Assembly (NCBI GenBank): GCA_035638155.1 | Contig: DASRAP010000433.1 | Location: forward strand, 4,569-68,568 | DNA length: 64,000 bases | Source: Gemmatimonadaceae bacterium | GTDB lineage: Bacteria > Gemmatimonadota > Gemmatimonadetes > Gemmatimonadales > Gemmatimonadaceae | Reading direction: 5' to 3' | In this document: piece by piece, positions 1 through 64,000 of the stretch | Position numbering within the stretch: the stretch's first letter is position 1 | Layout: every line of letters starts with the position of its first letter | Position numbers and translations under genes: made by a program | The notes under the pieces: model-generated | What the model was told of the DNA's origin: nothing | What the model saw: only the letters and a program-made list of their open reading frames with translations | The model's database searches: none

Positions 1-725
1 CACGTGTCCATGCCGACGACGCCGTCGGGCTGTAGACCGTGATAGGCGATCTGGAACGCCTTGACCTTGGCGGCAGTCTTACTCCCGTACCAGCCGTCAT
101 CGTCGATGCCCACGACGCGCTGGACGCGCTTGACGTCTTCGCCCCGGCTCGGGATCGGCACGAGCCAGGACCACTTCAGCACGCGCGCGAGCGGATCGAA
201 GCCGTCGGGCATCTTTTCGCTGAGTGCGACCGCGGCGCGATTGACCGCCGAGCGGAGAGCCGCGTAGTGATGCGCGACGCGCTGCGCCTTGGTGGCGCCG
301 AAACCCCGATAGTAGTTGGTGTCGTAAAGGGCTTCGCTCACCGCATACAGATCGCCGGTTTTGGCAGCCTCGAGCACCGAGGGGCGCTTCACGTACATCA
401 CGCGCACGAGGTCGGCCCAGCCGACCTCGGGGGTTGCGTAGCGCCGGAAGCACACCTGATAGGGCACGTTCGTGCCGGTGTTGGTCGGGTTGGTGTCCGT
501 GTAGAGAAAGCTCGTTGCCGGATTGCAAGGTGGATTGCCAGCCTGGATCGCGCCGATGTTGTTCGAGCCCGCGCCGTCGCCGTGCCAGCCGGCGCCGTAA
601 TCGGTCTCGAGCCAGCCGACACCTTGGCAGGCTTGCAAAACCGCGCGCAGCGGCTCAGCCTGGACGCCGAAGTTTTTTTCGTAGCCGCGCGTGGTGTAGA
701 GGCGCGCGTCTTTGTGCGTCGTCAT
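1..725 (-). CDS. Peptidoglycan hydrolase (endolysin-like); C-terminus runs off window start
   Basis: ATG at 725-723 behind AAGGAGG. My translation is stop-free to position 1; the ORF is absent from the track because it has no stop in the window. LETDYGAGW..NNIGAIQ..CFRRYATPEVGWADLVRVMY looks FlgJ/GH73-like. C-terminal VQRVVGIDDDGWYGSKTAAKVKAFQIAYHGLQPDGVVG fits PG_binding_1. Confidence 0.75.
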   Translation of the reverse strand, partial: MTTHKDARLYTTRGYEKNFGVQAEPLRAVLQACQGVGWLETDYGAGWHGDGAGSNNIGAIQAGNPPCNPATSFLYTDTNPTNTGTNVPYQVCFRRYATPEVGWADLVRVMYVKRPSVLEAAKTGDLYAVSEALYDTNYYRGFGATKAQRVAHHYAALRSAVNRAAVALSEKMPDGFDPLARVLKWSWLVPIPSRGEDVKRVQRVVGIDDDGWYGSKTAAKVKAFQIAYHGLQPDGVVGMDT

Positions 726-861
726 CGAGCCCTCCTTGCCATTTGCCAAAACAGCGCGATGAAGCCCACGACCAAAACGGCACCGATGAAGGTCAAGCGC
801 TCAGAGCGCGGCAGCCGATCGAATGGCAAGCCCAGCGTCATCGGTTTTTCCCAGCGGAGTA

Positions 862-1113
862 TCATCCTCCGATTGGCTTCATTTGCAGCCACTCACCCGC
901 GGCTTTCTTGTTCGCTATCTCGAAAGAAGCCGCCTCGAAGGCGCGCACCCAAACGGCCGGATCAGTGACCTTGCCGCTGGTCAGCGCGAAGTCGAGCGCG
1001 CTCTGAAGGATCGGCATGATCGTGTCGGCGACGAGCGGCTCCTGCTCGGCGAGGATCAACAAGCGATTGACCAGGCCGAGGTAGTTTTCCGGAATGGGGA
1101 CGGGGACGTTCAT
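862..1113 (-). CDS. Hypothetical protein (83 aa)
   Basis: Internal ATG of track ORF 862..1263 (MNVPVPIPENYLGL..). GGTGAGGTG SD-like leader. ATGA overlap with the stop of 1110..1301. Confidence 0.55.
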   Translation of the reverse strand: MNVPVPIPENYLGLVNRLLILAEQEPLVADTIMPILQSALDFALTSGKVTDPAVWVRAFEAASFEIANKKAAGEWLQMKPIGG

Positions 1114-1301
1114 TTTTGGCACCTCACCCACTGCTTGAGCCGGTCGTGAAACTCGGCGTCGATTTCCTTCTTGGCTTCGCAGCGGTCGTCTTGCCCGTGG
1201 CACTTTTCGGCGAGGCTTGCGTGATACCAGGCGCCGACCGCGGCCATGTCTTCCACCGAGCACGCTTCATTGTGGACCGAAGCGCACGCCGAAGCGGCCA
1301 T
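1110..1301 (-). CDS. Small Cys/His-rich protein (63 aa)
   Basis: ATG 2 nt after the TAG of 1304..1594 (MAASACASVHNEACSVEDM..). The stop overlaps the next start (ATGA). The rest of track ORF 1110..1601 overlaps the ASCH gene in another frame. Confidence 0.5.
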   Translation of the reverse strand: MAASACASVHNEACSVEDMAAVGAWYHASLAEKCHGQDDRCEAKKEIDAEFHDRLKQWVRCQK

Positions 1302-1303
1302 CG

Positions 1304-1594
1304 CTAGGAGCCCGATGAGGGCATGCGCACGCGATCGGTTAGAATTTTTATCTTTACCTGGACAGCTACGAAGCCGACACGGAGACCGACGTGCGGATCG
1401 CCGATCATATAGGTCACTTGGACGTAGCAGGTCGGACCCGTGTACTCGCCCGCGTCCGCTGACCATTCCCGCAGCTTCAGGATGTCGCCGAGGAGAATCG
1501 GAGGTTGCGCTTCGCAGATCAGAAAGTGGAGACGCTTCTCGGCGATCGCCCGGTAGGTGGGGATGTGGAGTTTGATTTCGCGAAAACCGCTCAT
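1304..1594 (-). CDS. ASCH-superfamily (DUF3850-like) protein
   Basis: REIKLHIPTYRAIAEKRLHFLICEAQPPILLGDILKLREW..GEYTG..VQVTY resembles DUF3850/ASCH small beta-barrel proteins. ATGA overlap with 1591..2283. Confidence 0.6.
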   Translation of the reverse strand: MSGFREIKLHIPTYRAIAEKRLHFLICEAQPPILLGDILKLREWSADAGEYTGPTCYVQVTYMIGDPHVGLRVGFVAVQVKIKILTDRVRMPSSGS

Positions 1595-2283
1595 GCTGCA
1601 CGACTCACCACTTTCGTTAGCACGTAGATCGCGCCCGCCACCAAGGCCACCAATCCGATCGCTGCGCCCGCACTGGCCCCCTGGGCAACACCGCCAGATC
1701 CGCCGCCACTCGGCATCGGCTCGTTCCGCGCTTTGGTGATCGCCTGGAGGTTCTTGGTCATGGCGGCAATGTGTTTGCTCAGCGCGAGCTCGAAGTAGTG
1801 CGACTCGCGGAGCGTCTTCGAGAAATTCGCGATGTCGCCCATGTTGGCCGCCGCGAGCACCTTCGGACGCTGCTTGTAGAGTACCTGGATGAAGTGCGTG
1901 AATCCCTCATCGGGCGAAGCGTACTTGCGAAAGCATGCCTGGTAGGCTGTGCTTCCATGCTCGGGACCGCGATGGTCGGTGGCCTCGAAGCAGCTGCTCG
2001 AGCAGGGCGGCAGACCGCACTGCACCGCGCCCATGTTCCAGGTGTTGCAAGTGGTCGTGCCAGCGGGGATGTTTTTGTAGCAGGCTTGTCCGTAGTAGGA
2101 CTCGCCGCGCGAAACGGCTTGCGCGAATTGGGCCTCTAGTAACGTCGGCGTTCGGCCGAAAACGACCTTGAACGCGTTTTCGATGAAGGTGCGGGCGGAA
2201 ACGTCGCTTATTTGTGCCGCACCGAGGCCGACTTGGCGCGCGCCAAGCACTCTCACTTCACCGAGCCAAAGAAGCTTCGACAT
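1591..2283 (-). CDS. Membrane-anchored peptidoglycan hydrolase, paralogue of 1..725
   Basis: GESYYG..WNMGAVQ..CFRKYASPDEGFTHFIQVLY parallels the catalytic region of 1..725. C-terminal TM AAIGLVALVAGAIYVL. N-terminal MSKLLWLGEV tag. Confidence 0.65.
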   Translation of the reverse strand: MSKLLWLGEVRVLGARQVGLGAAQISDVSARTFIENAFKVVFGRTPTLLEAQFAQAVSRGESYYGQACYKNIPAGTTTCNTWNMGAVQCGLPPCSSSCFEATDHRGPEHGSTAYQACFRKYASPDEGFTHFIQVLYKQRPKVLAAANMGDIANFSKTLRESHYFELALSKHIAAMTKNLQAITKARNEPMPSGGGSGGVAQGASAGAAIGLVALVAGAIYVLTKVVSRAA

Positions 2284-3932
2284 TAGCGCCGACGCTTTCT
2301 GCCGCGGGCTCGTCGCTTGTGCGCGCGTTGGGCGGAGCGCTGCACTTTCGGCGAGCGATAGCCCAGTCGCACTACGCGCTCATGGGGCGCTGGACCTTGC
2401 GGCAAATCGCGGATTCCTGCCTCGGTCGGTCCGCGCCGCAGTCGCCGCGACACCATTGTGGCTGCCGCATCTTGAGAAGGCGCTCCGCTGACTCGATAAA
2501 CGGTTCCGTCATGGTTGTCATAGACGTAATACACGCCAGGCGGCGTCTGTGGAGATTCGGCTTCGTCCAGTGGCGTCTTCTTGAACCAACCGGACCAGAA
2601 GGCGTTCTCGTTGCTCGGATTCGAACGTGCCGCTGGCCGCTTCGGCGTGGCCGCTGTAGCACCGCTACTTCCGCCACCGAATATCGCCGCGCCGAGACCG
2701 AGGAGCGCGAGCGCCCCGACCGCAATCAGGATGCCAGTGTTTCCGCCACTTTCCGAGCTCGAAGGCGTTCCCCCGCCCGGGATCGGAGTCGGAGGGATCG
2801 GCAGGGGCGTCACGACGCAGAGCTTGCTCACCGGATCCCAATGGAAGCCGGGATCGCACTGCGTGACGTCGCTCGGATTTCCCGGAACGGGAGTCGGCAC
2901 GCGCGGAAGCGGCACTTGCGGAGTCGGCGCCGACGGAACCGGAGCGGATGGCGCCGGCGCGCTCGGAAATCCGGGGTTCGGGAGCTGTCCGGGGACGATC
3001 GTGATGCCCTTGGCCTGCGCCCAGACTTTCAACGAGTAAAGGCCCTGGGTCGTCAGGTCTTGCCACGCGATTTCGTTTTTCGTGGTGGGATTCGGGAGCG
3101 GTGGCGCCCATCCGGATTTGTTCCACCAGTTGTAAAAGTTCGCGAGGGTCCAGCCGTCGCGATCGCCCCAGACGAGCGAAATGTCGGCCGGCTGAAGACC
3201 ATAGCTGCCGATCGAATTGTTTCCGTCGGTTCCGTTCCATGCGGCGAGAATCGCCTTGGCCATCGCGACGTCGGCGTCGGGAAGAGCGCCGAGATCGCCG
3301 GGACCTTGGATGGTCACGGGAGGCCGATAGCGCGAGGTCGATGGAAAGATCGGAGCGATCGTTGTGAGAGGCTGGCGATATCCCGGGGGAGTTGGCATCG
3401 GTGCCGGGAGAGTGGGCAGGTAGGGAGGAATGCACCCGAAGCTGCCGTCGTCATGGACGATCTTCGAGTAGCCCGGAGGGCACGTGGTTTTGATTTGGGT
3501 GCCGGTGCTCAGAACTTCGTTGAGACTCTTCGAGACAGGGTCATAGCAATAGTAGTTAGCATTCCCACTGCCGGCGCTTTTGCTGAAATCGAAGGGTTCG
3601 AAGTTGGCGCCTTTCGGCACGAATTCGAGCGCGCACACCTTGAGCGGCTTCGATGTTTTCTTGGACCATTGCTCATAGAGCGCGCGCATGCGCTGTACGG
3701 CGACCCAGCGCAAAACCGTGTTGAAGGTGATTCCGCTCTGAAGTGGGAAATCTTCATGCACATAGTCATCGCCACCCGGGAGCGGGAAGACGGGGAATGG
3801 AGCCGCTGCGTTGAAAACGTAAATCTTCCACGCACCGCTCGTGTTCCACCACTGCCACTCGGCTGGCGTCATGCCGAGCTGCCCCGGCGCGCCGAGCACT
3901 TGGACCTTTTCTTCTAGCCATCGCATCGACAT
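2283..3932 (-). CDS. TM-anchored late protein with polybasic C-terminus (549 aa)
   Basis: MSMRWLEEKVQVLGA tag and Pro-rich linkers. Domain AWNGTDGNNSIGSYGLQPAD..FYNWWNK is shared with 3939..4559. TM GILIAVGALALLGLGAAIF. Tail AHKRRARGRKRRR. TAATG coupling to the next gene. Confidence 0.7.
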   Translation of the reverse strand: MSMRWLEEKVQVLGAPGQLGMTPAEWQWWNTSGAWKIYVFNAAAPFPVFPLPGGDDYVHEDFPLQSGITFNTVLRWVAVQRMRALYEQWSKKTSKPLKVCALEFVPKGANFEPFDFSKSAGSGNANYYCYDPVSKSLNEVLSTGTQIKTTCPPGYSKIVHDDGSFGCIPPYLPTLPAPMPTPPGYRQPLTTIAPIFPSTSRYRPPVTIQGPGDLGALPDADVAMAKAILAAWNGTDGNNSIGSYGLQPADISLVWGDRDGWTLANFYNWWNKSGWAPPLPNPTTKNEIAWQDLTTQGLYSLKVWAQAKGITIVPGQLPNPGFPSAPAPSAPVPSAPTPQVPLPRVPTPVPGNPSDVTQCDPGFHWDPVSKLCVVTPLPIPPTPIPGGGTPSSSESGGNTGILIAVGALALLGLGAAIFGGGSSGATAATPKRPAARSNPSNENAFWSGWFKKTPLDEAESPQTPPGVYYVYDNHDGTVYRVSGAPSQDAAATMVSRRLRRGPTEAGIRDLPQGPAPHERVVRLGYRSPKVQRSAQRAHKRRARGRKRRR

Positions 3933-3938
3933 GGAACA

Positions 3939-4559
3939 TCACCTCAAGAGCAGGGCAGCAAGACCGAGCACCGCGCCGACGATCGCAAGGACGCCCACCG
4001 CCCCAATGCCCTCCGAGCTCGGCGCTGACGTGATCGGCGCGGGCGGCGCCGGTAGGGGCGTCTGATTCGTCGGAACCGGAACCGGGATCGGTACGGGCAC
4101 CGGAACTGGTTGAGGTTGCGTGCGCGGACCGCAGGCCGCGAGACAGGTCGCGAGATTCGCGAGATCGCCCGCGTACTTCTGTTGACACGCAAGCGCGCAG
4201 TTGACGGATGGCGCCGGAACTTGGCCGGGATTGATGACGCCCTTTTCCACGCCCCATTGCAGAAGCGCCTGGAGATGCTCGGGCTTCAGATCGATCCAGG
4301 TGTACGAGCCGGGCGCGGGGAAGACCGCGGGCTGCTTGTTGTTGGCCTTCCACCAATTGGCGAAGCAGGCGAGCGCGTTTCCATCGCGCGTTTTCCACGT
4401 GGTCGGATCGACGTCGTCCGGCTCGAGGCCGTAGCCGGTGACGCAATTGTTGCCGTCGGTTGCCACGAACGAAGCGAGCAACGCCTTGGCTTGCGCGTTC
4501 GAGGGCGCGTCGAGAGCACCCAAGAAGTCGACTTTCTTTTCTAGCCAGCGCATGCCCAT
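3939..4559 (-). CDS. C-terminally TM-anchored paralogue of 2283..3932 (206 aa)
   Basis: MGMRWLEKKVDFLGA tag. FVATDGNNCVTGYGLEPDD..FANWWKANNK repeats the domain of the neighbouring gene. PVPVPVPIPVPVP linker. C-terminal TM GAVGVLAIVGAVLGLAALLL. Confidence 0.7.
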   Translation of the reverse strand: MGMRWLEKKVDFLGALDAPSNAQAKALLASFVATDGNNCVTGYGLEPDDVDPTTWKTRDGNALACFANWWKANNKQPAVFPAPGSYTWIDLKPEHLQALLQWGVEKGVINPGQVPAPSVNCALACQQKYAGDLANLATCLAACGPRTQPQPVPVPVPIPVPVPTNQTPLPAPPAPITSAPSSEGIGAVGVLAIVGAVLGLAALLLR

Positions 4560-4562
4560 GAC

Positions 4563-5141
4563 TCACCTCGAGAGAAAGAATGCCGCGAGGCCGATCACGA
4601 TACCCGCGATCGCGAGCGCCACGCCGGTGCCGCCGCCGGACGCCGCGGGCGTCGTAGAGCTCGCGGGCGGCGTCGTCGTGCCACCACCGCCGCCAGATCC
4701 GGGACGGGGGATTTTCTTACCGCCGGGCGTGCCTTGCGTCGTGGGACCGAAGCCGCACTTCTGGCCGCACTGAATCGCGGCGGCTTTGAGCGCCGCTTCG
4801 TCGGTGCCTACCGCTTCTTGCTGGAAGGCGTCCATACATGCGTTGAAGCACGGGCTCACCTTTGCGCCGACCTTCTGCATTTGCTCGTGGTCGACCAAGA
4901 TCCCCGCGCCGCACGCTTCGGTCATGCACTGGTTCACGCACGGCCAAATCAGAAGTCCGCCCCAGCCGCCGATGCCGATCGCGGTGCAGATCGCGTAGCA
5001 GGCGTCCTGGTTATAGAGGTTTGCCTGGCACGCGGAAGTGGTCGGCTCGGTGAAAAGTCCGACGCCAACAGGCGCAGCAAGGCGGCCGTTCCAGCGAACT
5101 GAGGAACGCGGGCCGACCTGGCCGCGCCAAGCTACGATCAC
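4563..5141 (-). CDS. Cys-rich C-terminally TM-anchored protein (192 aa)
   Basis: GTG at 5141 in GTGA overlap with the stop of 5138..5509. (M)IVAWRGQVGPRSSVRWNGRL parallels MIQSWSGQVALRPNGRL. 10 Cys. TM VALAIAGIVIGLAAFFL. Confidence 0.6.
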   Translation of the reverse strand: MIVAWRGQVGPRSSVRWNGRLAAPVGVGLFTEPTTSACQANLYNQDACYAICTAIGIGGWGGLLIWPCVNQCMTEACGAGILVDHEQMQKVGAKVSPCFNACMDAFQQEAVGTDEAALKAAAIQCGQKCGFGPTTQGTPGGKKIPRPGSGGGGGTTTPPASSTTPAASGGGTGVALAIAGIVIGLAAFFLSR

Positions 5142-5509
5142 GGGTTTGCTCTCATGTGCCCGCGTCCGCCCGCGAACATGATCGCCGCGGCGACCGCGAG
5201 CGCTCCGCCGAGCAACCACACGATCACAGGGACGCCCGCCGTCGCCGACGAGCTCGCGGGCGCGGGGGCCGGCGCGGGAGTCGGGGTCGGCGTCGGCGCG
5301 GGGACCGGAATGCCGGCGTTGATGACTTCGCCGATTTTAGCGGGGAGCTCCGCCGGGGTGAGGCCGCACGCCTTGAGGCACGGCTCGATGCACGTGAGGA
5401 ACGGGCGAGCGTTGGCGCACGATTGCGCGCAAAGCGCCTCGCAGTTCGAGAGGGCGCCGAGGCGCCCGTTCGGGCGGAGGGCGACTTGTCCTGACCAGGA
5501 TTGGATCAC
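5138..5509 (-). CDS. Cys-rich C-terminally TM-anchored protein (123 aa), paralogue of 4563..5141
   Basis: GTG start in GTGA overlap with the upstream stop. 6 Cys. PAPTPTPTPAPAPAP linker. TM VPVIVWLLGGALAVAAAIMF. Confidence 0.65.
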   Translation of the reverse strand: MIQSWSGQVALRPNGRLGALSNCEALCAQSCANARPFLTCIEPCLKACGLTPAELPAKIGEVINAGIPVPAPTPTPTPAPAPAPASSSATAGVPVIVWLLGGALAVAAAIMFAGGRGHMRANP

Positions 5510-6717
5510 GCTGCCGCCCTTCTACGCTTCGGGGCCGAGCGCCGACGCTTTTGCGAACGAGCTCGCGCCGCGCGCGCGGGCTGCTTCGGGAGGTTCGGGG
5601 CACGCATGCCCAAGAAGATCGCGCCGATGGCCGCGCCGATGCCGAGTAGCCAACCCCATCCGGAGCCGCCACCGATCCCGGCGGTGGTTGCCGTGGATTC
5701 GCAAGATCCGTCAGCTGCGCGCTTGTAACCCGTCGGGCACTTGTCGACGCACGATCCGGACACGCACTCCTTGGTCGGATCGGTGCACGGCGTTGCGGGC
5801 GTGCACTCCGGAGCGGGCGGCGGAGGAGCACCACCGCCGCTTCCCGCTGCGGCTTCGCACTCGTTCAGTTGCTGTTGGATTTGGTTGACCTGCGCTTGCG
5901 CTGCGTTTCGCGCTGACACTTGTCCGGCATATTGCGCGTCGAGAGCTTGGCCGGTGGCCGTGTCTCCGTTTTGATACGCCGCGATGCGCGCGGCATCGAG
6001 GTCGACGATGTAGCTCTTGATTCCCGCCAGTTTTGCCTTAGCGGCCTGCAACTGAGCATTTAGCGCGTCGCACGCTTCGTTTTGCCCGAGCCGCCCCTCG
6101 CCCGGACCGAACAAGAACGGAACCGGCGGGCGCGTGATGCGCGTCTGAAATTGCGTGGTCGTGACGGTCGTTCCGCCGAACGGCTGAGTCCCGAACGGGC
6201 TCAGCGGGATGCTTCGCCGAAAGAACGACGTGAACGGGAACGGATAGACGAACGGGATCGGATTGGGCGGAGGCGGCTGGTAGTTTCCGATCGTCGTCTT
6301 GACGCCGTCGTAGGTGCAGTACGAGACCGGCTGCATCAGGATGTTGGTCTTGGTGTACGAGCCGCACACGGCCTTGTATTTCCAGACCGGAGTGGCGCCC
6401 GGTGGAATGCCGCCCGGCTGCCACGAGTTGAACGCCTGCGTGATGCCCGCGTAGCCCTGCGCGTGCGTTCGCAGATGCGGCCCGCTGGTGCCGACGAGCT
6501 GGCCGTTGTTGTAAAAGTAGTAGGTCCAGTACTCGAGCTCGTAAGGCGCACCGACGCCTTCCTTCGGTCCGAGCAACTGCTGAGGCCCGCCGGCTCCGCC
6601 GCGATCGTGCAAGAACACCGGCCGGAGATTCGGCGGCATCACCGCGCTGCCGAAGTACGCTCGCGCGCTCGGTCCGGTTTGCGTCTTCACCGGGTCAATC
6701 CATTTCACGAGCGCCAT
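5506..6717 (-). CDS. Beta-rich + coiled-coil + Cys-cluster protein with C-terminal TM and polybasic tail (403 aa)
   Basis: Start moved to ATG 6717 (MALVKWIDPV), a 1-nt TGATG overlap with the upstream stop. Ala/Gln heptad-like stretch. TM WGWLLGIGAAIGAIFLG. Tail RSQKRRRSAPKRRR. Confidence 0.7.
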   Translation of the reverse strand: MALVKWIDPVKTQTGPSARAYFGSAVMPPNLRPVFLHDRGGAGGPQQLLGPKEGVGAPYELEYWTYYFYNNGQLVGTSGPHLRTHAQGYAGITQAFNSWQPGGIPPGATPVWKYKAVCGSYTKTNILMQPVSYCTYDGVKTTIGNYQPPPPNPIPFVYPFPFTSFFRRSIPLSPFGTQPFGGTTVTTTQFQTRITRPPVPFLFGPGEGRLGQNEACDALNAQLQAAKAKLAGIKSYIVDLDAARIAAYQNGDTATGQALDAQYAGQVSARNAAQAQVNQIQQQLNECEAAAGSGGGAPPPPAPECTPATPCTDPTKECVSGSCVDKCPTGYKRAADGSCESTATTAGIGGGSGWGWLLGIGAAIGAIFLGMRAPNLPKQPARAARARSQKRRRSAPKRRRAAA

Positions 6718-7607
6718 CAGCGTGGTCCTTTCGGTAAATCTTCGCAGCACGGGAAAAGCTCGACGGCCAAGCCGCCCGCGACTCGTCCGTAAACGACCGG
6801 CAAGGGTGAATCGAGCTCCTCGAAGGCAGAGACGAACTGATCCTCGGGGCGACCGACGCCCGCAGGGATGTTGAGGCCACAACGGCTGACCGGATTGGTC
6901 TGATGCACCGAGGCGTAGAAGGTCACTCGCCCAGGGCCGAGCACCGGGATCGAGAGCTCGCGCGCCGTCGGGTCGAGATAGCGCATGTCGCGCCACGTCC
7001 CGAGCAGGTCGACGTCAGCGCCAGGCGGGATGCCGGCGCCGGGGGGCTTGTACGGCAGGAACGGCGGCACATAGAGCAACGCCGCATCCTGGCCGCTCAT
7101 CGAAGGGCTCGCGCCGTCCGGTTGCGCGGGATCGTTGACCGACTCGGGGGAGAAGCGGTGGGGCTCGTAGCGCAAATGCCAGGAGATGTTTCCGTCCTGG
7201 AAGTGCCAGCCGGGGGAAGTGATCTCGAGCTCGACCGGGACCGGTCCGCACTCGGTGCTGCGCGATTGAGGCACGGTGCGAATCGTCGCGTACTGCCAAA
7301 TGCCGCGGATCACGATCGCGCGCTTCTTGTCGATTTCGACTTGAAGCAACCGAATCAAGTAGCGCTCAGCTTGCGATCGCGTCGCGTTGTCGGGCACGCG
7401 CACGCCAAGCGCGCTCGTGTCTCCCAGCCACGGCGTCGAACCGATGCCGAGCAAGTCGGGATCGAACGACTGCGTGAAGAGCTCGATCACCGCGCGGCAG
7501 TCCCAACGCGGATCGGCGCTCCCCAAAAACGAGGGATGGCCCACGACGCCCGCGCGCTTGGCGCGCTCGGCAGAGAGAGAGATTACGGATTTGGCGTTTG
7601 CCGACAC
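6717..7607 (-). CDS. TM-free structural candidate (296 aa), possible vertex/minor capsid protein
   Basis: GTG start behind AAAGGGGAA. Real CDS by composition. The function is inferred only from position after the two other capsid-size ORFs. Confidence 0.4.
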   Translation of the reverse strand: MSANAKSVISLSAERAKRAGVVGHPSFLGSADPRWDCRAVIELFTQSFDPDLLGIGSTPWLGDTSALGVRVPDNATRSQAERYLIRLLQVEIDKKRAIVIRGIWQYATIRTVPQSRSTECGPVPVELEITSPGWHFQDGNISWHLRYEPHRFSPESVNDPAQPDGASPSMSGQDAALLYVPPFLPYKPPGAGIPPGADVDLLGTWRDMRYLDPTARELSIPVLGPGRVTFYASVHQTNPVSRCGLNIPAGVGRPEDQFVSAFEELDSPLPVVYGRVAGGLAVELFPCCEDLPKGPR

Positions 7608-7621
7608 GGGCTATTCCCCTT

Positions 7622-8335
7622 TCAGGGGCAGCCCGGCCCCAAATCCCTCGGAGCGAAAACGCCCTCTGCCTGGAGCTCGTCGATGATCTGCGTGAAGTCG
7701 CAGCCGTTGTAGAGACCGGTCGGAAGCCGCGTCCCGTGAAAGGTGATAATCGCCTCGGTCGGTACTTCGTCGGCTTGAAGAGTGCGGAGGTTCGTGAAGA
7801 GGGCGTCGAAGGTGGCTGAGCACTTCAAGACCAGGCCGGCGGGGCAGACGCACTCGAAGACCGCTTCGATGTTCTCGAGGGGGGTCGGCTCGGTGTTGAT
7901 CAGGTAGTTGCAGAACGAGTGGATGATGAGCGAGTTCAGGTCGATGTTGGGGTTCAGGCGATTGAAGTAATCGGACTGAGCCTTCCAGATCGATCCTGCC
8001 GCGAAGTTCGGGCGGCGCACCGTGTAGGTGACGCGCCGGATCCAAATGTCGCTTTCGACCGTGCCGAGCATCTGACCCAGCACGGGCTTGTCCGCCGTGG
8101 TCGCATCCCAACGCGCTTTCACGCTGAGCATCACCCAGCCGTTGGTCTCGGTCACCAGCCAGCCGTCGCCAGCCATGCGGTAGCCGAGACCCTTTTTCGC
8201 GGCCTGCAAGAGCGTGTGCGCCAGCCGTGGCTCTTGGAGGGCGATCCCTCCGAGCCATTGCGGCGCCGCCGCTCGGCGCGCCCGGGCGAGCGCGGCCGAA
8301 ACCTCGTCGCCCGGAGCTGTGTTGGGTGCGTTCAC
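7622..8335 (-). CDS. TM-free structural candidate (237 aa), possible single-jelly-roll/penton-like protein
   Basis: GTG start 41 nt after the stop of 8377..9561. No TM and no motif. Functional call is positional inference. Confidence 0.4.
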   Translation of the reverse strand: MNAPNTAPGDEVSAALARARRAAAPQWLGGIALQEPRLAHTLLQAAKKGLGYRMAGDGWLVTETNGWVMLSVKARWDATTADKPVLGQMLGTVESDIWIRRVTYTVRRPNFAAGSIWKAQSDYFNRLNPNIDLNSLIIHSFCNYLINTEPTPLENIEAVFECVCPAGLVLKCSATFDALFTNLRTLQADEVPTEAIITFHGTRLPTGLYNGCDFTQIIDELQAEGVFAPRDLGPGCP

Positions 8336-8376
8336 TGGAGTGTGGCCTTGCCGATGACCTTACTTACCCGACGACC

Positions 8377-9561
8377 TTACTTCGCCGAGGCGAGGAGGTT
8401 GTCGAATTGCTTCTTGACGTCTTCCGGCAGGCCGTTCAGGGCGCCGCGGTTCGCGATGAGCTTGCTCGTCAGGTACGAGCCGATGCCCACCTGCTGGTAG
8501 AGCATTTCGAGCGCGCTTCCCGAGGTCACTCCCGCGAGGTACTCCACGCAAGCCGCCGGCACGAGGTCGTAGCCCGCGAGGACCGCGCCGATCGTGAAAC
8601 AGCCACCCGGCACCGTGTAGATCCCGGCGTTGCCCGAGCCGCACTCGAGCGTGTCCGTGAACTGGCTGCTCGGCAGAGTCGGAGTGGCGCAGTCGAGGAC
8701 CGCGTCGCGCCGCATCGCCGGGAAGAAGCAGCAATCACCCTCGACGCGCGTGAAACGGACGTCGATGGTCATGCCGGGCAACCAAAGGATCGGGAACGGC
8801 AGCGGATAGCAGCGGTTCGAGATGCCCTTGGTGTGCTGGCTTCCCCACATCGCTTCCGCAGTCGGCGCGGGCATGCACTCGCTACCAGCGGCGGTGTTCT
8901 GGGGGATGAATTGCTTGTTGCAACCCTTGGCCACGAGCACGTCGTTGACGTCGCGATTGAACGGAGTCGTCGAGATGAGCGAGGTGCCGCTCCCGACGAA
9001 TTCCATGGTCGCTCCGACGAGACCCATGACGTGGGCCGCTTCCTCGAAAATCTGGAAATGCCGTCCGATGAACATCGAGACGCGGTACGCCTGGAAGAAC
9101 TTCTCGATGATGTTCCAGGTCGGGTAACCCCATGCGAGCACCGCGTTGTGCTCGTCGAGCGCGCCGGTGCATCCGGTCACGCAAGGGGTCGGTCCGCCCG
9201 AGGCGACCACGTTCTTCATGACGCCCGTGAGCGCGAAGCCCTGGCCCTCTGCGGTCGCCAAGATGCCGAAGCCCATCATGAGGAACGGAGTCTCGACGGT
9301 CGTCCCGCGCGAGAGATTGGTCTGGCGACCCGGGCACGCTTGCGGCTGGTCGAGCGTGAAGAGTCGGATTTCCCCGGGGAATGCCGCGTCGAATTCCTCG
9401 GGCGTCATCGGCAGTTGGTACTGCGCGATGTCGTAGAGGCGAGCGGTCAAGCGCGAGAGCGGGCTCTTGCCGGCCGTGATCTGGCCGAGGATGCCGCCCT
9501 TGTGGGTCGGCTCGATCTGCGAAAACTGCTTGTGGTCTGCCTTGATAACTTCGGTCGCCAT
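8377..9561 (-). CDS. Candidate major capsid protein (394 aa, 12 Cys)
   Basis: Largest TM-free late ORF, preceded by the only ~100-nt gap of the late operon and an AAAGGA leader. Gly/Thr/Val-rich. Size is typical of double-jelly-roll capsid proteins. The CDS is solid; the fold is unverified. Confidence 0.45.
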   Translation of the reverse strand: MATEVIKADHKQFSQIEPTHKGGILGQITAGKSPLSRLTARLYDIAQYQLPMTPEEFDAAFPGEIRLFTLDQPQACPGRQTNLSRGTTVETPFLMMGFGILATAEGQGFALTGVMKNVVASGGPTPCVTGCTGALDEHNAVLAWGYPTWNIIEKFFQAYRVSMFIGRHFQIFEEAAHVMGLVGATMEFVGSGTSLISTTPFNRDVNDVLVAKGCNKQFIPQNTAAGSECMPAPTAEAMWGSQHTKGISNRCYPLPFPILWLPGMTIDVRFTRVEGDCCFFPAMRRDAVLDCATPTLPSSQFTDTLECGSGNAGIYTVPGGCFTIGAVLAGYDLVPAACVEYLAGVTSGSALEMLYQQVGIGSYLTSKLIANRGALNGLPEDVKKQFDNLLASAK

Positions 9562-9663
9562 TTTCTTTATCGATCCTTTTTCAGCGGGGCCGGCCGGTGT
9601 ACGTGCGCGGGCGACCCCGATGAATAAACGTGTTGGAGCAAACTTTTTGGTGAATTTTCGCGA

Positions 9664-11514
9664 TCAGACTTCTTGCGGCGCTTCGTCCATGTTCCAGAAG
9701 GAAATGGTCCCGGAGGGTCGCTGACGAGCAACAACCTTCTCGGGCTGTTGCGGCTGGCCGTTCGCCTTTTCAGGGGCGGCGCCGGCCATCGTTCCGGCGG
9801 CGGTCATGACCGTCGTCGTGGGGGGCGTGATCAACACACGCTCCGGGCCGCCAGGAATGGGAGCGATGGTCTCGGTGACGACCGTGCCCGAGGGGACATA
9901 CGGAGTCGACGGAACGAGCGGCACACCGGCGGGGACTCCGCCTTTGCGCTGTTCGACCACCAAGCACATGCCGTACGGCAAGCGCACCGAGTTTCCGACC
10001 ACCCAGTAGGTGTCCGGAGTGCCACCATTCATGGCGGAGACTGCGTCGATCGAGACACCACCGGCGGCGGCGATTTCGGCGAGATCATCGCCGACTTCCA
10101 CCTCGTAGGTGCACTCGGTGTACGGGCGGTAGCTGTCGCCACAGCCCGGACAGAGCGATTGGCAGTCGCTGTAGCAACCGTCTTTTCCACCGCACGATTG
10201 GCAGTTTCCAAGACGGTTCGTTTGGAGGAACGTCCGCGGATTTTGGCCGGAACCCACACTGCCCGCGGGGTCAGTTAGGGCTTGCGCTTTTCCCTGGGGG
10301 TTTGCTCCCAAGACCGCGAGGTTGGTCGTCTGGTCGCCGAGGGGCGAGTTGATCTGAGACGCTTCCCCTTGCTGGCCCGCCGAAAGCGAGGGCACCGTCG
10401 CCCAAGCCTTGAACGACGCATCGATCGCCTTCTGCACCGAGTCCTGCTCGAGTGCGTACATGCGATTCGCGAAGGACATCGGCTTCGCCGGGTCGACCTT
10501 CAGGATTGCCGGCATCAGGTACCAGTTAGCGAGCTTGAGGAGCGCGTTCGAGCCGAAGCCGAGCGCGATACCCGAAGCGAGCCACGGGATGATGCCGCGA
10601 CCGCGCGTCCAAGCTGCGAGGCCGAGGGCGACGACGCCGCCCACAACCTGCACGCCGAGGCGCGTGGCGTCCGGCCGGCGGTAGATCGCGGCAGCCGCGT
10701 CTGCGCCGTACCAGGCATTTTTGCCGTCCTTCGGCTTCATGGTCGCGACGACGCGATCCACGAAGTCGGCGACCAAGAGCCCGATCGCCACGCCGGCCGC
10801 AGCCGTGCCGTACCGAACGAGGTTTTCTCGGGTGTAGGGGCTCGCGGGATTCGAGAGAAGCCCGCCGATCCCGGGATTTTCGAGCATGGCCATTTCGCGG
10901 CGGGTCAAACCACCGGCGAATTTGCCGCTGCGCGTACGTTTGTACTTGCAGGGCGGGCAACGCCGACGCGAAGACCGGCGGCGCGAAGCCGCTCGAGTCG
11001 TCCGGCGACGCTTCCGGCCTCCACCGTGGCGGCGTTTCCGCCACCCCTTCCGGGCCGCTCGAGCATGCCGGCGGGGCTGACCCGGCCAGGCGTTCTCGAG
11101 GGTCACGGTGGTCGGATTTTCGTTCTGGGCCGCGGCGGCCGCTCGGCGCCGCTTCGGGCGTCGGCGTGCCTTTCGGCGGCGGCGGCGGTTCTCTTCGTAC
11201 CGCCCACGATTGTCCGCGACGCGGCGACGCTTGGCGTAGCGACGCTTTCGCGGATTGGCCGAGGCGCTCGCAGCGGCGCGGCGGCGACGGCCACCACGCT
11301 TCTTGCGACGAGCGGCTTGCGCCTTTCGGATGTTCTTTCGAGCAGCAGCGATCTGAGCGCGAGTTGCCATCTTGTTCTCTTCGTGGGCCTTCAGCGCGTC
11401 AGCACGACGCGGCGATTTGATGCCAGGATTTTCGAGGTAACGAGCGATTTGCGCTTTTACGCGCAAAGCGACTTTCGTCGGCTCCGCACACGCACACGCC
11501 ACGTTTCTCGCCAT
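9664..11514 (-). CDS. Polybasic + multi-TM + Cys-cluster + LysM protein (616 aa)
   Basis: The first ~215 aa are Arg/Lys-rich (RRKKRGGRRRR, RRRRRKARRRPKRRR, GGGRKRRR). Then 3-4 hydrophobic helices and CQSCGGKDGCYSDCQSLCPGCG. YEVEVGDDLAEIAAAGGVSIDAVSAMNGG..VVGNSVRLP fits the LysM pattern. Start is uncertain (11514 or ATG 11370). Confidence 0.7.
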   Translation of the reverse strand: MARNVACACAEPTKVALRVKAQIARYLENPGIKSPRRADALKAHEENKMATRAQIAAARKNIRKAQAARRKKRGGRRRRAAASASANPRKRRYAKRRRVADNRGRYEENRRRRRKARRRPKRRRAAAAAQNENPTTVTLENAWPGQPRRHARAARKGWRKRRHGGGRKRRRTTRAASRRRSSRRRCPPCKYKRTRSGKFAGGLTRREMAMLENPGIGGLLSNPASPYTRENLVRYGTAAAGVAIGLLVADFVDRVVATMKPKDGKNAWYGADAAAAIYRRPDATRLGVQVVGGVVALGLAAWTRGRGIIPWLASGIALGFGSNALLKLANWYLMPAILKVDPAKPMSFANRMYALEQDSVQKAIDASFKAWATVPSLSAGQQGEASQINSPLGDQTTNLAVLGANPQGKAQALTDPAGSVGSGQNPRTFLQTNRLGNCQSCGGKDGCYSDCQSLCPGCGDSYRPYTECTYEVEVGDDLAEIAAAGGVSIDAVSAMNGGTPDTYWVVGNSVRLPYGMCLVVEQRKGGVPAGVPLVPSTPYVPSGTVVTETIAPIPGGPERVLITPPTTTVMTAAGTMAGAAPEKANGQPQQPEKVVARQRPSGTISFWNMDEAPQEV

Positions 11515-11525
11515 GCACGAAAAGA

Positions 11526-12113
11526 TTATGGCCAGCGAAATCCGTGCTCGTCAACAATACAGCCGCGCGGAAGCGGCAAACGCCACCCCAAAGTGCGCTT
11601 GCTATAACGCACCTCAACGGGCGGATCGTATTCGTGCTCGAACGGCTTGTCGAAGCCCGGACGCCGATAGCGAATGAGACGCACGCGCGCTAAGCGCGCC
11701 CACGGTCCCTCGGGAATTTCCACCGATCCGTAAGTGAGAGGAAGTGGGCGGTCGTTCTGATCGACGAAGTACTTTTCTGCGTCATCGAGCACGTCGCCAG
11801 GTGCGTTTTTCGCACCTCCTCCGCGCGCTCGAACAATATACAAATCGCACCGGTCCAAAAGTGCGCCGGTCGTGTCGTGCACGAGCACATACCCCCGCGG
11901 GAAGGTCACGTCGGCCGCCGGCATGCGCGGTTCCCAGAAGACTTCGCGCTCTCCGTTTGGACCGGTCGCGCGCACGATGCGGCGCGCGCCGGAGTTTCGC
12001 ACGCGTTCGACGGACACGAATTGGATGTTCGTGCCGCGCACGATCATGTGGTGCGTGTAACACGCACCGGTCGTGCAATCTTCAGCTTCGACGATGCGGC
12101 CGGAGTCCGTCAT
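11526..12113 (-). CDS. Hypothetical protein (195 aa)
   Basis: MTDSGRIVEAEDCTTGAC.. with protein-like composition. TAATG coupling to the upstream stop. No motif recognised. Confidence 0.7.
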   Translation of the reverse strand: MTDSGRIVEAEDCTTGACYTHHMIVRGTNIQFVSVERVRNSGARRIVRATGPNGEREVFWEPRMPAADVTFPRGYVLVHDTTGALLDRCDLYIVRARGGGAKNAPGDVLDDAEKYFVDQNDRPLPLTYGSVEIPEGPWARLARVRLIRYRRPGFDKPFEHEYDPPVEVRYSKRTLGWRLPLPRGCIVDEHGFRWP

Positions 12114-12979
12114 TAGGCCGCTCGCGCCAATTGACGACTCGGCGGAAGCGCGCGCGAGCTCGAGCGCGCACCCGCAGGCGGCACCAAGCGCACGAGTGCG
12201 TAAAGCACACCGAGACCGAGCGCGACCAGCGCGACGGTCTTAATCGTGTTCGTGATGTCGGTAGTGGGCTGACTGCCGGCTTTGATTTGCTCGACCTTCT
12301 GCGCGCGCACCGCAGCGGCGCCGGTGTAGATCGATTGATTGAGCTTCGCGGCTTGGTCGGGCGTGCATTTTCCGGTCGTCACGCACTCGTAGGATTTTTC
12401 CGCGATCGTGCGCATCGTCTTTTGCTCGGCGACGTCAGTGATGTTGTTGACCGCTTTCTCGACCGCCCAGTACGCGGGCAGAGCGAGCACCGTGACGCCC
12501 AAGGTGGTAGCCCACACGATCGCGGGCACTCCGACTTGCCCTTGCACGTGCGTTTGCTCACCCGCGGGATTCACGATGATCGGCACGTCGCCATTGAGCG
12601 CCAAGCGCACGACGTCCGATGAGAGCCCCTCGATTTCGAATTGATTCTTTTCCGTGTTCCAAGCGACTTTGCGCTTTCCGGCGATCGCGTCGTTTAGGGC
12701 GTCGGTGATGATCTTCACCATCGCCATCGCGTCGACTGCGTTCTGATCGAGATCCGAAGACCACGCCGACGCGCTCGACATGCCCGGGACGGCGCCACCC
12801 TCCGGGCCGGCGCCGTCGACCAGGAACGGCAGGCCGAGATTCTGCCGGACCGTCTTTAGCCCGGTGTAGGCGGCGACAGCTCGCGTCCACGAGCCTTGCA
12901 GGTTGTCGCGGAGCGCCGTGAGGTACGCTTCCCAGGCTTTTTCGTCGGCCGGCTGGCCCAGCCATCGCAGCTTTTTCAT
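12113..12979 (-). CDS. Membrane protein (288 aa, two TM helices)
   Basis: Start moved to ATG 12979 (MKKLRWLGQP tag). TM helices VPAIVWATTLGVTVLALPAYW and IKTVALVALGLGVLYALV. Confidence 0.65.
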   Translation of the reverse strand: MKKLRWLGQPADEKAWEAYLTALRDNLQGSWTRAVAAYTGLKTVRQNLGLPFLVDGAGPEGGAVPGMSSASAWSSDLDQNAVDAMAMVKIITDALNDAIAGKRKVAWNTEKNQFEIEGLSSDVVRLALNGDVPIIVNPAGEQTHVQGQVGVPAIVWATTLGVTVLALPAYWAVEKAVNNITDVAEQKTMRTIAEKSYECVTTGKCTPDQAAKLNQSIYTGAAAVRAQKVEQIKAGSQPTTDITNTIKTVALVALGLGVLYALVRLVPPAGARSSSRALPPSRQLARAA

Positions 12980-13137
12980 TTGTTGAGTCTCGCTCGGTAG
13001 ATGTTGATTGCCAGGGAAGTCGCTGAAATCAGCAGGCCCACGATCGCAAACCACTCGATCCGCGAGAGCCTATGGCCGTCGCCCGGGATTTCCTCGGGAG
13101 CGGCGGAAACCTGACCGGACCAGCGCAAAATGGCCAT
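12976..13137 (-). CDS. Small TM protein (53 aa), not in ORF track
   Basis: MAILRWSGQVSAAPEEIPGDGHRLSRIEWFAIVGLLISATSLAINIYRARLNK has the N-tag plus one TM. High GC3. The stop overlaps the next start (ATGA). Confidence 0.5.
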   Translation of the reverse strand: MAILRWSGQVSAAPEEIPGDGHRLSRIEWFAIVGLLISATSLAINIYRARLNK

Positions 13138-13147
13138 CGCTCGCCCT

Positions 13148-14140
13148 CTAGAGTAGCGCCCAAATCACGAGCGCGACAATGCCGGCGCCGATCGCCAAGG
13201 GCGCGATGCTCGATCCGCCGCCTCCGCCGCCGCTCCCGGCGGCGGCGACATTCTTGAAGTCGATCTGCGATTTCAGCTTTTCGATGAGCGGCTCCATCGA
13301 TTTGCTCGGGAGCTCCGTCAAGCACTGCGGATCTTCACCGTGCATGTTGCTCGGCGTCTTCGGGTCGAAGACGTTGAAGAACCCCGCTGGGCAGTCGCCC
13401 TTACTCTGAAACCAGCTCGAGGCATTCTCCATGCGCCCGACCGCGAACCAATCGATCGGCTCGCCGGGCTTGGCGATGGGGCCGAAGTTACCGTTGAAGT
13501 AGGTCAGCCAAACGTAGTCCTTGCAGGTCAGCTTTTCGTTGACGATGCCGAGCTTCTTGGCCACCGCGCACTCGTCGAGCGCCGTCTTCGTCAACTCGAA
13601 CTTCTCATACGCTTGCGCCGCCGCGTAGCGCTCGGCGCTCGGCGCAAACTTCGAGAACACCGGCGCCGGTGGCAAGCCCGCTTCAGTCAGCGCCACGTCG
13701 GAAGCGCCTTGGCTGATGGCCAGATCGCGGAGCGTCAAATACGACTTGACGGCAAGGATGCCCTTGGCCGCGCGCTTGGCACGCGGGGCGGTGAAGTCGT
13801 TCCAGGTTTCCGAAACCAAGTCCTCCATGGTCGATCCCTTGGCCACAGGGATCGATTTTCCGATGAAGCCGCCGATGATGCCGCCCAAGATCGCGCAGCC
13901 GCCCGCGACTGGAGCAGTCACTACGAAGGCCGAGCACGCCGCAGCGCCACCAATTGCGCCGCCCACCTCGCCGTAGGCTTTCAGATCCGCCGAGCTCGTG
14001 CCGCCCTTCCGCTCGATGATCTCTCTCGTGAGCGGATTGGTTGCCTTGTCCATTCCGGAATACGCGCCGAGGCCGACGGGCCGCCTCGAGCTCGGCGAAA
14101 GCACGAGCGGGACAGACGCATTCCAGATAAGGGCGGACAT
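13148..14140 (-). CDS. Membrane protein with Gly-rich hydrophobic segment and C-terminal anchor (330 aa)
   Basis: MSALIWNASV tag. GGAIGGAAACSAFVVTAPVAGGCAILGGIIGGFIG segment. C-terminal GGGGGGSSIAPLAIGAGIVALVIWALL. Confidence 0.7.
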   Translation of the reverse strand: MSALIWNASVPLVLSPSSRRPVGLGAYSGMDKATNPLTREIIERKGGTSSADLKAYGEVGGAIGGAAACSAFVVTAPVAGGCAILGGIIGGFIGKSIPVAKGSTMEDLVSETWNDFTAPRAKRAAKGILAVKSYLTLRDLAISQGASDVALTEAGLPPAPVFSKFAPSAERYAAAQAYEKFELTKTALDECAVAKKLGIVNEKLTCKDYVWLTYFNGNFGPIAKPGEPIDWFAVGRMENASSWFQSKGDCPAGFFNVFDPKTPSNMHGEDPQCLTELPSKSMEPLIEKLKSQIDFKNVAAAGSGGGGGGSSIAPLAIGAGIVALVIWALL

Positions 14141-14159
14141 CGCCTCACCAGTTTAAGAG

Positions 14160-14906
14160 CTAGCCGGGACAGCGAGCAAGCGTGAGCGCTCTTTCGAGCG
14201 TCCGATCACCCGGCTTCCACACGACGCGAGCTCGGAGGCCGCGCAAGCCGTCAACGCCAATGAAAACGCCCTTGTCGACGAAGTTTAGCCGGTCGGGATC
14301 GAAGGACCTTCCGCCGCCCGCGCCGATGCACACTTCGTCGTCGCAAATCACCTTCACGTTTGGGACGGAGAGGATCCGCTCGTAGGTGAAGGGGACGCAT
14401 TTGCCGAGCTGGTAGTCGGTCGACGGATCGCCGTAGTGCCAGCGGCCGTCCAAGTGCGCGGCGCACAGCACGTGCTCGATGTTGTGCTCGTCGTCGTACG
14501 CATGGCCCACCACCAAGGTGTGGATCCCGACGGACATCCAAGCCGCGCCGAGGAGCGTCGCGACGCCGTCGCAATCGTCGCCACGAATGCAAACCTTGTT
14601 GGGGTTGGTCTTCGGATCGCACGCGAGCAAGGTCGCCGCCGGCATGTATTCGGCCCCGATTGGGTCGGGCACCCATAATTTCTTCTGGACGGCGGAAAGG
14701 AGAATGCGCGCGCGGTCGTTCGGGGTCTTGGCGCTCGAGAGGCCGCGTTCGCGGGCCACGTCGAGCATTTCGATCGCCCAAGTGCGCACGCCCGGATCGA
14801 TCGCGCCCTTCGAGACGCGCTTGGCCACTTCGTCGAGCGAGCTATTGACGCCCGCTTTGCCGAATGGGTGCTCGCGTTCGGTTACAGCAGTCCAAGGGGC
14901 GGGCAT
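14160..14906 (-). CDS. Transglutaminase-core / papain-like cysteine protease candidate
   Basis: GDDCDGVATLLGAAWMSVGIHTLVVGHAY..EHVLCAAHLDGRWHYGDPS fits the Cys-His-Asp transglutaminase-like core. Confidence 0.6.
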   Translation of the reverse strand: MPAPWTAVTEREHPFGKAGVNSSLDEVAKRVSKGAIDPGVRTWAIEMLDVARERGLSSAKTPNDRARILLSAVQKKLWVPDPIGAEYMPAATLLACDPKTNPNKVCIRGDDCDGVATLLGAAWMSVGIHTLVVGHAYDDEHNIEHVLCAAHLDGRWHYGDPSTDYQLGKCVPFTYERILSVPNVKVICDDEVCIGAGGGRSFDPDRLNFVDKGVFIGVDGLRGLRARVVWKPGDRTLERALTLARCPG

Positions 14907-14923
14907 CGATTCAGTGTAACCCG

Positions 14924-15238
14924 CTACTTGACGGGCGTCAGCAACGCGCGCGGAAGCGACCAGCCGCGGGTCAATCGGTCATGGACGGTCGACTTCTTGA
15001 ACCCGAACGCGCGAGCCTTGGCGGCGACGCTGCCGCATTTCTCCCACGGCTTGAAACGCCGGAAGCCGAGCTTCAGCGCTCGGCGACGCCGAGCTCGACA
15101 GTCTTTACACTCGCCGCGCCGGCCATCAGCGCAACGGCCATCGCGCTGGAATTCATCGATCGGGAGCCACAGGCGACAGCGCGGATTGTTGCACCGCTTC
15201 AGACGTCCAGACCGCGGCTCGACGCGCGGGATCTCCAT
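14924..15238 (-). CDS. Zinc-ribbon + HTH-like DNA-binding protein (104 aa)
   Basis: RCNNPRCRLWLPIDEF..GECKDCRARRR ribbon, the same type as the N-terminus of HNH 22451..22882. This is followed by KSTVHDRLTRGWSLPRAL. Confidence 0.55.
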   Translation of the reverse strand: MEIPRVEPRSGRLKRCNNPRCRLWLPIDEFQRDGRCADGRRGECKDCRARRRRALKLGFRRFKPWEKCGSVAAKARAFGFKKSTVHDRLTRGWSLPRALLTPVK

Positions 15239-15489
15239 CAGCCGGTTTTGCCGCTGGCCACGCTCGAGGCCGCCTCGGCGAGCTCCCGCGTGACGCCTTC
15301 CACGAATGACACACGCCCCGGATCTTCCTCACCGGGCACCTCGGCGTTGATCGCTCGCACGGCTTCGACGAGCTGCGCGGCGTGCTCGGGGCGCATCATG
15401 ATCGCGACTTGCATCTGCACGAAGCGCCCGGCGGCGGCGGGTTCGCAAGCGACGCGGATGGTGACGTCCTTGGTCTGGTAGGTGTTCAA
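15238..15489 (-). CDS. Possible small protein (83 aa, TTG start)
   Basis: C-terminal part of track ORF 15238..15900 (..VTIRVACEPAAAGRFVQMQVAIMMRPEHAAQLVEAVRAINAEV..). TTGA overlap with the upstream stop and an AGGAA leader. The stop is coupled (TGATG) to 14924..15238. Confidence 0.35.
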   Translation of the reverse strand: MNTYQTKDVTIRVACEPAAAGRFVQMQVAIMMRPEHAAQLVEAVRAINAEVPGEEDPGRVSFVEGVTRELAEAASSVASGKTG

Positions 15490-15926
15490 TGGAGATTCCT
15501 TTCGGGGTGGGCGAAGTCTATGTGTGCTGCGCACGCGGCGGAGCACACCGCTTCGTGGTCTTCGTTGACGTACCAGTCGTGCTGGAAGGACACCCATTTG
15601 TGATCTCCGAGCACGACCACTTCGGATTTCTCGCCGCAACAGGCGCAGGTCACCGGCATCAGGACGATGCCCTTTTCGCGCGCGCGCTTCTTCCAGTAGT
15701 TCAGGAGAGGTTGGGCGAGGAGACCGTGCAGCGGCCAGATCATCAACTGCACGAGCAGGCCGACCATCGACCACAAGAGCACCCAGGCGCGCGCGGTCGG
15801 CCAGCGGCGCATCTGATTTTTCACCACGCTCTTTACGCCGCGGCCCACGTCGGGATTGACGAGAAAAAGGAGCGCCTGGCCCGCAATCCCGCCCAGCCAC
15901 AACCAGAAAAGCAACGACACGATCAC
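15486..15926 (-). CDS. Membrane protein with C-terminal Cys/His cluster (146 aa)
   Basis: Three hydrophobic helices, then VTCACCGEKSE..HEAVCSAACAAH. ATGA overlap with 15923..17818. Confidence 0.65.
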   Translation of the reverse strand: MIVSLLFWLWLGGIAGQALLFLVNPDVGRGVKSVVKNQMRRWPTARAWVLLWSMVGLLVQLMIWPLHGLLAQPLLNYWKKRAREKGIVLMPVTCACCGEKSEVVVLGDHKWVSFQHDWYVNEDHEAVCSAACAAHIDFAHPERNLH

Positions 15927-17818
15927 GCTCCGTCGGAAGGAGTGACCGGAGCGATGAAGTCGGGCGGAGGCGGAAGCGGCTCGGCCTTCTCGGGCTCGGG
16001 TGCAGGCGGCGGTGGCGGAGGCGGCGCCACGGGCGCGCTCACCATGACGTGGCCGGGCGGCGGCGTGTATTGCGTCTGCGTGTATTGCGACGCCGGCACG
16101 AACGGAGGAGCGGGTGGAGGGGGAGGCGGCGGAGGTTGCGCCACGAACGGTGCCGGCGGCGGTGGCGGTGGCGTCACGAGCGGCGTCGCGGTGCCCATGC
16201 GCGCAGCTTCCGCTTTGATGACTTCGGATCGCGCGATGCGCTCTTGAGCCGTCGCCACGCGCTCGAGCACTTCGGCGCTCTTGATCTGCGCTTCGGCCTT
16301 CAGCTTCGCGGCTTCGGCTTCGCGCGTGATGATGTCCATCTGATCTTTCTTCCGCTTGTCCATCATTTCGACGAATTCCTTGACCGCGGCTTTGCCGAGG
16401 TCTTGGAACTTGTCGAAGTTCGAGGCGACGAAGGGACCGAAGCCCGTCACCATTTCGCCGTCGATCGCCGTTACGCGAAACGGCCCGACGTCGCGGACCT
16501 TGAGCGGGAAGTCATCGTCGGCGGCGGGATTTTCCCGGTGTTCCGGGGTTTCACTCTTTTCAGGGGCGAGCGCCTCGCGCGTCTTGCCCATGAGGTTCGA
16601 GAGCTCGAGCACCGATTGCACCGATTGTCGGGCCGCTTCCATCGGCGTCAGTTGCACCGGAGGCGGCGCCGGTTTTTCCACTGGCGCCGAGGCGGGCTGC
16701 TGGAGAGGGGACCAGGCCGAGCCGTTCCAGACGATCCATTGGCCGTTCCAGAATATCGGCTGACCAGGGGCGGGGCCGGCTTGCTGTTGCTGTTGGGGTT
16801 GCTCGCGGCGGGCGGCGGAGAGCTCGGCGACCAGGCGGTCGTTCATGGTGATGAGGGCGGCGATCGCGGCGTCGTTGGTCGGCGCCGCGGCCGGCGGCGG
16901 GGGAGGCGGCGGCTGGTGCTGCTGGTACTGCGGGCCGGCTACGCCGCTCGGTGGAGGCGGATACTGCGGACCAGGCGCGCCTTGGGGATACGCTGGCGGC
17001 GCACCATGCGCGGGCGGGTAGCCCGGAGGCGGATACGGCGCGGGAGCGGATTGAGGAGGAACGGCCCCCGGGGGATATCCATAACGCGGATCGTACGCTT
17101 GCTGCGGAGGGTAGCCAGCGGGCGGGTAACCCTGCGGCGGATAGCCGCCTTGGGGCGGGTAGCCTTGCTGCGGCGGATAGCCGGGAGGAGCGCCGTAGCC
17201 GCCTTGCGGCGGGTAGCCTTGTTGCGGCGGGTAGCCGGGCGGGGGGTAGCCGTTTCCTCGCTGACTCATTTCTCGGTCCTCTTCCTGCCAACGCGGATCG
17301 TCGAGCATGTAGATCATGCCCGTTGCCCAACATGGCTCCGTCGAATCTCCGATGGTCCACTTGCAAGTGCACTTCTTGCCCTGCGTGTATTCCGCTACAA
17401 ATCGCTGGAGGTCCCGCCACTCACGCAGCGATTCCACCGGCACCACGGGCAAGTGCGCGCGCGTCGGCTCCGTCATCATGATCGTGACGGACGAATTTGG
17501 ATGGAGCATCACCGCTTGCTGGTAGCGGAGCGGGAAGTCGGCGTTTAGCTTGACGTTGCGATCGCCACGATGCTTCTGCGCGACCTGGCCGCGATACTGC
17601 TGAGATATGACGGCGGCGGTGCGATCGAGCGGAATATTGAGCGCGTCTTCGGGCGAGACTTCGACTTCGTCTCCGATCGGCATGCTGTGAGCGTCAACCG
17701 GGAAGCCGTTGACGACCGCCTTTGCCGAGTCTTGGAGATCCGGCGGCGGGGCGGGCGGGTGACGCACGCGCGCGTCGCCGTTGGTTCCGTTTTCGAGACG
17801 TTTTCGACGACTTGCCAT
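15923..17818 (-). CDS. Pro/Tyr/Gln/Gly-rich low-complexity late protein (631 aa)
   Basis: Globular N-terminal ~185 aa, GYPPQQ/GYPPQGG repeats, a Lys/Glu/Ala helical segment, and two poly-Pro tracts near the C-terminus. Confidence 0.7.
   Translation of the reverse strand: MASRRKRLENGTNGDARVRHPPAPPPDLQDSAKAVVNGFPVDAHSMPIGDEVEVSPEDALNIPLDRTAAVISQQYRGQVAQKHRGDRNVKLNADFPLRYQQAVMLHPNSSVTIMMTEPTRAHLPVVPVESLREWRDLQRFVAEYTQGKKCTCKWTIGDSTEPCWATGMIYMLDDPRWQEEDREMSQRGNGYPPPGYPPQQGYPPQGGYGAPPGYPPQQGYPPQGGYPPQGYPPAGYPPQQAYDPRYGYPPGAVPPQSAPAPYPPPGYPPAHGAPPAYPQGAPGPQYPPPPSGVAGPQYQQHQPPPPPPPAAAPTNDAAIAALITMNDRLVAELSAARREQPQQQQQAGPAPGQPIFWNGQWIVWNGSAWSPLQQPASAPVEKPAPPPVQLTPMEAARQSVQSVLELSNLMGKTREALAPEKSETPEHRENPAADDDFPLKVRDVGPFRVTAIDGEMVTGFGPFVASNFDKFQDLGKAAVKEFVEMMDKRKKDQMDIITREAEAAKLKAEAQIKSAEVLERVATAQERIARSEVIKAEAARMGTATPLVTPPPPPPAPFVAQPPPPPPPPAPPFVPASQYTQTQYTPPPGHVMVSAPVAPPPPPPPAPEPEKAEPLPPPPDFIAPVTPSDGA
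16918..17254 (-). repeat. In-frame GYPPQQ / GYPPQGG degenerate tandem repeats
   Basis: aa ~189-300 of 15923..17818: GYPPPGYPPQQGYPPQGGYGAPPGYPPQQGYPPQGGYPPQGYPPAGYPPQQ... Confidence 0.8.
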
Positions 17819-17830
17819 TTTGGTGCGCTA

Positions 17831-18172
17831 TCAAGTAACCACGGGCTCGGACGCCGTCACGGCCGCCGGCATCAATGCGGCGAAGATTCGACCGAAGAGA
17901 TTGCGGGTCGCCTTCTTCAAGAGCTCGTCCGTTGGGAAGGCGTAGTTGCCTTGGGCTTCCACGTCATAGATCAGGCGGCGGCGGATTTGCCCGGAGAAGG
18001 GCGAGGCTTCGGTGATGTCGTCCGCGAGGTTTAGGCCGATGAGGGCGGCGGTCTCGCCGTTGTGATCGAAGACGATGGTGCTGGCGGCTTTGAGGAAGAG
18101 TTTCGTGCCGGGACCGGACGGTTGGTTTCCGACGTTGAGGTCGTAGATGAGCTCGATTTGGTTTGCCATCAC
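17831..18172 (-). CDS. Hypothetical protein (113 aa)
   Basis: MMANQIELIYDLNVGNQPSGPG... ATGA overlap with the stop of the RHH gene. Confidence 0.65.
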   Translation of the reverse strand: MMANQIELIYDLNVGNQPSGPGTKLFLKAASTIVFDHNGETAALIGLNLADDITEASPFSGQIRRRLIYDVEAQGNYAFPTDELLKKATRNLFGRIFAALMPAAVTASEPVVT

Positions 18173-18387
18173 TCAGCTGCCTTTCCGTTTACCGGCGACT
18201 CTTTGACGAGTCGACCCTGCTTCACTTCGGCACGATGAAGCCTTGCAAGCGCGAGCGCAATCACCGCGCTTCGGTTGATGTCGTTGGAGTCGGCGAGCGA
18301 CTCCAGATGGCGGAAGGATTTTGTATTCAAAAACACCACTACTCGAACACGATCCACCTGCCTGCGTTTGGCGGGGCGGGCGGCCAT
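18169..18387 (-). CDS. Ribbon-helix-helix (CopG/Arc-like) regulator
   Basis: VVVFLNTKSFRHLESLADSNDINRSAVIALALARL gives a beta-strand plus two helices, after a basic N-terminus. Confidence 0.6.
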   Translation of the reverse strand: MAARPAKRRQVDRVRVVVFLNTKSFRHLESLADSNDINRSAVIALALARLHRAEVKQGRLVKESPVNGKAAE

Positions 18388-18406
18388 TTTTCTAGGTGAC
18401 CTCCAT

Positions 18407-19036
18407 TTACGCGGTCGGGGAAACGTTTGTGCCGTTGGGTTTGGCGGCCGCCGGCTCTTCGTCGTCTTCGTCGTCGTCGTCGTCGGCGGTCTCTTCGGCC
18501 TGCACGACTTCGATGAGCTCGACGAGCTCTTTGGCGAGAATGCGATCGACCTCGCAAAATTGCTTCAAACGCGGGAAGCGCTCGTCGACCCAAGAGTTGA
18601 TCTGCTCGTCGAGATCCGGATCGGGGCCGGGCGGGATCAAATCCTGATTGAGCGTATTCATCATTTTCCCGAACATATCGATGGCGTCGTTGAAGCCTTG
18701 CGTACGGCAAAGGCGCGCCACGTTGTCGGCGGGGATCTCGTGCACTTGCGTCTCTTCGGGGCACGCGGGGCAGCCCGCGCGGTTAAGGGGCTGGCACTCA
18801 GGACACATGCCGGGGTTTTTGATGCCGTGCATGCCGGCGGCATCGCGCATCAGCACGTAGTAGCGCTCGGGGCGGATGGTCTTCGTCAAGCCGTGGAAGC
18901 TTTCGACGATTTCCGACTCGTAGCCGATCAGCCAGATGATGCCGCGGATGTTTTCTTTGCCCGTGTTGGGCCATTCTTCGTTGCAGGTGTAGACCGTGCC
19001 GTCCTTGCAAATCAGGCGGAAGTACTGTCGTTGCAT
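18407..19036 (-). CDS. Hypothetical protein with Cys cluster and acidic tail (209 aa)
   Basis: CPECQPLNRAGCPACPE cluster. C-terminal ETADDDDDEDDEE. Confidence 0.65.
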   Translation of the reverse strand: MQRQYFRLICKDGTVYTCNEEWPNTGKENIRGIIWLIGYESEIVESFHGLTKTIRPERYYVLMRDAAGMHGIKNPGMCPECQPLNRAGCPACPEETQVHEIPADNVARLCRTQGFNDAIDMFGKMMNTLNQDLIPPGPDPDLDEQINSWVDERFPRLKQFCEVDRILAKELVELIEVVQAEETADDDDDEDDEEPAAAKPNGTNVSPTA

Positions 19037-19236
19037 CGATTACCGGCTCGCTTTCCCAGTGCACAAAATAGACACAAGCTCGGCGGGAGCGCCATAGGCC
19101 ACAAAAAATCACGGCCACCTCGATCGCCCCGGCGGGTGGTGTTGTTTCCCTATATGGGAGACTCCGCCGAGCGCAACAGAAGTGGCCGAGACGAGAATCC
19201 GCGGTGAGCAGTCCTCGACGGCGAGGGTAGGCACTC

Positions 19237-20766
19237 TCACGCTGAAGCGCAAGTGGTGGAGAGTAGGTCGAAAAGAGTCGGGATTGGTGGGCCGCGAGCT
19301 CGAGTCACGTCCGGCCGCGGTGGAGCGTGCGGGCGCAGGGAGTCGATCGCGCCACAAGCTCGGCACTCGCAGTGCTGTTTTACCCAGAATTTTCGGCTAG
19401 CTGTGATGAGGCGCCCAGAATCGAGGCCGCAATAGACGGCGGAAAAAAGCCACGGGCTCATGAACACCGCGCCGTTTTTTCCCGACTCGATGTCTTTGGT
19501 CAGGTATTTGATGAGCTCGAGACCGAGGTCGAAGCCATCGACCGTGGCAGAATTCCCCCGCGGGGTCACGCGCTTGATGTGGACCATCGGGTAGGGGAGC
19601 CTCTGCGGCTGGTAGCGCGCCCAGGTCAGCGCGACTTCGTCGTTTGCCGCCTGGAGCTCCGCGACCACGGCCTTCTTGTCCATCCAAGCGTGCTCCGGCC
19701 AGTGCTCTTTCGGGAAGCCCGCTTTCATCAGAGCGCGGCCCCACATGGCGCGAATGATCTGCACGCGAAGGAATGGCGAAAGAAGCCAAATGTGGATATG
19801 CACGTGCCCGAGCTCGTCGCGGCCGGTGGTCGCTTCGATCACACGCACGAACGAAATCAGATCGAGACCGGGATGTACGTTGCCTTTTCTCTTGAAGCGA
19901 TTGCGAAGCGAATTCCAAAATCGACTCCACGCGTTTCGCACAAGATAGGCTTGCGCGTCGGGCCCGCGAAGCACCTTCCATGAGACTGTGCCGTCGGGGT
20001 TTTCGATCTTCGCCATGATGGATTGCTCCATCGTCAAGTGCGGACAGGTGAGCGTGATGAAGCGCTCGACCAGCGGATCGGATTTGACCTGACCGGGACC
20101 GAGGCGTGCGTCACGCACTCGTTGCAGGGCGTTTATGCGTGAGAGGGTGAAGCGCTTTCGGTTTTTCTTGATCTTGATTTGCCGGCAGTCGTGACAGAGC
20201 AGGATCGCTCCGCACATTTTTTTCAGCACTAGAGGATTGCCGGCAGCGTCGGCGCATTGGTTTTTGCAATGCACGCACTGCAAGATGCCGCGCTCTTCTT
20301 TGCCGCACTCAGCGACGCGCTTGAAGCGCTCCTCTTGGCCTTTCGCTCGATGGGCGTGCCAGCGGCTATCGATGCGGCGATCGCACTCTTCGAAGATTCG
20401 GGTGATGTAGTCGCTGGTGAGCTCGTTGACTTCGCGCAGCAAACGCGCGGCGCCGCGGGTGCGCTGACGGATCTGCGTGTCCCAGCGGCGGAGGATCTTT
20501 TTTATTTCGGGCGTGCCGCCCGGCAGCGCTCGCCGCTTGGCGAGAGGTCCGCAGCCGCGCTCGTCATCCAGGGCTTGGCGGATGGTGTTCCGGACGAAGA
20601 GCGCCTCCTCGCTTCGCTGTTGACCCTTGTCGGAGATTCGGTCAGCGCGGTCTTTTCGGTGCGGGCGTGTGAAGCGCTCGGCGTCTGTTAGCCACCAATC
20701 GGGCTTTTGTTTGAGGCTCTTTGCGCGCGCGACCGGATTTGTGAGCGCAAAGACCGCGGCTTGCAT
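19237..20766 (-). CDS. Rolling-circle replication initiator (HUH, pC194/Rep_1-like)
   Basis: FITLTCPH (motif I), GHVHIHIWLL (HUH motif II) and GLELIKYLTKD (catalytic Tyr motif III) in canonical order. N-terminal CVHC..CHDC zinc ribbon. Confidence 0.8.
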   Translation of the reverse strand: MQAAVFALTNPVARAKSLKQKPDWWLTDAERFTRPHRKDRADRISDKGQQRSEEALFVRNTIRQALDDERGCGPLAKRRALPGGTPEIKKILRRWDTQIRQRTRGAARLLREVNELTSDYITRIFEECDRRIDSRWHAHRAKGQEERFKRVAECGKEERGILQCVHCKNQCADAAGNPLVLKKMCGAILLCHDCRQIKIKKNRKRFTLSRINALQRVRDARLGPGQVKSDPLVERFITLTCPHLTMEQSIMAKIENPDGTVSWKVLRGPDAQAYLVRNAWSRFWNSLRNRFKRKGNVHPGLDLISFVRVIEATTGRDELGHVHIHIWLLSPFLRVQIIRAMWGRALMKAGFPKEHWPEHAWMDKKAVVAELQAANDEVALTWARYQPQRLPYPMVHIKRVTPRGNSATVDGFDLGLELIKYLTKDIESGKNGAVFMSPWLFSAVYCGLDSGRLITASRKFWVKQHCECRACGAIDSLRPHAPPRPDVTRARGPPIPTLFDLLSTTCASA

Positions 20767-20779
20767 GGATCCGCGGTGC

Positions 20780-21094
20780 TCAGACTGGCAAGCGGGCGCG
20801 GATCTGGGTTTTCAGGATCCCACGCACGTCGATGGCCGCACGGTGACGCACTTCGAAGGCGGTAGCGTGCGGGGCACGCAGCCGCGCTTCGTAGCGCGCT
20901 TGGTCGAAAATCTCGACGATCGACAGATCGGAGACTCCGAGAAGGATGAGCGCGTAGCGGAGCTCGGACTCGAGCGCGAGTGCATCGGTCTCGAGCGCGG
21001 CGTCGCGAATTGCGTCGTTGACTAAATGCTCTGCGGGCTCAGTGATCCGGTCGGACGGAAGCCACGCGGGAAACAACACCATCGGAACGGCCAC
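20780..21094 (-). CDS. Hypothetical protein (104 aa)
   Basis: MAVPMVLFPAWLPSDRITEPAEHLV.. with protein-like composition, upstream of rep on the same strand. Confidence 0.5.
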   Translation of the reverse strand: MAVPMVLFPAWLPSDRITEPAEHLVNDAIRDAALETDALALESELRYALILLGVSDLSIVEIFDQARYEARLRAPHATAFEVRHRAAIDVRGILKTQIRARLPV

Positions 21095-21142
21095 CGTAAA
21101 CGCGTGGCCGATCGAAGGTCAACAAACGGGAGAAAGAAAAAT

Positions 21143-21586
21143 TCACCAGTTCTTTTGGCGCCAATTTGGATCGCAGGTGTCGAGAATCGCCACAGCCAAG
21201 AGCGCCACGCAGCGGCGGATCTTCACAGCGTTTGCTGAAGAAACGTCACGCATCCCACCGATCATCAATAGCAAAGAAGCGCCCCGCATGAACGACGCGG
21301 CGTTGCTCAGCACGGCGCCGGTGGCGACATGCTCGAGCGAAGACCAGTCGGGAGCGTTGTCGGCGCGTGTTGCAATCGTGTACGCCTGGAGGCGGCGCTC
21401 CGACCAAAACGCTTGTAGACCGCCGCGCGCGGCGGTCGCCAGCGCCGCGGCCGCGTCGCTGTAGCCGCGCGCCTCGAGCCAGCGCGCAGCTCGCAGAAAT
21501 TCGGGTGACGCGCGAAATTGCCGTTGTCTTCCCCGAGCCGCCTTTCGATAGCGATCGACGTCCGGTCCTTCGGGCGGCTCAACCAC
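21143..21586 (-). CDS. Hypothetical protein (147 aa)
   Basis: MVEPPEGPDVDRYRKAARGRQRQF..; composition is acceptable. Confidence 0.5.
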   Translation of the reverse strand: MVEPPEGPDVDRYRKAARGRQRQFRASPEFLRAARWLEARGYSDAAAALATAARGGLQAFWSERRLQAYTIATRADNAPDWSSLEHVATGAVLSNAASFMRGASLLLMIGGMRDVSSANAVKIRRCVALLAVAILDTCDPNWRQKNW

Positions 21587-21761
21587 GCTCGGCCTTTGGA
21601 ACTGCCGGCGGCGCCGGCGGGGCGGGATCGGTCGGCGCTTCCGCCGGCTCGGTGGGCCGAGCGGGCGGGAGGATCGGAGGAACCGTCCCCGGAGGGGTCG
21701 GTTTCCAAGGTTTTGAAGGGGTTTCCGGTTTTGTAGGCGGCTCGTCCGGCGGGAAGCTCAT
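21579..21761 (-). CDS. Possible Pro-rich small protein (60 aa)
   Basis: MSFPPDEPPTKPETPSKPWKPTPPG... ATGA overlap with 21758..22090. Low complexity, so uncertain. Confidence 0.35.
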   Translation of the reverse strand: MSFPPDEPPTKPETPSKPWKPTPPGTVPPILPPARPTEPAEAPTDPAPPAPPAVPKAERG

Positions 21762-22090
21762 GGCGATTTTTCCGGATCGTCGGGACCTACGGCCATTTCT
21801 CGCAAAATTCCGTCGATCGTTGTGACCACGTGGGTTTTCAAAATGTACCTAACCGTGCGTAACATTTCGATTCCCACCACGTGCTCGGGGATCTCTCCTT
21901 TCGGATCTTGAGAAAGCTCTCGGAAATTTTCAATTATTTCGAGGCATACGGCGATTTGTTTGGCGAGATTGTCGGCGTTGCTATCGGCCAGAAGCTCTTC
22001 CGCCCGCTCGATCATGACTTTGGTCGAGGCACGCTGGGCGTCGAACACGCGATTTTGCTTGGCACGCTTCTTGGGGCTGAATCTTTTCAT
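21758..22090 (-). CDS. Hypothetical helical protein (110 aa)
   Basis: MKRFSPKKRAKQNRVFDAQRAST.. in a locally lower-GC stretch. Confidence 0.55.
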   Translation of the reverse strand: MKRFSPKKRAKQNRVFDAQRASTKVMIERAEELLADSNADNLAKQIAVCLEIIENFRELSQDPKGEIPEHVVGIEMLRTVRYILKTHVVTTIDGILREMAVGPDDPEKSP

Positions 22091-22154
22091 ATGGTTACCG
22101 ATGTATGGTCATTTCGTTTTTCACAGTTGTTCGATTCTGTATCGAGCAGAGAGA

Positions 22155-22439
22155 TCAGAACAGAGCGCCGCGCGAAGCATCGGGCCAATCGCTTCCCAGC
22201 CGCGTCTCTCGCGCCGCGATGTTTTGGCAGATCCAGCCTAGCTTTTCGCGCTCGGCGAGCGCATTGGCCAAGCGGATCAGCTTTTTTCTGACCCGCGGAG
22301 AGTGCTTGTATCCGAGTGCAATACGGCGGAGTCGTTCGGATTTTCTCTCGGCTCGAATGACGAATCGGTGCCGCGTAGCCCACTGCGCATCGTCGGCTTC
22401 GGCCGATTGAATTTGACTCGGTCTCATAAATTTGTGCAT
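22155..22439 (-). CDS. Hypothetical basic protein (94 aa)
   Basis: MHKFMRPSQIQSAEADDAQWATRHRF... First gene of the minus block at the divergence point. Confidence 0.5.
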   Translation of the reverse strand: MHKFMRPSQIQSAEADDAQWATRHRFVIRAERKSERLRRIALGYKHSPRVRKKLIRLANALAEREKLGWICQNIAARETRLGSDWPDASRGALF

Positions 22440-22450
22440 CGTGAAACTCC

Positions 22451-22882
22451 GTGAAACCGGTTGGCCATCGACACACGGAGGCGCTTCGGGCGGAACTGGC
22501 CCGGTGCTGGTGTCCTTGGCACAAGGCTTACCATCCGCGCGAGGAATTCGCCGTGTTCCGGGGCAAGCGCGACCGGTATTGCCGCGAGGCGCGCCGGGCT
22601 TACCAGCGGGAGTACTGGATCCGGAGCAATGGCACGGACAAGCGAAACGAGCGTTACTCGCAAGATCCCGAATTCAGGGATAAAGTTCGGGCGCGCTCGC
22701 GATTGGGGGGCAAGATCGCGCGCGGAACGCTCCTGCGAGGAGAGTGCGAAGGCTGCGGGACTACTGAGAATGTCCATGGGCATCACGAAAGCTACGACAA
22801 GGACTGGATTATTTGGCTTTGTGCCAAGTGCCACGCCAAGCATCACCGGCGGGATTTTTTAGTTCGGATTGACGCGGCCTAG
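22451..22882 (+). CDS. HNH endonuclease
   Basis: CEGCGTTENVHGHHESYDKDWIIWLCAKCHAKHH His-Me finger, plus an N-terminal Cys ribbon. Confidence 0.75.
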   Translation: MKPVGHRHTEALRAELARCWCPWHKAYHPREEFAVFRGKRDRYCREARRAYQREYWIRSNGTDKRNERYSQDPEFRDKVRARSRLGGKIARGTLLRGECEGCGTTENVHGHHESYDKDWIIWLCAKCHAKHHRRDFLVRIDAA

Positions 22883-22932
22883 TCTCTCTCTGTTACGGGG
22901 ATGGGCACCATTCGGGAGCGCAGACTGCGCCT

Positions 22933-24099
22933 TCACTTGCAGCCAAAACTTGCTGAAGTCCTTAGCTCTTTCGCCCGCTCCATCTGCTCGACGACGCTCT
23001 TGGCCACGGCGGCAGCGAGCGCCGGCGGCATGGCTTGGCCGATTTGCGACCAGCGCGAAATCTTGGTTTTCCCCGCGAACATCCAATCCTCAGGGAATCC
23101 TTGAAGGATCGCGGCCGCGAGCTCGGAAAGCACGACGGCGTTTGGTTGCGAGAGGATCGATCCCGTTTCGGGGTGATGACCGGGCGGCGGCAGGGCGGCG
23201 CGCGTGGTCACGGTGGTCGCGGGGCGTTCCCAGGGCCATTCGCACATGGACGCGCCTTGGGAGACGCGGCCGCCGTTGCACTTGATCACGAAGGCCGGAT
23301 CGTCGGCGCTCGAGATGGGGTGCCGCGGGTGAGCATCGAGCACGACGCGCTCGCGACCGGTGCGCGAAGCGGTGACAGTTTTCCCGGGCTGGTCGGGGAC
23401 GTGCTCGCGGGTCGAGCCGTCTTTACCGCGGATGCGACCGCGGGTTTTGACGGTGCGACCGATTTTTGCGGGTGGCAGGTGTGAAAGCGCCTGTTTCACG
23501 GTCACCCACGGCTCGAGGCGCGCGACGCCCGGCAAACCGAGCAGATGCGGCGCGCAGTGGGAGCGCTCGGGCCAGCGGATGCACGGCCCCGATTGGTGGC
23601 CAAACCAAAACGGCCGGACGCGGTGTTGAGGGACGCCGAAATCCGCGGCGTCGAGGCTCGCGTAGTCGAGCACGCAATAGTCCTGACCGCCGAGAAAGGT
23701 CCCGATGAGCGCCTGGACGATCGGCCAATTGTCGGCCGTGTCGAGGCCGGGGACGTTGCCGATCAGGTAAGCGTGGGGTCGGAGCGCCGCGATGATTTCG
23801 CAGGTCTCGCGCAGCATGTCGCGTTCGTCTTTGGGGCCTAGGCGTTTGCCGGCGAGCGAGTAGGGCGTGCACGGCGGATCGGCGACGATGAGATCGATCG
23901 GCGAGCTCGGCGACCAACCGGTTTTCACGAGCCGCAAGAGATCGCGCGCGTCCATTTGGATCGGCCGGTGGCCGAGGTTTTTTTCGTACGAGTCGCAAGC
24001 GTTGGGGTCTTTGTCGAACGCCCACGCAAACTCGACGCCCGCGCGGCGAAAGCCCTCGGCCATCCCGCCGGAGCAACAGAATATTTCGAGCGCCTTCAT
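22933..24099 (-). CDS. DNA (cytosine-5)-methyltransferase
   Basis: FCCSGGM (motif I), DPPCTPYS (motif IV) and QHRVRPFW (motif VIII) in canonical order. Motif VI reads GNV instead of ENV. Confidence 0.8.
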   Translation of the reverse strand: MKALEIFCCSGGMAEGFRRAGVEFAWAFDKDPNACDSYEKNLGHRPIQMDARDLLRLVKTGWSPSSPIDLIVADPPCTPYSLAGKRLGPKDERDMLRETCEIIAALRPHAYLIGNVPGLDTADNWPIVQALIGTFLGGQDYCVLDYASLDAADFGVPQHRVRPFWFGHQSGPCIRWPERSHCAPHLLGLPGVARLEPWVTVKQALSHLPPAKIGRTVKTRGRIRGKDGSTREHVPDQPGKTVTASRTGRERVVLDAHPRHPISSADDPAFVIKCNGGRVSQGASMCEWPWERPATTVTTRAALPPPGHHPETGSILSQPNAVVLSELAAAILQGFPEDWMFAGKTKISRWSQIGQAMPPALAAAVAKSVVEQMERAKELRTSASFGCK

Positions 24100-24103
24100 C
24101 TGC

Positions 24104-24316
24104 TCACCGCGTTCTCTCCTTCATGATTTCGCGTAAACGCGCCTCCGCTACTTCGCGCGTCAAGTACGCTTTGTCAGGCGGCATGGGCAGCAATTGTCCG
24201 ACGCCCACGATGACTAAGAGCTCGTCGTTGCTCTCGGACCACACCTCAGCCTCGAAGACCGCGGGGTCTCCGCCGTCTTCACGACCGATCACGTAAACCC
24301 GGCGTCGGGTGTTCAT
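24104..24316 (-). CDS. Hypothetical protein (70 aa)
   Basis: Internal ATG of track ORF 24104..24478 (MNTRRRVYVIGREDGG..). The upstream part is Arg/Ser-rich. Confidence 0.5.
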   Translation of the reverse strand: MNTRRRVYVIGREDGGDPAVFEAEVWSESNDELLVIVGVGQLLPMPPDKAYLTREVAEARLREIMKERTR

Positions 24317-24360
24317 GCTTGGGCGCCCTCTCGAATTTTTCGTGCTCACCGCGTTCTCCT

Positions 24361-24675
24361 TCAGTCGGCCGCCGGGTTTCTGCGAATTTCTTTGACTCGA
24401 TATTCGGCGAGCCCGCGATACTCGCCTCGTTCGGGATCGAGAAGCTTTGGCCGCTCGTGCGTGCAGAGCCACCACCAACCCTCGCTGCTGTTCGGGGGAC
24501 GGCTGGGGCAGCCAGTCACCTCGCAGATATGCGCGACGTGGGCGGCGCTCGCAGCTTGCAGCGCTTTCGCGTACTCCTCCGCCATTTCGCCTTCATCGAA
24601 AACGGCCACGGGCCACGTCCGATAGTCGTCGTAGATGCCGCTCGAGCCGCTTACCAGATAAACCTTGCAGGCCAT
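24361..24675 (-). CDS. Hypothetical protein (104 aa)
   Basis: MACKVYLVSGSSGIYDDYRTWPVAVFDEGEM... Confidence 0.6.
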   Translation of the reverse strand: MACKVYLVSGSSGIYDDYRTWPVAVFDEGEMAEEYAKALQAASAAHVAHICEVTGCPSRPPNSSEGWWWLCTHERPKLLDPERGEYRGLAEYRVKEIRRNPAAD

Positions 24676-25052
24676 TATGCTTGCGCTCCTTCATGAAGTT
24701 GCACGCGCACGCGCGCCCAAAACCGTTGCTCCTCTTGCACGCAACCGACGACGCACCGGAGCATGCCCATGGCTTCCACCGCGTCTACTTCGCAAAGCCA
24801 AGGCGTCACCTCCTCGAACATCGCCGGGACGTCGTGCTGGAGCTCGACGATGAGCCCCGCGCGCTTTTCGATTTCCATGACGATCACGGAGATGTCTTCG
24901 CCTACGCAGAAGAGGAATCCGAAGAGCTCAGTCAGGGGCTTTCCGTTTTCCTCGACTTGGGCGCAGAGAATTTCATGCGCGCTTTCGATGATGAGGTTGA
25001 TCCACGTTTCGTCCGCGTCGCTCGCGTTGTCGGTCAGGCATTTCACCGCCAT
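24675..25052 (-). CDS. Hypothetical acidic protein (125 aa)
   Basis: Internal ATG 25052 (MAVKCLTDNASDADETW..), 2 nt after the upstream stop. Confidence 0.55.
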   Translation of the reverse strand: MAVKCLTDNASDADETWINLIIESAHEILCAQVEENGKPLTELFGFLFCVGEDISVIVMEIEKRAGLIVELQHDVPAMFEEVTPWLCEVDAVEAMGMLRCVVGCVQEEQRFWARVRVQLHEGAQA

Positions 25053-25054
25053 GG

Positions 25055-25282
25055 TCAGACCCTCACTGGCACCCAAAGCGGAAACGACACCGCGCCATCG
25101 GTGGCGAGCCGGATCTTGTCCGCGAATTCGACGCTCACGCGCCGCTCGGGATCCTTCAGTTGCATCAAATGTCGGAAGTCGCGGTCGGACAGGCCCGCCT
25201 TCTTGGCAAACGCCGTGCGCGTCATTCCGTGGTCGCTGATCCAGCGGTCTAGGATGTCGTAAGCCAGGATTTGACAAGCCAT
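25055..25282 (-). CDS. Helix-turn-helix DNA-binding protein (Cro/XRE-like)
   Basis: ATG 25282 behind GGAGGGAAGG. ILDRWISDHGMTRTAFAKKAGLSDRDFRHLM forms the HTH. Confidence 0.6.
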   Translation of the reverse strand: MACQILAYDILDRWISDHGMTRTAFAKKAGLSDRDFRHLMQLKDPERRVSVEFADKIRLATDGAVSFPLWVPVRV

Positions 25283-25494
25283 GGGGCCTTCCCTCCGTGG
25301 GTACACCACTCGCGCAGTCCGCGCACGATCGCCTCGAGCTCGTGAATGCGCTCGAGCGGCGCGGCTTCAGCGTCGATTTGCGTGACGCTAACGTCCGCGC
25401 CCGGATGCCAGCACGCGGCTTCGGCCCACCAGGCGTGGCCGCGCATCGAGACGCAGAGCACACCAAACTCGTCCACTTCGGCTTCTACTTTCAT
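25249..25494 (-). CDS. Hypothetical protein (81 aa)
   Basis: ATG 25494 in ATGA overlap with the upstream stop (MKVEAEVDEFGVLCVSMRGHAWW..). The 3' end overlaps the next gene by 34 nt. Confidence 0.5.
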   Translation of the reverse strand: MKVEAEVDEFGVLCVSMRGHAWWAEAACWHPGADVSVTQIDAEAAPLERIHELEAIVRGLREWCTHGGKAPWLVKSWLTTS

Positions 25495-25700
25495 CGTTCC
25501 CCTAACATGCGTTTGATTTCTTCCCAGGTATAGCCCGCGTGGCTGCCGAGGTAGCCGAGCGCGTAGGCGGCCCGCTCGGTCAAGCTTCCGTTGATGGCGA
25601 GCGCGACTCGACACGCGCGCCGAAACACGATGCGGCGGCTCGGCTTCGGCATGGTCCGTTTTTTCTTCCGGCGCCGCAGCCTCACGTGCCGTCGAATCAC
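25491..25700 (-). CDS. Hypothetical basic protein (69 aa or shorter)
   Basis: ..MPKPSRRIVFRRACRVALAINGSLTERAAYALGYLG... ATGA coupling at both ends. Confidence 0.5.
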   Translation of the reverse strand: MIRRHVRLRRRKKKRTMPKPSRRIVFRRACRVALAINGSLTERAAYALGYLGSHAGYTWEEIKRMLGER

Positions 25701-25951
25701 TCGAGCCGCTCCACGTGGATGCGGTAGATCGGCGACCGCTTCTTTTCCTCGAAGACCACGCGCTTGCCGCGCTTTCGCTCGCGCGGAACGATCGCGCAGC
25801 CTTGCTTCGGATCAAACTCGGTGTGCCAGTAGGCGCCCGGGCCGAAAAGCTTGCGGAGCGCGAGCGTGCGCGCCTCGAGCCGATCGTCGGCTTCCACTTG
25901 GCACTCGAGCGTCGATCCCTTCCGCTTCAGTTGGATGATAAACGTGCTCAT
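25697..25951 (-). CDS. Hypothetical protein (84 aa)
   Basis: MSTFIIQLKRKGSTLECQVEADDRLE... ATGA coupling. Confidence 0.6.
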   Translation of the reverse strand: MSTFIIQLKRKGSTLECQVEADDRLEARTLALRKLFGPGAYWHTEFDPKQGCAIVPRERKRGKRVVFEEKKRSPIYRIHVERLE

Positions 25952-26145
25952 GTCTCGGCCTTTCCCTTCGCCACTTCCGCTTCCAATGCGACCACGCGCG
26001 CCTCGAGCTCCTCGGCGGCTTTGGCGATGCCCACCAGAAGCGCGGCGAATCCCGAGGTCACGCCTTGCCGTTGCGCTTCACGCGCGTGCTGTTTGACTCG
26101 CTCCTCGAACGTCATCGGGTCACCTCGTTTCGGGGTTCGGAGCAT
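25948..26145 (-). CDS. Hypothetical helical protein (65 aa)
   Basis: ..MTFEERVKQHAREAQRQGVTSGF..ELEARVVALEAEVAK looks like a coiled coil. Confidence 0.55.
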   Translation of the reverse strand: MLRTPKRGDPMTFEERVKQHAREAQRQGVTSGFAALLVGIAKAAEELEARVVALEAEVAKGKAET

Positions 26146-26149
26146 TTCG

Positions 26150-26371
26150 TTATCCGATCCATAGCCACGTCTCCCCCGGGCTCAGCAATCCTCCCGATTC
26201 AAGCTCGGCCTCGAATTCGTCGATGTCGTGTGCTTCGGCTTCGTCCACGAGATAACGGGCAATCTTCTTGCCGATCGGGCAGTAGACGCCGCTCGAGGAG
26301 GCGTTCAGGCGGATCCAGACGCGGACGCGGGTTGCTTTCTTGATCGCGGCGCGGAGTTCGTCACCGGTCAT
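26150..26371 (-). CDS. Hypothetical protein (73 aa)
   Basis: Internal ATG 26371 (MTGDELRAAIKKATRVRVWIRL..) in ATGA overlap with 26368..26601. Confidence 0.55.
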   Translation of the reverse strand: MTGDELRAAIKKATRVRVWIRLNASSSGVYCPIGKKIARYLVDEAEAHDIDEFEAELESGGLLSPGETWLWIG

Positions 26372-26601
26372 CCGACGCCTATCTTGCAGATCGCCTCGAG
26401 CAAGTCGGCCGCGGTGTGGAAGTAGAGCGTCACGATCGGCTCGCCGTCGGGCGCGTACACGCCGAGCACGTAGCCGCTCGCCCCGTCGGCTTCGGTCACG
26501 AGCAAGTAATGCTGGCCGACCGAACGCGTCCACTCCGGGCCGCCCGCGCCGCAGCCGTACTCAAAGCCGCTTTCGCGTAACGCTTGGTCGTCGGGGATCA
26601 C
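26368..26601 (-). CDS. Hypothetical protein (77 aa)
   Basis: MIPDDQALRESGFEYGCGAGGPEW... ATGA coupling at both ends. Confidence 0.6.
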   Translation of the reverse strand: MIPDDQALRESGFEYGCGAGGPEWTRSVGQHYLLVTEADGASGYVLGVYAPDGEPIVTLYFHTAADLLEAICKIGVG

Positions 26602-26906
26602 GACGCGGCCTCGATCGCGCGCCAGAGATCGACCAGCGTGGTCCGGTCGAGCTCGATCGAGTGCACGACCCCCTTTCTGTCAAACACGTAGATCAGAAAG
26701 ACGCGCTCACCGTTGACGGTCGAGCTCGTGACGGTCGCGTTTGCGTCAGGGCGTACGCCCATGGTGGCGGGCGGCCACGGCGCCGCGAGCGCGTCGAGCG
26801 CGTCGAGGATCTCCGGGATGTGATCGGCGGGCGAAACTATGTCTCGGCCGCTGCTTAGCAGGCGCGCGCTCGTGCGCTCTTTGATGCGTTCGGAAATCTT
26901 TTTCAT
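26598..26906 (-). CDS. Hypothetical protein (102 aa)
   Basis: Internal ATG 26906 (MKKISERIKERTSARLL..) in ATGA overlap with the upstream stop. The remainder of the 298-aa track ORF is Arg-rich. Confidence 0.55.
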   Translation of the reverse strand: MKKISERIKERTSARLLSSGRDIVSPADHIPEILDALDALAAPWPPATMGVRPDANATVTSSTVNGERVFLIYVFDRKGVVHSIELDRTTLVDLWRAIEAAS

Positions 26907-27187
26907 AGCGGATCCCAGATCCTTTCGATGAGGCGCACCATCGGAGCCCCACTGGCATCGCTGATTACGGCTGTCCGAGAAGGTGCGTGCCACTCGACCG
27001 AATCGAGCCCGCGCGGCGCGTAGATGCGGAGCACTGCTAGGGCGTGTTCGAGCTCGACGTGGGACGCCTCCCAAAACATCAGCACAGTGCCGCCGTAGTC
27101 GATTTCCTCCCAGTCTTCGATCGGCTCCCCGGGCTTCCAATCGGCGTACGTCATACCGGGCGGAAGGATTTCCACGCCATAGCGCAC
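26903..27187 (-). CDS. Hypothetical protein (~94 aa, start uncertain)
   Basis: ..VRYGVEILPPGMTYADWKPGEPIEDWEEIDYGG... GTG 27187, TTG 27190 or ATG 27154 are all possible starts. The track start 27271 would overlap the lipoprotein gene. Confidence 0.45.
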   Translation of the reverse strand: MRYGVEILPPGMTYADWKPGEPIEDWEEIDYGGTVLMFWEASHVELEHALAVLRIYAPRGLDSVEWHAPSRTAVISDASGAPMVRLIERIWDPL

Positions 27188-27216
27188 CAAGCGCCGCTTC
27201 GCGTCTCGACGCGCCC

Positions 27217-27516
27217 TTAGTTCGGCCGACACGCGGGCGCCTCGCAGTGGAACCCGGCCACGCAATCGCAATCATGCGCGCACGGCCAAGCGCATTTCCC
27301 ATAGGTGAGATTGCAGCGATGTCCGCCGCAATCGTCGTCGCTATCGCACGCGAACGCCAACTCGGCCGGCACGACTTCGCAGACCGAGTAAACGGGCTTG
27401 TAGCCGTCGGCCGAGGCGGCCGCGTCGGCCGCCTCCGTTCCATCGGGCGTGTTGATCGACGACGACGAGCAGGCCGCGAGCGCGAGCGCGACAAGCGCCG
27501 CGCGGATCACGGCCAC
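27217..27516 (-). CDS. Cys-rich lipoprotein (99 aa)
   Basis: MAVIRAALVALALAAC signal with an LAAC lipobox. The mature part has 9 further Cys. Confidence 0.65.
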   Translation of the reverse strand: MAVIRAALVALALAACSSSSINTPDGTEAADAAASADGYKPVYSVCEVVPAELAFACDSDDDCGGHRCNLTYGKCAWPCAHDCDCVAGFHCEAPACRPN

Positions 27517-27767
27517 ACCCGACCTGTAACAGTCGCGTTGACGCCACCGAGTTGTTTTGCGCGCTTGGCCGCCGCAATCGCCGACGTCCGCCGGTGAAAT
27601 CCAAACTCCAGGTCCCGCCAGCCCTCCGTAAACGAAAACCCCGCTCCGTCGTGCCGACGTCCTACGGCCGCACAGATCGCCTTGTCTCGCTCGCGATCGA
27701 ATCCTTTATATTCCACCATCACCGAGAACGGGGGCGGGGGCTTCCAGCGGACTTTCTGCTTTTTCAT
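27507..27767 (-). CDS. Hypothetical protein (86 aa)
   Basis: Internal ATG 27767 (MKKQKVRWKPPPPFSVMVEYKGF..) in ATGA overlap with the upstream stop. Confidence 0.55.
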   Translation of the reverse strand: MKKQKVRWKPPPPFSVMVEYKGFDRERDKAICAAVGRRHDGAGFSFTEGWRDLEFGFHRRTSAIAAAKRAKQLGGVNATVTGRVWP

Positions 27768-28609
27768 TTGGGTTCCCCCACGAACGTCTCGGCGATGCGC
27801 TCGGCCAATTGCCAGGCATTCCAGCCGGGGAAGCGTTGCCACGCGCCCGCGCTCGGAGACCAGCGAAAGCCGCTCGACTTGCAAAGCTTCCGGATTTCCT
27901 CGCTGGGCTTGCCCGGGAAGTAGATCCGGACGCGGTTTTCCTCTTCTGCGATGCGCACCTCGCCGATTTGCTTCGCTTTCGGCTCTGCCGCGCGTGCCAT
28001 TCGGAGCGATTCGATGCGCCCCCGGAGCCGTTTTAGCTCGCCGCTGCTATTGGTGAGGCGATACGCGGGGATCCCGGTACGCCCGGCAAAGTCGGGCGTG
28101 AGCAACTCTTCGATCTTTTCAGCGCCGAGACCAAGCTCCGCGAGCGCGCCGCGGGGGTGCTTGCTGCGCACGGCGCGATTAACGCGCTTCCAAAAGTCGC
28201 GCGCTGCCTCGAGTTCGCGCACGCGCGCCTCGAGCTTTTCGACCGCGTCGGGATCGTCCGATGAGATTGCGCGGTTTTCCTCAGCCGTGTCTGCGCGCCG
28301 GTCGAGCGCGTCGGCTACCTTCACCGCTTCGAACCCCTTGCGGTAGTTGGTTTCGATGCGGCCGCGGTAGCGGCGATCGCGGCCTTCCGAATGATGCCCG
28401 ACCAGGATCGGCTGACCGAGCGGAATGATGCTCGCCATTTGATGCGCGCGCTCTACACGCGCCTCGCCTTCCTTCCGGAGCCGCTCGGCCCGCGCTCGGA
28501 GCCTCTCGACTTTCGCCGCGCGCTTTTCCTCGAAGGCGAGCCGCTGGGCCGCGCGCTCGGCCGACTCGTCAATGCCTTGGATTACTTGCTCATGGGTTAA
28601 TCGTCTCAT
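27764..28609 (-). CDS. DUF3560-like protein (281 aa)
   Basis: LGQPILVGHHSEGRDRRYR matches my recollection of the DUF3560 core found on plasmids and phages. Helical Arg/Glu-rich N-terminus. Family assignment is from memory only. Confidence 0.5.
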   Translation of the reverse strand: MRRLTHEQVIQGIDESAERAAQRLAFEEKRAAKVERLRARAERLRKEGEARVERAHQMASIIPLGQPILVGHHSEGRDRRYRGRIETNYRKGFEAVKVADALDRRADTAEENRAISSDDPDAVEKLEARVRELEAARDFWKRVNRAVRSKHPRGALAELGLGAEKIEELLTPDFAGRTGIPAYRLTNSSGELKRLRGRIESLRMARAAEPKAKQIGEVRIAEEENRVRIYFPGKPSEEIRKLCKSSGFRWSPSAGAWQRFPGWNAWQLAERIAETFVGEPK

Positions 28610-28961
28610 GGCTCACCGCTTCGCTTTCTTCAGAGGTTAGGAAATCGATCCACTCGCGCGGCTCGCAAGCTCGGAAGCCGCGCTGCAAGTCGTACAGATA
28701 GCAATGGGGGTTCGGGGAGATTTCGCCGGCGGCAAAGCCGTTGCCGATGCTCTCGATTTCGCGCGATCGTTTGATGCGCTTCGCGTGGTCCGTTTCGGGC
28801 CGGACACCTTCTAAGAGCGTGGTTCCATGCTCGTGCAGAACCCAGCCGAAGGGGTGCCCGTCGTGCACGCGGAGAAACGCGCGATCGTGCTTCGTGAGAT
28901 CCGTCTTGAACGAAAGCGGCAGCCCGAGACGCGCGGACTCCGCGCGCATGGCGAGATACAC
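28590..28961 (-). CDS. Hypothetical protein (123 aa, GTG start)
   Basis: (M)YLAMRAESARLGLPLSFKTDLTKHDRAFLRVHDGHPFGW... Confidence 0.55.
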   Translation of the reverse strand: MYLAMRAESARLGLPLSFKTDLTKHDRAFLRVHDGHPFGWVLHEHGTTLLEGVRPETDHAKRIKRSREIESIGNGFAAGEISPNPHCYLYDLQRGFRACEPREWIDFLTSEESEAVSHETINP

Positions 28962-29015
28962 GGCCGCATCGTTGAACGTGGCGCGGCCGCGCTCGGATCG
29001 TCGTGGGCGAAAGTG

Positions 29016-29255
29016 TCACTTTGCACGGGCTCGACTATGAAGGTGCCTACGAGCGCACGTTCCGGCTCGGAGATTTGGCCGACGGTCATACAAAATGGTG
29101 GCGCGCTCGGGGACGATCCTTGTCCCGTTCGCGAGCCTGACGGACGCGGAGCTTCTCTCCGAGATTCCGAAAGCCGCGCGGCGTCCTTCGATCACGCGGC
29201 CTTGTCGCCGCGTGTCGCGATATTTGACGTCGCGGATTTCGATCGTGCGGCTCAT
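29016..29255 (-). CDS. Hypothetical protein (79 aa)
   Basis: MSRTIEIRDVKYRDTRRQGRVIEG... ATGA overlap with the radC stop. Confidence 0.5.
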   Translation of the reverse strand: MSRTIEIRDVKYRDTRRQGRVIEGRRAAFGISERSSASVRLANGTRIVPERATILYDRRPNLRAGTCARRHLHSRARAK

Positions 29256-29689
29256 GACAGCACCGAACGCGTGCGGCCCGAGACTACCGCCACCACGATA
29301 TGGTCACAGAACGCGATCCCGACCGCGTCACACCCCGCGCGCACGGCTTCCGTCATGAAGCGATCTTCCGGCGACGGCGTAGGATCCTCGCTTGGATGAT
29401 TGTGAGAGAGAATGATCCGCGAAGCGTTCAAGGTGAGCGCCGCGCGAAGCACGTCTGCAACGGTCACCGCGCAACCATGCAAGCCGCCCCGCGCTACCTC
29501 GACAAGCCCGATCACATTGTTTCGGGCGTCGAGCCCGAGAAGTAGCAGGCACTCCCCCGCCGGTCGCATGACGCGGAACCACGCTAAGAGAGTGCGCGTG
29601 GCGTGGTCGAAGTCCGGCGCGCTCGCTTCGGCGACGTTTAGAACGCGTTCACGCCGTAGCGTGAGCCGATACTGGATAACCTTGGACAC
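29252..29689 (-). CDS. radC: RadC-like JAB/MPN domain protein
   Basis: IILSHNHPSEDPTPSPEDRFMT..DHIVV is the JAMM-like HNHPS motif typical of RadC. GTG start behind AAGCGGTGAGAA. Confidence 0.75.
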   Translation of the reverse strand: MSKVIQYRLTLRRERVLNVAEASAPDFDHATRTLLAWFRVMRPAGECLLLLGLDARNNVIGLVEVARGGLHGCAVTVADVLRAALTLNASRIILSHNHPSEDPTPSPEDRFMTEAVRAGCDAVGIAFCDHIVVAVVSGRTRSVLS

Positions 29690-29719
29690 TTTCTCACCGC
29701 TTTCTTTCGGGACAAGCCC

Positions 29720-29825
29720 CGAAGCCTCGAACGCTGGCGCTAATCCTTTGGTCAGGCACCCGCCAAAGCGGTGAAACCAAAGCGGGCCGTTTCCCTTGGT
29801 GCTCGGCCCAGCGTTCGAGGCTTCG
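29720..29825. repeat. 18-bp perfect inverted repeat enclosing two CCAAAGCGG direct repeats
   Basis: CGAAGCCTCGAACGCTGG (29720-29737) pairs with CCAGCGTTCGAGGCTTCG (29808-29825). CCAAAGCGG occurs at ~29763 and ~29777 in between. Lies in the 177-nt gap between the clamp-like gene and radC. Confidence 0.7.
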
Positions 29826-29827
29826 AA

Positions 29828-29850
29828 GCGCGAGCCATGGTGGCTCGCGC
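29828..29850 (-). terminator. GC hairpin after the clamp-like gene (10-bp stem, 3-nt loop)
   Basis: GCGCGAGCCA-TGG-TGGCTCGCGC, 17 nt downstream of the TAG at 29867. No U-tract follows, so its role is uncertain. Confidence 0.3.
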
Positions 29851-29866
29851 CCGAATTTCCGCGCCG

Positions 29867-30484
29867 CTAGATGCGCGCGGGCATCACCACAATCGTCGCT
29901 TCTCCCTGATAGTCCGCGTTCTCGCCCATGAACGAAGCATCCACGCGGGCCGGATCTAACTCTTGCCCAAGTCGCAACTGACAGAGCGTCGTTTTGCAGC
30001 CGTGACTTTCGGCAATCTCCCCCAGCACACCGAGTGCCGCGAGATAGAAGGCATTGAACCCGACGCATGCGGCCGGCTCTGGCATGTTCGCGATCGTCGG
30101 AATGACTTGATCCGCGGGCGGGAAAGTCGCGTCGACTTTCGGAAGCGCGGCTTGGACGTCACCCGACGCGATCGTAAAGCCCTTTTCCCCTGGGGTGACG
30201 CGGACCTTTGTGCGCTTGCTTCCCAAGCCCTTCAGCGCGGCTTGGAGCTTCTTGGCGTTGACTAGGTGCTCCACGGCTTCCTTCGTTTCGTTGTCGCGTG
30301 GCTCGGTCGACTTGGCCGCGTCGATCTTGATCAACCGGTGCCCGTCCGTTGCGACGACACGCCCGCGACCCGTATCGAAACAGACGCTGGCCATGTGCGG
30401 CCGCGTGAAGTCCGCGCTTGCGTAGGATGTCACCGCGCGAAGCTCCGCGATCGTTGCCTCGAACGTTCCGTTTTCGTATTTCAT
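29867..30484 (-). CDS. Truncated DNA polymerase III beta-clamp (DnaN)-like protein (205 aa)
   Basis: Start at ATG 30484 (MKYENGTFEATIAEL). VVATDGHRLIK, DATFPPADQVIP, GFNAFYLAALG and C-terminal EATIVVMPARI parallel E. coli DnaN TVATDGHRLAV, DGRFPDYRRVLP, GFNVSYVLDVL and AAYVVMPMRL. Confidence 0.65.
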   Translation of the reverse strand: MKYENGTFEATIAELRAVTSYASADFTRPHMASVCFDTGRGRVVATDGHRLIKIDAAKSTEPRDNETKEAVEHLVNAKKLQAALKGLGSKRTKVRVTPGEKGFTIASGDVQAALPKVDATFPPADQVIPTIANMPEPAACVGFNAFYLAALGVLGEIAESHGCKTTLCQLRLGQELDPARVDASFMGENADYQGEATIVVMPARI

Positions 30485-30566
30485 TGGCTCACCGCTTTTC
30501 ATGTCGGGCTCGATTGCCCGAGTCGACGCGCTAGCCATGCTGGCGCGCCGAGTCGGTCTCGCGAGG

Positions 30567-30704
30567 TTACTTGGGGAAGTCCGGCAATCCGTTGATCCCG
30601 ATGCGCTTCCAAGTGTCGATCGCGTGCTCACGCGACCGGTAGATCCAATGTCCGTCCGCTCTGAACCAACGTTCGAACCGTTCCCATGCGGCCGCGTTAT
30701 TCAT
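30567..30704 (-). CDS. Possible Trp-rich miniprotein (45 aa), not in ORF track
   Basis: ATG overlaps the end of 30697..30900. MNNAAAWERFERWFRADGHWIYRSREHAIDTWKRIGINGLPDFPK, with high GC3. Confidence 0.4.
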   Translation of the reverse strand: MNNAAAWERFERWFRADGHWIYRSREHAIDTWKRIGINGLPDFPK

Positions 30705-30900
30705 CGTCGCACGCGATTACCAGATCCCGGTAATCGTCCATTTCGTCGACGCCGTAAGCGCCGGGCGCCTGGCACTCGCCCGCATGCGGAGCGCAGTCCG
30801 CGACTTTGCAATCGGCGCAAAGTACCTTCCCGCTTTCACCGTCCGATGCGATCGCAATTTCGCAGCAATCGCGACAATTGCAGCAAACATAGCCGGACAT
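30697..30900 (-). CDS. Cys-rich (zinc-binding-like) small protein (67 aa)
   Basis: MSGYVCCNCRDCCEIAIASDGESGKVLCADCKVADCAPHAGECQ has 11 Cys. Acidic tail. Confidence 0.6.
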   Translation of the reverse strand: MSGYVCCNCRDCCEIAIASDGESGKVLCADCKVADCAPHAGECQAPGAYGVDEMDDYRDLVIACDDE

Positions 30901-31266
30901 TTAGAAGCCCTCCGCTTGCACGTCGGCCGGCATGTAGGCTCGGAGCCAGGGATAGGCGCGTAGTGCCGCTCGGATTTGTATGTCGGCCGCTTTTCGGTCT
31001 TCGCCGTACTTGAGGCGCCAGTAGTCAATCAAGCCCTTAAACGACAAGCGGACTTCTTGCGGCTTGTCGGCCGTGGCTTCCCGCTCGTTTCGGGCGCGGC
31101 ATGTCTCACAAAGGTCCGTTTCGTCGAATTGCGATCGCAACGCCTCCGCATCTTGCTTGCTCACGCGAGACCAGCGCTCCCAAACCCAAGAGTCGGATCC
31201 GCGCATGGGCGCGTGCTTTTCGCATGCGATCGCGCCTCTTTCGCTCCAAAACAATGTTTTTCCCAT
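30901..31266 (-). CDS. Hypothetical protein (121 aa)
   Basis: MGKTLFWSERGAIACEKHAPMRGSDSW..CETCRARNE. Leader AAGCGGTGAGCCA precedes the ATG. Confidence 0.6.
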   Translation of the reverse strand: MGKTLFWSERGAIACEKHAPMRGSDSWVWERWSRVSKQDAEALRSQFDETDLCETCRARNEREATADKPQEVRLSFKGLIDYWRLKYGEDRKAADIQIRAALRAYPWLRAYMPADVQAEGF

Positions 31267-31488
31267 TGGCTCACCGCTTGTTTCGCGCGTCTTATCGGCG
31301 TCTTTTCCGATCGTCGTGCCATGTTCTCACCGCTTGTCGTGCGCCCGACTCGGGCTCGTACGGACATCTAGCACCGGACATGCCACACCGGACCGGTGCG
31401 CCAAGCGCCCGAAACTACTATAACGACGTAGTTTTACCGCGTAGGACGATGCGCACTTGGCGCCCGGACGGTTCGCACTCGGAGCGAA

Positions 31489-32142
31489 CTACGGTTCGCC
31501 TGTCTTTTTGACCTTGGCCCAACGGTCAAAACGACCGTTTTTCCAGGTTCGGCCGGAGAGGATCGCCTTGATCGTTTCGTGCGACACGCCGAAAAGAGCG
31601 CCGATGGCTTTCCGCTTGGCGCCTAGCTTGGCGAGCCTACGGATGAATCGGACGTCCCTCTCGGTCAGTTTCGCTTTCCAGTGCCGCTCCCCTTGGCGGT
31701 AGCGGCCTTTTCTGGCGCAGTCCTGATTATTCTCTCGGCGCGTCCCGAGGAAAAGATGACCGTCGAGCACGCAAAGCGGGACGTCGCAGCGATGACAGAC
31801 GCACATGCCGGGCGGGATCGGTCCGTGGTGCAATCGCCATGCGACGCGGTGTGCCGACTCGCGCTTTTTGGTGTCGCGATCGTAGACGTAACCATAAGTC
31901 ATTCCGCGACGATCCGTGCGAGTAGGGCCAATCCAGATCACGCATGCGCCCGATTGCTTCGTTTTCGACCAGAACCACTCATCCACGGCGCTTAACGCCG
32001 ATTGTAGCGCTCTCACACAGAATTTTTCGCGCCTTTTGGTCAGTAGTTTTTTGGTGATTTCGTTACGGGGTTCCGCAACTTTGGGGATCCGCGGCCGCTC
32101 ATCCGCCGCGGCACCGCCGCGGAGGCGCCACAAGCCGGCCAT
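31489..32142 (-). CDS. HNH_3-type homing-like endonuclease with C-terminal HTH
   Basis: ESAHRVAWRLHHGPIPPGMCVCHRCDVPLCVLDGHLFLGTRRENNQD, plus RKAIGALFGVSHETIKAILSGRTW. Confidence 0.7.
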   Translation of the reverse strand: MAGLWRLRGGAAADERPRIPKVAEPRNEITKKLLTKRREKFCVRALQSALSAVDEWFWSKTKQSGACVIWIGPTRTDRRGMTYGYVYDRDTKKRESAHRVAWRLHHGPIPPGMCVCHRCDVPLCVLDGHLFLGTRRENNQDCARKGRYRQGERHWKAKLTERDVRFIRRLAKLGAKRKAIGALFGVSHETIKAILSGRTWKNGRFDRWAKVKKTGEP

Positions 32143-32160
32143 TGCGCGGCCGCTACGGCG

Positions 32161-32421
32161 ATGTTATACCCGGCGCTTATGAGCAATGAGACGGTGAGCA
32201 GCGGCCCCGATTTCGACTTCGATCCCGATCGCACCGATTGCAAGAAGTGTGGCCGGCAGAATTGCCCAGACTTCCGCCGGCGCCCTGACGGCGGCGTGAC
32301 CATCGGAGAGCACGTGGATGCGCTCGAGGGGCTCGAGGAGCCGCGGGTGGGCATCAATTTCAATGACGAGCAGGCGCGCGACCTGTGCGCTTGGCTCCGA
32401 AAACACGGCTACGGCGACTGA
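32161..32421 (+). CDS. Hypothetical protein (86 aa)
   Basis: ..MSNETVSSGPDFDFDPDRTDCKKCGRQNCPDF... First gene of the plus block. Confidence 0.55.
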   Translation: MLYPALMSNETVSSGPDFDFDPDRTDCKKCGRQNCPDFRRRPDGGVTIGEHVDALEGLEEPRVGINFNDEQARDLCAWLRKHGYGD

Positions 32422-32428
32422 GGCGCCC

Positions 32429-32788
32429 GTGGATCTCTGGCTTTTGGCCTTCCAGGCCGCGGCGATGACGTTCGTGGTGACGCGAAGCGGGCTTTTTGCT
32501 CCGCTCCGAGAGCACGGCCCCGCGGGGTGGCGCTCCTTTATAGGGTGCTCGCTTTGCGTCGGGGTGTGGGTGGGGATGCTCCTCACCGCGGCGCAGCTCG
32601 CGGCGGCTGGCTATCGGCCGGCGAGCTCCGCGGTCTTTTGCTCTTGGGCGCTGATGGCCCTCGGCACCGGCGCTCTTTCGGGCGTGGTCGCCCTCGGCTT
32701 CACCGTGGCGATCGACTTTGCCGACGGCGTCGCGAGCTCAGTGGAAAAGCTCGCAACGCGTCCGATCGCCGAGCGCAAAAACGAATAG
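32429..32788 (+). CDS. DUF1360-like membrane protein
   Basis: GTG 32429. FVVTRSGLFAPLRE..FIGCSLCVGVWVGMLL resembles the DUF1360 core, followed by further TM helices. Confidence 0.55.
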   Translation: MDLWLLAFQAAAMTFVVTRSGLFAPLREHGPAGWRSFIGCSLCVGVWVGMLLTAAQLAAAGYRPASSAVFCSWALMALGTGALSGVVALGFTVAIDFADGVASSVEKLATRPIAERKNE

Positions 32789-32799
32789 CGAGCCGACTG

Positions 32800-33051
32800 A
32801 TGGTGCACACGAAAATCCGCGGTGAACTAACGAGCTTTACGCTGAGCTCGAAAGGCGAGGCTCTCCCGGGCGAATACGCCGAGGCGAGAAGCGCGCGTCG
32901 AGCTCTGCAATTCTGCAAGCACACGCTGCAAATGCTCGAGGACACGATCAACGTCGGCGAGCATCGCTTGATCACCAGCGTGGACCTCCGCTGCTATTCG
33001 CGGCTCTGCCACGACTGCTCCATGGCCAAGGCGCGGGAGGCGTTCAAGTGA
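32800..33051 (+). CDS. Hypothetical protein (83 aa)
   Basis: Internal ATG 32800 (MVHTKIRGELTSFTLSSKGEAL..). Confidence 0.55.
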   Translation: MVHTKIRGELTSFTLSSKGEALPGEYAEARSARRALQFCKHTLQMLEDTINVGEHRLITSVDLRCYSRLCHDCSMAKAREAFK

Positions 33052-33269
33052 CGCCGCCGCTGGTGACGGTGCATTGGTCGGAGTGGCTGCTTGTCCCGAC
33101 GACCGTGAAGATCGGCTGCGACGAGTCGAGCTCGAGCATTGCGATGATGACCGCGGACGGGCAAAGCGGGCTCGATGACTCGAGCCGCCGCTTCGACTTC
33201 GACACGACGCGCGTCACCTGCGCCGACTGCAAAGCGCTAATCGCCGAAGCGCTCCAGGTGCGGCCGTGA
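33048..33269 (+). CDS. Hypothetical protein (73 aa)
   Basis: GTGA overlap with the upstream stop. ..TVKIGCDESSSSIAMMTADG..VTCADCKALIAEAL. Confidence 0.5.
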   Translation: MTPPLVTVHWSEWLLVPTTVKIGCDESSSSIAMMTADGQSGLDDSSRRFDFDTTRVTCADCKALIAEALQVRP

Positions 33270-33394
33270 AACGCGCTTGTCCGTTCTGCGGGCGGACGCT
33301 CCGCTATCGGAGTCGGCACGCCTGCTACAAGTGTTTGCCGCAACTGGTGTCGGCTCTGATTGCTCTCAGCAAGTTCGCGCGGAGTCTTCGGTGA
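33266..33394 (+). CDS. Zinc-ribbon miniprotein (42 aa), not in ORF track
   Basis: GTGA overlaps at both ends. VKRACPFCGRTLRYRSRHACYKCLPQLVSALIALSKFARSLR contains CxxC..CxxC. Confidence 0.5.
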   Translation: MKRACPFCGRTLRYRSRHACYKCLPQLVSALIALSKFARSLR

Positions 33395-33588
33395 GCTACG
33401 ACACCACTCCGATCCCCGTGACTTGGACGCACGCTTGCGGCTTTCGCGAAGTGGTGTGCGGCAAGAAAACACCTGACACGAAGCGCTACTGCAAGCGGCA
33501 CCGGATCTGGACCGAAGAGCAGTGCCACGAGTGCGCGCGCTGCAAAGAGTGCGTGGCAGCTCGGCGGCGCTCGGAAGTTGCTCGATGA
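33391..33588 (+). CDS. Cys-rich small protein (65 aa)
   Basis: GTG 33391 inside track ORF 33277..33588. VSYDTTPIPVTWTHACGF..CKRH..CHECARCKEC. Confidence 0.5.
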   Translation: MSYDTTPIPVTWTHACGFREVVCGKKTPDTKRYCKRHRIWTEEQCHECARCKECVAARRRSEVAR

Positions 33589-33803
33589 AATGCGAGGCGC
33601 AATGGTTTTGCATCAACAACAACGGCAAGCGCCCGACGCCGTGCAAACAGCCCGCGTCGATCGAGCTCGAGGGGCGTCGACTCTGCTACGTGCACCATTC
33701 GGTCGTGAAGGCGGGTTACGCGACCCTCGCGCAAGTGCTCGCGGGAGAGCGACCGCGGCGTGCCACCGATCACTGCTCACCGCCCGGGGACGTGGTCTCG
33801 TGA
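33585..33803 (+). CDS. Cys-containing small protein (72 aa)
   Basis: ATGA overlap. MKCEAQWFCINNNGKRPTPCKQP..RRLCYVHH. Confidence 0.55.
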   Translation: MKCEAQWFCINNNGKRPTPCKQPASIELEGRRLCYVHHSVVKAGYATLAQVLAGERPRRATDHCSPPGDVVS

Positions 33804-34018
33804 CCGACAAGCAACGCCCGTCGGTCGTTTCGTTAAACGGCATCTGCTCGAGTTGCTCTCGGATGGAGCCGCTCTTCCGGAACCCGCTCGGCCCCTTGGC
33901 GCTTTGCTACGAGTGCTTACGAGACCGCGAGCCGCTCGCGAGCGAGAGCCAGTGCACGTGTCCGCAGTGGGTGATTCGGGGCGACTGCCCGACTCATGGT
34001 TTTCCGATTCCCAGGTGA
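33800..34018 (+). CDS. Cys-rich small protein (72 aa)
   Basis: GTGA overlap. VTDKQRPSVVSLNGICSSCSRMEP..LCYECL..CTCPQWVIRGDCPTHG. Confidence 0.55.
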   Translation: MTDKQRPSVVSLNGICSSCSRMEPLFRNPLGPLALCYECLRDREPLASESQCTCPQWVIRGDCPTHGFPIPR

Positions 34019-34033
34019 CGAGAGGAGAATGCG

Positions 34034-34216
34034 GTGAGCGACGACAAACGATGTAACCACGGATTTCTGCGCGGTCTCTGCGTCATGAATAACTGCGCCC
34101 ACTTCGATGGCGCGAGCGATTGGAAAGCGCGGCTCAAGACGCGCTTCAGCCACGCCAAGGGTGACGGGCGCGTAATTCGGGTCAAGAGCGTCACGCAAAA
34201 GGAGCGGGCGCGATGA
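34034..34216 (+). CDS. Small CxHGFL-motif protein (60 aa), paralogue of 46169..46354
   Basis: GTG behind GAGGAGAATGCG. KRCNHGFLRGLCVMNNCAHFDG resembles IRCEHGFLEKLCAKPGCKHWDG. Confidence 0.55.
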   Translation: MSDDKRCNHGFLRGLCVMNNCAHFDGASDWKARLKTRFSHAKGDGRVIRVKSVTQKERAR

Positions 34217-35118
34217 GCGACGAAGCACGCGCAGCGGTCGCTTACATCGAGCGCGATTCCGATCACCGCATCCTATGCGTCTGGAACAAACGTTACGGCG
34301 GATGGGGGATGCCGGGCGGAAAGGTCGAAGACAACGAGACCGTGGTGCAGGCGCTTGCTCGCGAGCTCGGCGAGGAAACCGGTCTATCGATCGCGGGGCA
34401 GCCCGAGGCGATCTACGATGCGCCGCACAAGACCAAACCGATTCCCGGAGTCAGCGGCCGCGGCTCTTGGGTGATCGTGTTTCGCGTTTGGGCACGCGGG
34501 CAGCCCAAGGAGATGGAACCGGGCTGTCCGGTTACTTGGCTCACGCGCGAGGAATTCCTTCGGTGGTCGCCGTTCCGGGATTTTTATGAGCTGATGTTCG
34601 AGACGATTTTTCCTCCGGAGTGCAGCTGTGCGGAAATTCAGCGGAGGGATCCGAAGCGGCATTTCAAGGGATGCGCTCTCCGCGTCGAGCTCGCTGAAGC
34701 GCGCTGCTGTTGCGCGAAGATTCACTTCCCGTCGGGGGAGGTTTTCGGAAATCCCTGCCCCGCCTGTCCGCTCCACGGCGACAACGCTGTGCATGCAGCC
34801 CAACTTGGCCAGCGGCTGACCGGCGGCGGCCCGCTCACTTATCCCGACGGGAGTCTCGTAGAGGGTCCGGATCCGAAAGGCTTTCCCGAGTGCGTGCGCA
34901 ACGGCGGCTCGAGCCGCATGTGCGAGCGCGGAACCAAGGGATGCGAGATCCACCACGGCGGTGTTTTCGGCTGCACCTGCAAATACCCCTATCCGCATCC
35001 GCTCAAAGGCGGCGGCGGTTTCCAAGTGCACCAATCGGACTGCGCGATTGGTGGGATTTCACCGGCCAAGGATTGCACCGTTCCGGAGACGGAAGGCTTT
35101 CGGGAGCGAAAAGAATAA
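34213..35118 (+). CDS. NUDIX hydrolase with Cys-rich C-terminal extension (301 aa)
   Basis: GKVEDNETVVQALARELGEETGL is an exact Nudix box (GX5EX7REUXEEXGU). The C-terminal ~150 aa have many Cys/His. Confidence 0.75.
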   Translation: MSDEARAAVAYIERDSDHRILCVWNKRYGGWGMPGGKVEDNETVVQALARELGEETGLSIAGQPEAIYDAPHKTKPIPGVSGRGSWVIVFRVWARGQPKEMEPGCPVTWLTREEFLRWSPFRDFYELMFETIFPPECSCAEIQRRDPKRHFKGCALRVELAEARCCCAKIHFPSGEVFGNPCPACPLHGDNAVHAAQLGQRLTGGGPLTYPDGSLVEGPDPKGFPECVRNGGSSRMCERGTKGCEIHHGGVFGCTCKYPYPHPLKGGGGFQVHQSDCAIGGISPAKDCTVPETEGFRERKE

Positions 35119-35122
35119 CCCC

Positions 35123-35599
35123 ATGGGCCGCCGCCTGAACCCAAACTGCACCGGATGCGGGATACCTCGCGTCAATGGCCCCGACTTCTACAAAGAGAAG
35201 AGCGGGAATCCGCGCCCACATTGCAAGCGCTGCATGGGCAAGTCGGCAGCTCGGTGGCGCGCTCGCAATCCAGACAAGCATCGGGTGATCTATCGCCGCT
35301 GCAATCATCGCGTGAATGTTCGCCAACGGTTTGGGTTGAGCGTCCAGCAATTCGGCGTATTGCTCGCATCATCGAACGGCAAATGCGCGATCTGCGCTCG
35401 CCCTGAGGGTCGCTCAGACCGACGGCGGCTTTCACTCGACCACGACTACACAACGGGAGCGCTTCGCGGCTTCCTCTGTTCGCACTGCAATCTTGCGATT
35501 GGCGTTTTTCACCACGACGTTGTCTGGTTGCAGCGCGCCATCGATTACCTTCGCAGCGGTGTCGATTTGCGTGATCTGCTGAAAGTTGGTGTCACATGA
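35123..35599 (+). CDS. Recombination endonuclease VII-family nuclease
   Basis: Internal ATG 35123 (MGRRLNPNCTGCG..). GKCAICARP..LSLDHDYTTGALRGFLCSHCNLAIG fits the Endo VII pattern. Confidence 0.7.
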   Translation: MGRRLNPNCTGCGIPRVNGPDFYKEKSGNPRPHCKRCMGKSAARWRARNPDKHRVIYRRCNHRVNVRQRFGLSVQQFGVLLASSNGKCAICARPEGRSDRRRLSLDHDYTTGALRGFLCSHCNLAIGVFHHDVVWLQRAIDYLRSGVDLRDLLKVGVT

Positions 35600-35808
35600 C
35601 CGAACCGAGCCCGACTCTGCTTCCGATTCCAATGCTGCTGTGGTGTCCCAAGTGCGGCGAGCGTCATATCGACGCTGGAGAATTCGCAACCCGGCATCAC
35701 TCGAGCCACGCATGTCAATTTTGCGGACTGGTTTGGCGGCCGGCGATCGTGCCCACGGTCGGTGTCGCGTTTCTACCGGGGTTCAAGGACAAAGCGGAGG
35801 CACCATGA
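35596..35808 (+). CDS. Zinc-ribbon small protein (70 aa)
   Basis: ATGA overlap. LLWCPKCGERHID..HACQFCGLVW. Confidence 0.6.
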   Translation: MTEPSPTLLPIPMLLWCPKCGERHIDAGEFATRHHSSHACQFCGLVWRPAIVPTVGVAFLPGFKDKAEAP

Positions 35809-36023
35809 GCGAATACCAAATCGTAGATGGCGTCGAGATTGCTCCCGAGAACGAGTGCATCGTTTGCGGGCTGAAGCGACAGGCGGACGTGCAGCGCTGG
35901 GGGATTTACCTTGCCGGATCGATTCCGCTTGGCGCGCTCGCTTGCTCGCCCCGCTGCGCCGCGCTCGCGGTCGATCGCATGAAGGAAACCGGGCGAGTCG
36001 ACGATCGGAACGAGGAGCATTGA
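35805..36023 (+). CDS. Small protein with CxxC (72 aa)
   Basis: ATGA overlap. MSEYQIVDGVEIAPENECIVCGLKRQ... Confidence 0.55.
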   Translation: MSEYQIVDGVEIAPENECIVCGLKRQADVQRWGIYLAGSIPLGALACSPRCAALAVDRMKETGRVDDRNEEH

Positions 36024-36025
36024 CC

Positions 36026-36376
36026 GTGCTGATCACCGAACATCTTCCGGACTGTCCGCTCGGCTCTGCACTCGGCCCGGTCGCGATTGAGTGCATACAC
36101 GGCTACGACGTTTGCCCGCAGTGCGATCCCTGCCGCTGCGACGGCACTACTAAGTACGCGATCGAAACATGGCAGACCGAGCGCGGCTGGTCCGCTCGCG
36201 AATCGTTCACGAGGCTCGAGGCAGTCGGCGGCTTGAGCGAACAGCACGCTTTCAACGAAGTCGCGGGCGCTCTGCTAATCGCTCTCGGCCATCGTCGACA
36301 CCCGCCGACTCGGATCGCGCTCGTTACCGTGCGGCTCGGTTCCGATCCCGAAAGCAACCAAACCAAGGAGCCATGA
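36026..36376 (+). CDS. Cys-containing protein (116 aa)
   Basis: GTG 36026 behind GAGGAG. VLITEHLPDCPLGS..CIHGYDVCPQCDPCRCDG. Confidence 0.55.
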   Translation: MLITEHLPDCPLGSALGPVAIECIHGYDVCPQCDPCRCDGTTKYAIETWQTERGWSARESFTRLEAVGGLSEQHAFNEVAGALLIALGHRRHPPTRIALVTVRLGSDPESNQTKEP

Positions 36377-36768
36377 TGCGCTTGACGATCAGAAAGAGCG
36401 ACTGGATCGACGATTGGTGGCTAATCGAACGCGCTGAGCATGATGGCCGTCAGTGGATGGAGAAAGTAGGCCCAAATGCGATGGGATGCGGCAGTTGTAA
36501 TTTTCCGCTTCGCACAAGCTCCCGGTTTTCGGACGCGGACGTCGAAGGATACGGCTCCGAGATGCTCTCTCTCGCGGCGGCGATCACCGAGCGCTCGAGC
36601 TTTCGCGCGAAACGCTGCGCCGTGGCAGTGAAGGGGCAGACCGCCGAGTTTTGGTCACCGCGCAATAGCCAGGAGCACGGCGTTGTGACCATCGAGGAGG
36701 CGGACGAGCTCGCCGCGCTGATTGTCGCCACCGTCCCCCAAAGCACCCAAACCCCGGAGCCGAAATGA
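36373..36768 (+). CDS. Hypothetical protein (131 aa)
   Basis: ATGA overlap. MMRLTIRKSDWIDDWWLIERAEHDG... Ends in IVATVPQSTQTPEPK (junction cassette). Confidence 0.6.
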   Translation: MMRLTIRKSDWIDDWWLIERAEHDGRQWMEKVGPNAMGCGSCNFPLRTSSRFSDADVEGYGSEMLSLAAAITERSSFRAKRCAVAVKGQTAEFWSPRNSQEHGVVTIEEADELAALIVATVPQSTQTPEPK

Positions 36769-36971
36769 TTTTGCTTTTCGAAGTTCCCTGCGATGTCGAT
36801 TTCCGTTTCTACGGCACCGTTGGCTCTCAGGCGACCGCGTGCAGCGAGGATCGGGACACGGTTGCAGTCGAATGTGATCCGGAGGATCGCCCCAAGGTGA
36901 TCGCTCTATTTCGTAAGCTTCTTTCGCTGCTGGAATCTGGTCGGCCCACTGATCCGGAGCCGAACAAATGA
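36765..36971 (+). CDS. Hypothetical protein (68 aa)
   Basis: ATGA overlaps at both ends. MILLFEVPCDVDFRFYGTVGS... Confidence 0.55.
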   Translation: MILLFEVPCDVDFRFYGTVGSQATACSEDRDTVAVECDPEDRPKVIALFRKLLSLLESGRPTDPEPNK

Positions 36972-37201
36972 GCACCGAGGGGCGCCTGGTGATCAAGGCC
37001 GTCATCACCATCTGTAACGGCTGCAAGCGCGAGATTACGTACTACCCGGATCCGCCGCTGGTTGGCGCCGAAGCGCTGATGGCTTGGACCAAGACGGAGC
37101 TCCGTCAGTGCAGTTGCGGGGCGGTCACGTGTGATTTGAAGATCCCGCTTCCGCCGGACTTCGAAACCGGGCTGACGAGTGCGCCGAAGGAGGAGCCATG
37201 A
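36968..37201 (+). CDS. Small CxxC..CxC protein (77 aa)
   Basis: ATGA overlaps. ITICNGCKREITYYPDPP..RQCSCGAVTCDL. Confidence 0.55.
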   Translation: MSTEGRLVIKAVITICNGCKREITYYPDPPLVGAEALMAWTKTELRQCSCGAVTCDLKIPLPPDFETGLTSAPKEEP

Positions 37202-37401
37202 AACAGCACACGCTTGTCGCACTGCTCCTGTCCGCCTGCGCCTCGAGCCAACAGCCCGAGGCTTGCCCCAAGTGCTACGCGATCGACGAAGTCGCGCCCT
37301 ACGACCCCCCGAACCGCGTCGTCATCCTGTGCGATCAACCGGACGCAGGAGCGCCCGTGGACGATCCCGACGCGGAGCCGACGGGACCGATTTCCTTCTG
37401 A
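37198..37401 (+). CDS. Small lipoprotein (67 aa)
   Basis: MKQHTLVALLLSAC signal with an LSAC lipobox. ATGA overlap. Confidence 0.6.
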   Translation: MKQHTLVALLLSACASSQQPEACPKCYAIDEVAPYDPPNRVVILCDQPDAGAPVDDPDAEPTGPISF

Positions 37402-37445
37402 TCAAACCCACGGAGAAAGCAGCCAATGCAAGTGAGAGAGATCAA

Positions 37446-37805
37446 ATGAGCACGGGGTGGTCGATGATCGCGCTTGCATCTGCGATGGGCCACGAAGGCG
37501 CGACGCAAGTACTCGAAGACCACGTCGAAGAGTGCTTCAAAAACTGGCAACCCGTGGACAGCCTAAAAGCGGAGAACCCAATGGACGAACCCATTCCCGA
37601 CCTTCTGATCAAAGTTGCCGATGTCCTCCACTTCCTCGGTCGCTACCGAGAAAGCAACGTGCTGATTCTGCTCTCGCGTTGGCTCCGAGCTCGCGGCATC
37701 GCTACGGACGAAACGCTTCAGCGCGCGGTGGAGGCGGCGGAGCGCGACATGCCGCCGTTCATTGTCGCCCCCCAAAGTATGGAAACCCCGGAGCGCAGCA
37801 AGTGA
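37446..37805 (+). CDS. Hypothetical protein (119 aa)
   Basis: Internal ATG 37446 (MSTGWSMIALASAMGHEGATQ..). Ends in FIVAPQSMETPERSK (junction cassette). Confidence 0.6.
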   Translation: MSTGWSMIALASAMGHEGATQVLEDHVEECFKNWQPVDSLKAENPMDEPIPDLLIKVADVLHFLGRYRESNVLILLSRWLRARGIATDETLQRAVEAAERDMPPFIVAPQSMETPERSK

Positions 37806-37927
37806 AGCCTGCGATCCACAAGGAGCGCATGGCTGAACTCCTGAATCTTTTTCGGCTTCTTCGGGACCTCCGCCGCGTCATCACGTCACTCATTTTCGCT
37901 CCTAGCCAATGGAAGCCGAGCAAATGA
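37802..37927 (+). CDS. Possible miniprotein (41 aa), not in ORF track
   Basis: GTGA overlap upstream and ATGA downstream. VKPAIHKERMAELLNLFRLLRDLRRVITSLIFAPSQWKPSK. Confidence 0.4.
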   Translation: MKPAIHKERMAELLNLFRLLRDLRRVITSLIFAPSQWKPSK

Positions 37928-38184
37928 GACCGCTCGCGATGGTGCAAACGGTCGAGCAAAACGTGCGCGTGGTGCTGGTTTGGAGCTCGACCAGAAACCG
38001 CTACGTGAAGAGCGATCGGAGCGTGCTCTTCGCGCGGTGCCCCGTGTGCAAATCCAAAAAGATGGAGCCCTGCGTCGGGCCGCGCGGCTACCACGGCACG
38101 ACACATTACAAGCGCCGCGCGAAGGCCAAGCGGTTCATTCGACGCGGCCCCCAAAGTCTCGAATCCCCGGAGCGCAGCAAATGA
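37924..38184 (+). CDS. Zinc-finger-like basic protein (86 aa)
   Basis: ATG 37924 (MRPLAMVQTVEQ..). ARCPVCKSKKMEPC. Ends in GPQSLESPERSK (junction cassette). Confidence 0.55.
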   Translation: MRPLAMVQTVEQNVRVVLVWSSTRNRYVKSDRSVLFARCPVCKSKKMEPCVGPRGYHGTTHYKRRAKAKRFIRRGPQSLESPERSK

Positions 38185-38198
38185 TTCTGGCAGACGCG

Positions 38199-38228
38199 GG
38201 TTTGCGGGTTCGATTCCCGTTCGTGGTG
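38199..38228 (+). other. tRNA 3'-half-like fragment (variable region + T-arm + acceptor 3' strand), candidate att core
   Basis: GCGGG-TTCGATT-CCCGT at 38204-38220 forms a canonical T-stem/T-loop, followed by a 7-nt acceptor-like TCGTGGT and G. No matching 5' acceptor, D-arm or anticodon arm lies upstream. Confidence 0.45.
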
Positions 38229-38380
38229 GGTCTTGACTGGTACCCATCGCTCCTTTCTCCCGCGAAGAGCGCGAAGTCGCGTGCTCTCGCATCCCGAGCG
38301 GTCTTTGCGCCCGCCGGTTCTTTCGCTGCCGAGCGCAATTTTCGTTACGTGGAAGCAAACTTTTGAGGAGCGGTGAGCCG

Positions 38381-38632
38381 ATGGCAGCACAAGACGACGC
38401 TGAGTTTTACAACGCCTCGCAGGAATCGCTGGAGAAGTTCCGCGAGGACTATCGCGAGCGCAAATCCGATCCGTTTCGGATGACGCTTGAGCAAGCGTAC
38501 GCCGCGGGTTTTTCGGCGGGGCATCGACACGGGCGAGCAACCATGGTCGGCGCGTTGATTCGGTTCGCTGAGATTCAGGAGAAGGGCGAGCCGGTCGTAG
38601 AGCCGGTCGTCCAGCAGGAGCCGGCACGCTGA
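38381..38632 (+). CDS. Hypothetical protein (83 aa)
   Basis: ATG 38381 behind TTTGAGGAGCGGTGAGCCG. MAAQDDAEFYNASQESLEKFREDY... Confidence 0.6.
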   Translation: MAAQDDAEFYNASQESLEKFREDYRERKSDPFRMTLEQAYAAGFSAGHRHGRATMVGALIRFAEIQEKGEPVVEPVVQQEPAR

Positions 38633-38645
38633 TGTATCCGCTTAC

Positions 38646-39005
38646 GTGTCAAAAGTGCGGCGTCGTCGACTGCAAGCGGCATCCGCTCCACATGATTTGG
38701 CTCCGGCTCCGGTGGCTTTTCTCGTGACCGTCACGAACGCCATGCGGGCCGATGCGGCTTTCGCTATCGAGCAGGGCTTGCGCGCGATCGCACGCTGTCC
38801 GACTCCGCTCCAAGTTTTCATCGATCACTTCGAGGGCTTGAAGCGCGCTTTCGCGGTCGAGCAGGGCGTGCGCGCCATTGCGCGCTATCGCATCCCGGTC
38901 TGCGGCGAGCACGGCTTCTACCGCTCTCGCTGCGAGCGGCTCGGTCTCTACCACGCCAACGGAAAAGTCACCCACGGGTGCATCAAAGAAAGAGGGACGT
39001 ACTGA
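38646..39005 (+). CDS. Hypothetical protein with internal 17-aa duplication (start uncertain)
   Basis: AFAIEQGLRAIARCPTP and AFAVEQGVRAIARYRIP form a tandem duplication. C-terminal CGEHGFYRSRCE..HGC. Confidence 0.5.
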   Translation: MSKVRRRRLQAASAPHDLAPAPVAFLVTVTNAMRADAAFAIEQGLRAIARCPTPLQVFIDHFEGLKRAFAVEQGVRAIARYRIPVCGEHGFYRSRCERLGLYHANGKVTHGCIKERGTY

Positions 39006-39385
39006 TGAGACCAAGTGAAGTGCTTCTGGACGGCGGTGGCTATCCGCTTCCCGACACGCTCGGCCGCGCCGACTTCGAAATGGCCGCCGGCATGATCGTG
39101 CTGGCGTGCGCGCTCTACGACGACAAGTGGCAGCCGGTCTCGGGGCCACAAATCGCCTACGCGCTCGAGCAAAACATCCGCGCCGGCCGCATGCCGTGGG
39201 TCGCGCTCCAGAAAAACCCCACGGTCGCGGCTCCGTCGTTCCAGGCGCTTGCCGATCGCGGCTACGCGCGCTTCACGAAGTCGGATCGCGAGCGGAGCCC
39301 GATCGAGCTCACCGACAAGGCGCTCGACTTGATTCGGGCCAAATGGTTTCGGCCGGGCGGCATCGCAGCGGTGGTGAAGTCGTGA
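39005..39385 (+). CDS. Hypothetical protein (126 aa)
   Basis: ATG 39005 in TGATG overlap. MRPSEVLLDGGGYPLPDTLG... Confidence 0.55.
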   Translation: MRPSEVLLDGGGYPLPDTLGRADFEMAAGMIVLACALYDDKWQPVSGPQIAYALEQNIRAGRMPWVALQKNPTVAAPSFQALADRGYARFTKSDRERSPIELTDKALDLIRAKWFRPGGIAAVVKS

Positions 39386-39612
39386 GCCAATCGGTAGCTG
39401 CCCACGTCATCACCATTCTCGTGCTCGAGAACGGTGCCGTAGAAGGCGATCTGGACGACGCCGTCTCGCTCTGGCCCGTCTGCGCGACGGAAGGCCAAGC
39501 GACCACCATCGACGGGCAAGCCCGCTCGATTTTGGATCAGGCGCTCAGGAGGATTCTGGTCGGGGACCTCGCCCCAGAAAGATTGCCGTCCCCGGAGCCC
39601 TCCGATGGATGA
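39382..39612 (+). CDS. Hypothetical protein (76 aa)
   Basis: GTGA overlap. VSQSVAAHVITILVLENGAVEG... Ends in LPSPEPSDG. Confidence 0.5.
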   Translation: MSQSVAAHVITILVLENGAVEGDLDDAVSLWPVCATEGQATTIDGQARSILDQALRRILVGDLAPERLPSPEPSDG

Positions 39613-40021
39613 GATCACTCGAGACCAGGCGCGCGGTTACATCATGCAGAACCTGCTCGAGATCGCGCACAGGGCGGCACTGACCGAGCTTTCGTGCGCT
39701 CGCGATTGTCTTGTCGAAGGAGAAGGCGAGCCGCTCGTGTTTCTCGTCGATGGCACGACTGCGGCCGTGGATACGTTTCGCGCCGAAGTCGCCGCATTTG
39801 CACCGAGCTTCGCTGAAGTGCAGGTCCGGCGCGCTCGGCCTGTTTGCTTCTGCGATGGCAACGGTTACGTCCCGTGCGACGAGTGCGAGGGCGAGGGCAT
39901 CGTCGGGCCCTTTTGTGGCGATGATCTCTGCACCGGCAACGAGTGCTTTCACGACATGCCGAAGCACGTGTGTGGCGTGTGCAAGGGCAGCGGGATCCTC
40001 CTCTGCCCAGCCCACGAGTAA
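39605..40021 (+). CDS. Protein with DnaJ-type CxxCxGxG zinc-finger repeats (138 aa)
   Basis: CDECEGEG and CGVCKGSG are exact CxxCxGxG motifs. Additional CFCDGNG and CTGNEC. Confidence 0.6.
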   Translation: MDEITRDQARGYIMQNLLEIAHRAALTELSCARDCLVEGEGEPLVFLVDGTTAAVDTFRAEVAAFAPSFAEVQVRRARPVCFCDGNGYVPCDECEGEGIVGPFCGDDLCTGNECFHDMPKHVCGVCKGSGILLCPAHE

Positions 40022-40054
40022 CGCGGTTTCCAAGCTTTGAGGAGCGGTGAGCAG

Positions 40055-40444
40055 ATGGACAAAACACCTACTGAGCTTTTCGCAGTCGTCTTTCCCGACG
40101 GCGGCTCGACGACGTTCAACAAGCTGAGCGAGGCCGAGCTTTACGCCGGCCGCGCGCGCGGAGCTTACGGGCCGCTCGTGATTGCGCGATTCGTGCTCGA
40201 TGGCGCCGTGCCGCCGAAAACCTACGAACCGCCGACGATACGCATTCTGTCGTGCCAGACGTGCAAACACGCCGAGCTCGATGACGATGGCGACCTCAAT
40301 TGCACAAAACTCGCACAGGACGACGCCGTGTTCCGGAACAGCGTTTTCATGGCGTACAACAGCGACGGACCGGCGGAAGCGGTCGCGGTCGGCGACGATT
40401 TCGGCTGCGTCCTTCACGAGCAGCGAGATCCCAATGAACGTTGA
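40055..40444 (+). CDS. Hypothetical protein (129 aa)
   Basis: ATG 40055 behind TTTGAGGAGCGGTGAGCAG. MDKTPTELFAVVFPDGGSTTF... Confidence 0.6.
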   Translation: MDKTPTELFAVVFPDGGSTTFNKLSEAELYAGRARGAYGPLVIARFVLDGAVPPKTYEPPTIRILSCQTCKHAELDDDGDLNCTKLAQDDAVFRNSVFMAYNSDGPAEAVAVGDDFGCVLHEQRDPNER

Positions 40445-40787
40445 AGGCTGGCAAGCCGGTTTATTCTTCGGGACGGCGTTCACGCTGGTCGCGGAGTTCG
40501 CGGTGCGCACCGTGCTCCACAAGGTTCGCCACCGCGGCCACGACCACTGCACCAACTGCCAAGGCTGCCTCCGCCCTGACGGCCGCGGCGAGGGCGCGCT
40601 CGAGACTCTCTTCGTCTGTCCGGTCTGCGGCGACACAGTCCCGGAATGGGCGCCACACGACCAGACGCACACGATTCCGATTGGAGAGGTCGTGTGCCAA
40701 TGCGGCGCCGCCTTCGGGCAACGCCTGCCGCTCGACTCCTGTCCGGTGCACGGTCCGGATAAGCAAAACTTTGAGGAGCGGAAATGA
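40434..40787 (+). CDS. TM + zinc-finger protein (117 aa)
   Basis: MNVEGWQAGLFFGTAFTLVAEFAV gives the TM. Followed by HCTNCQGC, CPVCGD and CQCG..CPVH. Confidence 0.55.
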   Translation: MNVEGWQAGLFFGTAFTLVAEFAVRTVLHKVRHRGHDHCTNCQGCLRPDGRGEGALETLFVCPVCGDTVPEWAPHDQTHTIPIGEVVCQCGAAFGQRLPLDSCPVHGPDKQNFEERK

Positions 40788-41083
40788 AGTCCTGCAAGTT
40801 TCGTTGGAAACGTCGTCGCCCCACATACGACTGGCAACCTCCGCGCCGAGGACGCTACGCGGAACTGGCCATTGCGGTCAGCAAGCGCTCGCCCGACCCT
40901 GCTACGTACATCACCAAACTTCCCCGCGGCTGTTCGCTACAGGATGCTTTGAGTGATTTCGCACGCTCCGAGTGGAACCGTCAGACGTTAAAAACCACCG
41001 CGACGCTTTATGTCGACGGGGAAATAGCTGCTGAGTCGGCGGTCACTTTTCGCGTGCGCGAGACGAGAGGCAGGGCGCAATGA
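40784..41083 (+). CDS. Hypothetical protein (99 aa)
   Basis: ATGA overlap behind TTTGAGGAGCGGAA. MKSCKFRWKRRRPTYDW... Confidence 0.55.
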   Translation: MKSCKFRWKRRRPTYDWQPPRRGRYAELAIAVSKRSPDPATYITKLPRGCSLQDALSDFARSEWNRQTLKTTATLYVDGEIAAESAVTFRVRETRGRAQ

Positions 41084-41520
41084 CATCCGAGTCTCGCGCC
41101 TGGGGCGTTTGGGGTGGGGTGCCGGGCGGCTGGTGCCACATTGGCGATCCGCACGATGACGACGGCTATCGCGGCTCGCGCGAAACGGCACTCGCTTTTC
41201 TCGAACGCTTTCGCCGCGAGTATCCGGAGCTCGACGCGCGCTCTCCGTACGAAGCGATGCTTTTCAATCCAGGCAAGGAGCCTCCGTTTGCTCGCCGTCG
41301 GTTGACTCCCGCGATGCTGGAATGTCTGAAGCAGATCGCCGCTCGGCGGCGGGCGGCCTGCGATCAGTCGCCGCAGTCGTGGGGCGGGTTTTCACGCGCA
41401 ACCTACAGCGCGCTTCTTTTGCACGGCTATGTGATGAACAGCGCATCGCGGCGGGTGGGACTCCGGATAACGCGTGCAGGACAGGCGGAGCTCGATGCTG
41501 CATTGGAGAAACGCCCATGA
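41080..41520 (+). CDS. Protein with winged-helix-like C-terminus (146 aa)
   Basis: ATGA overlap. LTPAMLECLKQIAARR..ATYSALLLHGYVMN..LRITRAGQAELD looks MarR-like. Confidence 0.5.
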   Translation: MTSESRAWGVWGGVPGGWCHIGDPHDDDGYRGSRETALAFLERFRREYPELDARSPYEAMLFNPGKEPPFARRRLTPAMLECLKQIAARRRAACDQSPQSWGGFSRATYSALLLHGYVMNSASRRVGLRITRAGQAELDAALEKRP

Positions 41521-41786
41521 GCGACGAGCATGAACGCCTCTTGCGTAAGGTGATGATCTGCAAGCCCGAGGATTACGAGCCCTGGGGCGAGCTCAAGCGA
41601 TGGGGCAAGCCCGACGATCGGCATGCGGACTGCTCGACGGGATGCAAATTCGCCCGGTGGCTCGAGGACGTGAAGATCGAGGGCGATCAGCACTATTTGT
41701 CGATGGACTGGTGCGTGTGCACGAATTCATTGGGCGCTACGGCCCGCCCGCGTCGGCCGTGTGGGAGCAAGAGCCATGAAGGTTGA
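41517..41786 (+). CDS. Hypothetical protein (89 aa)
   Basis: ATGA overlap. MSDEHERLLRKVMICKPEDYEPWG... Confidence 0.55.
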   Translation: MSDEHERLLRKVMICKPEDYEPWGELKRWGKPDDRHADCSTGCKFARWLEDVKIEGDQHYLSMDWCVCTNSLGATARPRRPCGSKSHEG

Positions 41787-42081
41787 TTTTTCTCATCTGG
41801 TCCGCGTGGTGTCCGGTCGCAAAGCCAGCGACGTCACCGCCCATCAAATGCGCAATCTGCTCGGCCTGATGATGCGGATCCACGGCATCTTTGGCGACAC
41901 GCCGGGGCAGTTCGCGTTCATTGCTGACATGCTGCAACAGTGCTCGGAGAGCGACGAGCAGCTTCGGGTGCTTTGCATGCGCCTCGCACGGTTGATCTGC
42001 GTGGTGCACGTGGACGCCATCGGGAAGTGTTTGGCTACGGACTACGGAATCGGGGACGACATTGAGCGCCCGTCAAATTAG
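41776..42081 (+). CDS. Hypothetical protein (101 aa)
   Basis: ATG 41776 (MKVDFSHLVRVVSGRKASDV..) behind GGGAGCAAGAG. Confidence 0.55.
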   Translation: MKVDFSHLVRVVSGRKASDVTAHQMRNLLGLMMRIHGIFGDTPGQFAFIADMLQQCSESDEQLRVLCMRLARLICVVHVDAIGKCLATDYGIGDDIERPSN

Positions 42082-42096
42082 TGGAACCACGAAACG

Positions 42097-42699
42097 ATGA
42101 GACAGCTCGACATCGATACTTTCGTAGCATGGAAGGATGCGCCCGCATGGGCGCCCTGGCGCCGCGTGCACAAGGGCGATGTCCGTTGCCGCGTGCTCGC
42201 GGACAAGCACTACACGCGGCAGAGCCCGGGGCATCCCATGTGGACGCGCCCCGGCTACAACTTCGTGCTCTACGCGAACGACCTCGTGGGCGACGCCGTT
42301 TTTTGCTGGTGGCGTCCGAAGTGGGAAGCTGGCCAAGAACGCAAGGACCGGCTCCACGTCATCGAATGCACGATCTTTCGCCGCGAGCAGTTGCCGTGGG
42401 TCGCCTCGGATCTGATTCGCGCGGCGGTCGCGGCGCTCGACACCCCCGAAGCGGCGGCGGATTTGCGCTACGCGAGCATGGGCCTCATCGATTGCTTGAT
42501 CACGGGCGTCGGCTCGAAAGCGACGGCACGGCTGCGCGGCAAGCGCAGCCTTCCCGGACACTGCTTTCGCCGCGCGGGCTGGCGCGAGCTCGCGAAGCGC
42601 GGTGGGCGCGCTGACGTTTGGCTTTGGTATCCAGCGCCGGCAGCGCTCTCGTTTCGCTGTCCCGCACCCGAATGCAACGAACAAGGAGAACCGCGGTGA
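42097..42699 (+). CDS. Hypothetical protein (200 aa)
   Basis: MRQLDIDTFVAWKDAPAW..HYTRQSPGHPMW..IECTIFRRE. No family recognised. Confidence 0.65.
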   Translation: MRQLDIDTFVAWKDAPAWAPWRRVHKGDVRCRVLADKHYTRQSPGHPMWTRPGYNFVLYANDLVGDAVFCWWRPKWEAGQERKDRLHVIECTIFRREQLPWVASDLIRAAVAALDTPEAAADLRYASMGLIDCLITGVGSKATARLRGKRSLPGHCFRRAGWRELAKRGGRADVWLWYPAPAALSFRCPAPECNEQGEPR

Positions 42700-42911
42700 G
42701 CGAAACAGAAGAACGCATTTTGGATCTGCTCGATGAAGTGCGCATGGACCTCGGCCGGATTGCAAATCACCTGCCCAATCCGGAGGAGCGGCGGGCGCGG
42801 CTTCGCGCTCAGATTGCTGCGATGCTTTTCACTACCGAGGCATACGACGCTGCCGGTGCAGCGCATGCTGTGAAGGGTGCGGATCTGTTGCTCACGGAGC
42901 TCGGCCTGTGA
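42696..42911 (+). CDS. Hypothetical helical protein (71 aa)
   Basis: GTG in GTGA overlap behind AAGGAGAACCGCG. VSETEERILDLLDEVRMDLG... Confidence 0.55.
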   Translation: MSETEERILDLLDEVRMDLGRIANHLPNPEERRARLRAQIAAMLFTTEAYDAAGAAHAVKGADLLLTELGL

Positions 42912-43219
42912 AAGCCCACCTCGAGCTTCGCCGCAACAAGGACTTTCCCTTCTCGCTCGTGGTTGCGCGAGACCGGGAATCGGTGAGCGCGAAGACCGCG
43001 CGCGTACTCCACGATCGGTGCGCGTTTCGCATCCACGATCAGTGCCTGGACGACCACTGCAAAACCGCTGACGGCGGACCCCTCACCCACGGCGCGATCG
43101 ATGGCAATTGCCTCGCGCTCTTGCTCCAGCACCCGGCCAGGCCGCTCGAGACGAGCAAGAAGGCGAATCGGATGCTCTCGATGTTTGTAGAGAGCTGGTT
43201 TCGGGAGCAACGGACGTGA
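42908..43219 (+). CDS. Hypothetical protein (103 aa)
   Basis: GTGA overlap. (M)KAHLELRRNKDFPFSLVVARD... Confidence 0.55.
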   Translation: MKAHLELRRNKDFPFSLVVARDRESVSAKTARVLHDRCAFRIHDQCLDDHCKTADGGPLTHGAIDGNCLALLLQHPARPLETSKKANRMLSMFVESWFREQRT

Positions 43220-43680
43220 AAGCGCTATCGCTCACGCGACCCTGGGGCTGGATCATCCTAAACCTCGGGAAGCGCATCGAGAATCGCACCTGGGAGACCG
43301 AATATCGGGGACCGGTGCTCCTTCACTCGTCGAAAACGATGACGCGCAATGATTGGTACAGCGCCCACGATTTCGTCGAGACGTTCGATCCGGAAGGTGC
43401 GTCCCGGATCCCCCAGCCGAAAGATCCGCGGCTCGTCGCGAGCGCGATCGTCGGGTACGCGGAAATCATCGGCGTCATCCAACCCGGCTGGCGCTTGCGG
43501 CGGAAGGTTTCGGAGCGGCAGCGCGCCGAGCTCGAGGCGCAGAAGCATTGGTACATGGGGAGCTACGGCTTCGTGCTCCGGAACGTCCGGGCCACGCCAA
43601 TCGTACCGTGCAGCGGGCTTCTCGGGCTCTGGACGCCGGCGCCCGCCGTGGTAGCAGCCGCGCTCGGAGTTCCGGCGTGA
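43216..43680 (+). CDS. ASCH domain protein
   Basis: GTG 43216. VKALSLTRPWGWIILNLGKRIENRTWETEYRGPVLLHSS matches the ASCH N-terminal pattern. Confidence 0.65.
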   Translation: MKALSLTRPWGWIILNLGKRIENRTWETEYRGPVLLHSSKTMTRNDWYSAHDFVETFDPEGASRIPQPKDPRLVASAIVGYAEIIGVIQPGWRLRRKVSERQRAELEAQKHWYMGSYGFVLRNVRATPIVPCSGLLGLWTPAPAVVAAALGVPA

Positions 43681-43862
43681 GCTTCGAGGATACGCCCGCC
43701 GGCTACGCCGTCTGCCAGGCGTGCGACGCGCCCGCGACGCATACGGTCAAGTACGAAGGGAAAGAGACGGTGCTTTGCAAGTACCACCGCGAGCTCTTGG
43801 GAAAACACGCGAGCTTCGCGGAAGCGCTCCAGGAACGGGCGAGGAAGGAAAAGAAGCGATGA
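43677..43862 (+). CDS. Small protein (61 aa)
   Basis: GTGA overlap. VSFEDTPAGYAVCQACDAPATHTV..LCKYH. Confidence 0.5.
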   Translation: MSFEDTPAGYAVCQACDAPATHTVKYEGKETVLCKYHRELLGKHASFAEALQERARKEKKR

Positions 43863-44317
43863 GCTCACGACTCAAGAAACTCTGGAAGGACGACGACATG
43901 CCTCGAGCTCTGCTCGAGGCGTGGGCGCAACACGAAGCTTTCCGCCGGCTCGGATTTTCGCCGGACGACATTTTCTTCGGCGCCAACCAGCCGGAGCAAA
44001 TGGGCCTCACTCCGATCCTGAAGCACCAGCCGGATCTCCGCATTTGCGTCACCGAAGAGCAGTACTGGCAAATCGTTTGCGTGCTGAAGACGCAGGAGAA
44101 GCAATTCGTGGTGACGTGCGGGTGGTGCCCGAAGCGGATGAGCCACGAGCAGATCCTCGCGCGTTGGGAAAGCTTCGTGGAGCGGTTCAATGCGGGGAAG
44201 ATCGAAGACTCGTACCTTCAGCGCGTTTGGGAGCGCTCGCAGGTGCGGCGCGATGCGGTCCATCTGATTGAAGCGCTCGGGCGCGCAGAGATCCGGATAC
44301 CGGGGGACCTCTCATGA
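43859..44317 (+). CDS. Hypothetical protein (152 aa)
   Basis: ATGA overlap. MSSRLKKLWKDDDMPRALLEAW... Confidence 0.6.
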   Translation: MSSRLKKLWKDDDMPRALLEAWAQHEAFRRLGFSPDDIFFGANQPEQMGLTPILKHQPDLRICVTEEQYWQIVCVLKTQEKQFVVTCGWCPKRMSHEQILARWESFVERFNAGKIEDSYLQRVWERSQVRRDAVHLIEALGRAEIRIPGDLS

Positions 44318-44640
44318 TGCACACGTGCCACGCGGTCGACTGCAAGGAGCACGTTCCGCCGCGGCTTCTCATGTGCCGTCGGCACTGGTTTATGGTGCCG
44401 GAGGAGCTCCGTGGAAATGTCGAAAAGACGTTCGTGTCGGGGCAGGAGCGCAGCAAGAAGCCGACTTTTCTCTACCTCCTGAACGCTTCGCTCGCGATCG
44501 CGGAGGTTGCCGAGAAGGAGGGCAAGACCCAATACGCTCAAGTCCACCGCGAGGCGGCGGCGCGTTGGGCGGCGCGACTCATCGCGCTCAAACCCGAGGG
44601 TCGAGAGCTTCTCCGCCGCTACGCGGCATCGCGGCGCTGA
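44314..44640 (+). CDS. Hypothetical protein (108 aa)
   Basis: ATGA overlap. MMHTCHAVDCKEHVPPRLLMCRRHWFMVP looks like a zinc-binding N-terminus. Confidence 0.6.
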   Translation: MMHTCHAVDCKEHVPPRLLMCRRHWFMVPEELRGNVEKTFVSGQERSKKPTFLYLLNASLAIAEVAEKEGKTQYAQVHREAAARWAARLIALKPEGRELLRRYAASRR

Positions 44641-44642
44641 AC

Positions 44643-44894
44643 ATGAAGCCGCTCACCACGCCGCAATATCGCGAGCTCGTCGAGCTTTCTCGTCCCGGCT
44701 ATCCGGACATGGATCCGAGTTCCGAGCCTGTTTGCCAAGAGCTTCGGCGTGAAGGTTTTGCTGTCATCACGCGCACCGAGGAAGACGGGGACGACGAGAT
44801 CGAGTTTTGGGACATCACCGAACGCGGTCGCTTGGCGCTTCGCATCCATCTGCTGTTTTTGGCCTCAGTGGCGGTGTCGCATGTACGACTCTGA
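44643..44894 (+). CDS. Hypothetical protein (83 aa)
   Basis: Internal ATG 44643 (MKPLTTPQYRELVELSRPGYP..). Confidence 0.55.
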   Translation: MKPLTTPQYRELVELSRPGYPDMDPSSEPVCQELRREGFAVITRTEEDGDDEIEFWDITERGRLALRIHLLFLASVAVSHVRL

Positions 44895-45126
44895 CAACAA
44901 TTACGACCGCTGCGATGCCGAGATCGGCGAATTCCAGTGCTTCCGCAAAGACGGGCACTACGGGCGCCACTCGGCGCGTCACTACAAACGAAACACGTTC
45001 ATCTATTGGATCATCGAGACACGTCGCGAAGGGCCGGAGCCGTGCACGTGTAACGCTGGTCCGCAGCACAAGCCGGATTGTCCGGCCTATTCGGAAATCC
45101 GGCGACGAAAACGAGGTACGCGGTGA
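44881..45126 (+). CDS. Hypothetical protein (81 aa)
   Basis: Internal ATG 44881 (MYDSDNNYDRCDAEIGEFQCF..). Confidence 0.55.
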   Translation: MYDSDNNYDRCDAEIGEFQCFRKDGHYGRHSARHYKRNTFIYWIIETRREGPEPCTCNAGPQHKPDCPAYSEIRRRKRGTR

Positions 45127-46172
45127 GAAAGAAGATTGTCCCGATTCGAGGCACCAAGAAACGGAAGTTCCGGCCGATCCCCAAGCACCTGCCACCGGTA
45201 AAGACGCTCGGCGCGCCGCGGCCACTGGTAGGCGGGGGGGTCGGGGAGCTCGTTCGGCATTTCTTGTCGAACCGCGCGGCGACCACGCTGAAAGCCTACC
45301 GAGCTGACCTGGATTCGTTCGCGGGGTTTTTGGAGAAGCACTCGAGCGAGGAGGCGATCGCGGAGCTGCTCGAGGGCGGCTCGGGCAATGCGAACCTGAT
45401 TGCGCTTCGCTGGCTCGGTCAGATGCGCGACGACGAGCTCGCGAGCTCGACGCGGGCGAGACGCATTTCGACGCTGCGCTCGGTGGTTGTCTTGGCGCGC
45501 ATGCTTGGGATGGTGACCTGGGAGATTGAGATCAAGCCGCCCAAGTTTCAACGCACCTCCCACACCGTTCCAGAGGTTTCCGATCTGCAATGCTTATTGC
45601 GGGCGTGCGGAGATGGCTTGTTGGGCACGCGCGACAAGGCTCTTTTGCTCATCGCTCTGACAATGGGATTGCATCGGTCGGAATTGGCGACACTGACGCT
45701 CGGCGACTACGATCACGCTCAATCGCGGCTCTTGATCCACGGGAAAGGCGGTCGCAAGTCTTGGATGAAGGTGCCACCGCGGACGGCGGAAGCCCTGAAC
45801 GCCTGGATCTGTCTATCCCGCGGCGAATTCTGCTCGACTACCTCGCCGCCTTTGCGCGCTGACCCCAAGAGCCCCATTTTCTTCCGCTTGGACCGAACGC
45901 TCAGCGAGGAGTGTGCCTCGATGACCCCCGACGGGATCTACATCGTCATCCGCCGCTTGGGAAAACGGGCCGGCATCCGCGTTTCTCCGCACGACTTGCG
46001 TAACGCGTCGTTGGCGGCGGCTCTGAAAGCGACCAATGGCAATATTCGCGCGGTCCAAAGATTTGGCCGGTTCAGCGACCCCAACTCCGTTTTGCCGCAC
46101 GACGAGCGGCGCATCGATGCGGCAGGCACGATTTCCGAGTCGGTGGCAGCTTTGACGGATGGTCGCAAATGA
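45123..46172 (+). CDS. Tyrosine-recombinase-like protein lacking an obvious catalytic Tyr
   Basis: GTG 45123. GLHRSELATL (Arg I), HGKGGRKSW (Lys) and SPHDLRN (HxxR) are present. Where LGH..T..Y is expected the sequence reads FGRFSDPNSVLPHDE, and no Tyr follows up to the stop. Confidence 0.6.
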   Translation: MRKKIVPIRGTKKRKFRPIPKHLPPVKTLGAPRPLVGGGVGELVRHFLSNRAATTLKAYRADLDSFAGFLEKHSSEEAIAELLEGGSGNANLIALRWLGQMRDDELASSTRARRISTLRSVVVLARMLGMVTWEIEIKPPKFQRTSHTVPEVSDLQCLLRACGDGLLGTRDKALLLIALTMGLHRSELATLTLGDYDHAQSRLLIHGKGGRKSWMKVPPRTAEALNAWICLSRGEFCSTTSPPLRADPKSPIFFRLDRTLSEECASMTPDGIYIVIRRLGKRAGIRVSPHDLRNASLAAALKATNGNIRAVQRFGRFSDPNSVLPHDERRIDAAGTISESVAALTDGRK

Positions 46173-46354
46173 CCCGCCGCGCGATCCGCTGCGAACACGG
46201 CTTCCTCGAGAAGCTCTGCGCCAAGCCCGGTTGCAAACACTGGGATGGACTCCGCACCGCGCGCGAGAAAGCGTCGCTGACTCCGCGCCAGCGCTCGTGC
46301 CACGCTCGGCGCAGCAAAAAGTACCTCCCCAACTTCCGCACCGATCCGAGGTGA
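46169..46354 (+). CDS. Small CxHGFL-motif protein (61 aa), paralogue of 34034..34216
   Basis: ATGA overlap with the integrase-like gene. IRCEHGFLEKLCAKPGCKHWDG. Confidence 0.55.
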   Translation: MTRRAIRCEHGFLEKLCAKPGCKHWDGLRTAREKASLTPRQRSCHARRSKKYLPNFRTDPR

Positions 46355-46359
46355 CGCCC

Positions 46360-46623
46360 ATGATGCAGCTCATCGTCCGCACGTACGAATACCAAGGCCA
46401 GAAGCTCGCGCTCGTTCTCGAGCACACGTTCATTGGCAAGACCCGCGCCGAGGCGCTTCACTATTCCAAGTCGCACGAGGCAACCGATTCGTTCTATCGG
46501 AAGACGGGCGGCCATCTCGTTGCCAGGAACGCGTTCAGCGGGGTCGGACCAACGATCGCGCATGCCAAGTACAAAGGGATTCAGACCGTGACCGATGCCC
46601 AATTCCGGAGGCGCGAGCGATGA
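46360..46623 (+). CDS. Hypothetical protein (87 aa)
   Basis: Internal ATG 46360 (MMQLIVRTYEYQGQKLALVLEH..). Confidence 0.55.
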   Translation: MMQLIVRTYEYQGQKLALVLEHTFIGKTRAEALHYSKSHEATDSFYRKTGGHLVARNAFSGVGPTIAHAKYKGIQTVTDAQFRRRER

Positions 46624-46868
46624 GAGAAATCCGACAATGGATGAAAAAGACCAAAGGGACGGTCACGTTTCAGCCGGGGCCGTTCGGAGGGGTGATCGTG
46701 CTTCTCTCGACGCCGCGCTCGGCCTCGGTGCGCCGCGAGGTGCTCACCACCACGAGCCCCGAAATGGACAACATCAGCGAGGCGTTTCGGCTGGCTCGGA
46801 CCCGGCACACGATCAAATTGGCGGCTACCACTTGCGTCAGCCGCGAAGTCGACGGAAAGCATTCCTAA
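46620..46868 (+). CDS. Hypothetical protein (82 aa)
   Basis: ATGA overlap. MREIRQWMKKTKGTVTFQPGPFGG... Confidence 0.55.
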   Translation: MREIRQWMKKTKGTVTFQPGPFGGVIVLLSTPRSASVRREVLTTTSPEMDNISEAFRLARTRHTIKLAATTCVSREVDGKHS

Positions 46869-47077
46869 TGAGCGACCACGAAGTCATCCTGGCGGACGCT
46901 TTCAAGGTGAGGACCACCCGGCCCGCGCGGCACGTGGTCGTCCCGCACATTCACACCAATGCCGTGGTGAGCGACTTTCTGGCGCCGCTCGTAAAGTACG
47001 CCGAGACGGCCGACGGCTGCGTCGCCTACCTCTCGGTCCGCGGAAAGACGCTCAGAATCACGCTCGAGCGGCTGTGA
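46868..47077 (+). CDS. Hypothetical protein (69 aa)
   Basis: TAATG overlap. MSDHEVILADAFKVRTTRPARHV... Confidence 0.55.
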   Translation: MSDHEVILADAFKVRTTRPARHVVVPHIHTNAVVSDFLAPLVKYAETADGCVAYLSVRGKTLRITLERL

Positions 47078-47090
47078 TAAACTTTTTTCC

Positions 47091-47540
47091 GTGGCTCACC
47101 GACTGACGTTCGAGGGGTGTTTCGACAAGCGGAAGCTGCGCGCGCTGATCGTGACGCTGCCGCTCACCTACGCCGTGCTCAATTCGATGGTGAGCAAACC
47201 CGTCAAGTGGCCGAGCCAAGTGCGCTGCATGACCGACTCGAAGATCCGCGCCGGCAGGAAACGCGGCGCCGGCCACGGGTACACGTACACGAGCGGCCCG
47301 CGGCGCAATACGATTTGGCTCAATCACTACATGACCGAAGCCGGTTACTGGCTGGTCTTCACGCACGAGAATCTCCACCACGCCTTCCCCGATGCGAGCG
47401 AAGACGAGATCAACTGCTCGCAATTGCCTTACGTTTTCGAGGAAGTGTTCGGGCGCAAATGGCCGGGGCACGAGTGGGCGCGGAGCCAAGGCGTCGGCTC
47501 GCCGCAACCTGGCACCGGAGACCGAAGCTATTGTCGGTGA
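47091..47540 (+). CDS. HExxH zinc-metallopeptidase-like protein (149 aa)
   Basis: WLVFTHENLHHAFPD contains HENLH. GTG start. Confidence 0.5.
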   Translation: MAHRLTFEGCFDKRKLRALIVTLPLTYAVLNSMVSKPVKWPSQVRCMTDSKIRAGRKRGAGHGYTYTSGPRRNTIWLNHYMTEAGYWLVFTHENLHHAFPDASEDEINCSQLPYVFEEVFGRKWPGHEWARSQGVGSPQPGTGDRSYCR

Positions 47541-47896
47541 AAGCCGCTGGCCTCTTCGTCGCCGCTCGCTCGACGCGCGCGCACCTCTTCGTGCAAAACA
47601 GCACGACCGGCTGGTGGGAATCGACGGGCGGCCATATCGAGCGCGGCGAAACGGCCATGATGGCCGCGATTCGCGAATTCTGGGAAGAGACCGGCTACCG
47701 GGGCTCGCTCACGATCGAAGACCACAACTATCAAGTCGGAGAGTTTCTGCTGTTCGATGGCTGGATCCCGGTCGAGTTTTCGCCGGTGCTCAGCGTCGAG
47801 CATCGCGCGTATGCTTGGCGCCACCTCGACCACCCGCCTCGCCCGCTCCATCCGGGGCTCGAGGCCGTCATCCGGGAGAAGGGCTATGCTGTTTGA
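47537..47896 (+). CDS. NUDIX hydrolase (119 aa)
   Basis: GTGA overlap. GHIERGETAMMAAIREFWEETGY is an exact Nudix box. Confidence 0.7.
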   Translation: MKAAGLFVAARSTRAHLFVQNSTTGWWESTGGHIERGETAMMAAIREFWEETGYRGSLTIEDHNYQVGEFLLFDGWIPVEFSPVLSVEHRAYAWRHLDHPPRPLHPGLEAVIREKGYAV

Positions 47897-48146
47897 TGTC
47901 CACGTCGATCTGATCAAGAAAATGGCGCGCGACGTCGGCATCGGAAAGCGCGACGCCGAAATCAAAGCCGTGAAGCTCGGCCCGAACGAAGTCACTTACG
48001 TCGGAGCCAAGAGCGAAGATGGGTTACAGTTCGTGAAGGATTTGCGGGACGGGTACAAGCTGCCGCTCATCGAGTACTCGCCCGATGACGACGACGAAGA
48101 TTTCGACGGGGACGACGATGACGACGGAGACGACGACTCGGAGTAG
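47886..48146 (+). CDS. Protein with poly-acidic tail (86 aa)
   Basis: ATG 47886 (MLFDVHVDLIKKMARDVG..). C-terminal SPDDDDEDFDGDDDDDGDDDSE. Confidence 0.6.
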   Translation: MLFDVHVDLIKKMARDVGIGKRDAEIKAVKLGPNEVTYVGAKSEDGLQFVKDLRDGYKLPLIEYSPDDDDEDFDGDDDDDGDDDSE

Positions 48147-48297
48147 CTACGCGAACCGGATCGTCTTTCTGGCGATCGGATGCGGCTACGTCTGGGATGG
48201 CGTCGTCTGTAAGAGCGTCGGACAAGCCGTAGTCGACTGGTGCTTTTCGACCGTGCTCTTGTCGTTTCTGATCCTGGACGTGTTTCTCGGCGAGTAG
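48118..48297 (+). CDS. Possible small hydrophobic protein (59 aa)
   Basis: ATG inside the acidic tail of the previous gene, in another frame. ..RIVFLAIGCGYVWDGVVC..WCFSTVLLSFLILDVFLGE. Weak support. Confidence 0.3.
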   Translation: MTTETTTRSSYANRIVFLAIGCGYVWDGVVCKSVGQAVVDWCFSTVLLSFLILDVFLGE

Positions 48298-48303
48298 CTA
48301 CTC

Positions 48304-48322
48304 GAAGCCGCGACGCGGCTTC
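48304..48322. terminator. Palindromic GC hairpin at the convergence of plus and minus blocks
   Basis: GAAGCCGCG-A-CGCGGCTTC lies between the stops at 48297 (+) and 48333 (-). A second short palindrome AGGCG-T-CGCCT follows. No U-tract. Confidence 0.35.
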
Positions 48323-48332
48323 AGGCGTCGCC

Positions 48333-48938
48333 TCACGTGCTGCCGCGCACGGGCAAGAGCGCGCGGATCGGGTGCTGGGTCAAAACCGGCTGGGCGCGGC
48401 CCACGGTCGCAGGCAGCGGGCCGCGGAAGGCCGCGAGCTCGGCGTTGGTCGCCGCGTCGGGTGTCCACGCTCCGTTTGAATAGCGGTAGAAGCCGCAATC
48501 CATTTTCGAAAACGCGCGCGCGCTCGGGTCGGAGGTGAATTCCGATTTCGCGGCCGTCCAGGTCGAGACGGCTTGGTTTTCCACGTACCAGAGGTGATAT
48601 CCCTTCGCTTGCTCGAAGGCGGTGAGCTCCTCGAAGGAAGCGCAAGCGGCCGCGGCAGGGGCGCTCTCTTTCTTCAACGCCCAGGCGACGCCGAAGACCA
48701 CCACCGCGCCGATCGCGATCGCGAGGAGCGTGCCAGCCGGATCGGCATTCTCCAACATGGCTTCGTCGTCCTTGCCTTCGCGGCGCAGGGCCGCGCGGCG
48801 CTCGGCGGCGCTCATCTTGTGGTACCAGAGCGCGCCGCACACCGCGCCCGGGTTTCGCGCAGAGCGTGAAGCGCCGCGCACGCAATCGCGCATCCACTTC
48901 TTGGGCGGACGCCGCGGGTTTTCCTGTGCCGCAGTCAT
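48333..48938 (-). CDS. Single-pass membrane protein (201 aa)
   Basis: Start moved to ATG 48938 (MTAAQENPRRPPKKWMRDC..), in TGATG overlap with the upstream stop. TM TLLAIAIGAVVVFGVAWAL. Confidence 0.6.
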   Translation of the reverse strand: MTAAQENPRRPPKKWMRDCVRGASRSARNPGAVCGALWYHKMSAAERRAALRREGKDDEAMLENADPAGTLLAIAIGAVVVFGVAWALKKESAPAAAACASFEELTAFEQAKGYHLWYVENQAVSTWTAAKSEFTSDPSARAFSKMDCGFYRYSNGAWTPDAATNAELAAFRGPLPATVGRAQPVLTQHPIRALLPVRGST

Positions 48939-49516
48939 CACAGAATCTTTTCGACCAGCGCGTAAGACAATCCGCCGAGCGCCGTCGCTGTGCCGGTCGC
49001 GCCGGTCACGCGAAGCTTGACGGTTTGGCCCGCGCTTCCCGTCGTCACGAAGGTCTCCGCCGTCGGTTGCGGCTGCACGCTGTTGGTGTTCGTGACCGGA
49101 GTCAGATACGCGCCGTGGCCCGCATGGATCGGCAGGTTGGTGATCGCGTCGACCCACTCGATGCCGAAATTGACGGTTTCTCCGCTGAAGGTCGAAAGCG
49201 CGAAGTGCGCGCTCAGTCGAAAGGTGCCGCTCGGGCCGAGGGTGAAGATCCCCGTCGCGGGGTTGTACGCTATGTCGCCGAAGCCGGCGTCGTCGAAGCG
49301 AATGTCGGTGTTGTTCGCGAGGAGCTGTCCCGGGCCGAGCGCGTTGTACTCGGTTTGCACGAAGTTGCCGCTCTGCGACGGATGCGACGACTGACCGGAC
49401 GATCCACCTTGCAGCGATTCGACCGCGTCGCTGATTTTCTGCGCCCAGTTTCCGGCCGGCGAGGAAAGCTGAAGTTGTCCGCCGACGGCTTTCAACGCGT
49501 CTCTGATCAGGCCCAT
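48938..49516 (-). CDS. Spike/fibre protein 1: shared N-terminal adaptor + beta-sandwich-like head (192 aa)
   Basis: MGLIRDALKAVGGQLQLSSPAGNWAQKI adaptor motif. The C-terminus is Thr/Gly/Val-rich and ends in GGLSYALVEKIL. Confidence 0.6.
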   Translation of the reverse strand: MGLIRDALKAVGGQLQLSSPAGNWAQKISDAVESLQGGSSGQSSHPSQSGNFVQTEYNALGPGQLLANNTDIRFDDAGFGDIAYNPATGIFTLGPSGTFRLSAHFALSTFSGETVNFGIEWVDAITNLPIHAGHGAYLTPVTNTNSVQPQPTAETFVTTGSAGQTVKLRVTGATGTATALGGLSYALVEKIL

Positions 49517-49520
49517 GTGC

Positions 49521-49805
49521 TCAACTCCCTTTCCAAAACCAGTACGCCAATCCTACCAGCACCGCGACCACTCCGATCGCCGCGGGCGATAGGCCCGCGC
49601 CCGAAGTCTTCGGGGAGGCCGAAGGGTTGGGCGATGGAGAAAGACCAGAGGCAGGGAGGGGGGAAGAGCCGGTCGTGCCCATGAAGTCGGGCGGAAGAAT
49701 CACGCTCTTCGCACATTGTCCTACCGCAGCGAGATTGCCGGAGCTCGAGAGTACTCGCCGCCCCTGCCGCGGAACGATCGCTTGGATTGGGTGAAAACCC
49801 AACAT
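49521..49805 (-). CDS. C-terminally TM-anchored small protein (94 aa)
   Basis: Ser/Pro-rich linker, then AAIGVVAVLVGLAYWFW. Confidence 0.5.
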   Translation of the reverse strand: MLGFHPIQAIVPRQGRRVLSSSGNLAAVGQCAKSVILPPDFMGTTGSSPLPASGLSPSPNPSASPKTSGAGLSPAAIGVVAVLVGLAYWFWKGS

Positions 49806-49806
49806 T

Positions 49807-50580
49807 TCAGCCTACGTAGCACGCCGAGTCGGGTGCTTTGGGGTCGATCGCGTTCCAGCGGGCGGCGAGCGTCGCGATGAGAGCTGCAGGCATGACTGCC
49901 TTGGCCTGGTAGATGTGATCGGCCGTGCCCATCGGTATGTCCCTGTTTTCAAAGCCGTAAATGATGAGACCGCCGCGGCGGCGCGGAGGCTTTGAGGGTG
50001 GGATTGGGTAGGCGACGGTGCGATCCGGCCCGGTCACCGGTCCGCCTTGCACGTGGACGCTGGTCGGGAGGATCGGCAAGACCGGCGCTTTGGGGTCTTC
50101 CGAGGGCGCCAGGCCGCCGCTCAGCGTTTTCCAGAGCCAATCCGCGGTTTCGGTCGTGCTCGCGTAAGTGGGTTTTACGGCCGAATGGGTGATGGTGAAG
50201 AGGCGCTCGTTGAGAAACGCGAGCTTGGCGAAGTTCAGCCAATTGGTCATCGCGGCGGGGGTGATGGGTTTTCCCGTGTGGATTCCATCGATTGCCACCG
50301 CCGCGTCCAAATGGCCGCCATCGCTCGAGGCCAAGAGCGAATGCACGCCTTGACACGAGGCAGAAAACCCCAGCGTCGCAATCCGCAGCGGCGTCACCCC
50401 GGGCGCGAATTTCGCGACGATCGCTCGTACCGGGGATGGCGAGGAATAGCTTGCGAGCGGTTGCCCCCAGCTCGCCGGATTCGGCAGCACCAGAAAACGC
50501 GTCGGCCGCTGAAACGCGGCCTTGGCCGCCTCGGGAAATCCAGAGTGCGCCCAGGCAATCACGATGTCCGCGTCGGCCAT
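49807..50580 (-). CDS. Hypothetical protein (257 aa), possible alpha/beta-hydrolase-like
   Basis: Start moved to ATG 50580 (MADADIVIAWAHSGF..). LGFSASCQG is nucleophile-elbow-like, and AIDGIH / TADHIY are possible Asp/His residues. The upstream 190 aa of the track ORF are Arg-rich. Confidence 0.5.
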   Translation of the reverse strand: MADADIVIAWAHSGFPEAAKAAFQRPTRFLVLPNPASWGQPLASYSSPSPVRAIVAKFAPGVTPLRIATLGFSASCQGVHSLLASSDGGHLDAAVAIDGIHTGKPITPAAMTNWLNFAKLAFLNERLFTITHSAVKPTYASTTETADWLWKTLSGGLAPSEDPKAPVLPILPTSVHVQGGPVTGPDRTVAYPIPPSKPPRRRGGLIIYGFENRDIPMGTADHIYQAKAVMPAALIATLAARWNAIDPKAPDSACYVG

Positions 50581-50591
50581 CGAAGAGAAGG

Positions 50592-52433
50592 TTACCGCTT
50601 TTTCCGGCGGTTCGGAAGGCGGCGCCGGCGGCGCGGCGCGGGCGGCGGCGGCAATGGGTCCTTCGCGCGCTCGGCGCCGACCGCTAAAATTGCAATGAGC
50701 GCGAGCGCGAAGGCGCCCGCGGCCAGCCATTTCACCCAACGGAGGTCTTCGGCCGGCTTTTCTTCGGCGACCGGGATCGCGGCGAGCTCGCGGGTCACCA
50801 CGGGTAATGCTGCTCGCAACGTCTCGGGCACCGGCAACGTCACCGCCGCCGGGATCTTCGGCACGCGCGCGAAGCGCTCGCGACTGAACGGATCCGCATA
50901 GCCGAACGGGATCCGCTCGAGCGGATCGGCGTAGTGCCAGCGCCCGTCCGCCCAAACAGCGACCAGAATGCGCTCGTCGCGGATTTGATAGGTGTGCGCC
51001 ACGATCGCCGCATGAAGGCCCGCATCGATGTAGCCCGCGGCGAGCAAGCTCGAGAGTTGGAGGTCCGATCCGGGACTGCCGCGCACGGCGTCGAGGAGCT
51101 CCGCGGCGCGCTTGGTTTCGCTCTTCACTTTTCGCGCGTAGTAACGGCCCCACTCGAGGACATCGAGACGCTCTGCCTCGAGCGCGGACTTTTCAGCGAT
51201 CGCGTCGACATCGGCAGCTGGCGCGGTTTCTCCATAGGTGTCGATCGGGGCGAAGTAGAACGATCCGCCTCCGGCGGCCGTCGAGCTCGACGACGGCGCG
51301 ATCGGTTTTGGTTTGGTCGGTACGATCGGTTTCGGTTTGGGCGGCGTCGGAGGCGTCGGAGGCGTGAGACTGATGAGTGCGCCGGTTTGCGCAAAGGACG
51401 CGGACAGTGTGCCGGCGATGTCTGTGCGGGTCGTCAGATCGCCGGATTGACCAAAGCTTGCGGCCGTTACAGCCGCGAACGCACCGACGCCCGCGAGCGT
51501 GGCCGATTGAGAGAAGAGCGCGGCGGAGACGGCGACGAGCGGCGCCTCCGCAGTTAAATCGCCCGTTTCTCCGAAAAGCGCGGCCGACGTCGTCAGAAGC
51601 GCGCCGGCCGCGTCGAGTGCGCCACTCTCGCTAAAGGTCGCGGCGGTCAAAGTCAGAAGCGCGCCGGCGCCGCTGAGATCGCCGGATTCGAGGAAAGTCG
51701 CCGCGGCCTGTCCGAGAAGGGCGGTGTTCGAGAGAGAGGCGGTCTGATCGAAGATCGCGGCGGCGGACGCTAAGAGAGCGCCAGACGCTTCTAGAGTCGC
51801 TGATTGAGAGAAGAGCGCGGAGGAGAGGCTCGCGAGGTCGCCTGCGCCGGCGAGCGCGCCCGTTTGGCCGAACAAAGCCGAGGTGATGCCTGCGAATGGT
51901 CCCGTCCCGGTCAGCGACTCCGTTTGACCGAAGACGGCGGAGATCGAGCCGGCGAGGGCGCCCGCGGCCGTGAGATTGCCGGTCTGGGAAAAGGTGGCTG
52001 GGTTATTTGCGGCGAGCGCGCCGGAGGCCGTGAGAGCGCCAGTCTGGTTAAACGCGGCGGGGGTCGTTCCTGCGAGTGCCCCGGAGCCGGTCAGATTTCC
52101 CGTTTGATTGAATGCGGCCGAGCTCGTCGCGGACAACGCGCCCGCTCCGGTCAAATTGCCGGTTTGCGCGAAAGTCGCGGCGTTGGTGGCGGCGAGGGCG
52201 CCGGTGCCGCTCAAAGATCCGGATTGGCCAAAGACCGCGTCGCTTACCGCTGCGAGCGCGCCGGCTCCGGCCAGGTTTCCGGTTTGGCCAAAGAGCGCAT
52301 CGGAAGTCGCAGAGAGCGAGTTGTCTCCGGAAAGGGAAAGGCCCGTCGCCAGCGGATGAATGACGTTGGAAATCGCGATCGCGGTCCGCGATCCCGGCAC
52401 CAGCGAAACTATCGGGCGAAACGCCGCAGGCAT
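50592..52433 (-). CDS. Repeat protein: 16 x 20-aa repeats + Pro linker + degenerate transglutaminase-like domain + TM + polybasic tail (613 aa)
   Basis: AxFxQTGxLxGxGALA repeats. TPPTPPTPPKPKP linker. SDLQLSSLLAAGYIDAGLHAAIVAHTY..VAVWADGRWHYADP parallels 14160..14906 but lacks the Cys and His. TM WLAAGAFALALIAILAVGA. Tail PRRRRRLPNRRKKR. Confidence 0.7.
   Translation of the reverse strand: MPAAFRPIVSLVPGSRTAIAISNVIHPLATGLSLSGDNSLSATSDALFGQTGNLAGAGALAAVSDAVFGQSGSLSGTGALAATNAATFAQTGNLTGAGALSATSSAAFNQTGNLTGSGALAGTTPAAFNQTGALTASGALAANNPATFSQTGNLTAAGALAGSISAVFGQTESLTGTGPFAGITSALFGQTGALAGAGDLASLSSALFSQSATLEASGALLASAAAIFDQTASLSNTALLGQAAATFLESGDLSGAGALLTLTAATFSESGALDAAGALLTTSAALFGETGDLTAEAPLVAVSAALFSQSATLAGVGAFAAVTAASFGQSGDLTTRTDIAGTLSASFAQTGALISLTPPTPPTPPKPKPIVPTKPKPIAPSSSSTAAGGGSFYFAPIDTYGETAPAADVDAIAEKSALEAERLDVLEWGRYYARKVKSETKRAAELLDAVRGSPGSDLQLSSLLAAGYIDAGLHAAIVAHTYQIRDERILVAVWADGRWHYADPLERIPFGYADPFSRERFARVPKIPAAVTLPVPETLRAALPVVTRELAAIPVAEEKPAEDLRWVKWLAAGAFALALIAILAVGAERAKDPLPPPPAPRRRRRLPNRRKKR
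51368..52346 (-). repeat. In-frame 60-nt (20-aa) tandem repeats, ~16 copies
   Basis: The F-x-Q/E position recurs every 20 residues from aa ~46 to ~350 of 50592..52433 (ALFGQ, AVFGQ, ATFAQ, AAFNQ ...). Confidence 0.8.
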
Positions 52434-52448
52434 GGCCGCGTCAGCCTA

Positions 52449-53222
52449 TCAGTTGCGTGATGCGTACATCATCCACTGCGGAGTCAAGGTGTTCGAGGCG
52501 CTCGAGGTGCCCCAGATCACCGAGACACTCAAGCCCTGCGCGACCGTCTGATCGATGGTCGTCGGAATGAGGCCGCCAAAAACGCAGGTGGCCACCGTGG
52601 TCGCCGCAGCTGCGCCGGCACAGATCACAAATCCCGACCCGGTGATGGTCGCCGTGCTCGCGGCGACTCCAATTGAGCGGCAACCAAAGATTCCGGAGCC
52701 GTGGAAAGGCTGGGCTGTGAATGTGCCCAGCGTCATCGTCGGCCCAACGCCGAGGTCGACTCCGGTCGGCGGCGCGGCGTTATTCGTGCCGCAGCGGGCG
52801 CGAAAGCTGATCGCCGGTGTGCCGGTCGTCCCGTGCACGCCGCCGAAGTCGAGTTGCCAGGCACGGCCGCTTCGGATTTCGCCCACGGGGAGCGGCGCGA
52901 GAACGCCCGGATCCCAAAGGTTGGTTTCGGTGACCGTCGTGTTGATCGCTGCGCGGAGCGAAGCGGAAGGAAACTCGGTGTAGTCGCTCGAGGTGAAGCC
53001 CTGCTTCGAGCACAGCGCTTCGGAGAAGCGCTCTTCCTGCATACGAGCGAGGATTTTTTTGACCTGCTCCGGTGCGCGATCGAAGAGCCATGCGCGATGA
53101 TACGGCCCGAACATCACGCCAGCGGCTTGCTCGCGCTCGATCGCCCAACGGGGATCGAACTCTCGAGTTATTTTTTCGAGGTCGATCCCGTGTTCGTGGC
53201 TGACTAGCTCGATGAGGCGCAT
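52449..53222 (-). CDS. Structural candidate, Gly/Thr/Ala-rich beta C-terminus (257 aa)
   Basis: Start moved to ATG 53222 (MRLIELVSHEHGIDLEK..), 1 nt after the upstream stop. Confidence 0.6.
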   Translation of the reverse strand: MRLIELVSHEHGIDLEKITREFDPRWAIEREQAAGVMFGPYHRAWLFDRAPEQVKKILARMQEERFSEALCSKQGFTSSDYTEFPSASLRAAINTTVTETNLWDPGVLAPLPVGEIRSGRAWQLDFGGVHGTTGTPAISFRARCGTNNAAPPTGVDLGVGPTMTLGTFTAQPFHGSGIFGCRSIGVAASTATITGSGFVICAGAAAATTVATCVFGGLIPTTIDQTVAQGLSVSVIWGTSSASNTLTPQWMMYASRN

Positions 53223-53223
53223 G

Positions 53224-53672
53224 TCAATCCACGGTGCAAACGAGAGCACCGATCGCGAACGATGGGGTGATGCCGGGGTTTATGACGAGCGAGGCCGTCA
53301 GCGCGCCGTACCAGAGCATTTCACCCGCGCCGCTCGTGTCGCGGCCGACGTTGAAGTGCGTCATGGTCTGCGGGCCGCTTCCCGCCGACGCGTAGGTGAT
53401 TGCGGCGACGTTTGCCGACTGCGTCGGGGCCGTGCCCGACACAGTCCAGCCGCCCGCCGAGCGCGCCACGGGCACGCGGGCGTAGTTGGTCCAGGTCGCT
53501 TCGTTGGTGAGCTGGGTGCCGGTTTCGCCCGGGTCGGCGGTTTGAAGCCCTATGAAGAACGATCCGGCCGTGGTGCTTCGCGGAGCCCCGTGGCATCGCC
53601 GAGGTTTGCCCAGTTGGTGTTGTTGAAGATCAACAACATCAGGTCGTTCTCGGCGGCGTTTCCTAAGCTCAT
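53224..53672 (-). CDS. Fibre-module protein interrupted by a -1 frame change at a G4 run (~149 aa if joined)
   Basis: Frame 1 from ATG 53672 (ATGA-coupled) reads MSLGNAAENDLMLLIFNNTNWANLGDATG and stops 11 codons later. The continuation APRSTTAGSFFIGLQTADPGETG..YARVPV..FAIGALVCTVD is in the -1 frame. The switch point is CCCC at 53586-53589 (plus strand). Confidence 0.5.
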
Positions 53673-53956
53673 GATTTGGCTCCCAGGTCAGCTTCACGAA
53701 CGAGCCTGTCGACTTCGGCCCAGAGATCCTTCCCATGTTTCTTCTGCCGGTAATGCACGTCGTCCGGATCTTCGCCACTGGCGGCGGGAGGGGTCGGCAA
53801 CTGTGCATGGAGCGCCTCGAACACCTTGGTGCGCGTGGCGCGCACGAGCGCCTCTTCTAGCGGCAGGTCGCCATGGACGCGGCGATCGCGCTCGTGCTTC
53901 ATGATCTCGGCCTGATAGAGAGATTGGACGTCCGCCTCGGTGAGGGTGTGCTTCAT
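53669..53956 (-). CDS. Hypothetical protein (95 aa)
   Basis: Internal ATG 53956 (MKHTLTEADVQSLYQAEIMK..) in ATGA overlap with the upstream stop. Confidence 0.55.
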   Translation of the reverse strand: MKHTLTEADVQSLYQAEIMKHERDRRVHGDLPLEEALVRATRTKVFEALHAQLPTPPAASGEDPDDVHYRQKKHGKDLWAEVDRLVREADLGAKS

Positions 53957-54207
53957 TTGGGGTGCCTCTTCATTTCTCCGAGCACGAAGGCCGCAACGTC
54001 CTTCATGTCGACTCGGCCGTCCTTGGTTTGGCACTTCTCCATGGCTTCGGTGAGAAGCCTCGAAAGCGCGTCGATCGCAGTCGTGTCTTCCACGATCTGG
54101 TCGAGACGCTCGACCGCGGATTTGCCATACAACAGGCGCATCCGCTGGCGCAGACCCGGCGTCGGGCGGGCGACTCCGGAGAGCACGCCGTTGTCAACGA
54201 CTTTCAT
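53953..54207 (-). CDS. Hypothetical protein (84 aa)
   Basis: MKVVDNGVLSGVARPTPGLRQRMRLL... Confidence 0.55.
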   Translation of the reverse strand: MKVVDNGVLSGVARPTPGLRQRMRLLYGKSAVERLDQIVEDTTAIDALSRLLTEAMEKCQTKDGRVDMKDVAAFVLGEMKRHPK

Positions 54208-54264
54208 CGCCCCAAGAGTAGCCCCATTTCAGTCCGCGTAGCACGCGGTAATCGGGCTAACCGC

Positions 54265-54645
54265 TCAGCAGCGCTCGATTTTGAAGTCCATGACGATGCC
54301 GCCGGCAGTCGGCGCCGCGAAGGCTACCTGAAATCCAATGGTCGCCTTGGCGGGGATCGCGAATTGCTGCAAGTTGCCCCCGAGCATGGTGCCGATCACG
54401 ATGTAGTTGGTGTCGGGTTGCACGCAGCCCTCGGGGAACGGCACGAACTGACTCACCTGTCCGTTGGCGATCGGAACGTGTAGGAGACAGCAGCCGCCCG
54501 CCGCGGGCGCGTCATCGCCACCCAGATTGCCGCCACCTAAGCCAGCGACCGCTTGAGCCAAACGCATGAGAGCTCGGCCTAGCGGCGATCCAAGCTGCAC
54601 TTGGCTGCCCACATTTTTGACGATGTCTTCGATTGCTGTTGCCAT
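54265..54645 (-). CDS. Spike/fibre protein 2: shared N-terminal adaptor, short head (126 aa)
   Basis: MATAIEDIVKNVGSQVQLGSPLGRALMRL adaptor motif. Confidence 0.6.
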   Translation of the reverse strand: MATAIEDIVKNVGSQVQLGSPLGRALMRLAQAVAGLGGGNLGGDDAPAAGGCCLLHVPIANGQVSQFVPFPEGCVQPDTNYIVIGTMLGGNLQQFAIPAKATIGFQVAFAAPTAGGIVMDFKIERC

Positions 54646-54660
54646 GATTTGTCTCCCTTA

Positions 54661-54960
54661 CTACTTCACCGGCACCGCGACGACCAGCGCGAGAGCGCCG
54701 TCCGGATCGTCGTAGGCGAATTTTGGGGTGTCCGAGGGGTCTTCGGGATCTCGCGGCAACTCGCGGCGCGCGGCGTTCCAGCCGTCATCGGTGTAAGCGC
54801 GGCACTCGCCGGTCGCGTCGATCAGATGCGTGTGAAGGCTTCCCCTGTAGCCGAGCTCGGCGGCCGCGGCATGCAGGATGTCACTCACGTCGTCGCCATC
54901 GAACACGTTCGGGGGGTACGTTTTTCCAACGACTGTGATCGCGTAGGCCATGGGTTTCAC
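54661..54960 (-). CDS. Hypothetical protein (99 aa)
   Basis: ..MAYAITVVGKTYPPNVFDGDDVSDILH... ATGA overlap with the fibre 3 stop. Confidence 0.55.
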   Translation of the reverse strand: MKPMAYAITVVGKTYPPNVFDGDDVSDILHAAAAELGYRGSLHTHLIDATGECRAYTDDGWNAARRELPRDPEDPSDTPKFAYDDPDGALALVVAVPVK

Positions 54961-56624
54961 CAGTATCCGTACATGTGGATAAAATCCATTTGGTTATTGG
55001 TGGCGCCCTTCGAGCTCTGCACGCAGGTCGGACGAAGGTTGGTGGTGTTGAGCGGCAGCGTCGCGGAAATGTCTGCGTCGTGCACGACGGTGTTGGTAGA
55101 ACGATTGATCAGCGTCGTGTGGATCTTGGTGTCATTGGGGAGCGCCCACATCTGCACCTCGAACACGCAGGGTCCGGCCGTGTTTGGGTCGCCGGTCACG
55201 AGCGAAGCTTTGGTGATGATTGCGGCCGACTTGGTGCTCCCACCGACGTTGTCAGTGCTGATGACGGTGATGTTGGCGTCTCCGGTGTCGGCTCCATAGA
55301 CGACCCGGTTACCGCTCGCGCTCGGGTTGGCACCTCCGGCGATCACGGCGTTGTTGATGCCGATGGAAATGATCGAGTCGGTTTGGATGACCGCGACCGC
55401 GAAGCGGAAGCAAACGAAGAACCCACCCACTCCCGCGACGGCACCGCGGCACATGCCGGGGTCGGTGAAGTTTTGGCCGACGAGAATGTTGGCCGTCGAG
55501 GTCGTGGTGTTGTTGCGCGGGCTCGAGGTGCGGAGATCGGTGTTGGTCGGCGAAACGGTCGTCACGCCGGTCAGGGCGTTCGTGGTGAGACCGAGACTGT
55601 CTTGCAGACCGCCGTTGCTGCGCGGGATCACGTAACGAAAAGAACGCGACAGGACCGCGGTGCCCACTAACGCTTGAGGGATGCGAGCGAAAGAGGCGGT
55701 GGAAGCTCCTGCCTGGAGCGCCGCCGACACCTGCACGTCGTCGGCGTTGACGACGACGGAGCCATCGGCGTTTTGGCCGACGTCAAAGGTGCGATTGGCG
55801 GAGAGGTCGCCGCCGCCTGTCAGACCCGCTCCAGCTGTCAGCGTGCGCGCGGGTTGCACGCTGGTCGCTCCGAGCGCGGCTCCCGATTGGATCGCGGCGG
55901 ACACCTGCACGTCGTTGGCGTTTACGACTACCGAGCCGTCAGCATTTTGGCCGACGTTGAAGGTGCGATCGGCGGAGAGGTCGCCGCCGCCCGTCAGGCC
56001 CGCGCCAGCCGTCAGCGTGCGCGTGTTCGGGACGGAGAAGGCTACGAGAGAGTCGAGTGCGGCCTTGTCGGCCGCGCTCATGAAGCCCGCGACGAGGTTG
56101 GTGGCTATTGCGTGGAGGGCGCCGCCAGAAAGGTTTCCGTGGTTTGCGTCAGCGATGACGCCCACACGGATGTCGTCCGCGCCGACGATGATCGTGCCGT
56201 CGGCGGCGACGATGTTAAACGTGCGATCTGCCGAGAGCTCGCCGCCGCCGGTCATGCCCGCGCCGGCCGTCAAGGTGCGTGTGACCGGAACGTACGGACC
56301 ACCCGCGACCAGCGCATCGAGCTGTGCCTTGTCGAGGGCAGACATGAAGCCAGCGACCAGCGGCGTCGCCAGATCGTGGAGCGTGCCGCCCGGAAGATTT
56401 CCGTGCGCGTGGACGTGATCCGCGCGCGACGCAAAGAACGAGTTCCCTCCGGACCCGACGACCCCAACGGGCATCGCGGAGTTTCCGAACGGAGTCGCTC
56501 CGCCCGCAGCGATGATGCCCGCGTCGGCGAGACGCGAAATCAGTTGCATCCACACGCCGAGCGGCGACGACAGTTGGATCTGTCCGCTCGTGGCCTTCAG
56601 AACGTCTTCGACTAACCCGGACAT
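54957..56624 (-). CDS. Spike/fibre protein 3 with phage-fibre repeats (555 aa)
   Basis: MSGLVEDVLKATSGQIQLSSPLGVWMQL adaptor. Three RTLTAGAG(L/M)TGGG(D/E)LSA(D/N)RTF repeats. Two HGNL.GG.LH..AT.LVAGFMSA.DKA.LD motifs, common in phage tail-fibre proteins. Confidence 0.75.
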   Translation of the reverse strand: MSGLVEDVLKATSGQIQLSSPLGVWMQLISRLADAGIIAAGGATPFGNSAMPVGVVGSGGNSFFASRADHVHAHGNLPGGTLHDLATPLVAGFMSALDKAQLDALVAGGPYVPVTRTLTAGAGMTGGGELSADRTFNIVAADGTIIVGADDIRVGVIADANHGNLSGGALHAIATNLVAGFMSAADKAALDSLVAFSVPNTRTLTAGAGLTGGGDLSADRTFNVGQNADGSVVVNANDVQVSAAIQSGAALGATSVQPARTLTAGAGLTGGGDLSANRTFDVGQNADGSVVVNADDVQVSAALQAGASTASFARIPQALVGTAVLSRSFRYVIPRSNGGLQDSLGLTTNALTGVTTVSPTNTDLRTSSPRNNTTTSTANILVGQNFTDPGMCRGAVAGVGGFFVCFRFAVAVIQTDSIISIGINNAVIAGGANPSASGNRVVYGADTGDANITVISTDNVGGSTKSAAIITKASLVTGDPNTAGPCVFEVQMWALPNDTKIHTTLINRSTNTVVHDADISATLPLNTTNLRPTCVQSSKGATNNQMDFIHMYGYW

Positions 56625-56626
56625 GG

Positions 56627-58285
56627 TTATGCGAACGCTACAATCATCGCGCCGTTGCCAGTGCCGACAGTCACGCCGTCGTAGCCGTTCATGTACGGGA
56701 TCTGCGCCCAGGTGCGCGCAGTTCCGCCGACGTTCGCGTCGGTCGCTCCGGTGACCGTAGGTTTGGTCGTATACATCGTCTTGCCGCCAGAGCGCACGCG
56801 CATGCCGACTCCAGTCGAACCCGTTCCCCAGATCAGATCGTTGCCGCTAAAGAGTGCTGCGGCTCGCACGTTACCGTCTTCGATGAGGAGTCCATCGGCG
56901 CCAGCATCGAACACCGCCATCGTTGCGACACGCAGCACGCCGTTGTAGCGCACGCGGATACCGTCATTACCGCTCTGGCTAAATAGCGTGTCGTAGTCGA
57001 CGAAAAGGGTTGCCCCCGATTGCACCGACGGCCGTCCGCGCACGAGGCACGCGAAGAACGAGGTCGAGCTCGGCGCCGCTGCGATCACGACACCCGTGTC
57101 GATGAAGCACGTGCACAGGTTTGCATTGAAGGGCGGGTGCATGCGGCAGCCGTAGGCTACTGGCGCATTCGTGACCGTGCCGATCGGCAGCATCGAGATC
57201 GGGATGTCGCTCTGGGTCAGGTAGACGTTCTGGAGGACAACCTGCGTGCCGTTCACGCTGGCGGCGCCGCCGTACTGCGCACTGATGTTATTGAGCGTGA
57301 GGTAGCCGATCGTCGTCAGGCTCTCGACTACGAACGTGTTTCCGGCCGCGACGTTGACGGGCGTCGGCGTGAAGGGCAGCGGGTTTGCCGCGAAGGACAT
57401 CGTTGTCCATGGGCTCGTGCGGTACACGCCTCCGCCGAAGTCTCGATCCAACCACGCGATGGCGCCGGTGCTAGCGCCGCTCGTTGCGCGAATGCGCTGG
57501 CCGGTGCGGCCGGCGCCGAGGCCCGCCTCGGTGATCGCGCTCGCGGTTTGGGTGGCGCGGTTCAGGTTCGTGACGGCGGAGAAGCCTCCGCCTGGCGACG
57601 TGTAGATCGTCGTCGCAACACCGGTGATGCGGAGTACGCCCGCTGACCCGAGGATGAAGTTGAAGATGCACGGGTCGGTCGCGGGGACGTTGTTGAGATA
57701 GGTGACGGTGGTGTCGGCGACGATGTTCCAGATCGTTCCGACGCGACGCTGACGTTCAGCGTCGTGCTGGATTGCAGTGCCCGCAGTGAGCCCGTCGTTC
57801 GCATCACTTCCTGCGACTGGATCGATAAACCAAGCCGTCTGGGCTCGCGAAGCTACGTTGCCTACGCCGAGAGCTGGGTTTATTTGCAGGTCGTTCGCGT
57901 TGACAAGGAGCGTTGCGTCAGCATTTGCGACAACATCGAATGTTCGGTTGGCGGAGAGATCGCCACCGCCGGTTAGACCGGCGCCGGCTGTGAGCGTGCG
58001 CGTGGGCTGCACAGCAGTCGCGCCAGCCGCGGAACCCGCCTGAATGGTCGGGTTCACTCGAATGTTGTCGCCGTTGACGATGATGGAGTTGTCGGGGTTT
58101 TGGCCGACCGCCAACTGCGTTCCATTGGGCACGAGCCCCGGGCCGGCGAGCGCGTTCACTTCACCGGCGGCGATCGAGACTATTTCATCAACACCTTGCG
58201 AAACCGCGAGAATCCACCGCCCGTGGCGACTCGCAAGCTGGAGTTCGCTTGCGAGGGACTTCGCTATATCGAGTATATTTCCCAT
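56627..58285 (-). CDS. Spike/fibre protein 4 with beta-helix-like (depolymerase-like) C-terminal part (552 aa)
   Basis: MGNILDIAKSLASELQLASRHGRW adaptor. One RTLTAGAGLTGGGDLSANRTFDV repeat. The C-terminal ~400 aa show Gly/Val/Thr/Asn periodicity, e.g. GIRVRYNGVLRVATMAVFDAGADGLLIEDGNV. Confidence 0.7.
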   Translation of the reverse strand: MGNILDIAKSLASELQLASRHGRWILAVSQGVDEIVSIAAGEVNALAGPGLVPNGTQLAVGQNPDNSIIVNGDNIRVNPTIQAGSAAGATAVQPTRTLTAGAGLTGGGDLSANRTFDVVANADATLLVNANDLQINPALGVGNVASRAQTAWFIDPVAGSDANDGLTAGTAIQHDAERQRRVGTIWNIVADTTVTYLNNVPATDPCIFNFILGSAGVLRITGVATTIYTSPGGGFSAVTNLNRATQTASAITEAGLGAGRTGQRIRATSGASTGAIAWLDRDFGGGVYRTSPWTTMSFAANPLPFTPTPVNVAAGNTFVVESLTTIGYLTLNNISAQYGGAASVNGTQVVLQNVYLTQSDIPISMLPIGTVTNAPVAYGCRMHPPFNANLCTCFIDTGVVIAAAPSSTSFFACLVRGRPSVQSGATLFVDYDTLFSQSGNDGIRVRYNGVLRVATMAVFDAGADGLLIEDGNVRAAALFSGNDLIWGTGSTGVGMRVRSGGKTMYTTKPTVTGATDANVGGTARTWAQIPYMNGYDGVTVGTGNGAMIVAFA

Positions 58286-58289
58286 GGCT

Positions 58290-58916
58290 TTAGCCCTGGG
58301 AACTTTGCACGATCGCGCCGACCGCTAACCCTCCGACTACGGCTCCGACCGGACCGGCCACGAGCGCGCCGACTGCGGCTCCCGCGGCGGCTCCGATGAG
58401 CGTCGCCGTGCTGAGACCACCCTTGCTCGAGGCGACCGGAGTAATCGCTCCGCCGCCCGCCCCCGAACCAAGCCGGGGCTTCAAGACTGCCCATGCGGAG
58501 TTTTGCTGAGCGAGCGTTTGCGCCGCTGCGCGACTTCCGACGACGAGCAAGTGGTAGAGCTCGCCGGGCTGGCCCTGCATCAACTTCAACGTGTCGTTGA
58601 TGTCTGCGAGCGTGATCTGATCGGCCGGCAACTCTTGGAGCTGTTGCGCGGCGGTTGGCAAGCCCTCGAGCTGGATGCCTTGCTGGTTCAGGGCTTGCGG
58701 AGTGACGGCGATGTAGCCGGTGGCTCCCGCGACGCCCGTGTTCTGGGGATCGAGAACCACATAGCGGTTTTGCAAAAACAACATGACGTTGTTTGCAGCG
58801 TCCGCGCCGAGCTCCTGGACACCATCACTCGCGATCGATCCGATCGATGGCGCGGGCGCGTCTTGCGACAAGCGGCCTTGGCCGCGGGGTGCGGCCAGAT
58901 TCTGATACAAGTGCAT
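58290..58916 (-). CDS. Protein with C-terminal Gly-zipper membrane anchor (208 aa)
   Basis: C-terminus is LIGAAAGAAVGALVAGPVGAVVGGLAVGAIV. Confidence 0.6.
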   Translation of the reverse strand: MHLYQNLAAPRGQGRLSQDAPAPSIGSIASDGVQELGADAANNVMLFLQNRYVVLDPQNTGVAGATGYIAVTPQALNQQGIQLEGLPTAAQQLQELPADQITLADINDTLKLMQGQPGELYHLLVVGSRAAAQTLAQQNSAWAVLKPRLGSGAGGGAITPVASSKGGLSTATLIGAAAGAAVGALVAGPVGAVVGGLAVGAIVQSSQG

Positions 58917-58928
58917 GGTTTGGTCCTC

Positions 58929-59342
58929 TTAGTTCGGGGGCGCGGGAGTCGCGGTCTCTGGCTTCGGACTTTCGATCGGATCGTCGTTTTGGACGATGAC
59001 GATCGAAGACGAGGCACGCTTTTGATATTCGGTCGATTCGAGAAAAGCTCGAACCGCTGCGCGCATGAAGACGAGAGACACCACAACTCCCACGGTCGAC
59101 ACCAAACCGAGCGCGTAAACCGAGTGGACGACTGAAATCGCCGATACGAACGCGAGCACGAGCAGGAAGAGCCCAATCACCGCGCCGGCCGTGAACGCGA
59201 TCGCAAGCTCGGTGCGTCGCTTCAATTGGCCGTGGCTGAAAGCAGCTCGGAGGCTTTGCCCCTGCTCATCACGAATCGACTGAAGCCAATTATCCGCTTG
59301 ATCACCGGGGGCTGTTTTGGCTTGCAGACTGGCGCTTTTCAT
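58929..59342 (-). CDS. Two-TM membrane protein (137 aa)
   Basis: LAIAFTAGAVIGLFLLVLAFV and LGLVSTVGVVVSLVFM. Confidence 0.6.
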   Translation of the reverse strand: MKSASLQAKTAPGDQADNWLQSIRDEQGQSLRAAFSHGQLKRRTELAIAFTAGAVIGLFLLVLAFVSAISVVHSVYALGLVSTVGVVVSLVFMRAAVRAFLESTEYQKRASSSIVIVQNDDPIESPKPETATPAPPN

Positions 59343-59373
59343 CGTCGTTCTCAGAGCTTATGATGCGAGCACC

Positions 59374-60369
59374 ATGTCGGGCAAGCCGCGCGCACTCATC
59401 ACGGGGATCACTGGGCAAGACGGATTTTACCTCACCCGCCTTTTGCTCGAAAAAGGCTACGAGGTTCATGGGGTTGTGAGACGGGGGCAAAACCCGGATT
59501 TGCCCGTGGGCGTGGGCGTCCATCTTGGGGATCTCACGGACCCGGCTACCATTTACCAGGCGATCACCGACTCGGACCCGAGCGAGATTTACAACCTCGG
59601 TGCCCAAAGTCACGTCGGCGCGAGCTTCAAAGAAGCGTCGTACACGTTTCGCGCGACGGCCGAGCCGATCCTCACGATCCTCGAATGCCTCCGCGCGAAC
59701 GGCGGCGCCGCGCGCGGCGTCCGCGTCTATCAAGCGAGCTCGAGTGAGATGTTCGGGGATGCGCCGGCGCCGCAAAACGAAAACTCGCCCTTCCGTCCGC
59801 AAAGTCCGTATGCGGTCGCGAAGGTCGCCGCGCATCACACCGTCAGTCTCTATCGCAAGGCGTACGGCCTGTTTGTGGTGGGCGGGATCTTGTTCAATCA
59901 CGAGGGGCCGCGGCGGCCCCCGAGTTTCGTCACGCGCAAGATCACGCGCGGGGTCGCGCGGATTTTCTCGGGTAACGACGACTCTCTCACGCTCGGCAAT
60001 CTCGATGCTTGTCGGGACTGGGGCTTTGCGGGCGACTACGTCAAGGCCATGTGGCTCATGCTCCAGCAGGACACGCCGAAGGACTACATCGTGGCCACGG
60101 GCAATACGCATTCGGTGCGCGACTTCGTGATCGCCGCCTTCGATCACGCCAACCGACTCACGGGTAGAAATCTCCAGTGGGAGATGTTCGTGAAGACGAG
60201 CGCCGACCTCCAACGCCCCTCGGAGGTGCCGCATTTGCTCGGCAACGCCAGCCGCACATGCCAAGAGCTCGGTTGGGCGCCCGAGGTCAACTTCGACGGC
60301 TTGGTCCGGATGATGGTCGAGGCGGATCTCGAAGACCACGGCGTCGCGTTGATCCGCGCGACCGGTTGA
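59374..60369 (+). CDS. gmd: GDP-mannose 4,6-dehydratase
   Basis: Start at ATG 59374. ALITGITGQDGFYLTRLLLEKGYEVHGVVRR, YAVAKV (YxxxK) and overall SDR-extended layout are typical of Gmd. Confidence 0.85.
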   Translation: MSGKPRALITGITGQDGFYLTRLLLEKGYEVHGVVRRGQNPDLPVGVGVHLGDLTDPATIYQAITDSDPSEIYNLGAQSHVGASFKEASYTFRATAEPILTILECLRANGGAARGVRVYQASSSEMFGDAPAPQNENSPFRPQSPYAVAKVAAHHTVSLYRKAYGLFVVGGILFNHEGPRRPPSFVTRKITRGVARIFSGNDDSLTLGNLDACRDWGFAGDYVKAMWLMLQQDTPKDYIVATGNTHSVRDFVIAAFDHANRLTGRNLQWEMFVKTSADLQRPSEVPHLLGNASRTCQELGWAPEVNFDGLVRMMVEADLEDHGVALIRATG

Positions 60370-60396
60370 CATCTTGTTGCAAGATGTTACATCTTG
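60369..60396. promoter_or_regulatory. Operator-like AT-richer inverted + direct repeat (ACATCTTG)
   Basis: ACATCTTG-TTG-CAAGATGT (60369-60387) plus a third ACATCTTG at 60389-60396. Lies between the gmd stop and the ATG of the HTH-TM gene. Confidence 0.35.
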
Positions 60397-60400
60397 CTAC

Positions 60401-61072
60401 ATGGTGAAACTCTCGCATTCGTGGACCCATCAAGACATTCAACGCGTCTCGGCGGAAAGTTTGGTCGATACGCGTACGATCGAGCGGGCGCTGCGTGGCG
60501 ATCCAGTTCGACCGGGAAGCCGCACGCGCATCGTTGCCGCGGCGCGCGTCCTTCGTCTCAAGCTTCCGGCCGTGCTTTTGGCCGCTCTCTTGGCGTTCGG
60601 GTGCTCGCTCGACTCCGAGAGCTCGCGGCTTTTCGGGAGCGGCGGGGCGGCGGGCGCGGCGGTCGATAGCGCGGCCGGCGGCGTGGCGGGCAGCGTGTCG
60701 CTCGGGGGCGGCGCGGGCCCGGGCGGGAGCAATACGGGAGGCGTCAGTGGCAGTCCGCCCGTGGATTCCGGGACAACGACGTGCAGCGACGGAGAAAAGC
60801 GACCGTGCGCATGCATCGGGATTGAGGGCTCGGAGCGTTGCACCGGCGGCACTTGGGAAGTCTGCAAGGAAGTGCTCGGCGGGCTCTGTTGCAGTCAGCC
60901 CGGGGAATGGCTCGGCTGCTGGGGAAGCGGGTGTTTGGTCTGCCAACAGGATATCGCAGCGTTCCCCCATTACATGGAGCACCACCCTGCTTGCGTGATC
61001 ACCGATTGCGCGCCATCGGCGCGCGGCGCGTGTAACTCGGCTTGCCCCATGCCGACGGCGGCCGACCAGTGA
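60401..61072 (+). CDS. HTH-like N-terminus + TM + Gly/Ser-rich + Cys-rich ectodomain protein
   Basis: ATG 60401. DIQRVSAESLVDTRTIERALRG is HTH-like. PAVLLAALLAFGC is a TM, or a lipobox if processed. The C-terminal half has 16 Cys. Confidence 0.55.
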   Translation: MVKLSHSWTHQDIQRVSAESLVDTRTIERALRGDPVRPGSRTRIVAAARVLRLKLPAVLLAALLAFGCSLDSESSRLFGSGGAAGAAVDSAAGGVAGSVSLGGGAGPGGSNTGGVSGSPPVDSGTTTCSDGEKRPCACIGIEGSERCTGGTWEVCKEVLGGLCCSQPGEWLGCWGSGCLVCQQDIAAFPHYMEHHPACVITDCAPSARGACNSACPMPTAADQ

Positions 61073-61938
61073 TCTCGTCGATTCGCGTCACCCGCGATTA
61101 TCCGGTCTCGATTGCGGACAACGACGAATGGGCGCTCGGCGCGTGCCGCGGCGATGCGGATAACGTCAATTGGGACATGCTCTTTTCCCAAATCTCGCGC
61201 GATTGTTTGGTGGTCGACGTTGGCGCGCATCTTGGCACGTTCGCGGTGCGGGCGGCGGCGCTCGGCGCCTTCGTCATCGCGCTCGAAGCTGGGAGCTCGA
61301 ACGTGGAGCACCTTCGCAGAACTGCGCGACTCAATCCGGATCTTCGGATCGAGGTCGTCCACGGCGCGGCCTGGTCGAAGCCCGGACGAGTTCGGTTTCG
61401 CGAAGATCGCGCGTACGGAATGATCTGTGCGGAGGGCGGCGCAGAGATTGATGCCGTCACAGTCGACGATGTCGTGGATCTCTATCCGCGCTCGATGCGC
61501 AACCCCGACGTTTTCGTCAAAATCGATGTCGAGGGCTCGGAGCCGCAGGTGCTCCGCGGAATGCAGCACCTCCTTGCCTTCGATCCGGTGGTTTTTTACG
61601 AAAGCAATTCGCATACGCTCGCGCTCCAAGGCTCGGACATTCTTGAGCCCCGGCGGATTCTCGCGGAGAGTGGCTACGTCAGCTTTTTGATCCACGAGGG
61701 CGTGCTCTATCGCCTCGGTCCGGAAGACTCACAGCCGACGGTCTATACCGACGTGATTGCGCTCCGGCGGGAGCGGGCTATATCACCCGCGTCCGGAATG
61801 CCGCTTGCGCTCTTTCAATCGGCAATGCTTGCCGGGATGGCGCGTCTGCCCATTGAAGGCAAAGCGCACGTCCGGCGGGAGCTTCTCCGCCGTCCGGATC
61901 TCGCTAGCCCCGAGCTTCTCCATTTGATCGGCGAATGA
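61069..61938 (+). CDS. FkbM-family methyltransferase
   Basis: GTG in GTGA overlap. VVDVGAHLGTFAVRAA..ALEAGSSNVEHL..VKIDVEGSEPQVLRGM fits the FkbM pattern. Confidence 0.7.
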   Translation: MISSIRVTRDYPVSIADNDEWALGACRGDADNVNWDMLFSQISRDCLVVDVGAHLGTFAVRAAALGAFVIALEAGSSNVEHLRRTARLNPDLRIEVVHGAAWSKPGRVRFREDRAYGMICAEGGAEIDAVTVDDVVDLYPRSMRNPDVFVKIDVEGSEPQVLRGMQHLLAFDPVVFYESNSHTLALQGSDILEPRRILAESGYVSFLIHEGVLYRLGPEDSQPTVYTDVIALRRERAISPASGMPLALFQSAMLAGMARLPIEGKAHVRRELLRRPDLASPELLHLIGE

Positions 61939-63178
61939 CTCGAAACTCGGGCAGCGGCACAATGAACGCCCCACCGGCATCGAGGTAGGCCGCTTCGCGC
62001 TCGAGAAACTCGTCTAGGAAGTGCCACGGCAACACCAAGAAGTAGTCCGGCTTTTTCGCCCGCGCCTCTTCCTCGGAGATGATTGGGATTAACGAGCCGA
62101 CGGTTTTCTTTCCCCACTTGTCCGGGTTCCGCTCGGCGGCGGCCGCGATCATCGGGTGCTTCAAGCCGACATATTGGAGAAGCGTGTTGCCCTTGGTCGA
62201 GGCTCCGTAGACGTAAATGGTTTTTCCGCTCGAGCATTCCTTGGTGATGAAACTCGCTAGCTCGGTGGTTTCAGAAATCACGCGCTCGGCGAAGGACGTG
62301 TAGGCGTCGAGGCTGTCGAGGCCCATCCGGAGCTCGTCTTCGCGCATGCGGAGCACCGATGGGGAGGGAGAGCGGCCGAGCGCGGCCTTTCGCACGAACA
62401 CGCGGATGCTGCCGCCGTTGACATCATTGTGCTCCACGAATTCGACCGCAAACCCGTGCGCTCCCAAGAGGCGCTCGAGCGAAAGCAGCGAGTAATATTC
62501 CAGGTGCTCGTGACAGATGTTGTCCCACATCGTTCGGTCGAGCATCGATTTCAAGTCGGCCATTTGGATGATCCAAACGCCATCGGGCGCGAGCACGCTC
62601 GCAACATCGCGCACGAAAGCGTTTGGGTCGTCGAGGTCGTAGAACATCGCGATAGACGTCACGATGTCGGCGGGCGAGCTCATTTTTTCGTGGTAGGCCG
62701 CTGCGTTGAAAAAGTCGTTGATGATGAGGTTGTTTCCCTCGCTCGCGGCGGCGATCAGATTCTTCGCGGGCTCAAATCCGACGCGGGTGACGAAGTCGTC
62801 CGGGCGTCCGAGAGCGCCGCAGTAGGCGCGCAGCAACGTCCCGTCATTGGCGCCGATGTCGAGCGCGACCAACTTTTCGGGCAACCGATCGCGCTCTTCG
62901 GCGATCCAAGTGACCGCCAAGGCGGCGATGTCCTCGAGCTCTTTCGTCATGGATCGGTTGGTGCTCGAGCGATACCAGTAATGCCGATACATTTCCTCGG
63001 GCGGCACGGTGTGACGGAGTTGCACCAAGGTGCAGCCGCGGCAAAGCACCAAGTCGAGCGGGTAGGACGGCACGACGGTGTCGTCATCGACGAAGGCCGA
63101 CAAGTAGAGCTCGCCGAGGCCCAGGACTTCGAGCAGATCGGCGGAGTGACAAGCCCGGCAGACTTCGATGGTGCGCAT
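61904..63178 (-). CDS. SAM-dependent C-methyltransferase (NDP-hexose C-methyltransferase-like)
   Basis: N-terminal CRACHS..LCRGCTLVQL zinc ribbon. YWYRSSTN. LDIGANDG is a SAM motif. Length and layout resemble TylCIII-type enzymes. Confidence 0.7.
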   Translation of the reverse strand: MRTIEVCRACHSADLLEVLGLGELYLSAFVDDDTVVPSYPLDLVLCRGCTLVQLRHTVPPEEMYRHYWYRSSTNRSMTKELEDIAALAVTWIAEERDRLPEKLVALDIGANDGTLLRAYCGALGRPDDFVTRVGFEPAKNLIAAASEGNNLIINDFFNAAAYHEKMSSPADIVTSIAMFYDLDDPNAFVRDVASVLAPDGVWIIQMADLKSMLDRTMWDNICHEHLEYYSLLSLERLLGAHGFAVEFVEHNDVNGGSIRVFVRKAALGRSPSPSVLRMREDELRMGLDSLDAYTSFAERVISETTELASFITKECSSGKTIYVYGASTKGNTLLQYVGLKHPMIAAAAERNPDKWGKKTVGSLIPIISEEEARAKKPDYFLVLPWHFLDEFLEREAAYLDAGGAFIVPLPEFRVIRRSNGEARG

Positions 63179-63218
63179 CTCGACCCCGAGTGTCGTTCGA
63201 GAGGCCCGGTCCGGTCAA

Positions 63219-63719
63219 CTAACCGCGGGCAACGAGCGCGAGATTCGTGTCTTCTTCGGTGATCGATTCAACGACCATCCCGAGCCCGGCCATGAGATCG
63301 AGGAGGCGCGCATGGTCGAAGCCCGCATAGTGCGCGTTCAGGCGCCAGTTTTCTCTGCCGACCACGGCTTCGTGGCCGCCGTAGATCCAAAGGCTTGCCT
63401 CGCGCGCGTCGAATGTCCCATCGAGATAACGCTGACAGAGCACGCGCAAGTTCGGGACGCGGAGGGTCAGGCTCCCGCCGGGCTCCAAGACGCGTTTCCA
63501 TTCGACCAGAACGGTCTCCGTGTGCATCCAGGACGTGTGCTCGAGAATGTCACCCGCCAGGATCTCGGAGAACGCGCCGTCCGGCCACGGCAGCGGGCCG
63601 AAGACATCGACCGTCTCGTCGCACGGCATGCCTTCGGCGATGTCGACGTTCCAGAAGTCGTCTCGCCAATCGGGGCCGCAACCGAGGTTTAGCTTGTTGA
63701 AGTCTTCTCGTTGTCGCAT
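63219..63719 (-). CDS. Class I SAM-dependent methyltransferase (166 aa)
   Basis: LNLGCGPDWRDDFWNVD..ILAGDILEH..VLEPGGSLTLRVPN. Confidence 0.7.
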   Translation of the reverse strand: MRQREDFNKLNLGCGPDWRDDFWNVDIAEGMPCDETVDVFGPLPWPDGAFSEILAGDILEHTSWMHTETVLVEWKRVLEPGGSLTLRVPNLRVLCQRYLDGTFDAREASLWIYGGHEAVVGRENWRLNAHYAGFDHARLLDLMAGLGMVVESITEEDTNLALVARG

Positions 63720-64000
63720 CTATTCGATTCCCATCGCGCGGAGCATGTTCGGGAAAGAGTGGCGGGCGGCGTACGCGGACTGGCGCTCGAGCGCAGCTCT
63801 GCGCTTGTCGTCGTCTTCCAAGAGATCTCTCACGACCGCGTCCACTTCTTCTTTGTTTTCGTAGACGACGACCGCGCCGACGTGGCCGTGCAGGTCGAAG
63901 TAGGATTTGCTCCGGTCGACGACGAGCGGGATCTTAGCGGCCATGCAAAAACGCGCCGAGGCTGACGAATAGGCGCGACTCGTTGCGACGCGCGCCAGCA
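63720..64000 (-). CDS. Glycosyltransferase-like protein, C-terminal part only (N-terminus beyond window end)
   Basis: The frame stays open upstream of the track Met to position 64000 (..LARVATSRAYSSASARFCMAAKIPLVVD..). The tail resembles GT C-terminal regions. The functional call is weak. Confidence 0.45.
   Translation of the reverse strand, partial: LARVATSRAYSSASARFCMAAKIPLVVDRSKSYFDLHGHVGAVVVYENKEEVDAVVRDLLEDDDKRRAALERQSAYAARHSFPNMLRAMGIE

Follow-up and report, generated by a model that had tools for sequence, protein, structure and literature searches.

A long arginine-rich arm on a viral membrane protein may hold and compact DNA against the virus's own membrane

The 64,000-nucleotide window analysed here is most of the circular genome, about 73.5 kb in size, of an uncultured tail-less virus. 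Circularity of the contig is indicated by a 141-nt overlap between its two ends. The contig had been binned with a Gemmatimonadaceae MAG. It carries a weak match to a rolling-circle Rep (19237..20766, minus strand; 509 aa) that scores under Pfam's cut-off, and no sequence relatives of the element were found among 50,697 phage records. More than 10 membrane proteins are encoded, and the particle appears to combine these with one or more jelly-roll-type shell proteins; it is probably membrane-lined. Throughout, TM helices were called by Kyte-Doolittle hydropathy alone.

The sequence-only reading drew attention to four proteins, and all four are encoded where it placed them, on the minus strand. 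The longest is a three-pass membrane protein of 616 aa (9664..11514) with an Arg-rich N-terminal arm, three TM helices, a Cys cluster, a LysM domain, a Pro-rich region and an acidic C-terminal end. With a net charge of +61 and a pI of 10.9, it ranks as the most basic of the late proteins and is the only strongly basic one. The arm, residues 1-234 upstream of TM1 (10813..11514, minus strand), holds 58 Arg, 19 Lys, 40 Ala and 13 Asp/Glu residues; its 77 basic residues leave it with a net charge of +64, and the protein outside the arm is about neutral (-3). A semi-conserved head of about 48 aa opens the arm, xNP punctuates it, and AF2 predicts long helices at residues 52-84 and 88-130 (pLDDT 80-92). 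Its densest part, residues 49-215 (10870..11370, minus strand), is 39% Lys/Arg, 17% Ala and 56% Lys/Arg/Ala, which bears out the earlier description of a start of about 170 residues made largely of Arg, Lys and Ala. The annotated start of some homologues is the equivalent of an internal Met in this dense part (MATRAQIAAARKNI...). The three-helix membrane core, residues 235-340 (10495..10812, minus strand), is highly conserved and carries about half of the invariant residues of the family. Beyond it come a Cys cluster (invariant C438, C441, C451, C455 and C458) and then LysM at about residues 466-515 (together 9940..10209, minus strand). Pfam gave no LysM detection in the 616-aa protein itself and found the domain in 8 of 17 homologues; it is clear in the family profile, which matches the PDB LysM of LytE with an E-value of 2.4e-9, and AF2 models a beta-alpha-alpha-beta unit at this position (pLDDT 80-89).

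An arm is present in every homologue with enough sequence to judge, and the L010 homologue, at 40% identity, has a large one too. Its sequence is poorly conserved and its length drifts from 140 to 330 aa across the family, whereas the net charge before TM1 is +56 to +80 in every full-length homologue, with the remainder of the protein about neutral. P0003, P0014 and P0013 look short through artefacts of gene calls or contig ends, not through arm loss: either a full arm is encoded in an open frame upstream, or a contig end lies 86 nt from the gene start. Charge that is conserved over a variable, low-complexity arm is more readily matched to a polyanion, for example DNA, than to a defined protein surface.

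The other three proteins end in short basic stretches. The 403-aa protein (5506..6717, minus strand) has an N-terminal tag, a variable middle, a Cys knot, a TM helix at residues 353-371 (5605..5661) and a 32-aa tail (5509..5604), RAPNLPKQPARAARARSQKRRRSAPKRRRAAA, with 13 Lys/Arg and no Asp/Glu. In the 613-aa fibre-like protein (50592..52433, minus strand), about 350 aa of repeats of about 20 aa lead through a Pro linker and a transglutaminase-like region to a TM helix at residues 569-587 (50673..50729) and a 26-aa tail (50595..50672) that ends PRRRRRLPNRRKKR and has 12 Lys/Arg and 2 Asp/Glu. The 549-aa protein (2283..3932, minus strand) places its TM helix at residues 400-418 (2679..2735), and the 131-aa region beyond it (2286..2678) has 26 Lys/Arg and 10 Asp/Glu, with KRRARGRKRRR at the extreme C-terminus (2286..2318). 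All three tails reach 8-9 Arg/Lys per 11 residues. The proposal that several late proteins end in a TM helix and then an Arg/Lys run thus stands for 3 of the roughly 11 late proteins whose TM is C-terminal, but the run of the 549-aa protein does not directly follow its helix. The others end 0-10 residues past the helix, except the protein at 12113..13054, whose 22-aa post-TM tail has just 4 Lys/Arg.

Conservation of these tails is partial. They are held within the clade down to about 34% identity, and in the 403-aa protein the TM-plus-tail module is, over that same range, more conserved than the middle or ectodomain. The ectodomain is swapped among relatives and the TM and tail are constant, a pattern consistent with an outer part that varies and an inner part that is conserved. 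However, the short tails are lost in the L004 orthologue, the L007 orthologue of the 549-aa protein is without the long tail, and no C-terminal-TM protein of the L005/L010 clade carries a poly-Arg tail. For the short tails, these losses count in part against the sequence-only reading.

Immediately downstream of the arm gene, in conserved synteny, lies a gene for a 394-aa protein (8377..9561, minus strand) that we consider a candidate jelly-roll-like shell protein on the strength of its model. The AF2 model is beta-rich (pLDDT 84) and its closest structures are viral jelly-roll capsid proteins, the SPV1 capsid chain being the top PDB match (a weak Foldseek hit, E ~5e-4); no sequence profile was found that links it to a solved capsid protein. 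Two conserved late proteins of 237 and 296 aa with no TM (6717..8335, minus strand), whose genes always adjoin the 394-aa gene, are possible further shell proteins. A 230-aa paralogue (1591..2283, minus strand) of the soluble lysin at 3..749 is tethered by a C-terminal TM, and it is informative on topology because its wall-directed domain shares a side with the other N-terminal domains.

The contig has no Walker A motif in any of its frames, no P-loop NTPase anywhere and no match to an FtsK/HerA or A32 packaging ATPase at E<=1; a near-identical, CheckV-complete IMG/VR record likewise lacks a packaging ATPase and a Walker A motif. The packaging ATPase is otherwise kept throughout Varidnaviria (PMC13552765). 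Enclosure of the DNA would therefore have to be protein-mediated and motor-less.

We suggest that the long Arg-rich arm may keep the viral DNA compacted against the membrane of the virus itself; where the protein sits in the virion, its topology, its DNA binding and the assembly route are all points that we infer. Our preferred reading, which we hold tentatively and at somewhat less than an even chance, is that the arm anchors the genome to the cytoplasm-derived membrane face and offsets part of its charge, thereby permitting encapsidation with no motor, and that the short tails are accessory NP-poly-Arg copies. The three TMs of the 616-aa protein put arm and LysM on opposite faces, so the helical, NP-punctuated Arg/Lys/Ala arm would lie on the positive-inside, cytoplasm-derived face, with the Cys cluster and LysM on the other. 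Among the C-terminal TMs, the C-flank is more positive than the N-flank at 8 of 11 and less positive at 2. The arms would bind the circular DNA once replicated, partly neutralising it, at a membrane modified by the virus, and this binding would draw the membrane around the genome, making encapsidation concurrent and motor-free. As an arithmetic estimate, one arm offsets 64 of about 147,000 phosphates, and half-neutralisation would take about 1,000 copies per particle. For PM2, which also has a circular genome, the DNA is thought to be enclosed together with a DNA-interacting membrane patch (PMC6356626); our membrane-drawn step matches that proposal, and it parallels the protein-condensed core that lies under the lipid layer in SPV1. 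LysM, the tethered lysin, the fibre and the variable ectodomains would finish outside, where they could attach to the cell wall and cut it during entry. The tails of the 403- and 613-aa proteins and the end of the 549-aa protein would be the same NP-poly-Arg module, borne by other membrane proteins on that face, thickening the positive lining in this clade and dispensable in the wider family. No signal peptide was found on the late proteins with large N-terminal domains, so placing those domains on the non-cytoplasmic face calls for an unexplained insertion route; if these proteins are instead tail-anchored, the poly-Arg tails must cross the membrane.

The arm could instead face outward, as a capsid-membrane tether or lipid sorter on a PRD1-style, inward-pinched patch. 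It would then meet acidic shell proteins and anionic outer-leaflet lipids, and either glue the shell to the membrane or recruit phosphatidylglycerol/cardiolipin, and LysM would sit in the lumen until the membrane everts at entry. Poly-Arg binds lipid phosphates, the shell candidates are mildly acidic (-4 to -7, pI ~5.5), and the semi-conserved arm head could be a protein-docking element. The PRD1 vesicle arises by the inward pinching of a cytoplasmic-membrane patch, which is the best-documented route among internal-membrane phages (PMC6356626); such pinching turns the cytoplasmic face toward the capsid and so takes the arm and the positive-inside tails off the DNA side. We nevertheless think this arrangement unlikely: filling a preformed closed vesicle needs a motor and the genome has no ATPase, LysM would be trapped in the interior along with the tethered lysin, and a conserved net charge of +64 on a variable sequence better suits DNA.

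Less probable still is that the 616-aa protein works outside the particle, as an anchor that ties replicating viral DNA to the envelope of the infected cell, like p16.7 of phage phi29, or, in a variant, takes part in the timing of lysis or in superinfection exclusion, LysM anchoring it to the wall. Association with membranes is common among rolling-circle replicons, and natural insertion, with the arm cytoplasmic and LysM periplasmic, makes immediate functional sense of such an anchor. However, the gene is among the best-conserved late genes and lies inside the late operon, directly upstream of the shell-protein gene, in all relatives examined, and no other late protein could neutralise the DNA.

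The sequence-only reading had itself allowed that the tails may only satisfy the positive-inside rule. They would then be topology signals that enforce N-out/C-in insertion or retention, the arm fixing the LysM protein N-in, with no role involving nucleic acid. The lability of the short tails across the family fits such a role, and one or two basic residues suffice for most C-terminal-TM proteins of the element. Against it, the basic density far exceeds that of the host bin: of 515 membrane proteins crudely called in the remainder of the MAG, each with 5-150 aa beyond its final TM, none (0/515) has at least 8 Lys/Arg in any 11-residue window and 2 have 7, and the highest Lys/Arg fraction in a 170-aa window is 0.32, versus 0.39 in the arm. 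An arm of such length and conserved charge hugely exceeds a topogenic signal, and the tail of the 403-aa protein outlasts its ectodomain in conservation. We regard this explanation as very improbable.

The least credible alternative is an entry device, in which the arm is a pilot or cell-penetrating segment that travels with the genome, the TMs form or seed a conduit, LysM docks to peptidoglycan and condensation is incidental; poly-Arg peptides do cross membranes, and LysM and the adjoining wall-degrading proteins suggest wall contact at entry. The internal membrane delivers the genome in PRD1-like phages (PMC6356626), but an entry role also requires the arm on the DNA side and is thus compatible with the arm holding the genome.

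The proposed membrane-tethered, DNA-holding arm can be compared with several known systems. Sulfolobus polyhedral virus 1 (SPV1, Portogloboviridae) has a nucleoprotein core of VP1 beneath an inner lipid layer, and on our reading it resembles the element in its icosahedral jelly-roll shell, its lipid layer, its circular dsDNA that is condensed by protein rather than pumped in, the absence of a packaging ATPase from its assigned functions, and its glycosyltransferase and methyltransferase genes (PMC8459092). In the PDB, its capsid chain is also the structure closest to the 394-aa model, by the weak Foldseek match (E 5e-4). However, SPV1 is an archaeal virus with a 20-kb genome, and VP1 is small and soluble, forms a filament with A-form DNA, and has no TM, no LysM and no sequence similarity. 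Adenovirus proteins VII, V and Mu are similarly arginine-rich and of low complexity, and neutralise and condense dsDNA within a jelly-roll-capsid virus; the adenovirus structural module also encodes a viral cysteine protease, to which a transglutaminase-like candidate (14160..14906) would be the counterpart in the element. Those core proteins are soluble and carry no membrane anchor, adenovirus lacks a membrane and encodes a packaging ATPase, and no homology was found.

Arginine-rich N-terminal arms and C-terminal domains in the capsid proteins of small viruses (nodavirus, circovirus, HBV core), and histone H1-like tails, are likewise genome-facing basic segments with conserved charge and variable sequence, and H1-type tails have a composition similar to that of the arm. 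The capsid arms of small viruses are 20-60 aa long and lie within the shell protein itself, whereas the element's far longer arm is fused to a three-pass membrane core and a wall-binding domain. The p16.7 protein of phi29 is also a membrane protein of viral origin; it binds viral DNA through its cytoplasmic part and tethers that DNA to the membrane, but it is small and non-structural, acts in replication, and has an N-terminal TM and a folded dimeric DNA-binding domain with no Arg arm or LysM. P7 of PRD1 and other virion-associated tectiviral wall enzymes share the placing of wall-directed domains on membrane proteins in the virion of a phage without a tail, but are transglycosylases rather than LysM binders and have no basic arm. 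The corticovirus PM2 differs in its 10-kb genome, DJR capsid protein and putative ATPase, and an Arg-rich arm protein has not been described for it. It is nonetheless like the element, as we read it, in its circular dsDNA, rolling-circle replication and assembly that passes through no empty procapsid, and in PM2 a membrane area specific to the phage has been proposed to contact the nucleic acid, enclose it and pinch off (PMC6356626).

Among the late proteins, only the 616-aa protein (9664..11514, minus strand) is strongly basic, with a charge of +61 and a pI of 10.9. This charge sits in the 234 residues before the first transmembrane (TM) helix, which hold 77 K/R against 13 D/E (net +64), the remaining 382 residues being about neutral. 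The sequence-only reading had noted some 170 residues rich in Arg, Lys and Ala in this LysM protein, and that description held up: residues 49-215 are 39% K/R and 56% K/R/A, and the arm belongs with low-complexity sequences of the protamine-like kind (at least ~30-40% Arg/Lys with a large net positive charge). AF2 predicted long helices in the arm at 52-84 and 88-130 (pLDDT 80-92) and TM helices at 229-258, 283-303 and 309-338, in a model of the whole protein with a pTM of 0.26.

Twenty-two database homologues were found, all from metagenomes. The three-helix membrane core is their best-conserved part, with about half of the family's invariant residues; next come an invariant Cys cluster and a LysM-like segment. 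The arm is poorly conserved in sequence, and some homologues show repeat expansions of an ANP-RRKRRR-AAA unit; all full-length homologues have a pre-TM arm of 139-327 aa with a net charge of +56 to +80, and the relative in locus L010, at 40% identity, has a large arm too. Five homologues looked short, and we rejected them as a disproof of arm conservation after examining three, which are explained by contig-end truncation or by upstream open frames: one begins 86 nt from a contig end, and in two others the frame upstream of the called start encodes a full arm (locus L007, 4657..6459; locus L008, 9326..11176). The arm was found in every homologue with enough sequence to judge, and it looks as though charge is the property of the arm that has been selected. 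The 195-aa protein at 11526-12113 (minus strand) is always directly upstream of the arm gene in relatives; it gave no family match and has a conserved C-terminus (...RYRR.GF.KPFEH.YDPPV...LPLP.GC..D..GF.WP).

Taken by itself, the 616-aa protein gave no Pfam LysM match. The family profile (A2), searched against the PDB, found the LysM of LytE (E 2.4e-9) plus several other LysM chains, and Pfam LysM (PF01476) matched 8 of 17 homologues, with a best E of 1.1e-5. The predicted structure has the LysM beta-alpha-alpha-beta fold (E468-471, H478-485, H489-496, E509-512; pLDDT 80-89), and a putative LysM domain in the 616-aa protein is supported at the family level.

It had also been proposed that several late proteins end in a TM helix followed by an Arg/Lys run. 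The architecture was confirmed, but in just three minus-strand proteins, and the basic run directly follows the helix in only two of them. In the 403-aa protein (5506..6717), a hydropathy scan and the translation place the TM helix at 353-371, followed by 32 residues with 13 K/R and no acidic residue, and in the 613-aa protein (50592..52433) the helix at 569-587 is followed by 26 residues with 12 K/R. In the 549-aa protein (2283..3932), KRRARGRKRRR closes a 131-aa region beyond the helix at 400-418. At least 11 late proteins have a C-terminal TM; of about eight without such a tail, most end 0-10 residues past the helix, and one has a 22-aa tail with only 4 K/R. So many C-terminal-TM proteins are an indirect hint that the particle may contain a lipid membrane with virus-encoded proteins.

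Retention of these tails in homologues proved to be a property of the clade. A TM helix followed by 9-13 K/R was seen in 5/5 homologues of the 403-aa protein (34-88% identity), and the C-terminal 75 residues are conserved better than the middle, which has been swapped outright in the homologous proteins P0144 and P0145. The orthologue in the related locus L003 ends ...ADNPRRKQRRRAA. In more distant relatives the tails are missing: the L004 orthologue has none and ends ...KDNPHCPSCY, and all C-terminal-TM proteins of L005 and L010 end 0-4 residues past the helix. In L007 the 549-aa protein has an orthologue whose tail is 9 aa long, and an unrelated L007 protein ends ...RKRPSEKPRPKRRRRR. From these comparisons the tails are a mobile, clade-specific module. 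Between close relatives the middle of the 403-aa ectodomain is exchanged, and in P0145 pieces of the 403-aa protein are joined to pieces of the 549-aa protein, but the Cys knot, TM and tail remain nearly identical; such shuffling of domains is characteristic of proteins that interact with a host.

The tails share the xNP-plus-poly-Arg signature of the arm. In the arm and in tails from L003, L004 and L007, [A/D/E/Q/S]-N-P breaks up the basic runs; the 616-aa family keeps two N-P pairs ahead of TM1 without exception (N213-P214, N222), and the 123-aa protein at 5138..5509 terminates precisely in ...RANP. This punctuation may cap helix N-termini or mark a site of processing. C-terminal '-RAA' endings were set aside as a candidate motif; they partly reflect overlapping stop/start contexts (ATGA, GTGA).

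The contig that carries these genes (C433) is 73,663 nt long, the longest of 443 in its metagenome-assembled genome (MAG), and its ends share an identical 141-nt overlap, which implies a circular assembly of about 73.5 kb; an IMG/VR record 98-99% identical to it is rated complete by CheckV. The window spans C433 positions 4569-68568. GC is 63.3% in C433 and 65.6% in the remaining bin, whose RpoB is 82% identical to that of a Gemmatimonadaceae MAG. CRISPR-spacer-like matches between C433 and the rest of the MAG were all 20-21-nt chance matches, and host assignment is therefore by binning alone. By a codon-usage gene call, the late block is one long minus-strand run from ~18,200 through position 1 and across the circle to ~48,900. 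Recognisable functions fall outside its core: besides a sugar-modification cluster, described below, they include a C5 methylase, DUF3560, NUDIX, a tyrosine integrase and a weak match to a rolling-circle Rep. The structural block gave no Pfam or PHROG match, those to GBP_PSP, Zein, TnpW and MCH being rejected as below cut-off or compositional; gene calls were crude, and TM helices were taken from hydropathy.

No terminase, portal, HK97-fold capsid or tail gene was matched by Pfam among ~40 proteins, or by PHROG among the 10 structural-block proteins scanned. The Walker A motif is absent from all six frames of C433 (window -4568..69095; the 73.5-kb replicon), which therefore encodes no helicase, primase-helicase, terminase or packaging ATPase of the P-loop class. 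Searches for FtsK/HerA (PF01580) and A32 (PF04665) on C433 and its complete IMG/VR twin gave nothing at E<=1. C433 thus shows no packaging ATPase like that of Varidnaviria, throughout which the FtsK/HerA type is described as conserved (PMC13552765). In this it differs from the Varidnaviria-like internal-membrane viruses with jelly-roll capsids (PRD1, PM2, SSIP-1, P23-77).

Downstream of the arm gene, every relative has genes of ~400, ~210-240 and ~260-310 aa, without a convincing TM helix; in the window these encode the 394-aa protein (8377..9561, minus strand) and then the 237-aa and 296-aa proteins (6717..8335). All three of these candidate shell proteins are slightly acidic. Searches found 78 representative relatives of the 394-aa protein; its AF2 model is confident (pLDDT 84, pTM 0.82), and for it Foldseek ranked an SPV1 capsid chain first, at a weak E of 5e-4, followed by nodavirus, birnavirus and polyomavirus capsid proteins and the STIV MCP, almost all of them viral jelly-roll capsids; one BFVD entry was matched with a probability of 1.0. 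The family profile found no match to a solved capsid among PDB sequences. Judged from its predicted fold, the 394-aa protein is likely a jelly-roll shell protein. The 296-aa family profile found nothing in the PDB, and hhalign showed no relation between the 296-aa and 394-aa families.

Other late proteins have features of their own. Many of the C-terminal-TM proteins open with a short tag, M-x(1-4)-[VIL]-x-W-[LS]-G, that is conserved across the family; it occurs at window 1591-14140 (minus strand), on the contig before the window start, and in L004, L005 (for example MTTIQWLGAPRTLGQ) and L010; a scan of the rest of the MAG (the host bin) for an N-terminal W[LS]G tag was uninformative, as the pattern is too loose. 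A 947-aa protein of L004 has the tag three times, twice internally (VEWLGEG..., VEWLGRE...), which suggests fused modules or a polyprotein. Small C-terminal-TM proteins at 3939-5509 (minus strand) contain paired C-x3-C motifs, such as CALAC...CLAAC and CEALCAQSC...CIEPCLKAC, a pattern usual in helical hairpins stapled by disulfides, which suggests that those domains lie in an oxidising environment. In the 613-aa protein, some 17 repeats of ~20 aa stand in tandem (ALFGQTGNLAGAGALAAxS) and are followed by a segment like the transglutaminase-like protein at 14160-14906 (minus strand; ...DGRWHYADP...F..ER...VP), and the whole resembles a fibre joined to a copy of a candidate protease fold. Two ~550-aa proteins at 54957-58285 (minus strand) have sequences suggestive of a right-handed beta-helix (tailspike- or depolymerase-like) and are possible receptor-binding proteins of a tail-less particle. 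The late strand block also contains a sugar-modification cluster, at 59317-63719 and beyond the window end (63720-69039), with a GDP-mannose 4,6-dehydratase, an FkbM methyltransferase, a C-methyltransferase, a small methyltransferase, a 1045-aa protein and two paralogous ~350-400-aa proteins whose translations, by eye, resemble glycosyltransferases. Its products may add sugars to the membrane proteins on their Pro/Ser/Thr-rich stalks.

Three TM helices put the arm and the LysM domain of the 616-aa protein on opposite faces of the membrane and, since the arm is not plausibly translocatable, it would mark the cytoplasm-derived face. Across 11 C-terminal TMs, positive charge is greater on the C-flank than on the N-flank in 8 cases and smaller in 2, a bias that places the tails on the face of the arm and the N-domains on that of LysM. 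These N-domains include a tethered lysin paralogue, the repeat fibre, twin-Cx3C modules and variable domains swapped between relatives. The picture is a coherent one, with wall-directed and variable parts on one face and all polycationic parts on the other. In a genome without a motor, the simplest use of the polycationic face would be genome binding. We suggest, tentatively and as somewhat more doubtful than probable, that the arm face binds the genome and that membrane and DNA are united during motor-less assembly. The genome has ~147,000 phosphates, and by our estimate half-neutralisation needs about 1,000-1,100 arms; about 1,100 should be geometrically feasible in a vesicle big enough for 73 kb.

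One rival is inward pinching of a membrane patch from the cell membrane, as in PRD1, which is the best-documented route (PMC6356626); the cytoplasmic face would then lie next to the shell and not the DNA, and the arm with it. The topology of the tailed proteins is a second weak point. The large N-domains lack a signal peptide, and by hydropathy the 403-aa and 613-aa proteins have a single C-terminal TM and no N-terminal signal or hydrophobic segment, like tail-anchored proteins, a class that the 549-aa protein, with 131 aa after its TM, does not fit. Tail-anchored proteins have a short, weakly charged tail, which describes most other late C-terminal-TM proteins (0-10 aa) but not the 12-13 K/R in 26-32 aa seen here. 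Either the N-domains are cytoplasmic as in that class, which would force the poly-Arg tails through the bilayer, or they get to the opposite face by an unexplained route, perhaps via the N-terminal W-L-G tag; as speculation, an open-sheet or de novo membrane would resolve this paradox. The 616-aa protein could also be a DNA anchor of the cell membrane that never enters the particle. The positive-inside rule alone, which the sequence-only reading had offered as its alternative, fits the density poorly: among 2,891 genes from the rest of the MAG, called with the same crude caller, none of the 515 proteins with 5-150 residues after the last TM has at least 8 K/R per 11-residue window (two reach 7, and the three viral tails 8-9), and no stretch of 170 aa in the host bin exceeds a K/R fraction of 0.32, so the viral basic segments are well outside the local norm for topology signals.

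Beyond genome binding at the arm face, we consider a more specific scheme, which is unlikely as a whole. The arm protein would itself be the packaging device of a lineage of 44-112-kb tail-less bacterial viruses with motor-less enclosure, in which ~1,000 tethered arms zipper an open, cytoplasm-derived membrane sheet round the circular DNA. Adenovirus cuts pVII and pMu into free basic peptides, and the xNP-punctuated arm may likewise be cut by the transglutaminase-like cysteine protease. LysM would later dock the exposed membrane on the host wall.

Tblastn of two proteins against 50,697 phage records (INPHARED) gave no match, alignment A2 found no relative in 185,579 GTDB species genomes, and no paper in the literature searched describes a protein combining an Arg arm, a membrane core and LysM. 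The analysis thus points to a so far undescribed virus lineage, present in metagenomes of soil and groundwater, in which one conserved candidate links a putative DNA-binding polycation to a membrane and a predicted wall-binding domain. If genome binding at the arm face is true, motor-less encapsidation would become open to molecular tests, as would the topology of inner membranes in viruses.

Tailed phages pump their DNA with a terminase motor. At ~73.5 kb, the element is several times the quoted genome sizes of membrane-containing prokaryotic viruses; PM2 has about 10 kb and SSIP-1 about 44 kb. The SPV1 genome is about 20 kb (PMC8459092). PM2, whose circular genome is copied by rolling circle, is believed to take up its DNA along with a membrane patch that interacts with it (PMC6356626), a mode of assembly described as "concurrent". 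Were the zippered-sheet scheme true, prokaryotic viruses would have a third means of enclosing large dsDNA, in addition to motors and to filaments of nucleoprotein alone. Arg-rich genome-facing arms are already known; what is new is an arm of 140-330 aa joined to a three-pass core and LysM in a large motor-less virus.

Follow-up and report, generated by a model that had tools for sequence, protein, structure and literature searches.

A candidate capsid-shell module of three adjoining genes in a 73.5-kb circular viral genome from soil

Background

Tailless membrane-containing phages have few cultured representatives and are badly under-annotated in metagenomes. We know of no relative of SSIP-1 reported since 2012. 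A packaging ATPase of the FtsK/HerA type is a hallmark of the vertical single-beta-barrel lineage, and its gene usually adjoins those for the major capsid proteins (MCPs). In Sulfolobus polyhedral virus 1 (SPV1), whose host is an archaeon and whose genome is much smaller than the one described here, the DNA is condensed by a basic protein within a lipid-containing core. For the comparisons in this report, the Helvetiavirae, or vertical single-beta-barrel lineage, are taken as Sphaerolipoviridae, Simuloviridae, Matshushitaviridae and SSIP-1, and the prokaryotic double-jelly-roll (DJR) group (Bamfordvirae) as Tectiviridae, Corticoviridae, Autolykiviridae and Finnlakeviridae.

SSIP-1 is described as having two types of MCP, of the vertical single-beta-barrel kind (PMC6356626, PMC4958249, PMC5332951). 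Adjoining genes for upright single-jelly-roll shell proteins are found in Helvetiavirae, as exemplified by VP16/VP17 of P23-77 and VP7/VP4 of HCIV-1 and HHIV-2 (PMC4958249, PMC8812541). SPV1 (Portogloboviridae) has a single-jelly-roll MCP and no genome-packaging ATPase, and a capsid without such an ATPase has been discussed as the ancestral state for SPV1 and FLiP (PMC8812541). Prokaryotic DJR viruses are reported to have genomes of <20 kb (PMC8812541), that of PRD1 being linear and about 15 kb (PMC6260650).

In this report, we describe three consecutive genes, the products of which (394, 237 and 296 aa) rather likely make up the capsid shell of a temperate dsDNA soil virus that is tailless and probably contains a membrane. 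The window, that is, the whole 64,000-nucleotide stretch analyzed, belongs to a circular genome of 73,522 bp (73.5 kb) that carries an integrase gene and a rolling-circle-type Rep-like gene.

Results and discussion

A conserved three-gene module

The three ORFs originally proposed as capsid-shell candidates are real, tightly packed and all on the minus strand (Table 1), and the stop codon of the 296-aa gene overlaps the ATG of the 403-aa gene (TGATG). They were also correctly described as free of transmembrane (TM) segments: the 237- and 296-aa proteins are clean by Kyte-Doolittle analysis, and the one hydrophobic stretch of the 394-aa protein (residues 321-339) falls on a beta-hairpin (E314-332) of the AlphaFold model, where pLDDT is 83-92 by block. 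They are not, as had been supposed, the only sizeable late proteins of this kind, because the 195-aa (11526-12113) and 631-aa (15923-17818) proteins are TM-free as well. Among long ORFs, GC3 is highest in the trio (0.87 for the 394-aa gene, the top value, and 0.84 for the 237-aa gene).

Table 1. Coordinates of the three-gene module and of associated features within the window
Feature	Position	Strand	Basis
394-aa protein, candidate large capsid-shell protein, 12 Cys	8377..9561	-	ORF, ATG start
237-aa protein, candidate small shell protein or penton	7622..8335	-	ORF, GTG start
296-aa protein, candidate single-jelly-roll shell protein	6717..7607	-	ORF, GTG start
Intergenic gap, 102 nt, upstream of the 394-aa gene	9562..9663	-	Sequence
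41-nt spacer with imperfect 13-nt direct repeat, period 17	8336..8376	-	Sequence, TRF
Fourth gene of the conserved block: Arg-rich N-terminal region, TM segment(s), LysM-like C-terminal domain	9664..11514	-	ORF
403-aa protein: coiled coil, C-terminal TM anchor, basic tail	5506..6717	-	ORF; 403-aa gene call in L003
248-aa transglutaminase-like protein, homologue of SSIP-1 gp34	14160..14906	-	phmmer, BLASTP

Together with the Arg-rich/TM/LysM-like gene upstream, the trio makes up a block of four genes whose synteny extends to distant metagenomic relatives, including a contig named DNA_vOTU_520 and IMG/VR contigs; the order of a 400/240/270-aa trio and the upstream gene is kept at identities as low as 32%. 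The most conserved member is the 237-aa protein, whose 76 homologues always have the other two genes adjoining. The 296-aa protein has 41 homologues and is 48% identical to the product of the syntenic gene of DNA_vOTU_520. The 394-aa family comprised 23 proteins in one search and, in another, 147 representatives of clusters at 50% identity among 1.84 billion proteins.

No match to any of the three proteins was found in Pfam, PHROGs, NCBIfam, PDB sequences, 50,697 phage records or 72,556 plasmid records. Profile searches against PHROGs and the PDB, which had been suggested as a check on the capsid assignment, likewise returned nothing, and hhalign comparisons with P23-77 VP16/VP17 and SSIP-1 gp44-48 gave probabilities of <=16%.

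The trio might be nonstructural, for example, carbohydrate-binding or hydrolytic jelly-roll enzymes tied to sugar modification. The genome does encode a GDP-mannose dehydratase, methyltransferases and glycosyltransferase-like proteins, and the sub-threshold structural matches discussed below include a GH12 cellulase and legume lectins. However, searches of Pfam, NCBIfam and PDB profiles revealed no enzyme family, even with 130-sequence profiles, and no conserved catalytic-type polar residues stand out, most invariant positions being Gly, Pro, Phe or Asn. Moreover, 50 kb separate the trio from the sugar genes, and it is surrounded by a module of membrane-protein and lysis genes. We regard an enzymatic role as very improbable.

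Structural models

The AlphaFold (AF2) model of the 394-aa protein (pLDDT 77.4, pTM 0.75) is a beta-sandwich; its jelly-roll-like core (about residues 40-335) is confident, the N-terminus is disordered, and the C-terminus forms a helical arm. The model's sole significant Foldseek match is BFVD entry I1ZBH9 (211 aa, E 6.3e-4, prob 0.99), itself a predicted model; I1ZBI0 (256 aa), the adjoining accession, also matched (prob 0.51). Both the lengths and the consecutive accessions agree with gp46 and gp47, structural proteins of the membrane-containing icosahedral phage SSIP-1, and from this we infer that I1ZBH9 is gp46 and I1ZBI0 is gp47. The PDB neighbors of this model are dominated by viral capsid jelly rolls, none of them significant (best E 0.12); the third is the SPV1 capsid chain 6oj0_A (prob 0.15, not significant).

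The AF2 model of the 296-aa protein is also a beta-sandwich (pLDDT 79.9, pTM 0.82), and its PDB neighbor list consists overwhelmingly of viral jelly-roll capsid proteins. The top Foldseek probabilities (0.41-0.66, TMt 0.34-0.46) belong to capsid-protein chains from the cryo-EM structures of HCIV-1 (6h9c) and HHIV-2 (6h82), which are below threshold (best E 0.022). TM-scores of the PDB matches for the two models are 0.2-0.46, and generic beta-sandwiches, such as the GH12 cellulase, lectins and TNF-like ligands, also occur among the sub-threshold neighbors. The 237-aa protein is probably a further candidate of the jelly-roll type. The proposed capsid-shell role is partly supported by beta-sandwich models whose neighbors are mostly capsid jelly rolls, but every PDB match falls below significance. 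Neither an enzymatic nor a non-jelly-roll fold, the outcomes named beforehand as contrary to the original prediction, was found for the 394- and 296-aa proteins.

The same model bears on whether the 394-aa protein could instead be a PRD1/PR772-like DJR MCP, with the 237- and 296-aa proteins as penton base and minor or cementing protein, an arrangement near to that originally suggested. Its length is close to the 379-392 residues of the P3 chains of PR772 deposited in the PDB, which give the highest query-normalized TM-score in the PDB list (0.21-0.22), and its roughly 14 strands and two strand-flanked helices (146-158 and 199-211) exceed the needs of one jelly roll. Nevertheless, the PR772 matches are far from significant (prob 0.13-0.16, E 0.25), whereas the one protein matched significantly has 211 aa, a length that suits a single barrel. 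The two helices are only about 50 residues apart, which we take to be unlike the one FG helix per successive barrel of a double jelly roll. Searches of Pfam and PHROGs found no DJR MCP family, the genome lacks a detectable packaging ATPase (see below), and its 73.5 kb contrasts with the <20 kb reported for prokaryotic DJR viruses (PMC8812541). A DJR MCP is in our judgment distinctly improbable, and a shell of several single-jelly-roll proteins agrees better with the data.

Cysteines and noncoding sequences

The 394-aa protein does contain 12 cysteines, as first counted (the 237- and 296-aa proteins have six and five). This number had been called unusual, but at 3.0% it is no outlier in a Cys-rich genome in which most modules have 2.1-3.2% Cys. 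The suggested disulfide or metal stabilization fares better among close homologues, in which the cysteines co-vary in sets, as ligands would; however, most members of the wider family lack them. Given this pattern and the generally Cys-rich genome, the cysteines may be an optional, lineage-specific disulfide or metal staple and no family hallmark.

The noncoding gap upstream of the 394-aa gene has the expected length, but it is not the sole gap of the late operon, since others of 93 nt (13055-13147) and about 330 nt (near 14907-15237) exist. We found no match to a sigma-70-like promoter or a terminator in its 102 nt, and its hairpin is no more stable than those of shuffled sequences (z = -0.09). 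A gap of 70-107 nt precedes the homologous gene in relatives L001, L008 and L015, and its sequence is kept only in the closest relative.

The tandem repeat reported after the 394-aa stop codon is present in the 41-nt spacer as GTAAGGTCGTCGG-GTAA-GTAAGGTCATCGG, and TRF counts 2.3 copies with a period of 17 (8350-8388, score 57). It contains AAGG cores resembling Shine-Dalgarno (SD) sequences. It is not conserved in relatives, and only a few bases separate the 394- and 237-aa homologues in L008 and L015. The repeat is best read as trivial, resulting from chance or from an SD-like duplication.

Neighboring genes and missing capsid machinery

Genes around the trio are rich in TM-anchored proteins, many of them C-terminally anchored with basic tails, in the same operon. 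The fourth gene of the conserved block encodes a protein with 105 Arg+Lys residues, whose Arg-rich part is in frame and is kept in L001, L008 and L015; its LysM/endolysin-type matches are weak. This protein is a candidate for a membrane-anchored, protamine-like DNA-condensing function.

The 248-aa gene lies 5 kb upstream of the trio and is conserved in L001 and L015. Its product carries a transglutaminase-like DCDG...H...D motif and has a homologue in gp34, a structural protein of SSIP-1 (phmmer 2.3e-8, BLASTP 1e-11), which is its sole match among the 50,697 phage records (2.3 Gb; E 5e-5, 87% coverage). This homology, of a single gene, is the only sequence-level tie to any characterized virus; the other 56 SSIP-1 proteins had no match.

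Pfam and PHROGs scans of ORFs across the 73.5-kb circle detected no HK97-fold MCP, portal, terminase large subunit or tail tube, and the only tail-related matches were of fiber type (Gp80, phrog_240 and tail-fiber repeats at 53224-56624). Neither database revealed a family of P-loop/FtsK/HerA-type packaging ATPases in the genome, and the [AG]x4GK[ST] motif is absent from plausible coding frames in the window, in the 9.5-kb remainder and in the 20-kb loci of relatives. The absence of detectable HK97-type capsid machinery that could otherwise build a shell also favors the trio for this role.

The missing ATPase and a module dominated by membrane-anchored proteins with basic tails would also suit a different kind of virion component. 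The trio could be beta-sandwich proteins outside a shell (spike or receptor-binding proteins, membrane-to-shell adaptors or scaffolds), or the particle could be pleomorphic or enveloped, with no icosahedral protein shell. The trio resembles known structures only weakly, and many lectins and receptor-binding proteins contain sandwiches of the jelly-roll kind. On the other hand, we detected no further candidate for a shell protein in the 73.5-kb genome, and fiber-like proteins are encoded separately, at 50592-58916. The trio is the most conserved part of the module and has its highest GC3, and its best matches come from membrane-containing icosahedral viruses, in which they are shell or structural proteins. 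We consider this alternative unlikely.

A model of the virion

The data suggest the following picture of shell formation, membrane, individual protein roles, cysteine chemistry and packaging mode, each of which we infer. The trio genes would be co-transcribed and translationally coupled with genes for C-terminally anchored membrane proteins, the abundance of which in the operon is an indirect hint of a possible internal membrane under the shell. The 394-aa, the 296-aa and probably the 237-aa jelly-roll proteins would together build an icosahedral shell like those of SSIP-1 and of the helvetiaviruses P23-77, HCIV-1 and HHIV-2. As in those viruses, the capsomers would be pseudo-hexamers of several single-jelly-roll proteins oriented upright on a lipid core, with the fivefold vertices closed by one of these proteins or by a further one. 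Cysteines of the 394-aa protein may act as staples in this lineage. Because no packaging ATPase was found and a protamine-like Arg-rich domain on a membrane anchor adjoins the trio, the genome would probably be condensed as the particle assembles around it, instead of being driven into a preformed shell.

It is possible, and we propose it only tentatively, that these elements define a previously unrecognized lineage at the family level or higher: temperate, membrane-containing, tailless soil phages with circular genomes of ~74 kb, a capsid of three single-jelly-roll proteins, no P-loop ATPase, and, in place of DNA pumping into a procapsid, enclosure of a genome that a membrane-anchored, protamine-like protein has condensed. 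Such phages would be the first SSIP-1 relatives outside hypersaline habitats. If the family of 147 representatives is a shell protein of 40-85-kb soil viruses, then SSIP-1 gains its first relatives, the genome-size range of prokaryotic jelly-roll-capsid viruses is greatly widened, and a bacterial case of a jelly-roll capsid without packaging ATPase is established. Its profiles would also recover such viruses, which are invisible to searches with terminase, HK97 MCP, DJR MCP and FtsK ATPase markers.

Comparison with known viruses

PRD1 and PR772 resemble the present virus as tailless membrane-containing phages, and P3 is similar in size to the 394-aa protein and tops its query-normalized TM-scores in the PDB list. 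However, this TM is only 0.22 (E 0.25), and here the genome is circular, 73.5 kb and without a detectable ATPase. SPV1 shares the missing packaging ATPase, and the Arg-rich membrane protein would parallel its DNA condensation; it differs in its archaeal host and much smaller genome, the match of 6oj0_A to the 394-aa model is not significant, and no sequence relation was found.

Likeness to Helvetiavirae lies in the 296-aa model, which is nearest to HCIV-1 and HHIV-2 capsid chains (sub-threshold), in the many small membrane proteins of the same operon, and in the Rep-like gene. In contrast, the present genome has three larger candidates (394/237/296 aa) instead of two (173/291 in P23-77), and it lacks the ATPase-MCP-MCP core, the P23-77 ATPase gene adjoining its MCP genes. 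It is also several times larger than that of P23-77 (73.5 versus 17 kb).

SSIP-1 differs in that its genome is 43.8 kb, that it encodes a Walker-A protein (gp40) with no counterpart here, and that it comes from a hypersaline rather than a soil habitat; the present genome has an integrase, and the shell candidates show no sequence similarity. Yet both genomes are circular, and both are almost without similarity to other database entries (PMC6356626). They share the virion gene gp34, and in both the gp34-like gene is followed downstream by a series of small genes for structural proteins, one after another. The presumed gp46 is the best structural match of the 394-aa model, with gp47 also matching.

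Three adjacent ORFs as candidate shell genes

Three consecutive minus-strand ORFs encoding proteins of 394, 237 and 296 amino acids, hereafter the trio, had been proposed as capsid-shell genes. They are separated by 41 nt (394/237-aa ORFs) and 14 nt (237/296-aa ORFs). As originally predicted, the 394-aa protein has 12 cysteines (the others have six and five, respectively), and all three proteins are free of transmembrane (TM) segments: a hydropathy scan found none in the 237- and 296-aa proteins, and the sole hydrophobic stretch of the 394-aa protein, residues 321-339, is modelled with good confidence as a beta-hairpin. However, the trio is not the only set of sizeable TM-free late proteins, because the 195- and 631-aa proteins also lack TM segments. 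The GC3 values of the trio (0.87, 0.84 and 0.80) are the highest among long ORFs of the region and would be compatible with high expression.

The gap at 9562-9663 (102 nt) is present and carries no consensus promoter or terminator, but further gaps exist in the operon. Similarly, the repeat after the 394-aa stop exists as a 13-nt imperfect direct repeat but is absent as a conserved element in relatives, and a hairpin upstream of the 394-aa gene is no better than those of shuffled sequences. Therefore, neither was retained as a functional element.

Downstream, the ATG of the 403-aa gene overlaps the 296-aa stop (TGATG). Proteins with an N-terminal domain, then a C-terminal TM helix and then a basic tail are abundant in the surrounding module. 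A recurrent architecture is observed at 5506-6717, 50592-52433 and 3939-5509, in which the N-terminal domain is Cys-rich or fibre-like and lacks a signal peptide, a Pro-rich linker often comes next, and one C-terminal TM helix follows. The C-terminal tail is strongly basic in two of these three proteins (for example, RRRRRLPNRRKKR), and such tails may face DNA inside a viral membrane.

Features of the element discussed in the text (window coordinates, except where L019, a contig that holds the part of the circle outside the window, is named)
Position	Strand	Feature	Remarks
3939-5509	minus	Protein with one C-terminal TM helix	
5506-6717	minus	403-aa coiled-coil protein	C-terminal TM anchor and basic tail
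6717..7607	minus	296-aa ORF	GTG start
7622..8335	minus	237-aa ORF	GTG start
8377..9561	minus	394-aa ORF	ATG start
9664-11514	minus	TM/LysM-like protein, Arg-rich N-terminal region (especially 10890-11370)	Directly upstream of trio
11526-12113		195-aa protein	
14160-14906	minus	248-aa protein, transglutaminase-like Cys-His-Asp motif (DCDG...H...D)	5 kb upstream of trio
15923-17818	minus	631-aa protein	GYPPQ-type Pro/Gly/Tyr repeats, then coiled coil and poly-Pro tracts
17133-17252		18-nt tandem array, 6.8 copies	In 631-aa gene
19237-20766		Weak rolling-circle Rep-like protein	
22933-24099		C5 methylase	
45078-46172		Tyrosine integrase	
50592-52433	minus	Protein with one C-terminal TM helix	
50592-58916		Fibre-like proteins	One with Gp80 domain
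53224-53808		Gp80/phrog_240 'head fibre' domain protein	Adjoins the ~550-aa paralogues
54957-58285	minus	Two ~550-aa paralogues	Repeated TRTLTAGAGLTGGGDLSA(D/N)RTF motifs; match phage tail-fibre PHROGs
59317-63719; L019 4600-10000		GDP-mannose 4,6-dehydratase; FkbM-type and C-methyltransferase; three glycosyltransferase-like proteins (371, 392, 1039 aa)	
		Clamp-like protein, HNH endonuclease, RadC, NUDIX, PG_binding_1 lysin	

A conserved gene block

Sequence and profile searches, which had been suggested as a check, associate the trio with no capsid family in PHROGs or PDB profiles. Pfam, PHROGs and NCBIfam searches with the window proteins gave nothing for any trio member, nor did PHROGs for every member of the three families, or Pfam and PHROGs for 108 distant members of the 394-aa family. 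Searches of the PDB yielded either nothing or chance matches (nucleoporin SEH1, E about 1), and phage and plasmid records gave no match by tblastn or blastn. With hhalign, no paralogy is recognisable between the three families, and nothing was found against the structural proteins of SSIP-1, an orphan membrane-containing phage, or of the helvetiavirus P23-77.

Metagenomic homologues number 23, 76 and 41 for the 394-, 237- and 296-aa proteins, respectively, and searching 1.84 billion proteins exhaustively with HMMER and the 394-aa profile retrieved 147 representatives. A four-gene order, consisting of the Arg-rich/TM/LysM-like gene (about 410-490 aa as called) followed by genes for ~400, ~240 and ~265-296 aa, is kept in the related contigs L001, L008 (DNA_vOTU_520, 85 kb), L015 (112 kb) and L017; the block is still conserved where the 394-aa protein is down to 32% identity. 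The module is also found on four IMG/VR contigs. Among 185,579 species genomes, the 237-aa profile found no relative, and the 296-aa profile found three MAG contigs (L016, L017 and L018) with the labels Nitrospira, Parcubacteria and Planctomycetales. The one labelled Parcubacteria has 59% GC and contains this four-gene block as well. Probably all three are viral and were binned into MAGs by mistake, and their discordant labels do not allow a host to be assigned.

Predicted structures

AlphaFold2 models were built from family alignments for the 394-aa protein (pLDDT 77.4, pTM 0.75; pLDDT 80-94 in most 10-residue blocks of the core, ~40-340) and the 296-aa protein (pLDDT 79.9, pTM 0.82). Both are predicted to be beta-rich sandwiches with a few helices. 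Neither matched a PDB entry significantly (best E 0.12 and 0.022, respectively), but viral jelly-roll capsid proteins predominate in both sub-threshold neighbour lists. The 296-aa model matches capsid-protein chains of HCIV-1 and HHIV-2, which are membrane-containing archaeal viruses, with the highest probabilities in its list, all sub-threshold (0.41-0.66; TMt 0.34-0.46). For the 394-aa model, the sub-threshold neighbours include HPV L1, polyomavirus VP1, and proteins of Sulfolobus polyhedral virus 1 (SPV1), nodavirus and birnavirus, as well as PR772 P3, a tectivirus major capsid protein (MCP) of the double jelly-roll type. In BFVD, the only significant neighbour of the same model is I1ZBH9 (211 aa; E 6.3e-4, prob 0.99, TMt 0.42), and the following accession, I1ZBI0 (256 aa), also matches (prob 0.51).

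These neighbours bear on what the trio might be. The PR772 P3 neighbour would accord with a PRD1-like arrangement in which a single double-jelly-roll MCP is accompanied by a penton, close to what the original prediction described, but we consider this unlikely and favour a module of several single-jelly-roll proteins. The trio might also be beta-sandwich virion proteins located outside the shell, or the particle might be pleomorphic and have no shell; this we judge unlikely as well, but somewhat less improbable.

Cysteines of the 394-aa protein

The 12 cysteines had been taken as a possible sign of disulfide or metal stabilisation. Among the 23 close homologues, C76/C277/C278/C321 occur together in 19 and are jointly lost in four, C214/C291 mostly occur together, as do C127/C307, and C131/C229/C338 are nearly invariant. 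Cysteines that pair in disulfides or bind metal would be expected to co-vary in such sets. However, across the 130-sequence family a Cys occupies most of these positions in only 4-22% of members, and Cys content ranges from 0.5 to 5.6%. Within the element, Cys content is 2.1-3.2% in most modules (1591-48146) versus 0.9% in the fibre module (50592-58916), a difference that may point to another origin or another cellular compartment of the fibres. A thiol oxidase was not among the proteins detected. Because these cysteines are rare family-wide and most of the genome is Cys-rich, they appear to be an optional, lineage-specific stabilisation and not a defining feature.

A circular genome without a detected packaging ATPase

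Contig SRR6184671_52018 is identical to the window at 53,219-64,000, continues for 9,522 nt, and then matches window positions 1-197. The element is therefore a circle of 73,522 bp, 64 kb of which is the window; the remainder corresponds to L019 10783-20304, reverse strand. Independent assemblies of 73,536, 73,644 and 73,663 bp are consistent with this circle plus assembler overlap, and a further variant has ~77.6 kb. Since the window ends are joined in one contig, the sugar genes at 59-64 kb belong to the element, and the prophage reading, in which they are host flank, was rejected. Such genes could serve to glycosylate virion proteins or to modify the host surface. In their company, it is conceivable that the trio consists of non-structural carbohydrate-active proteins, but we regard this as very improbable.

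HK97-fold capsid protein, portal, terminase and tail tube families all went undetected in the genome. The ~550-aa paralogues and the Gp80/phrog_240 protein are probable vertex fibres.

No canonical Walker-A motif occurs in plausible coding frames of the window, the circle remainder (L004/L019), or the related contigs L001, L008 and L013-L015, and packaging ATPase, terminase and helicase are all undetected in the 73.5-kb genome. Among dsDNA viruses as large as this one, the lack of a Walker-A P-loop NTPase is unusual. The 394-aa protein has a Walker-A-like GQITAGKS at residue 26, but this lies in the disordered N-terminus, is not conserved and was not accepted as an ATPase motif. Jelly-roll-capsid viruses without packaging ATPase are known, namely SPV1 and FLiP (PMC8812541).

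The gene at 9664-11514 is started by gene callers downstream of its Arg-rich region (giving 409 aa). This N-terminal region of ~200 aa is protamine-like, with Arg/Lys about half of its residues and a motif, MATxxQxAAxRRNIKKAQAARR, that is conserved. It shares its reading frame with the TM/LysM-like part, and in L001, L008 and L015 this frame stays open and is conserved. Together, a conserved protamine-like domain on the adjacent membrane protein and the absence of a P-loop ATPase suggest that the genome might be enclosed through condensation, in which the Arg-rich membrane-fused domain would take part.

Probable relationship to SSIP-1 and helvetiaviruses

SSIP-1 (JN880423) has two adjacent structural proteins, gp46 and gp47, of 211 and 256 aa. 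Because these lengths agree exactly, we infer that I1ZBH9 and I1ZBI0 are gp46 and gp47. In reviews, SSIP-1 is grouped with viruses that have two types of MCP, of the vertical single-beta-barrel kind (PMC6356626, PMC4958249, PMC5332951).

A second, independent connection is the 248-aa protein. Its homologue in SSIP-1 is gp34, a structural protein (phmmer E 2.3e-8; BLASTP E 1e-11), and SSIP-1 gives its single tblastn match among all 50,697 phage records (E 5e-5, 87% coverage). The 248-aa protein is conserved among relatives of the element and may act in the virion as a protease or peptidase. No SSIP-1 protein other than gp34 has a match here; for example, SSIP-1 has a Walker-A protein, gp40, whereas the soil-virus genome has no counterpart. 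No relatives of SSIP-1 are described in the literature that was searched.

We do not file the element under Helvetiavirae: a packaging ATPase, a defining feature of this group, was sought and not found, the PDB matches are sub-threshold, the BFVD identities are inferred, and the models cover two of the three proteins. The element could represent a lineage of tailless phages that is new, has large genomes and lacks an ATPase. Overall, the original capsid-shell prediction finds partial support: the best-supported reading, and a reasonably likely one, is that the trio encodes the shell of a tailless virus that probably contains a membrane, with several single-jelly-roll proteins as its building blocks. 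This virus would be kin to SSIP-1 and to helvetiaviruses such as P23-77, HCIV-1 and HHIV-2 in architecture, and to SSIP-1 in sequence through one gene.
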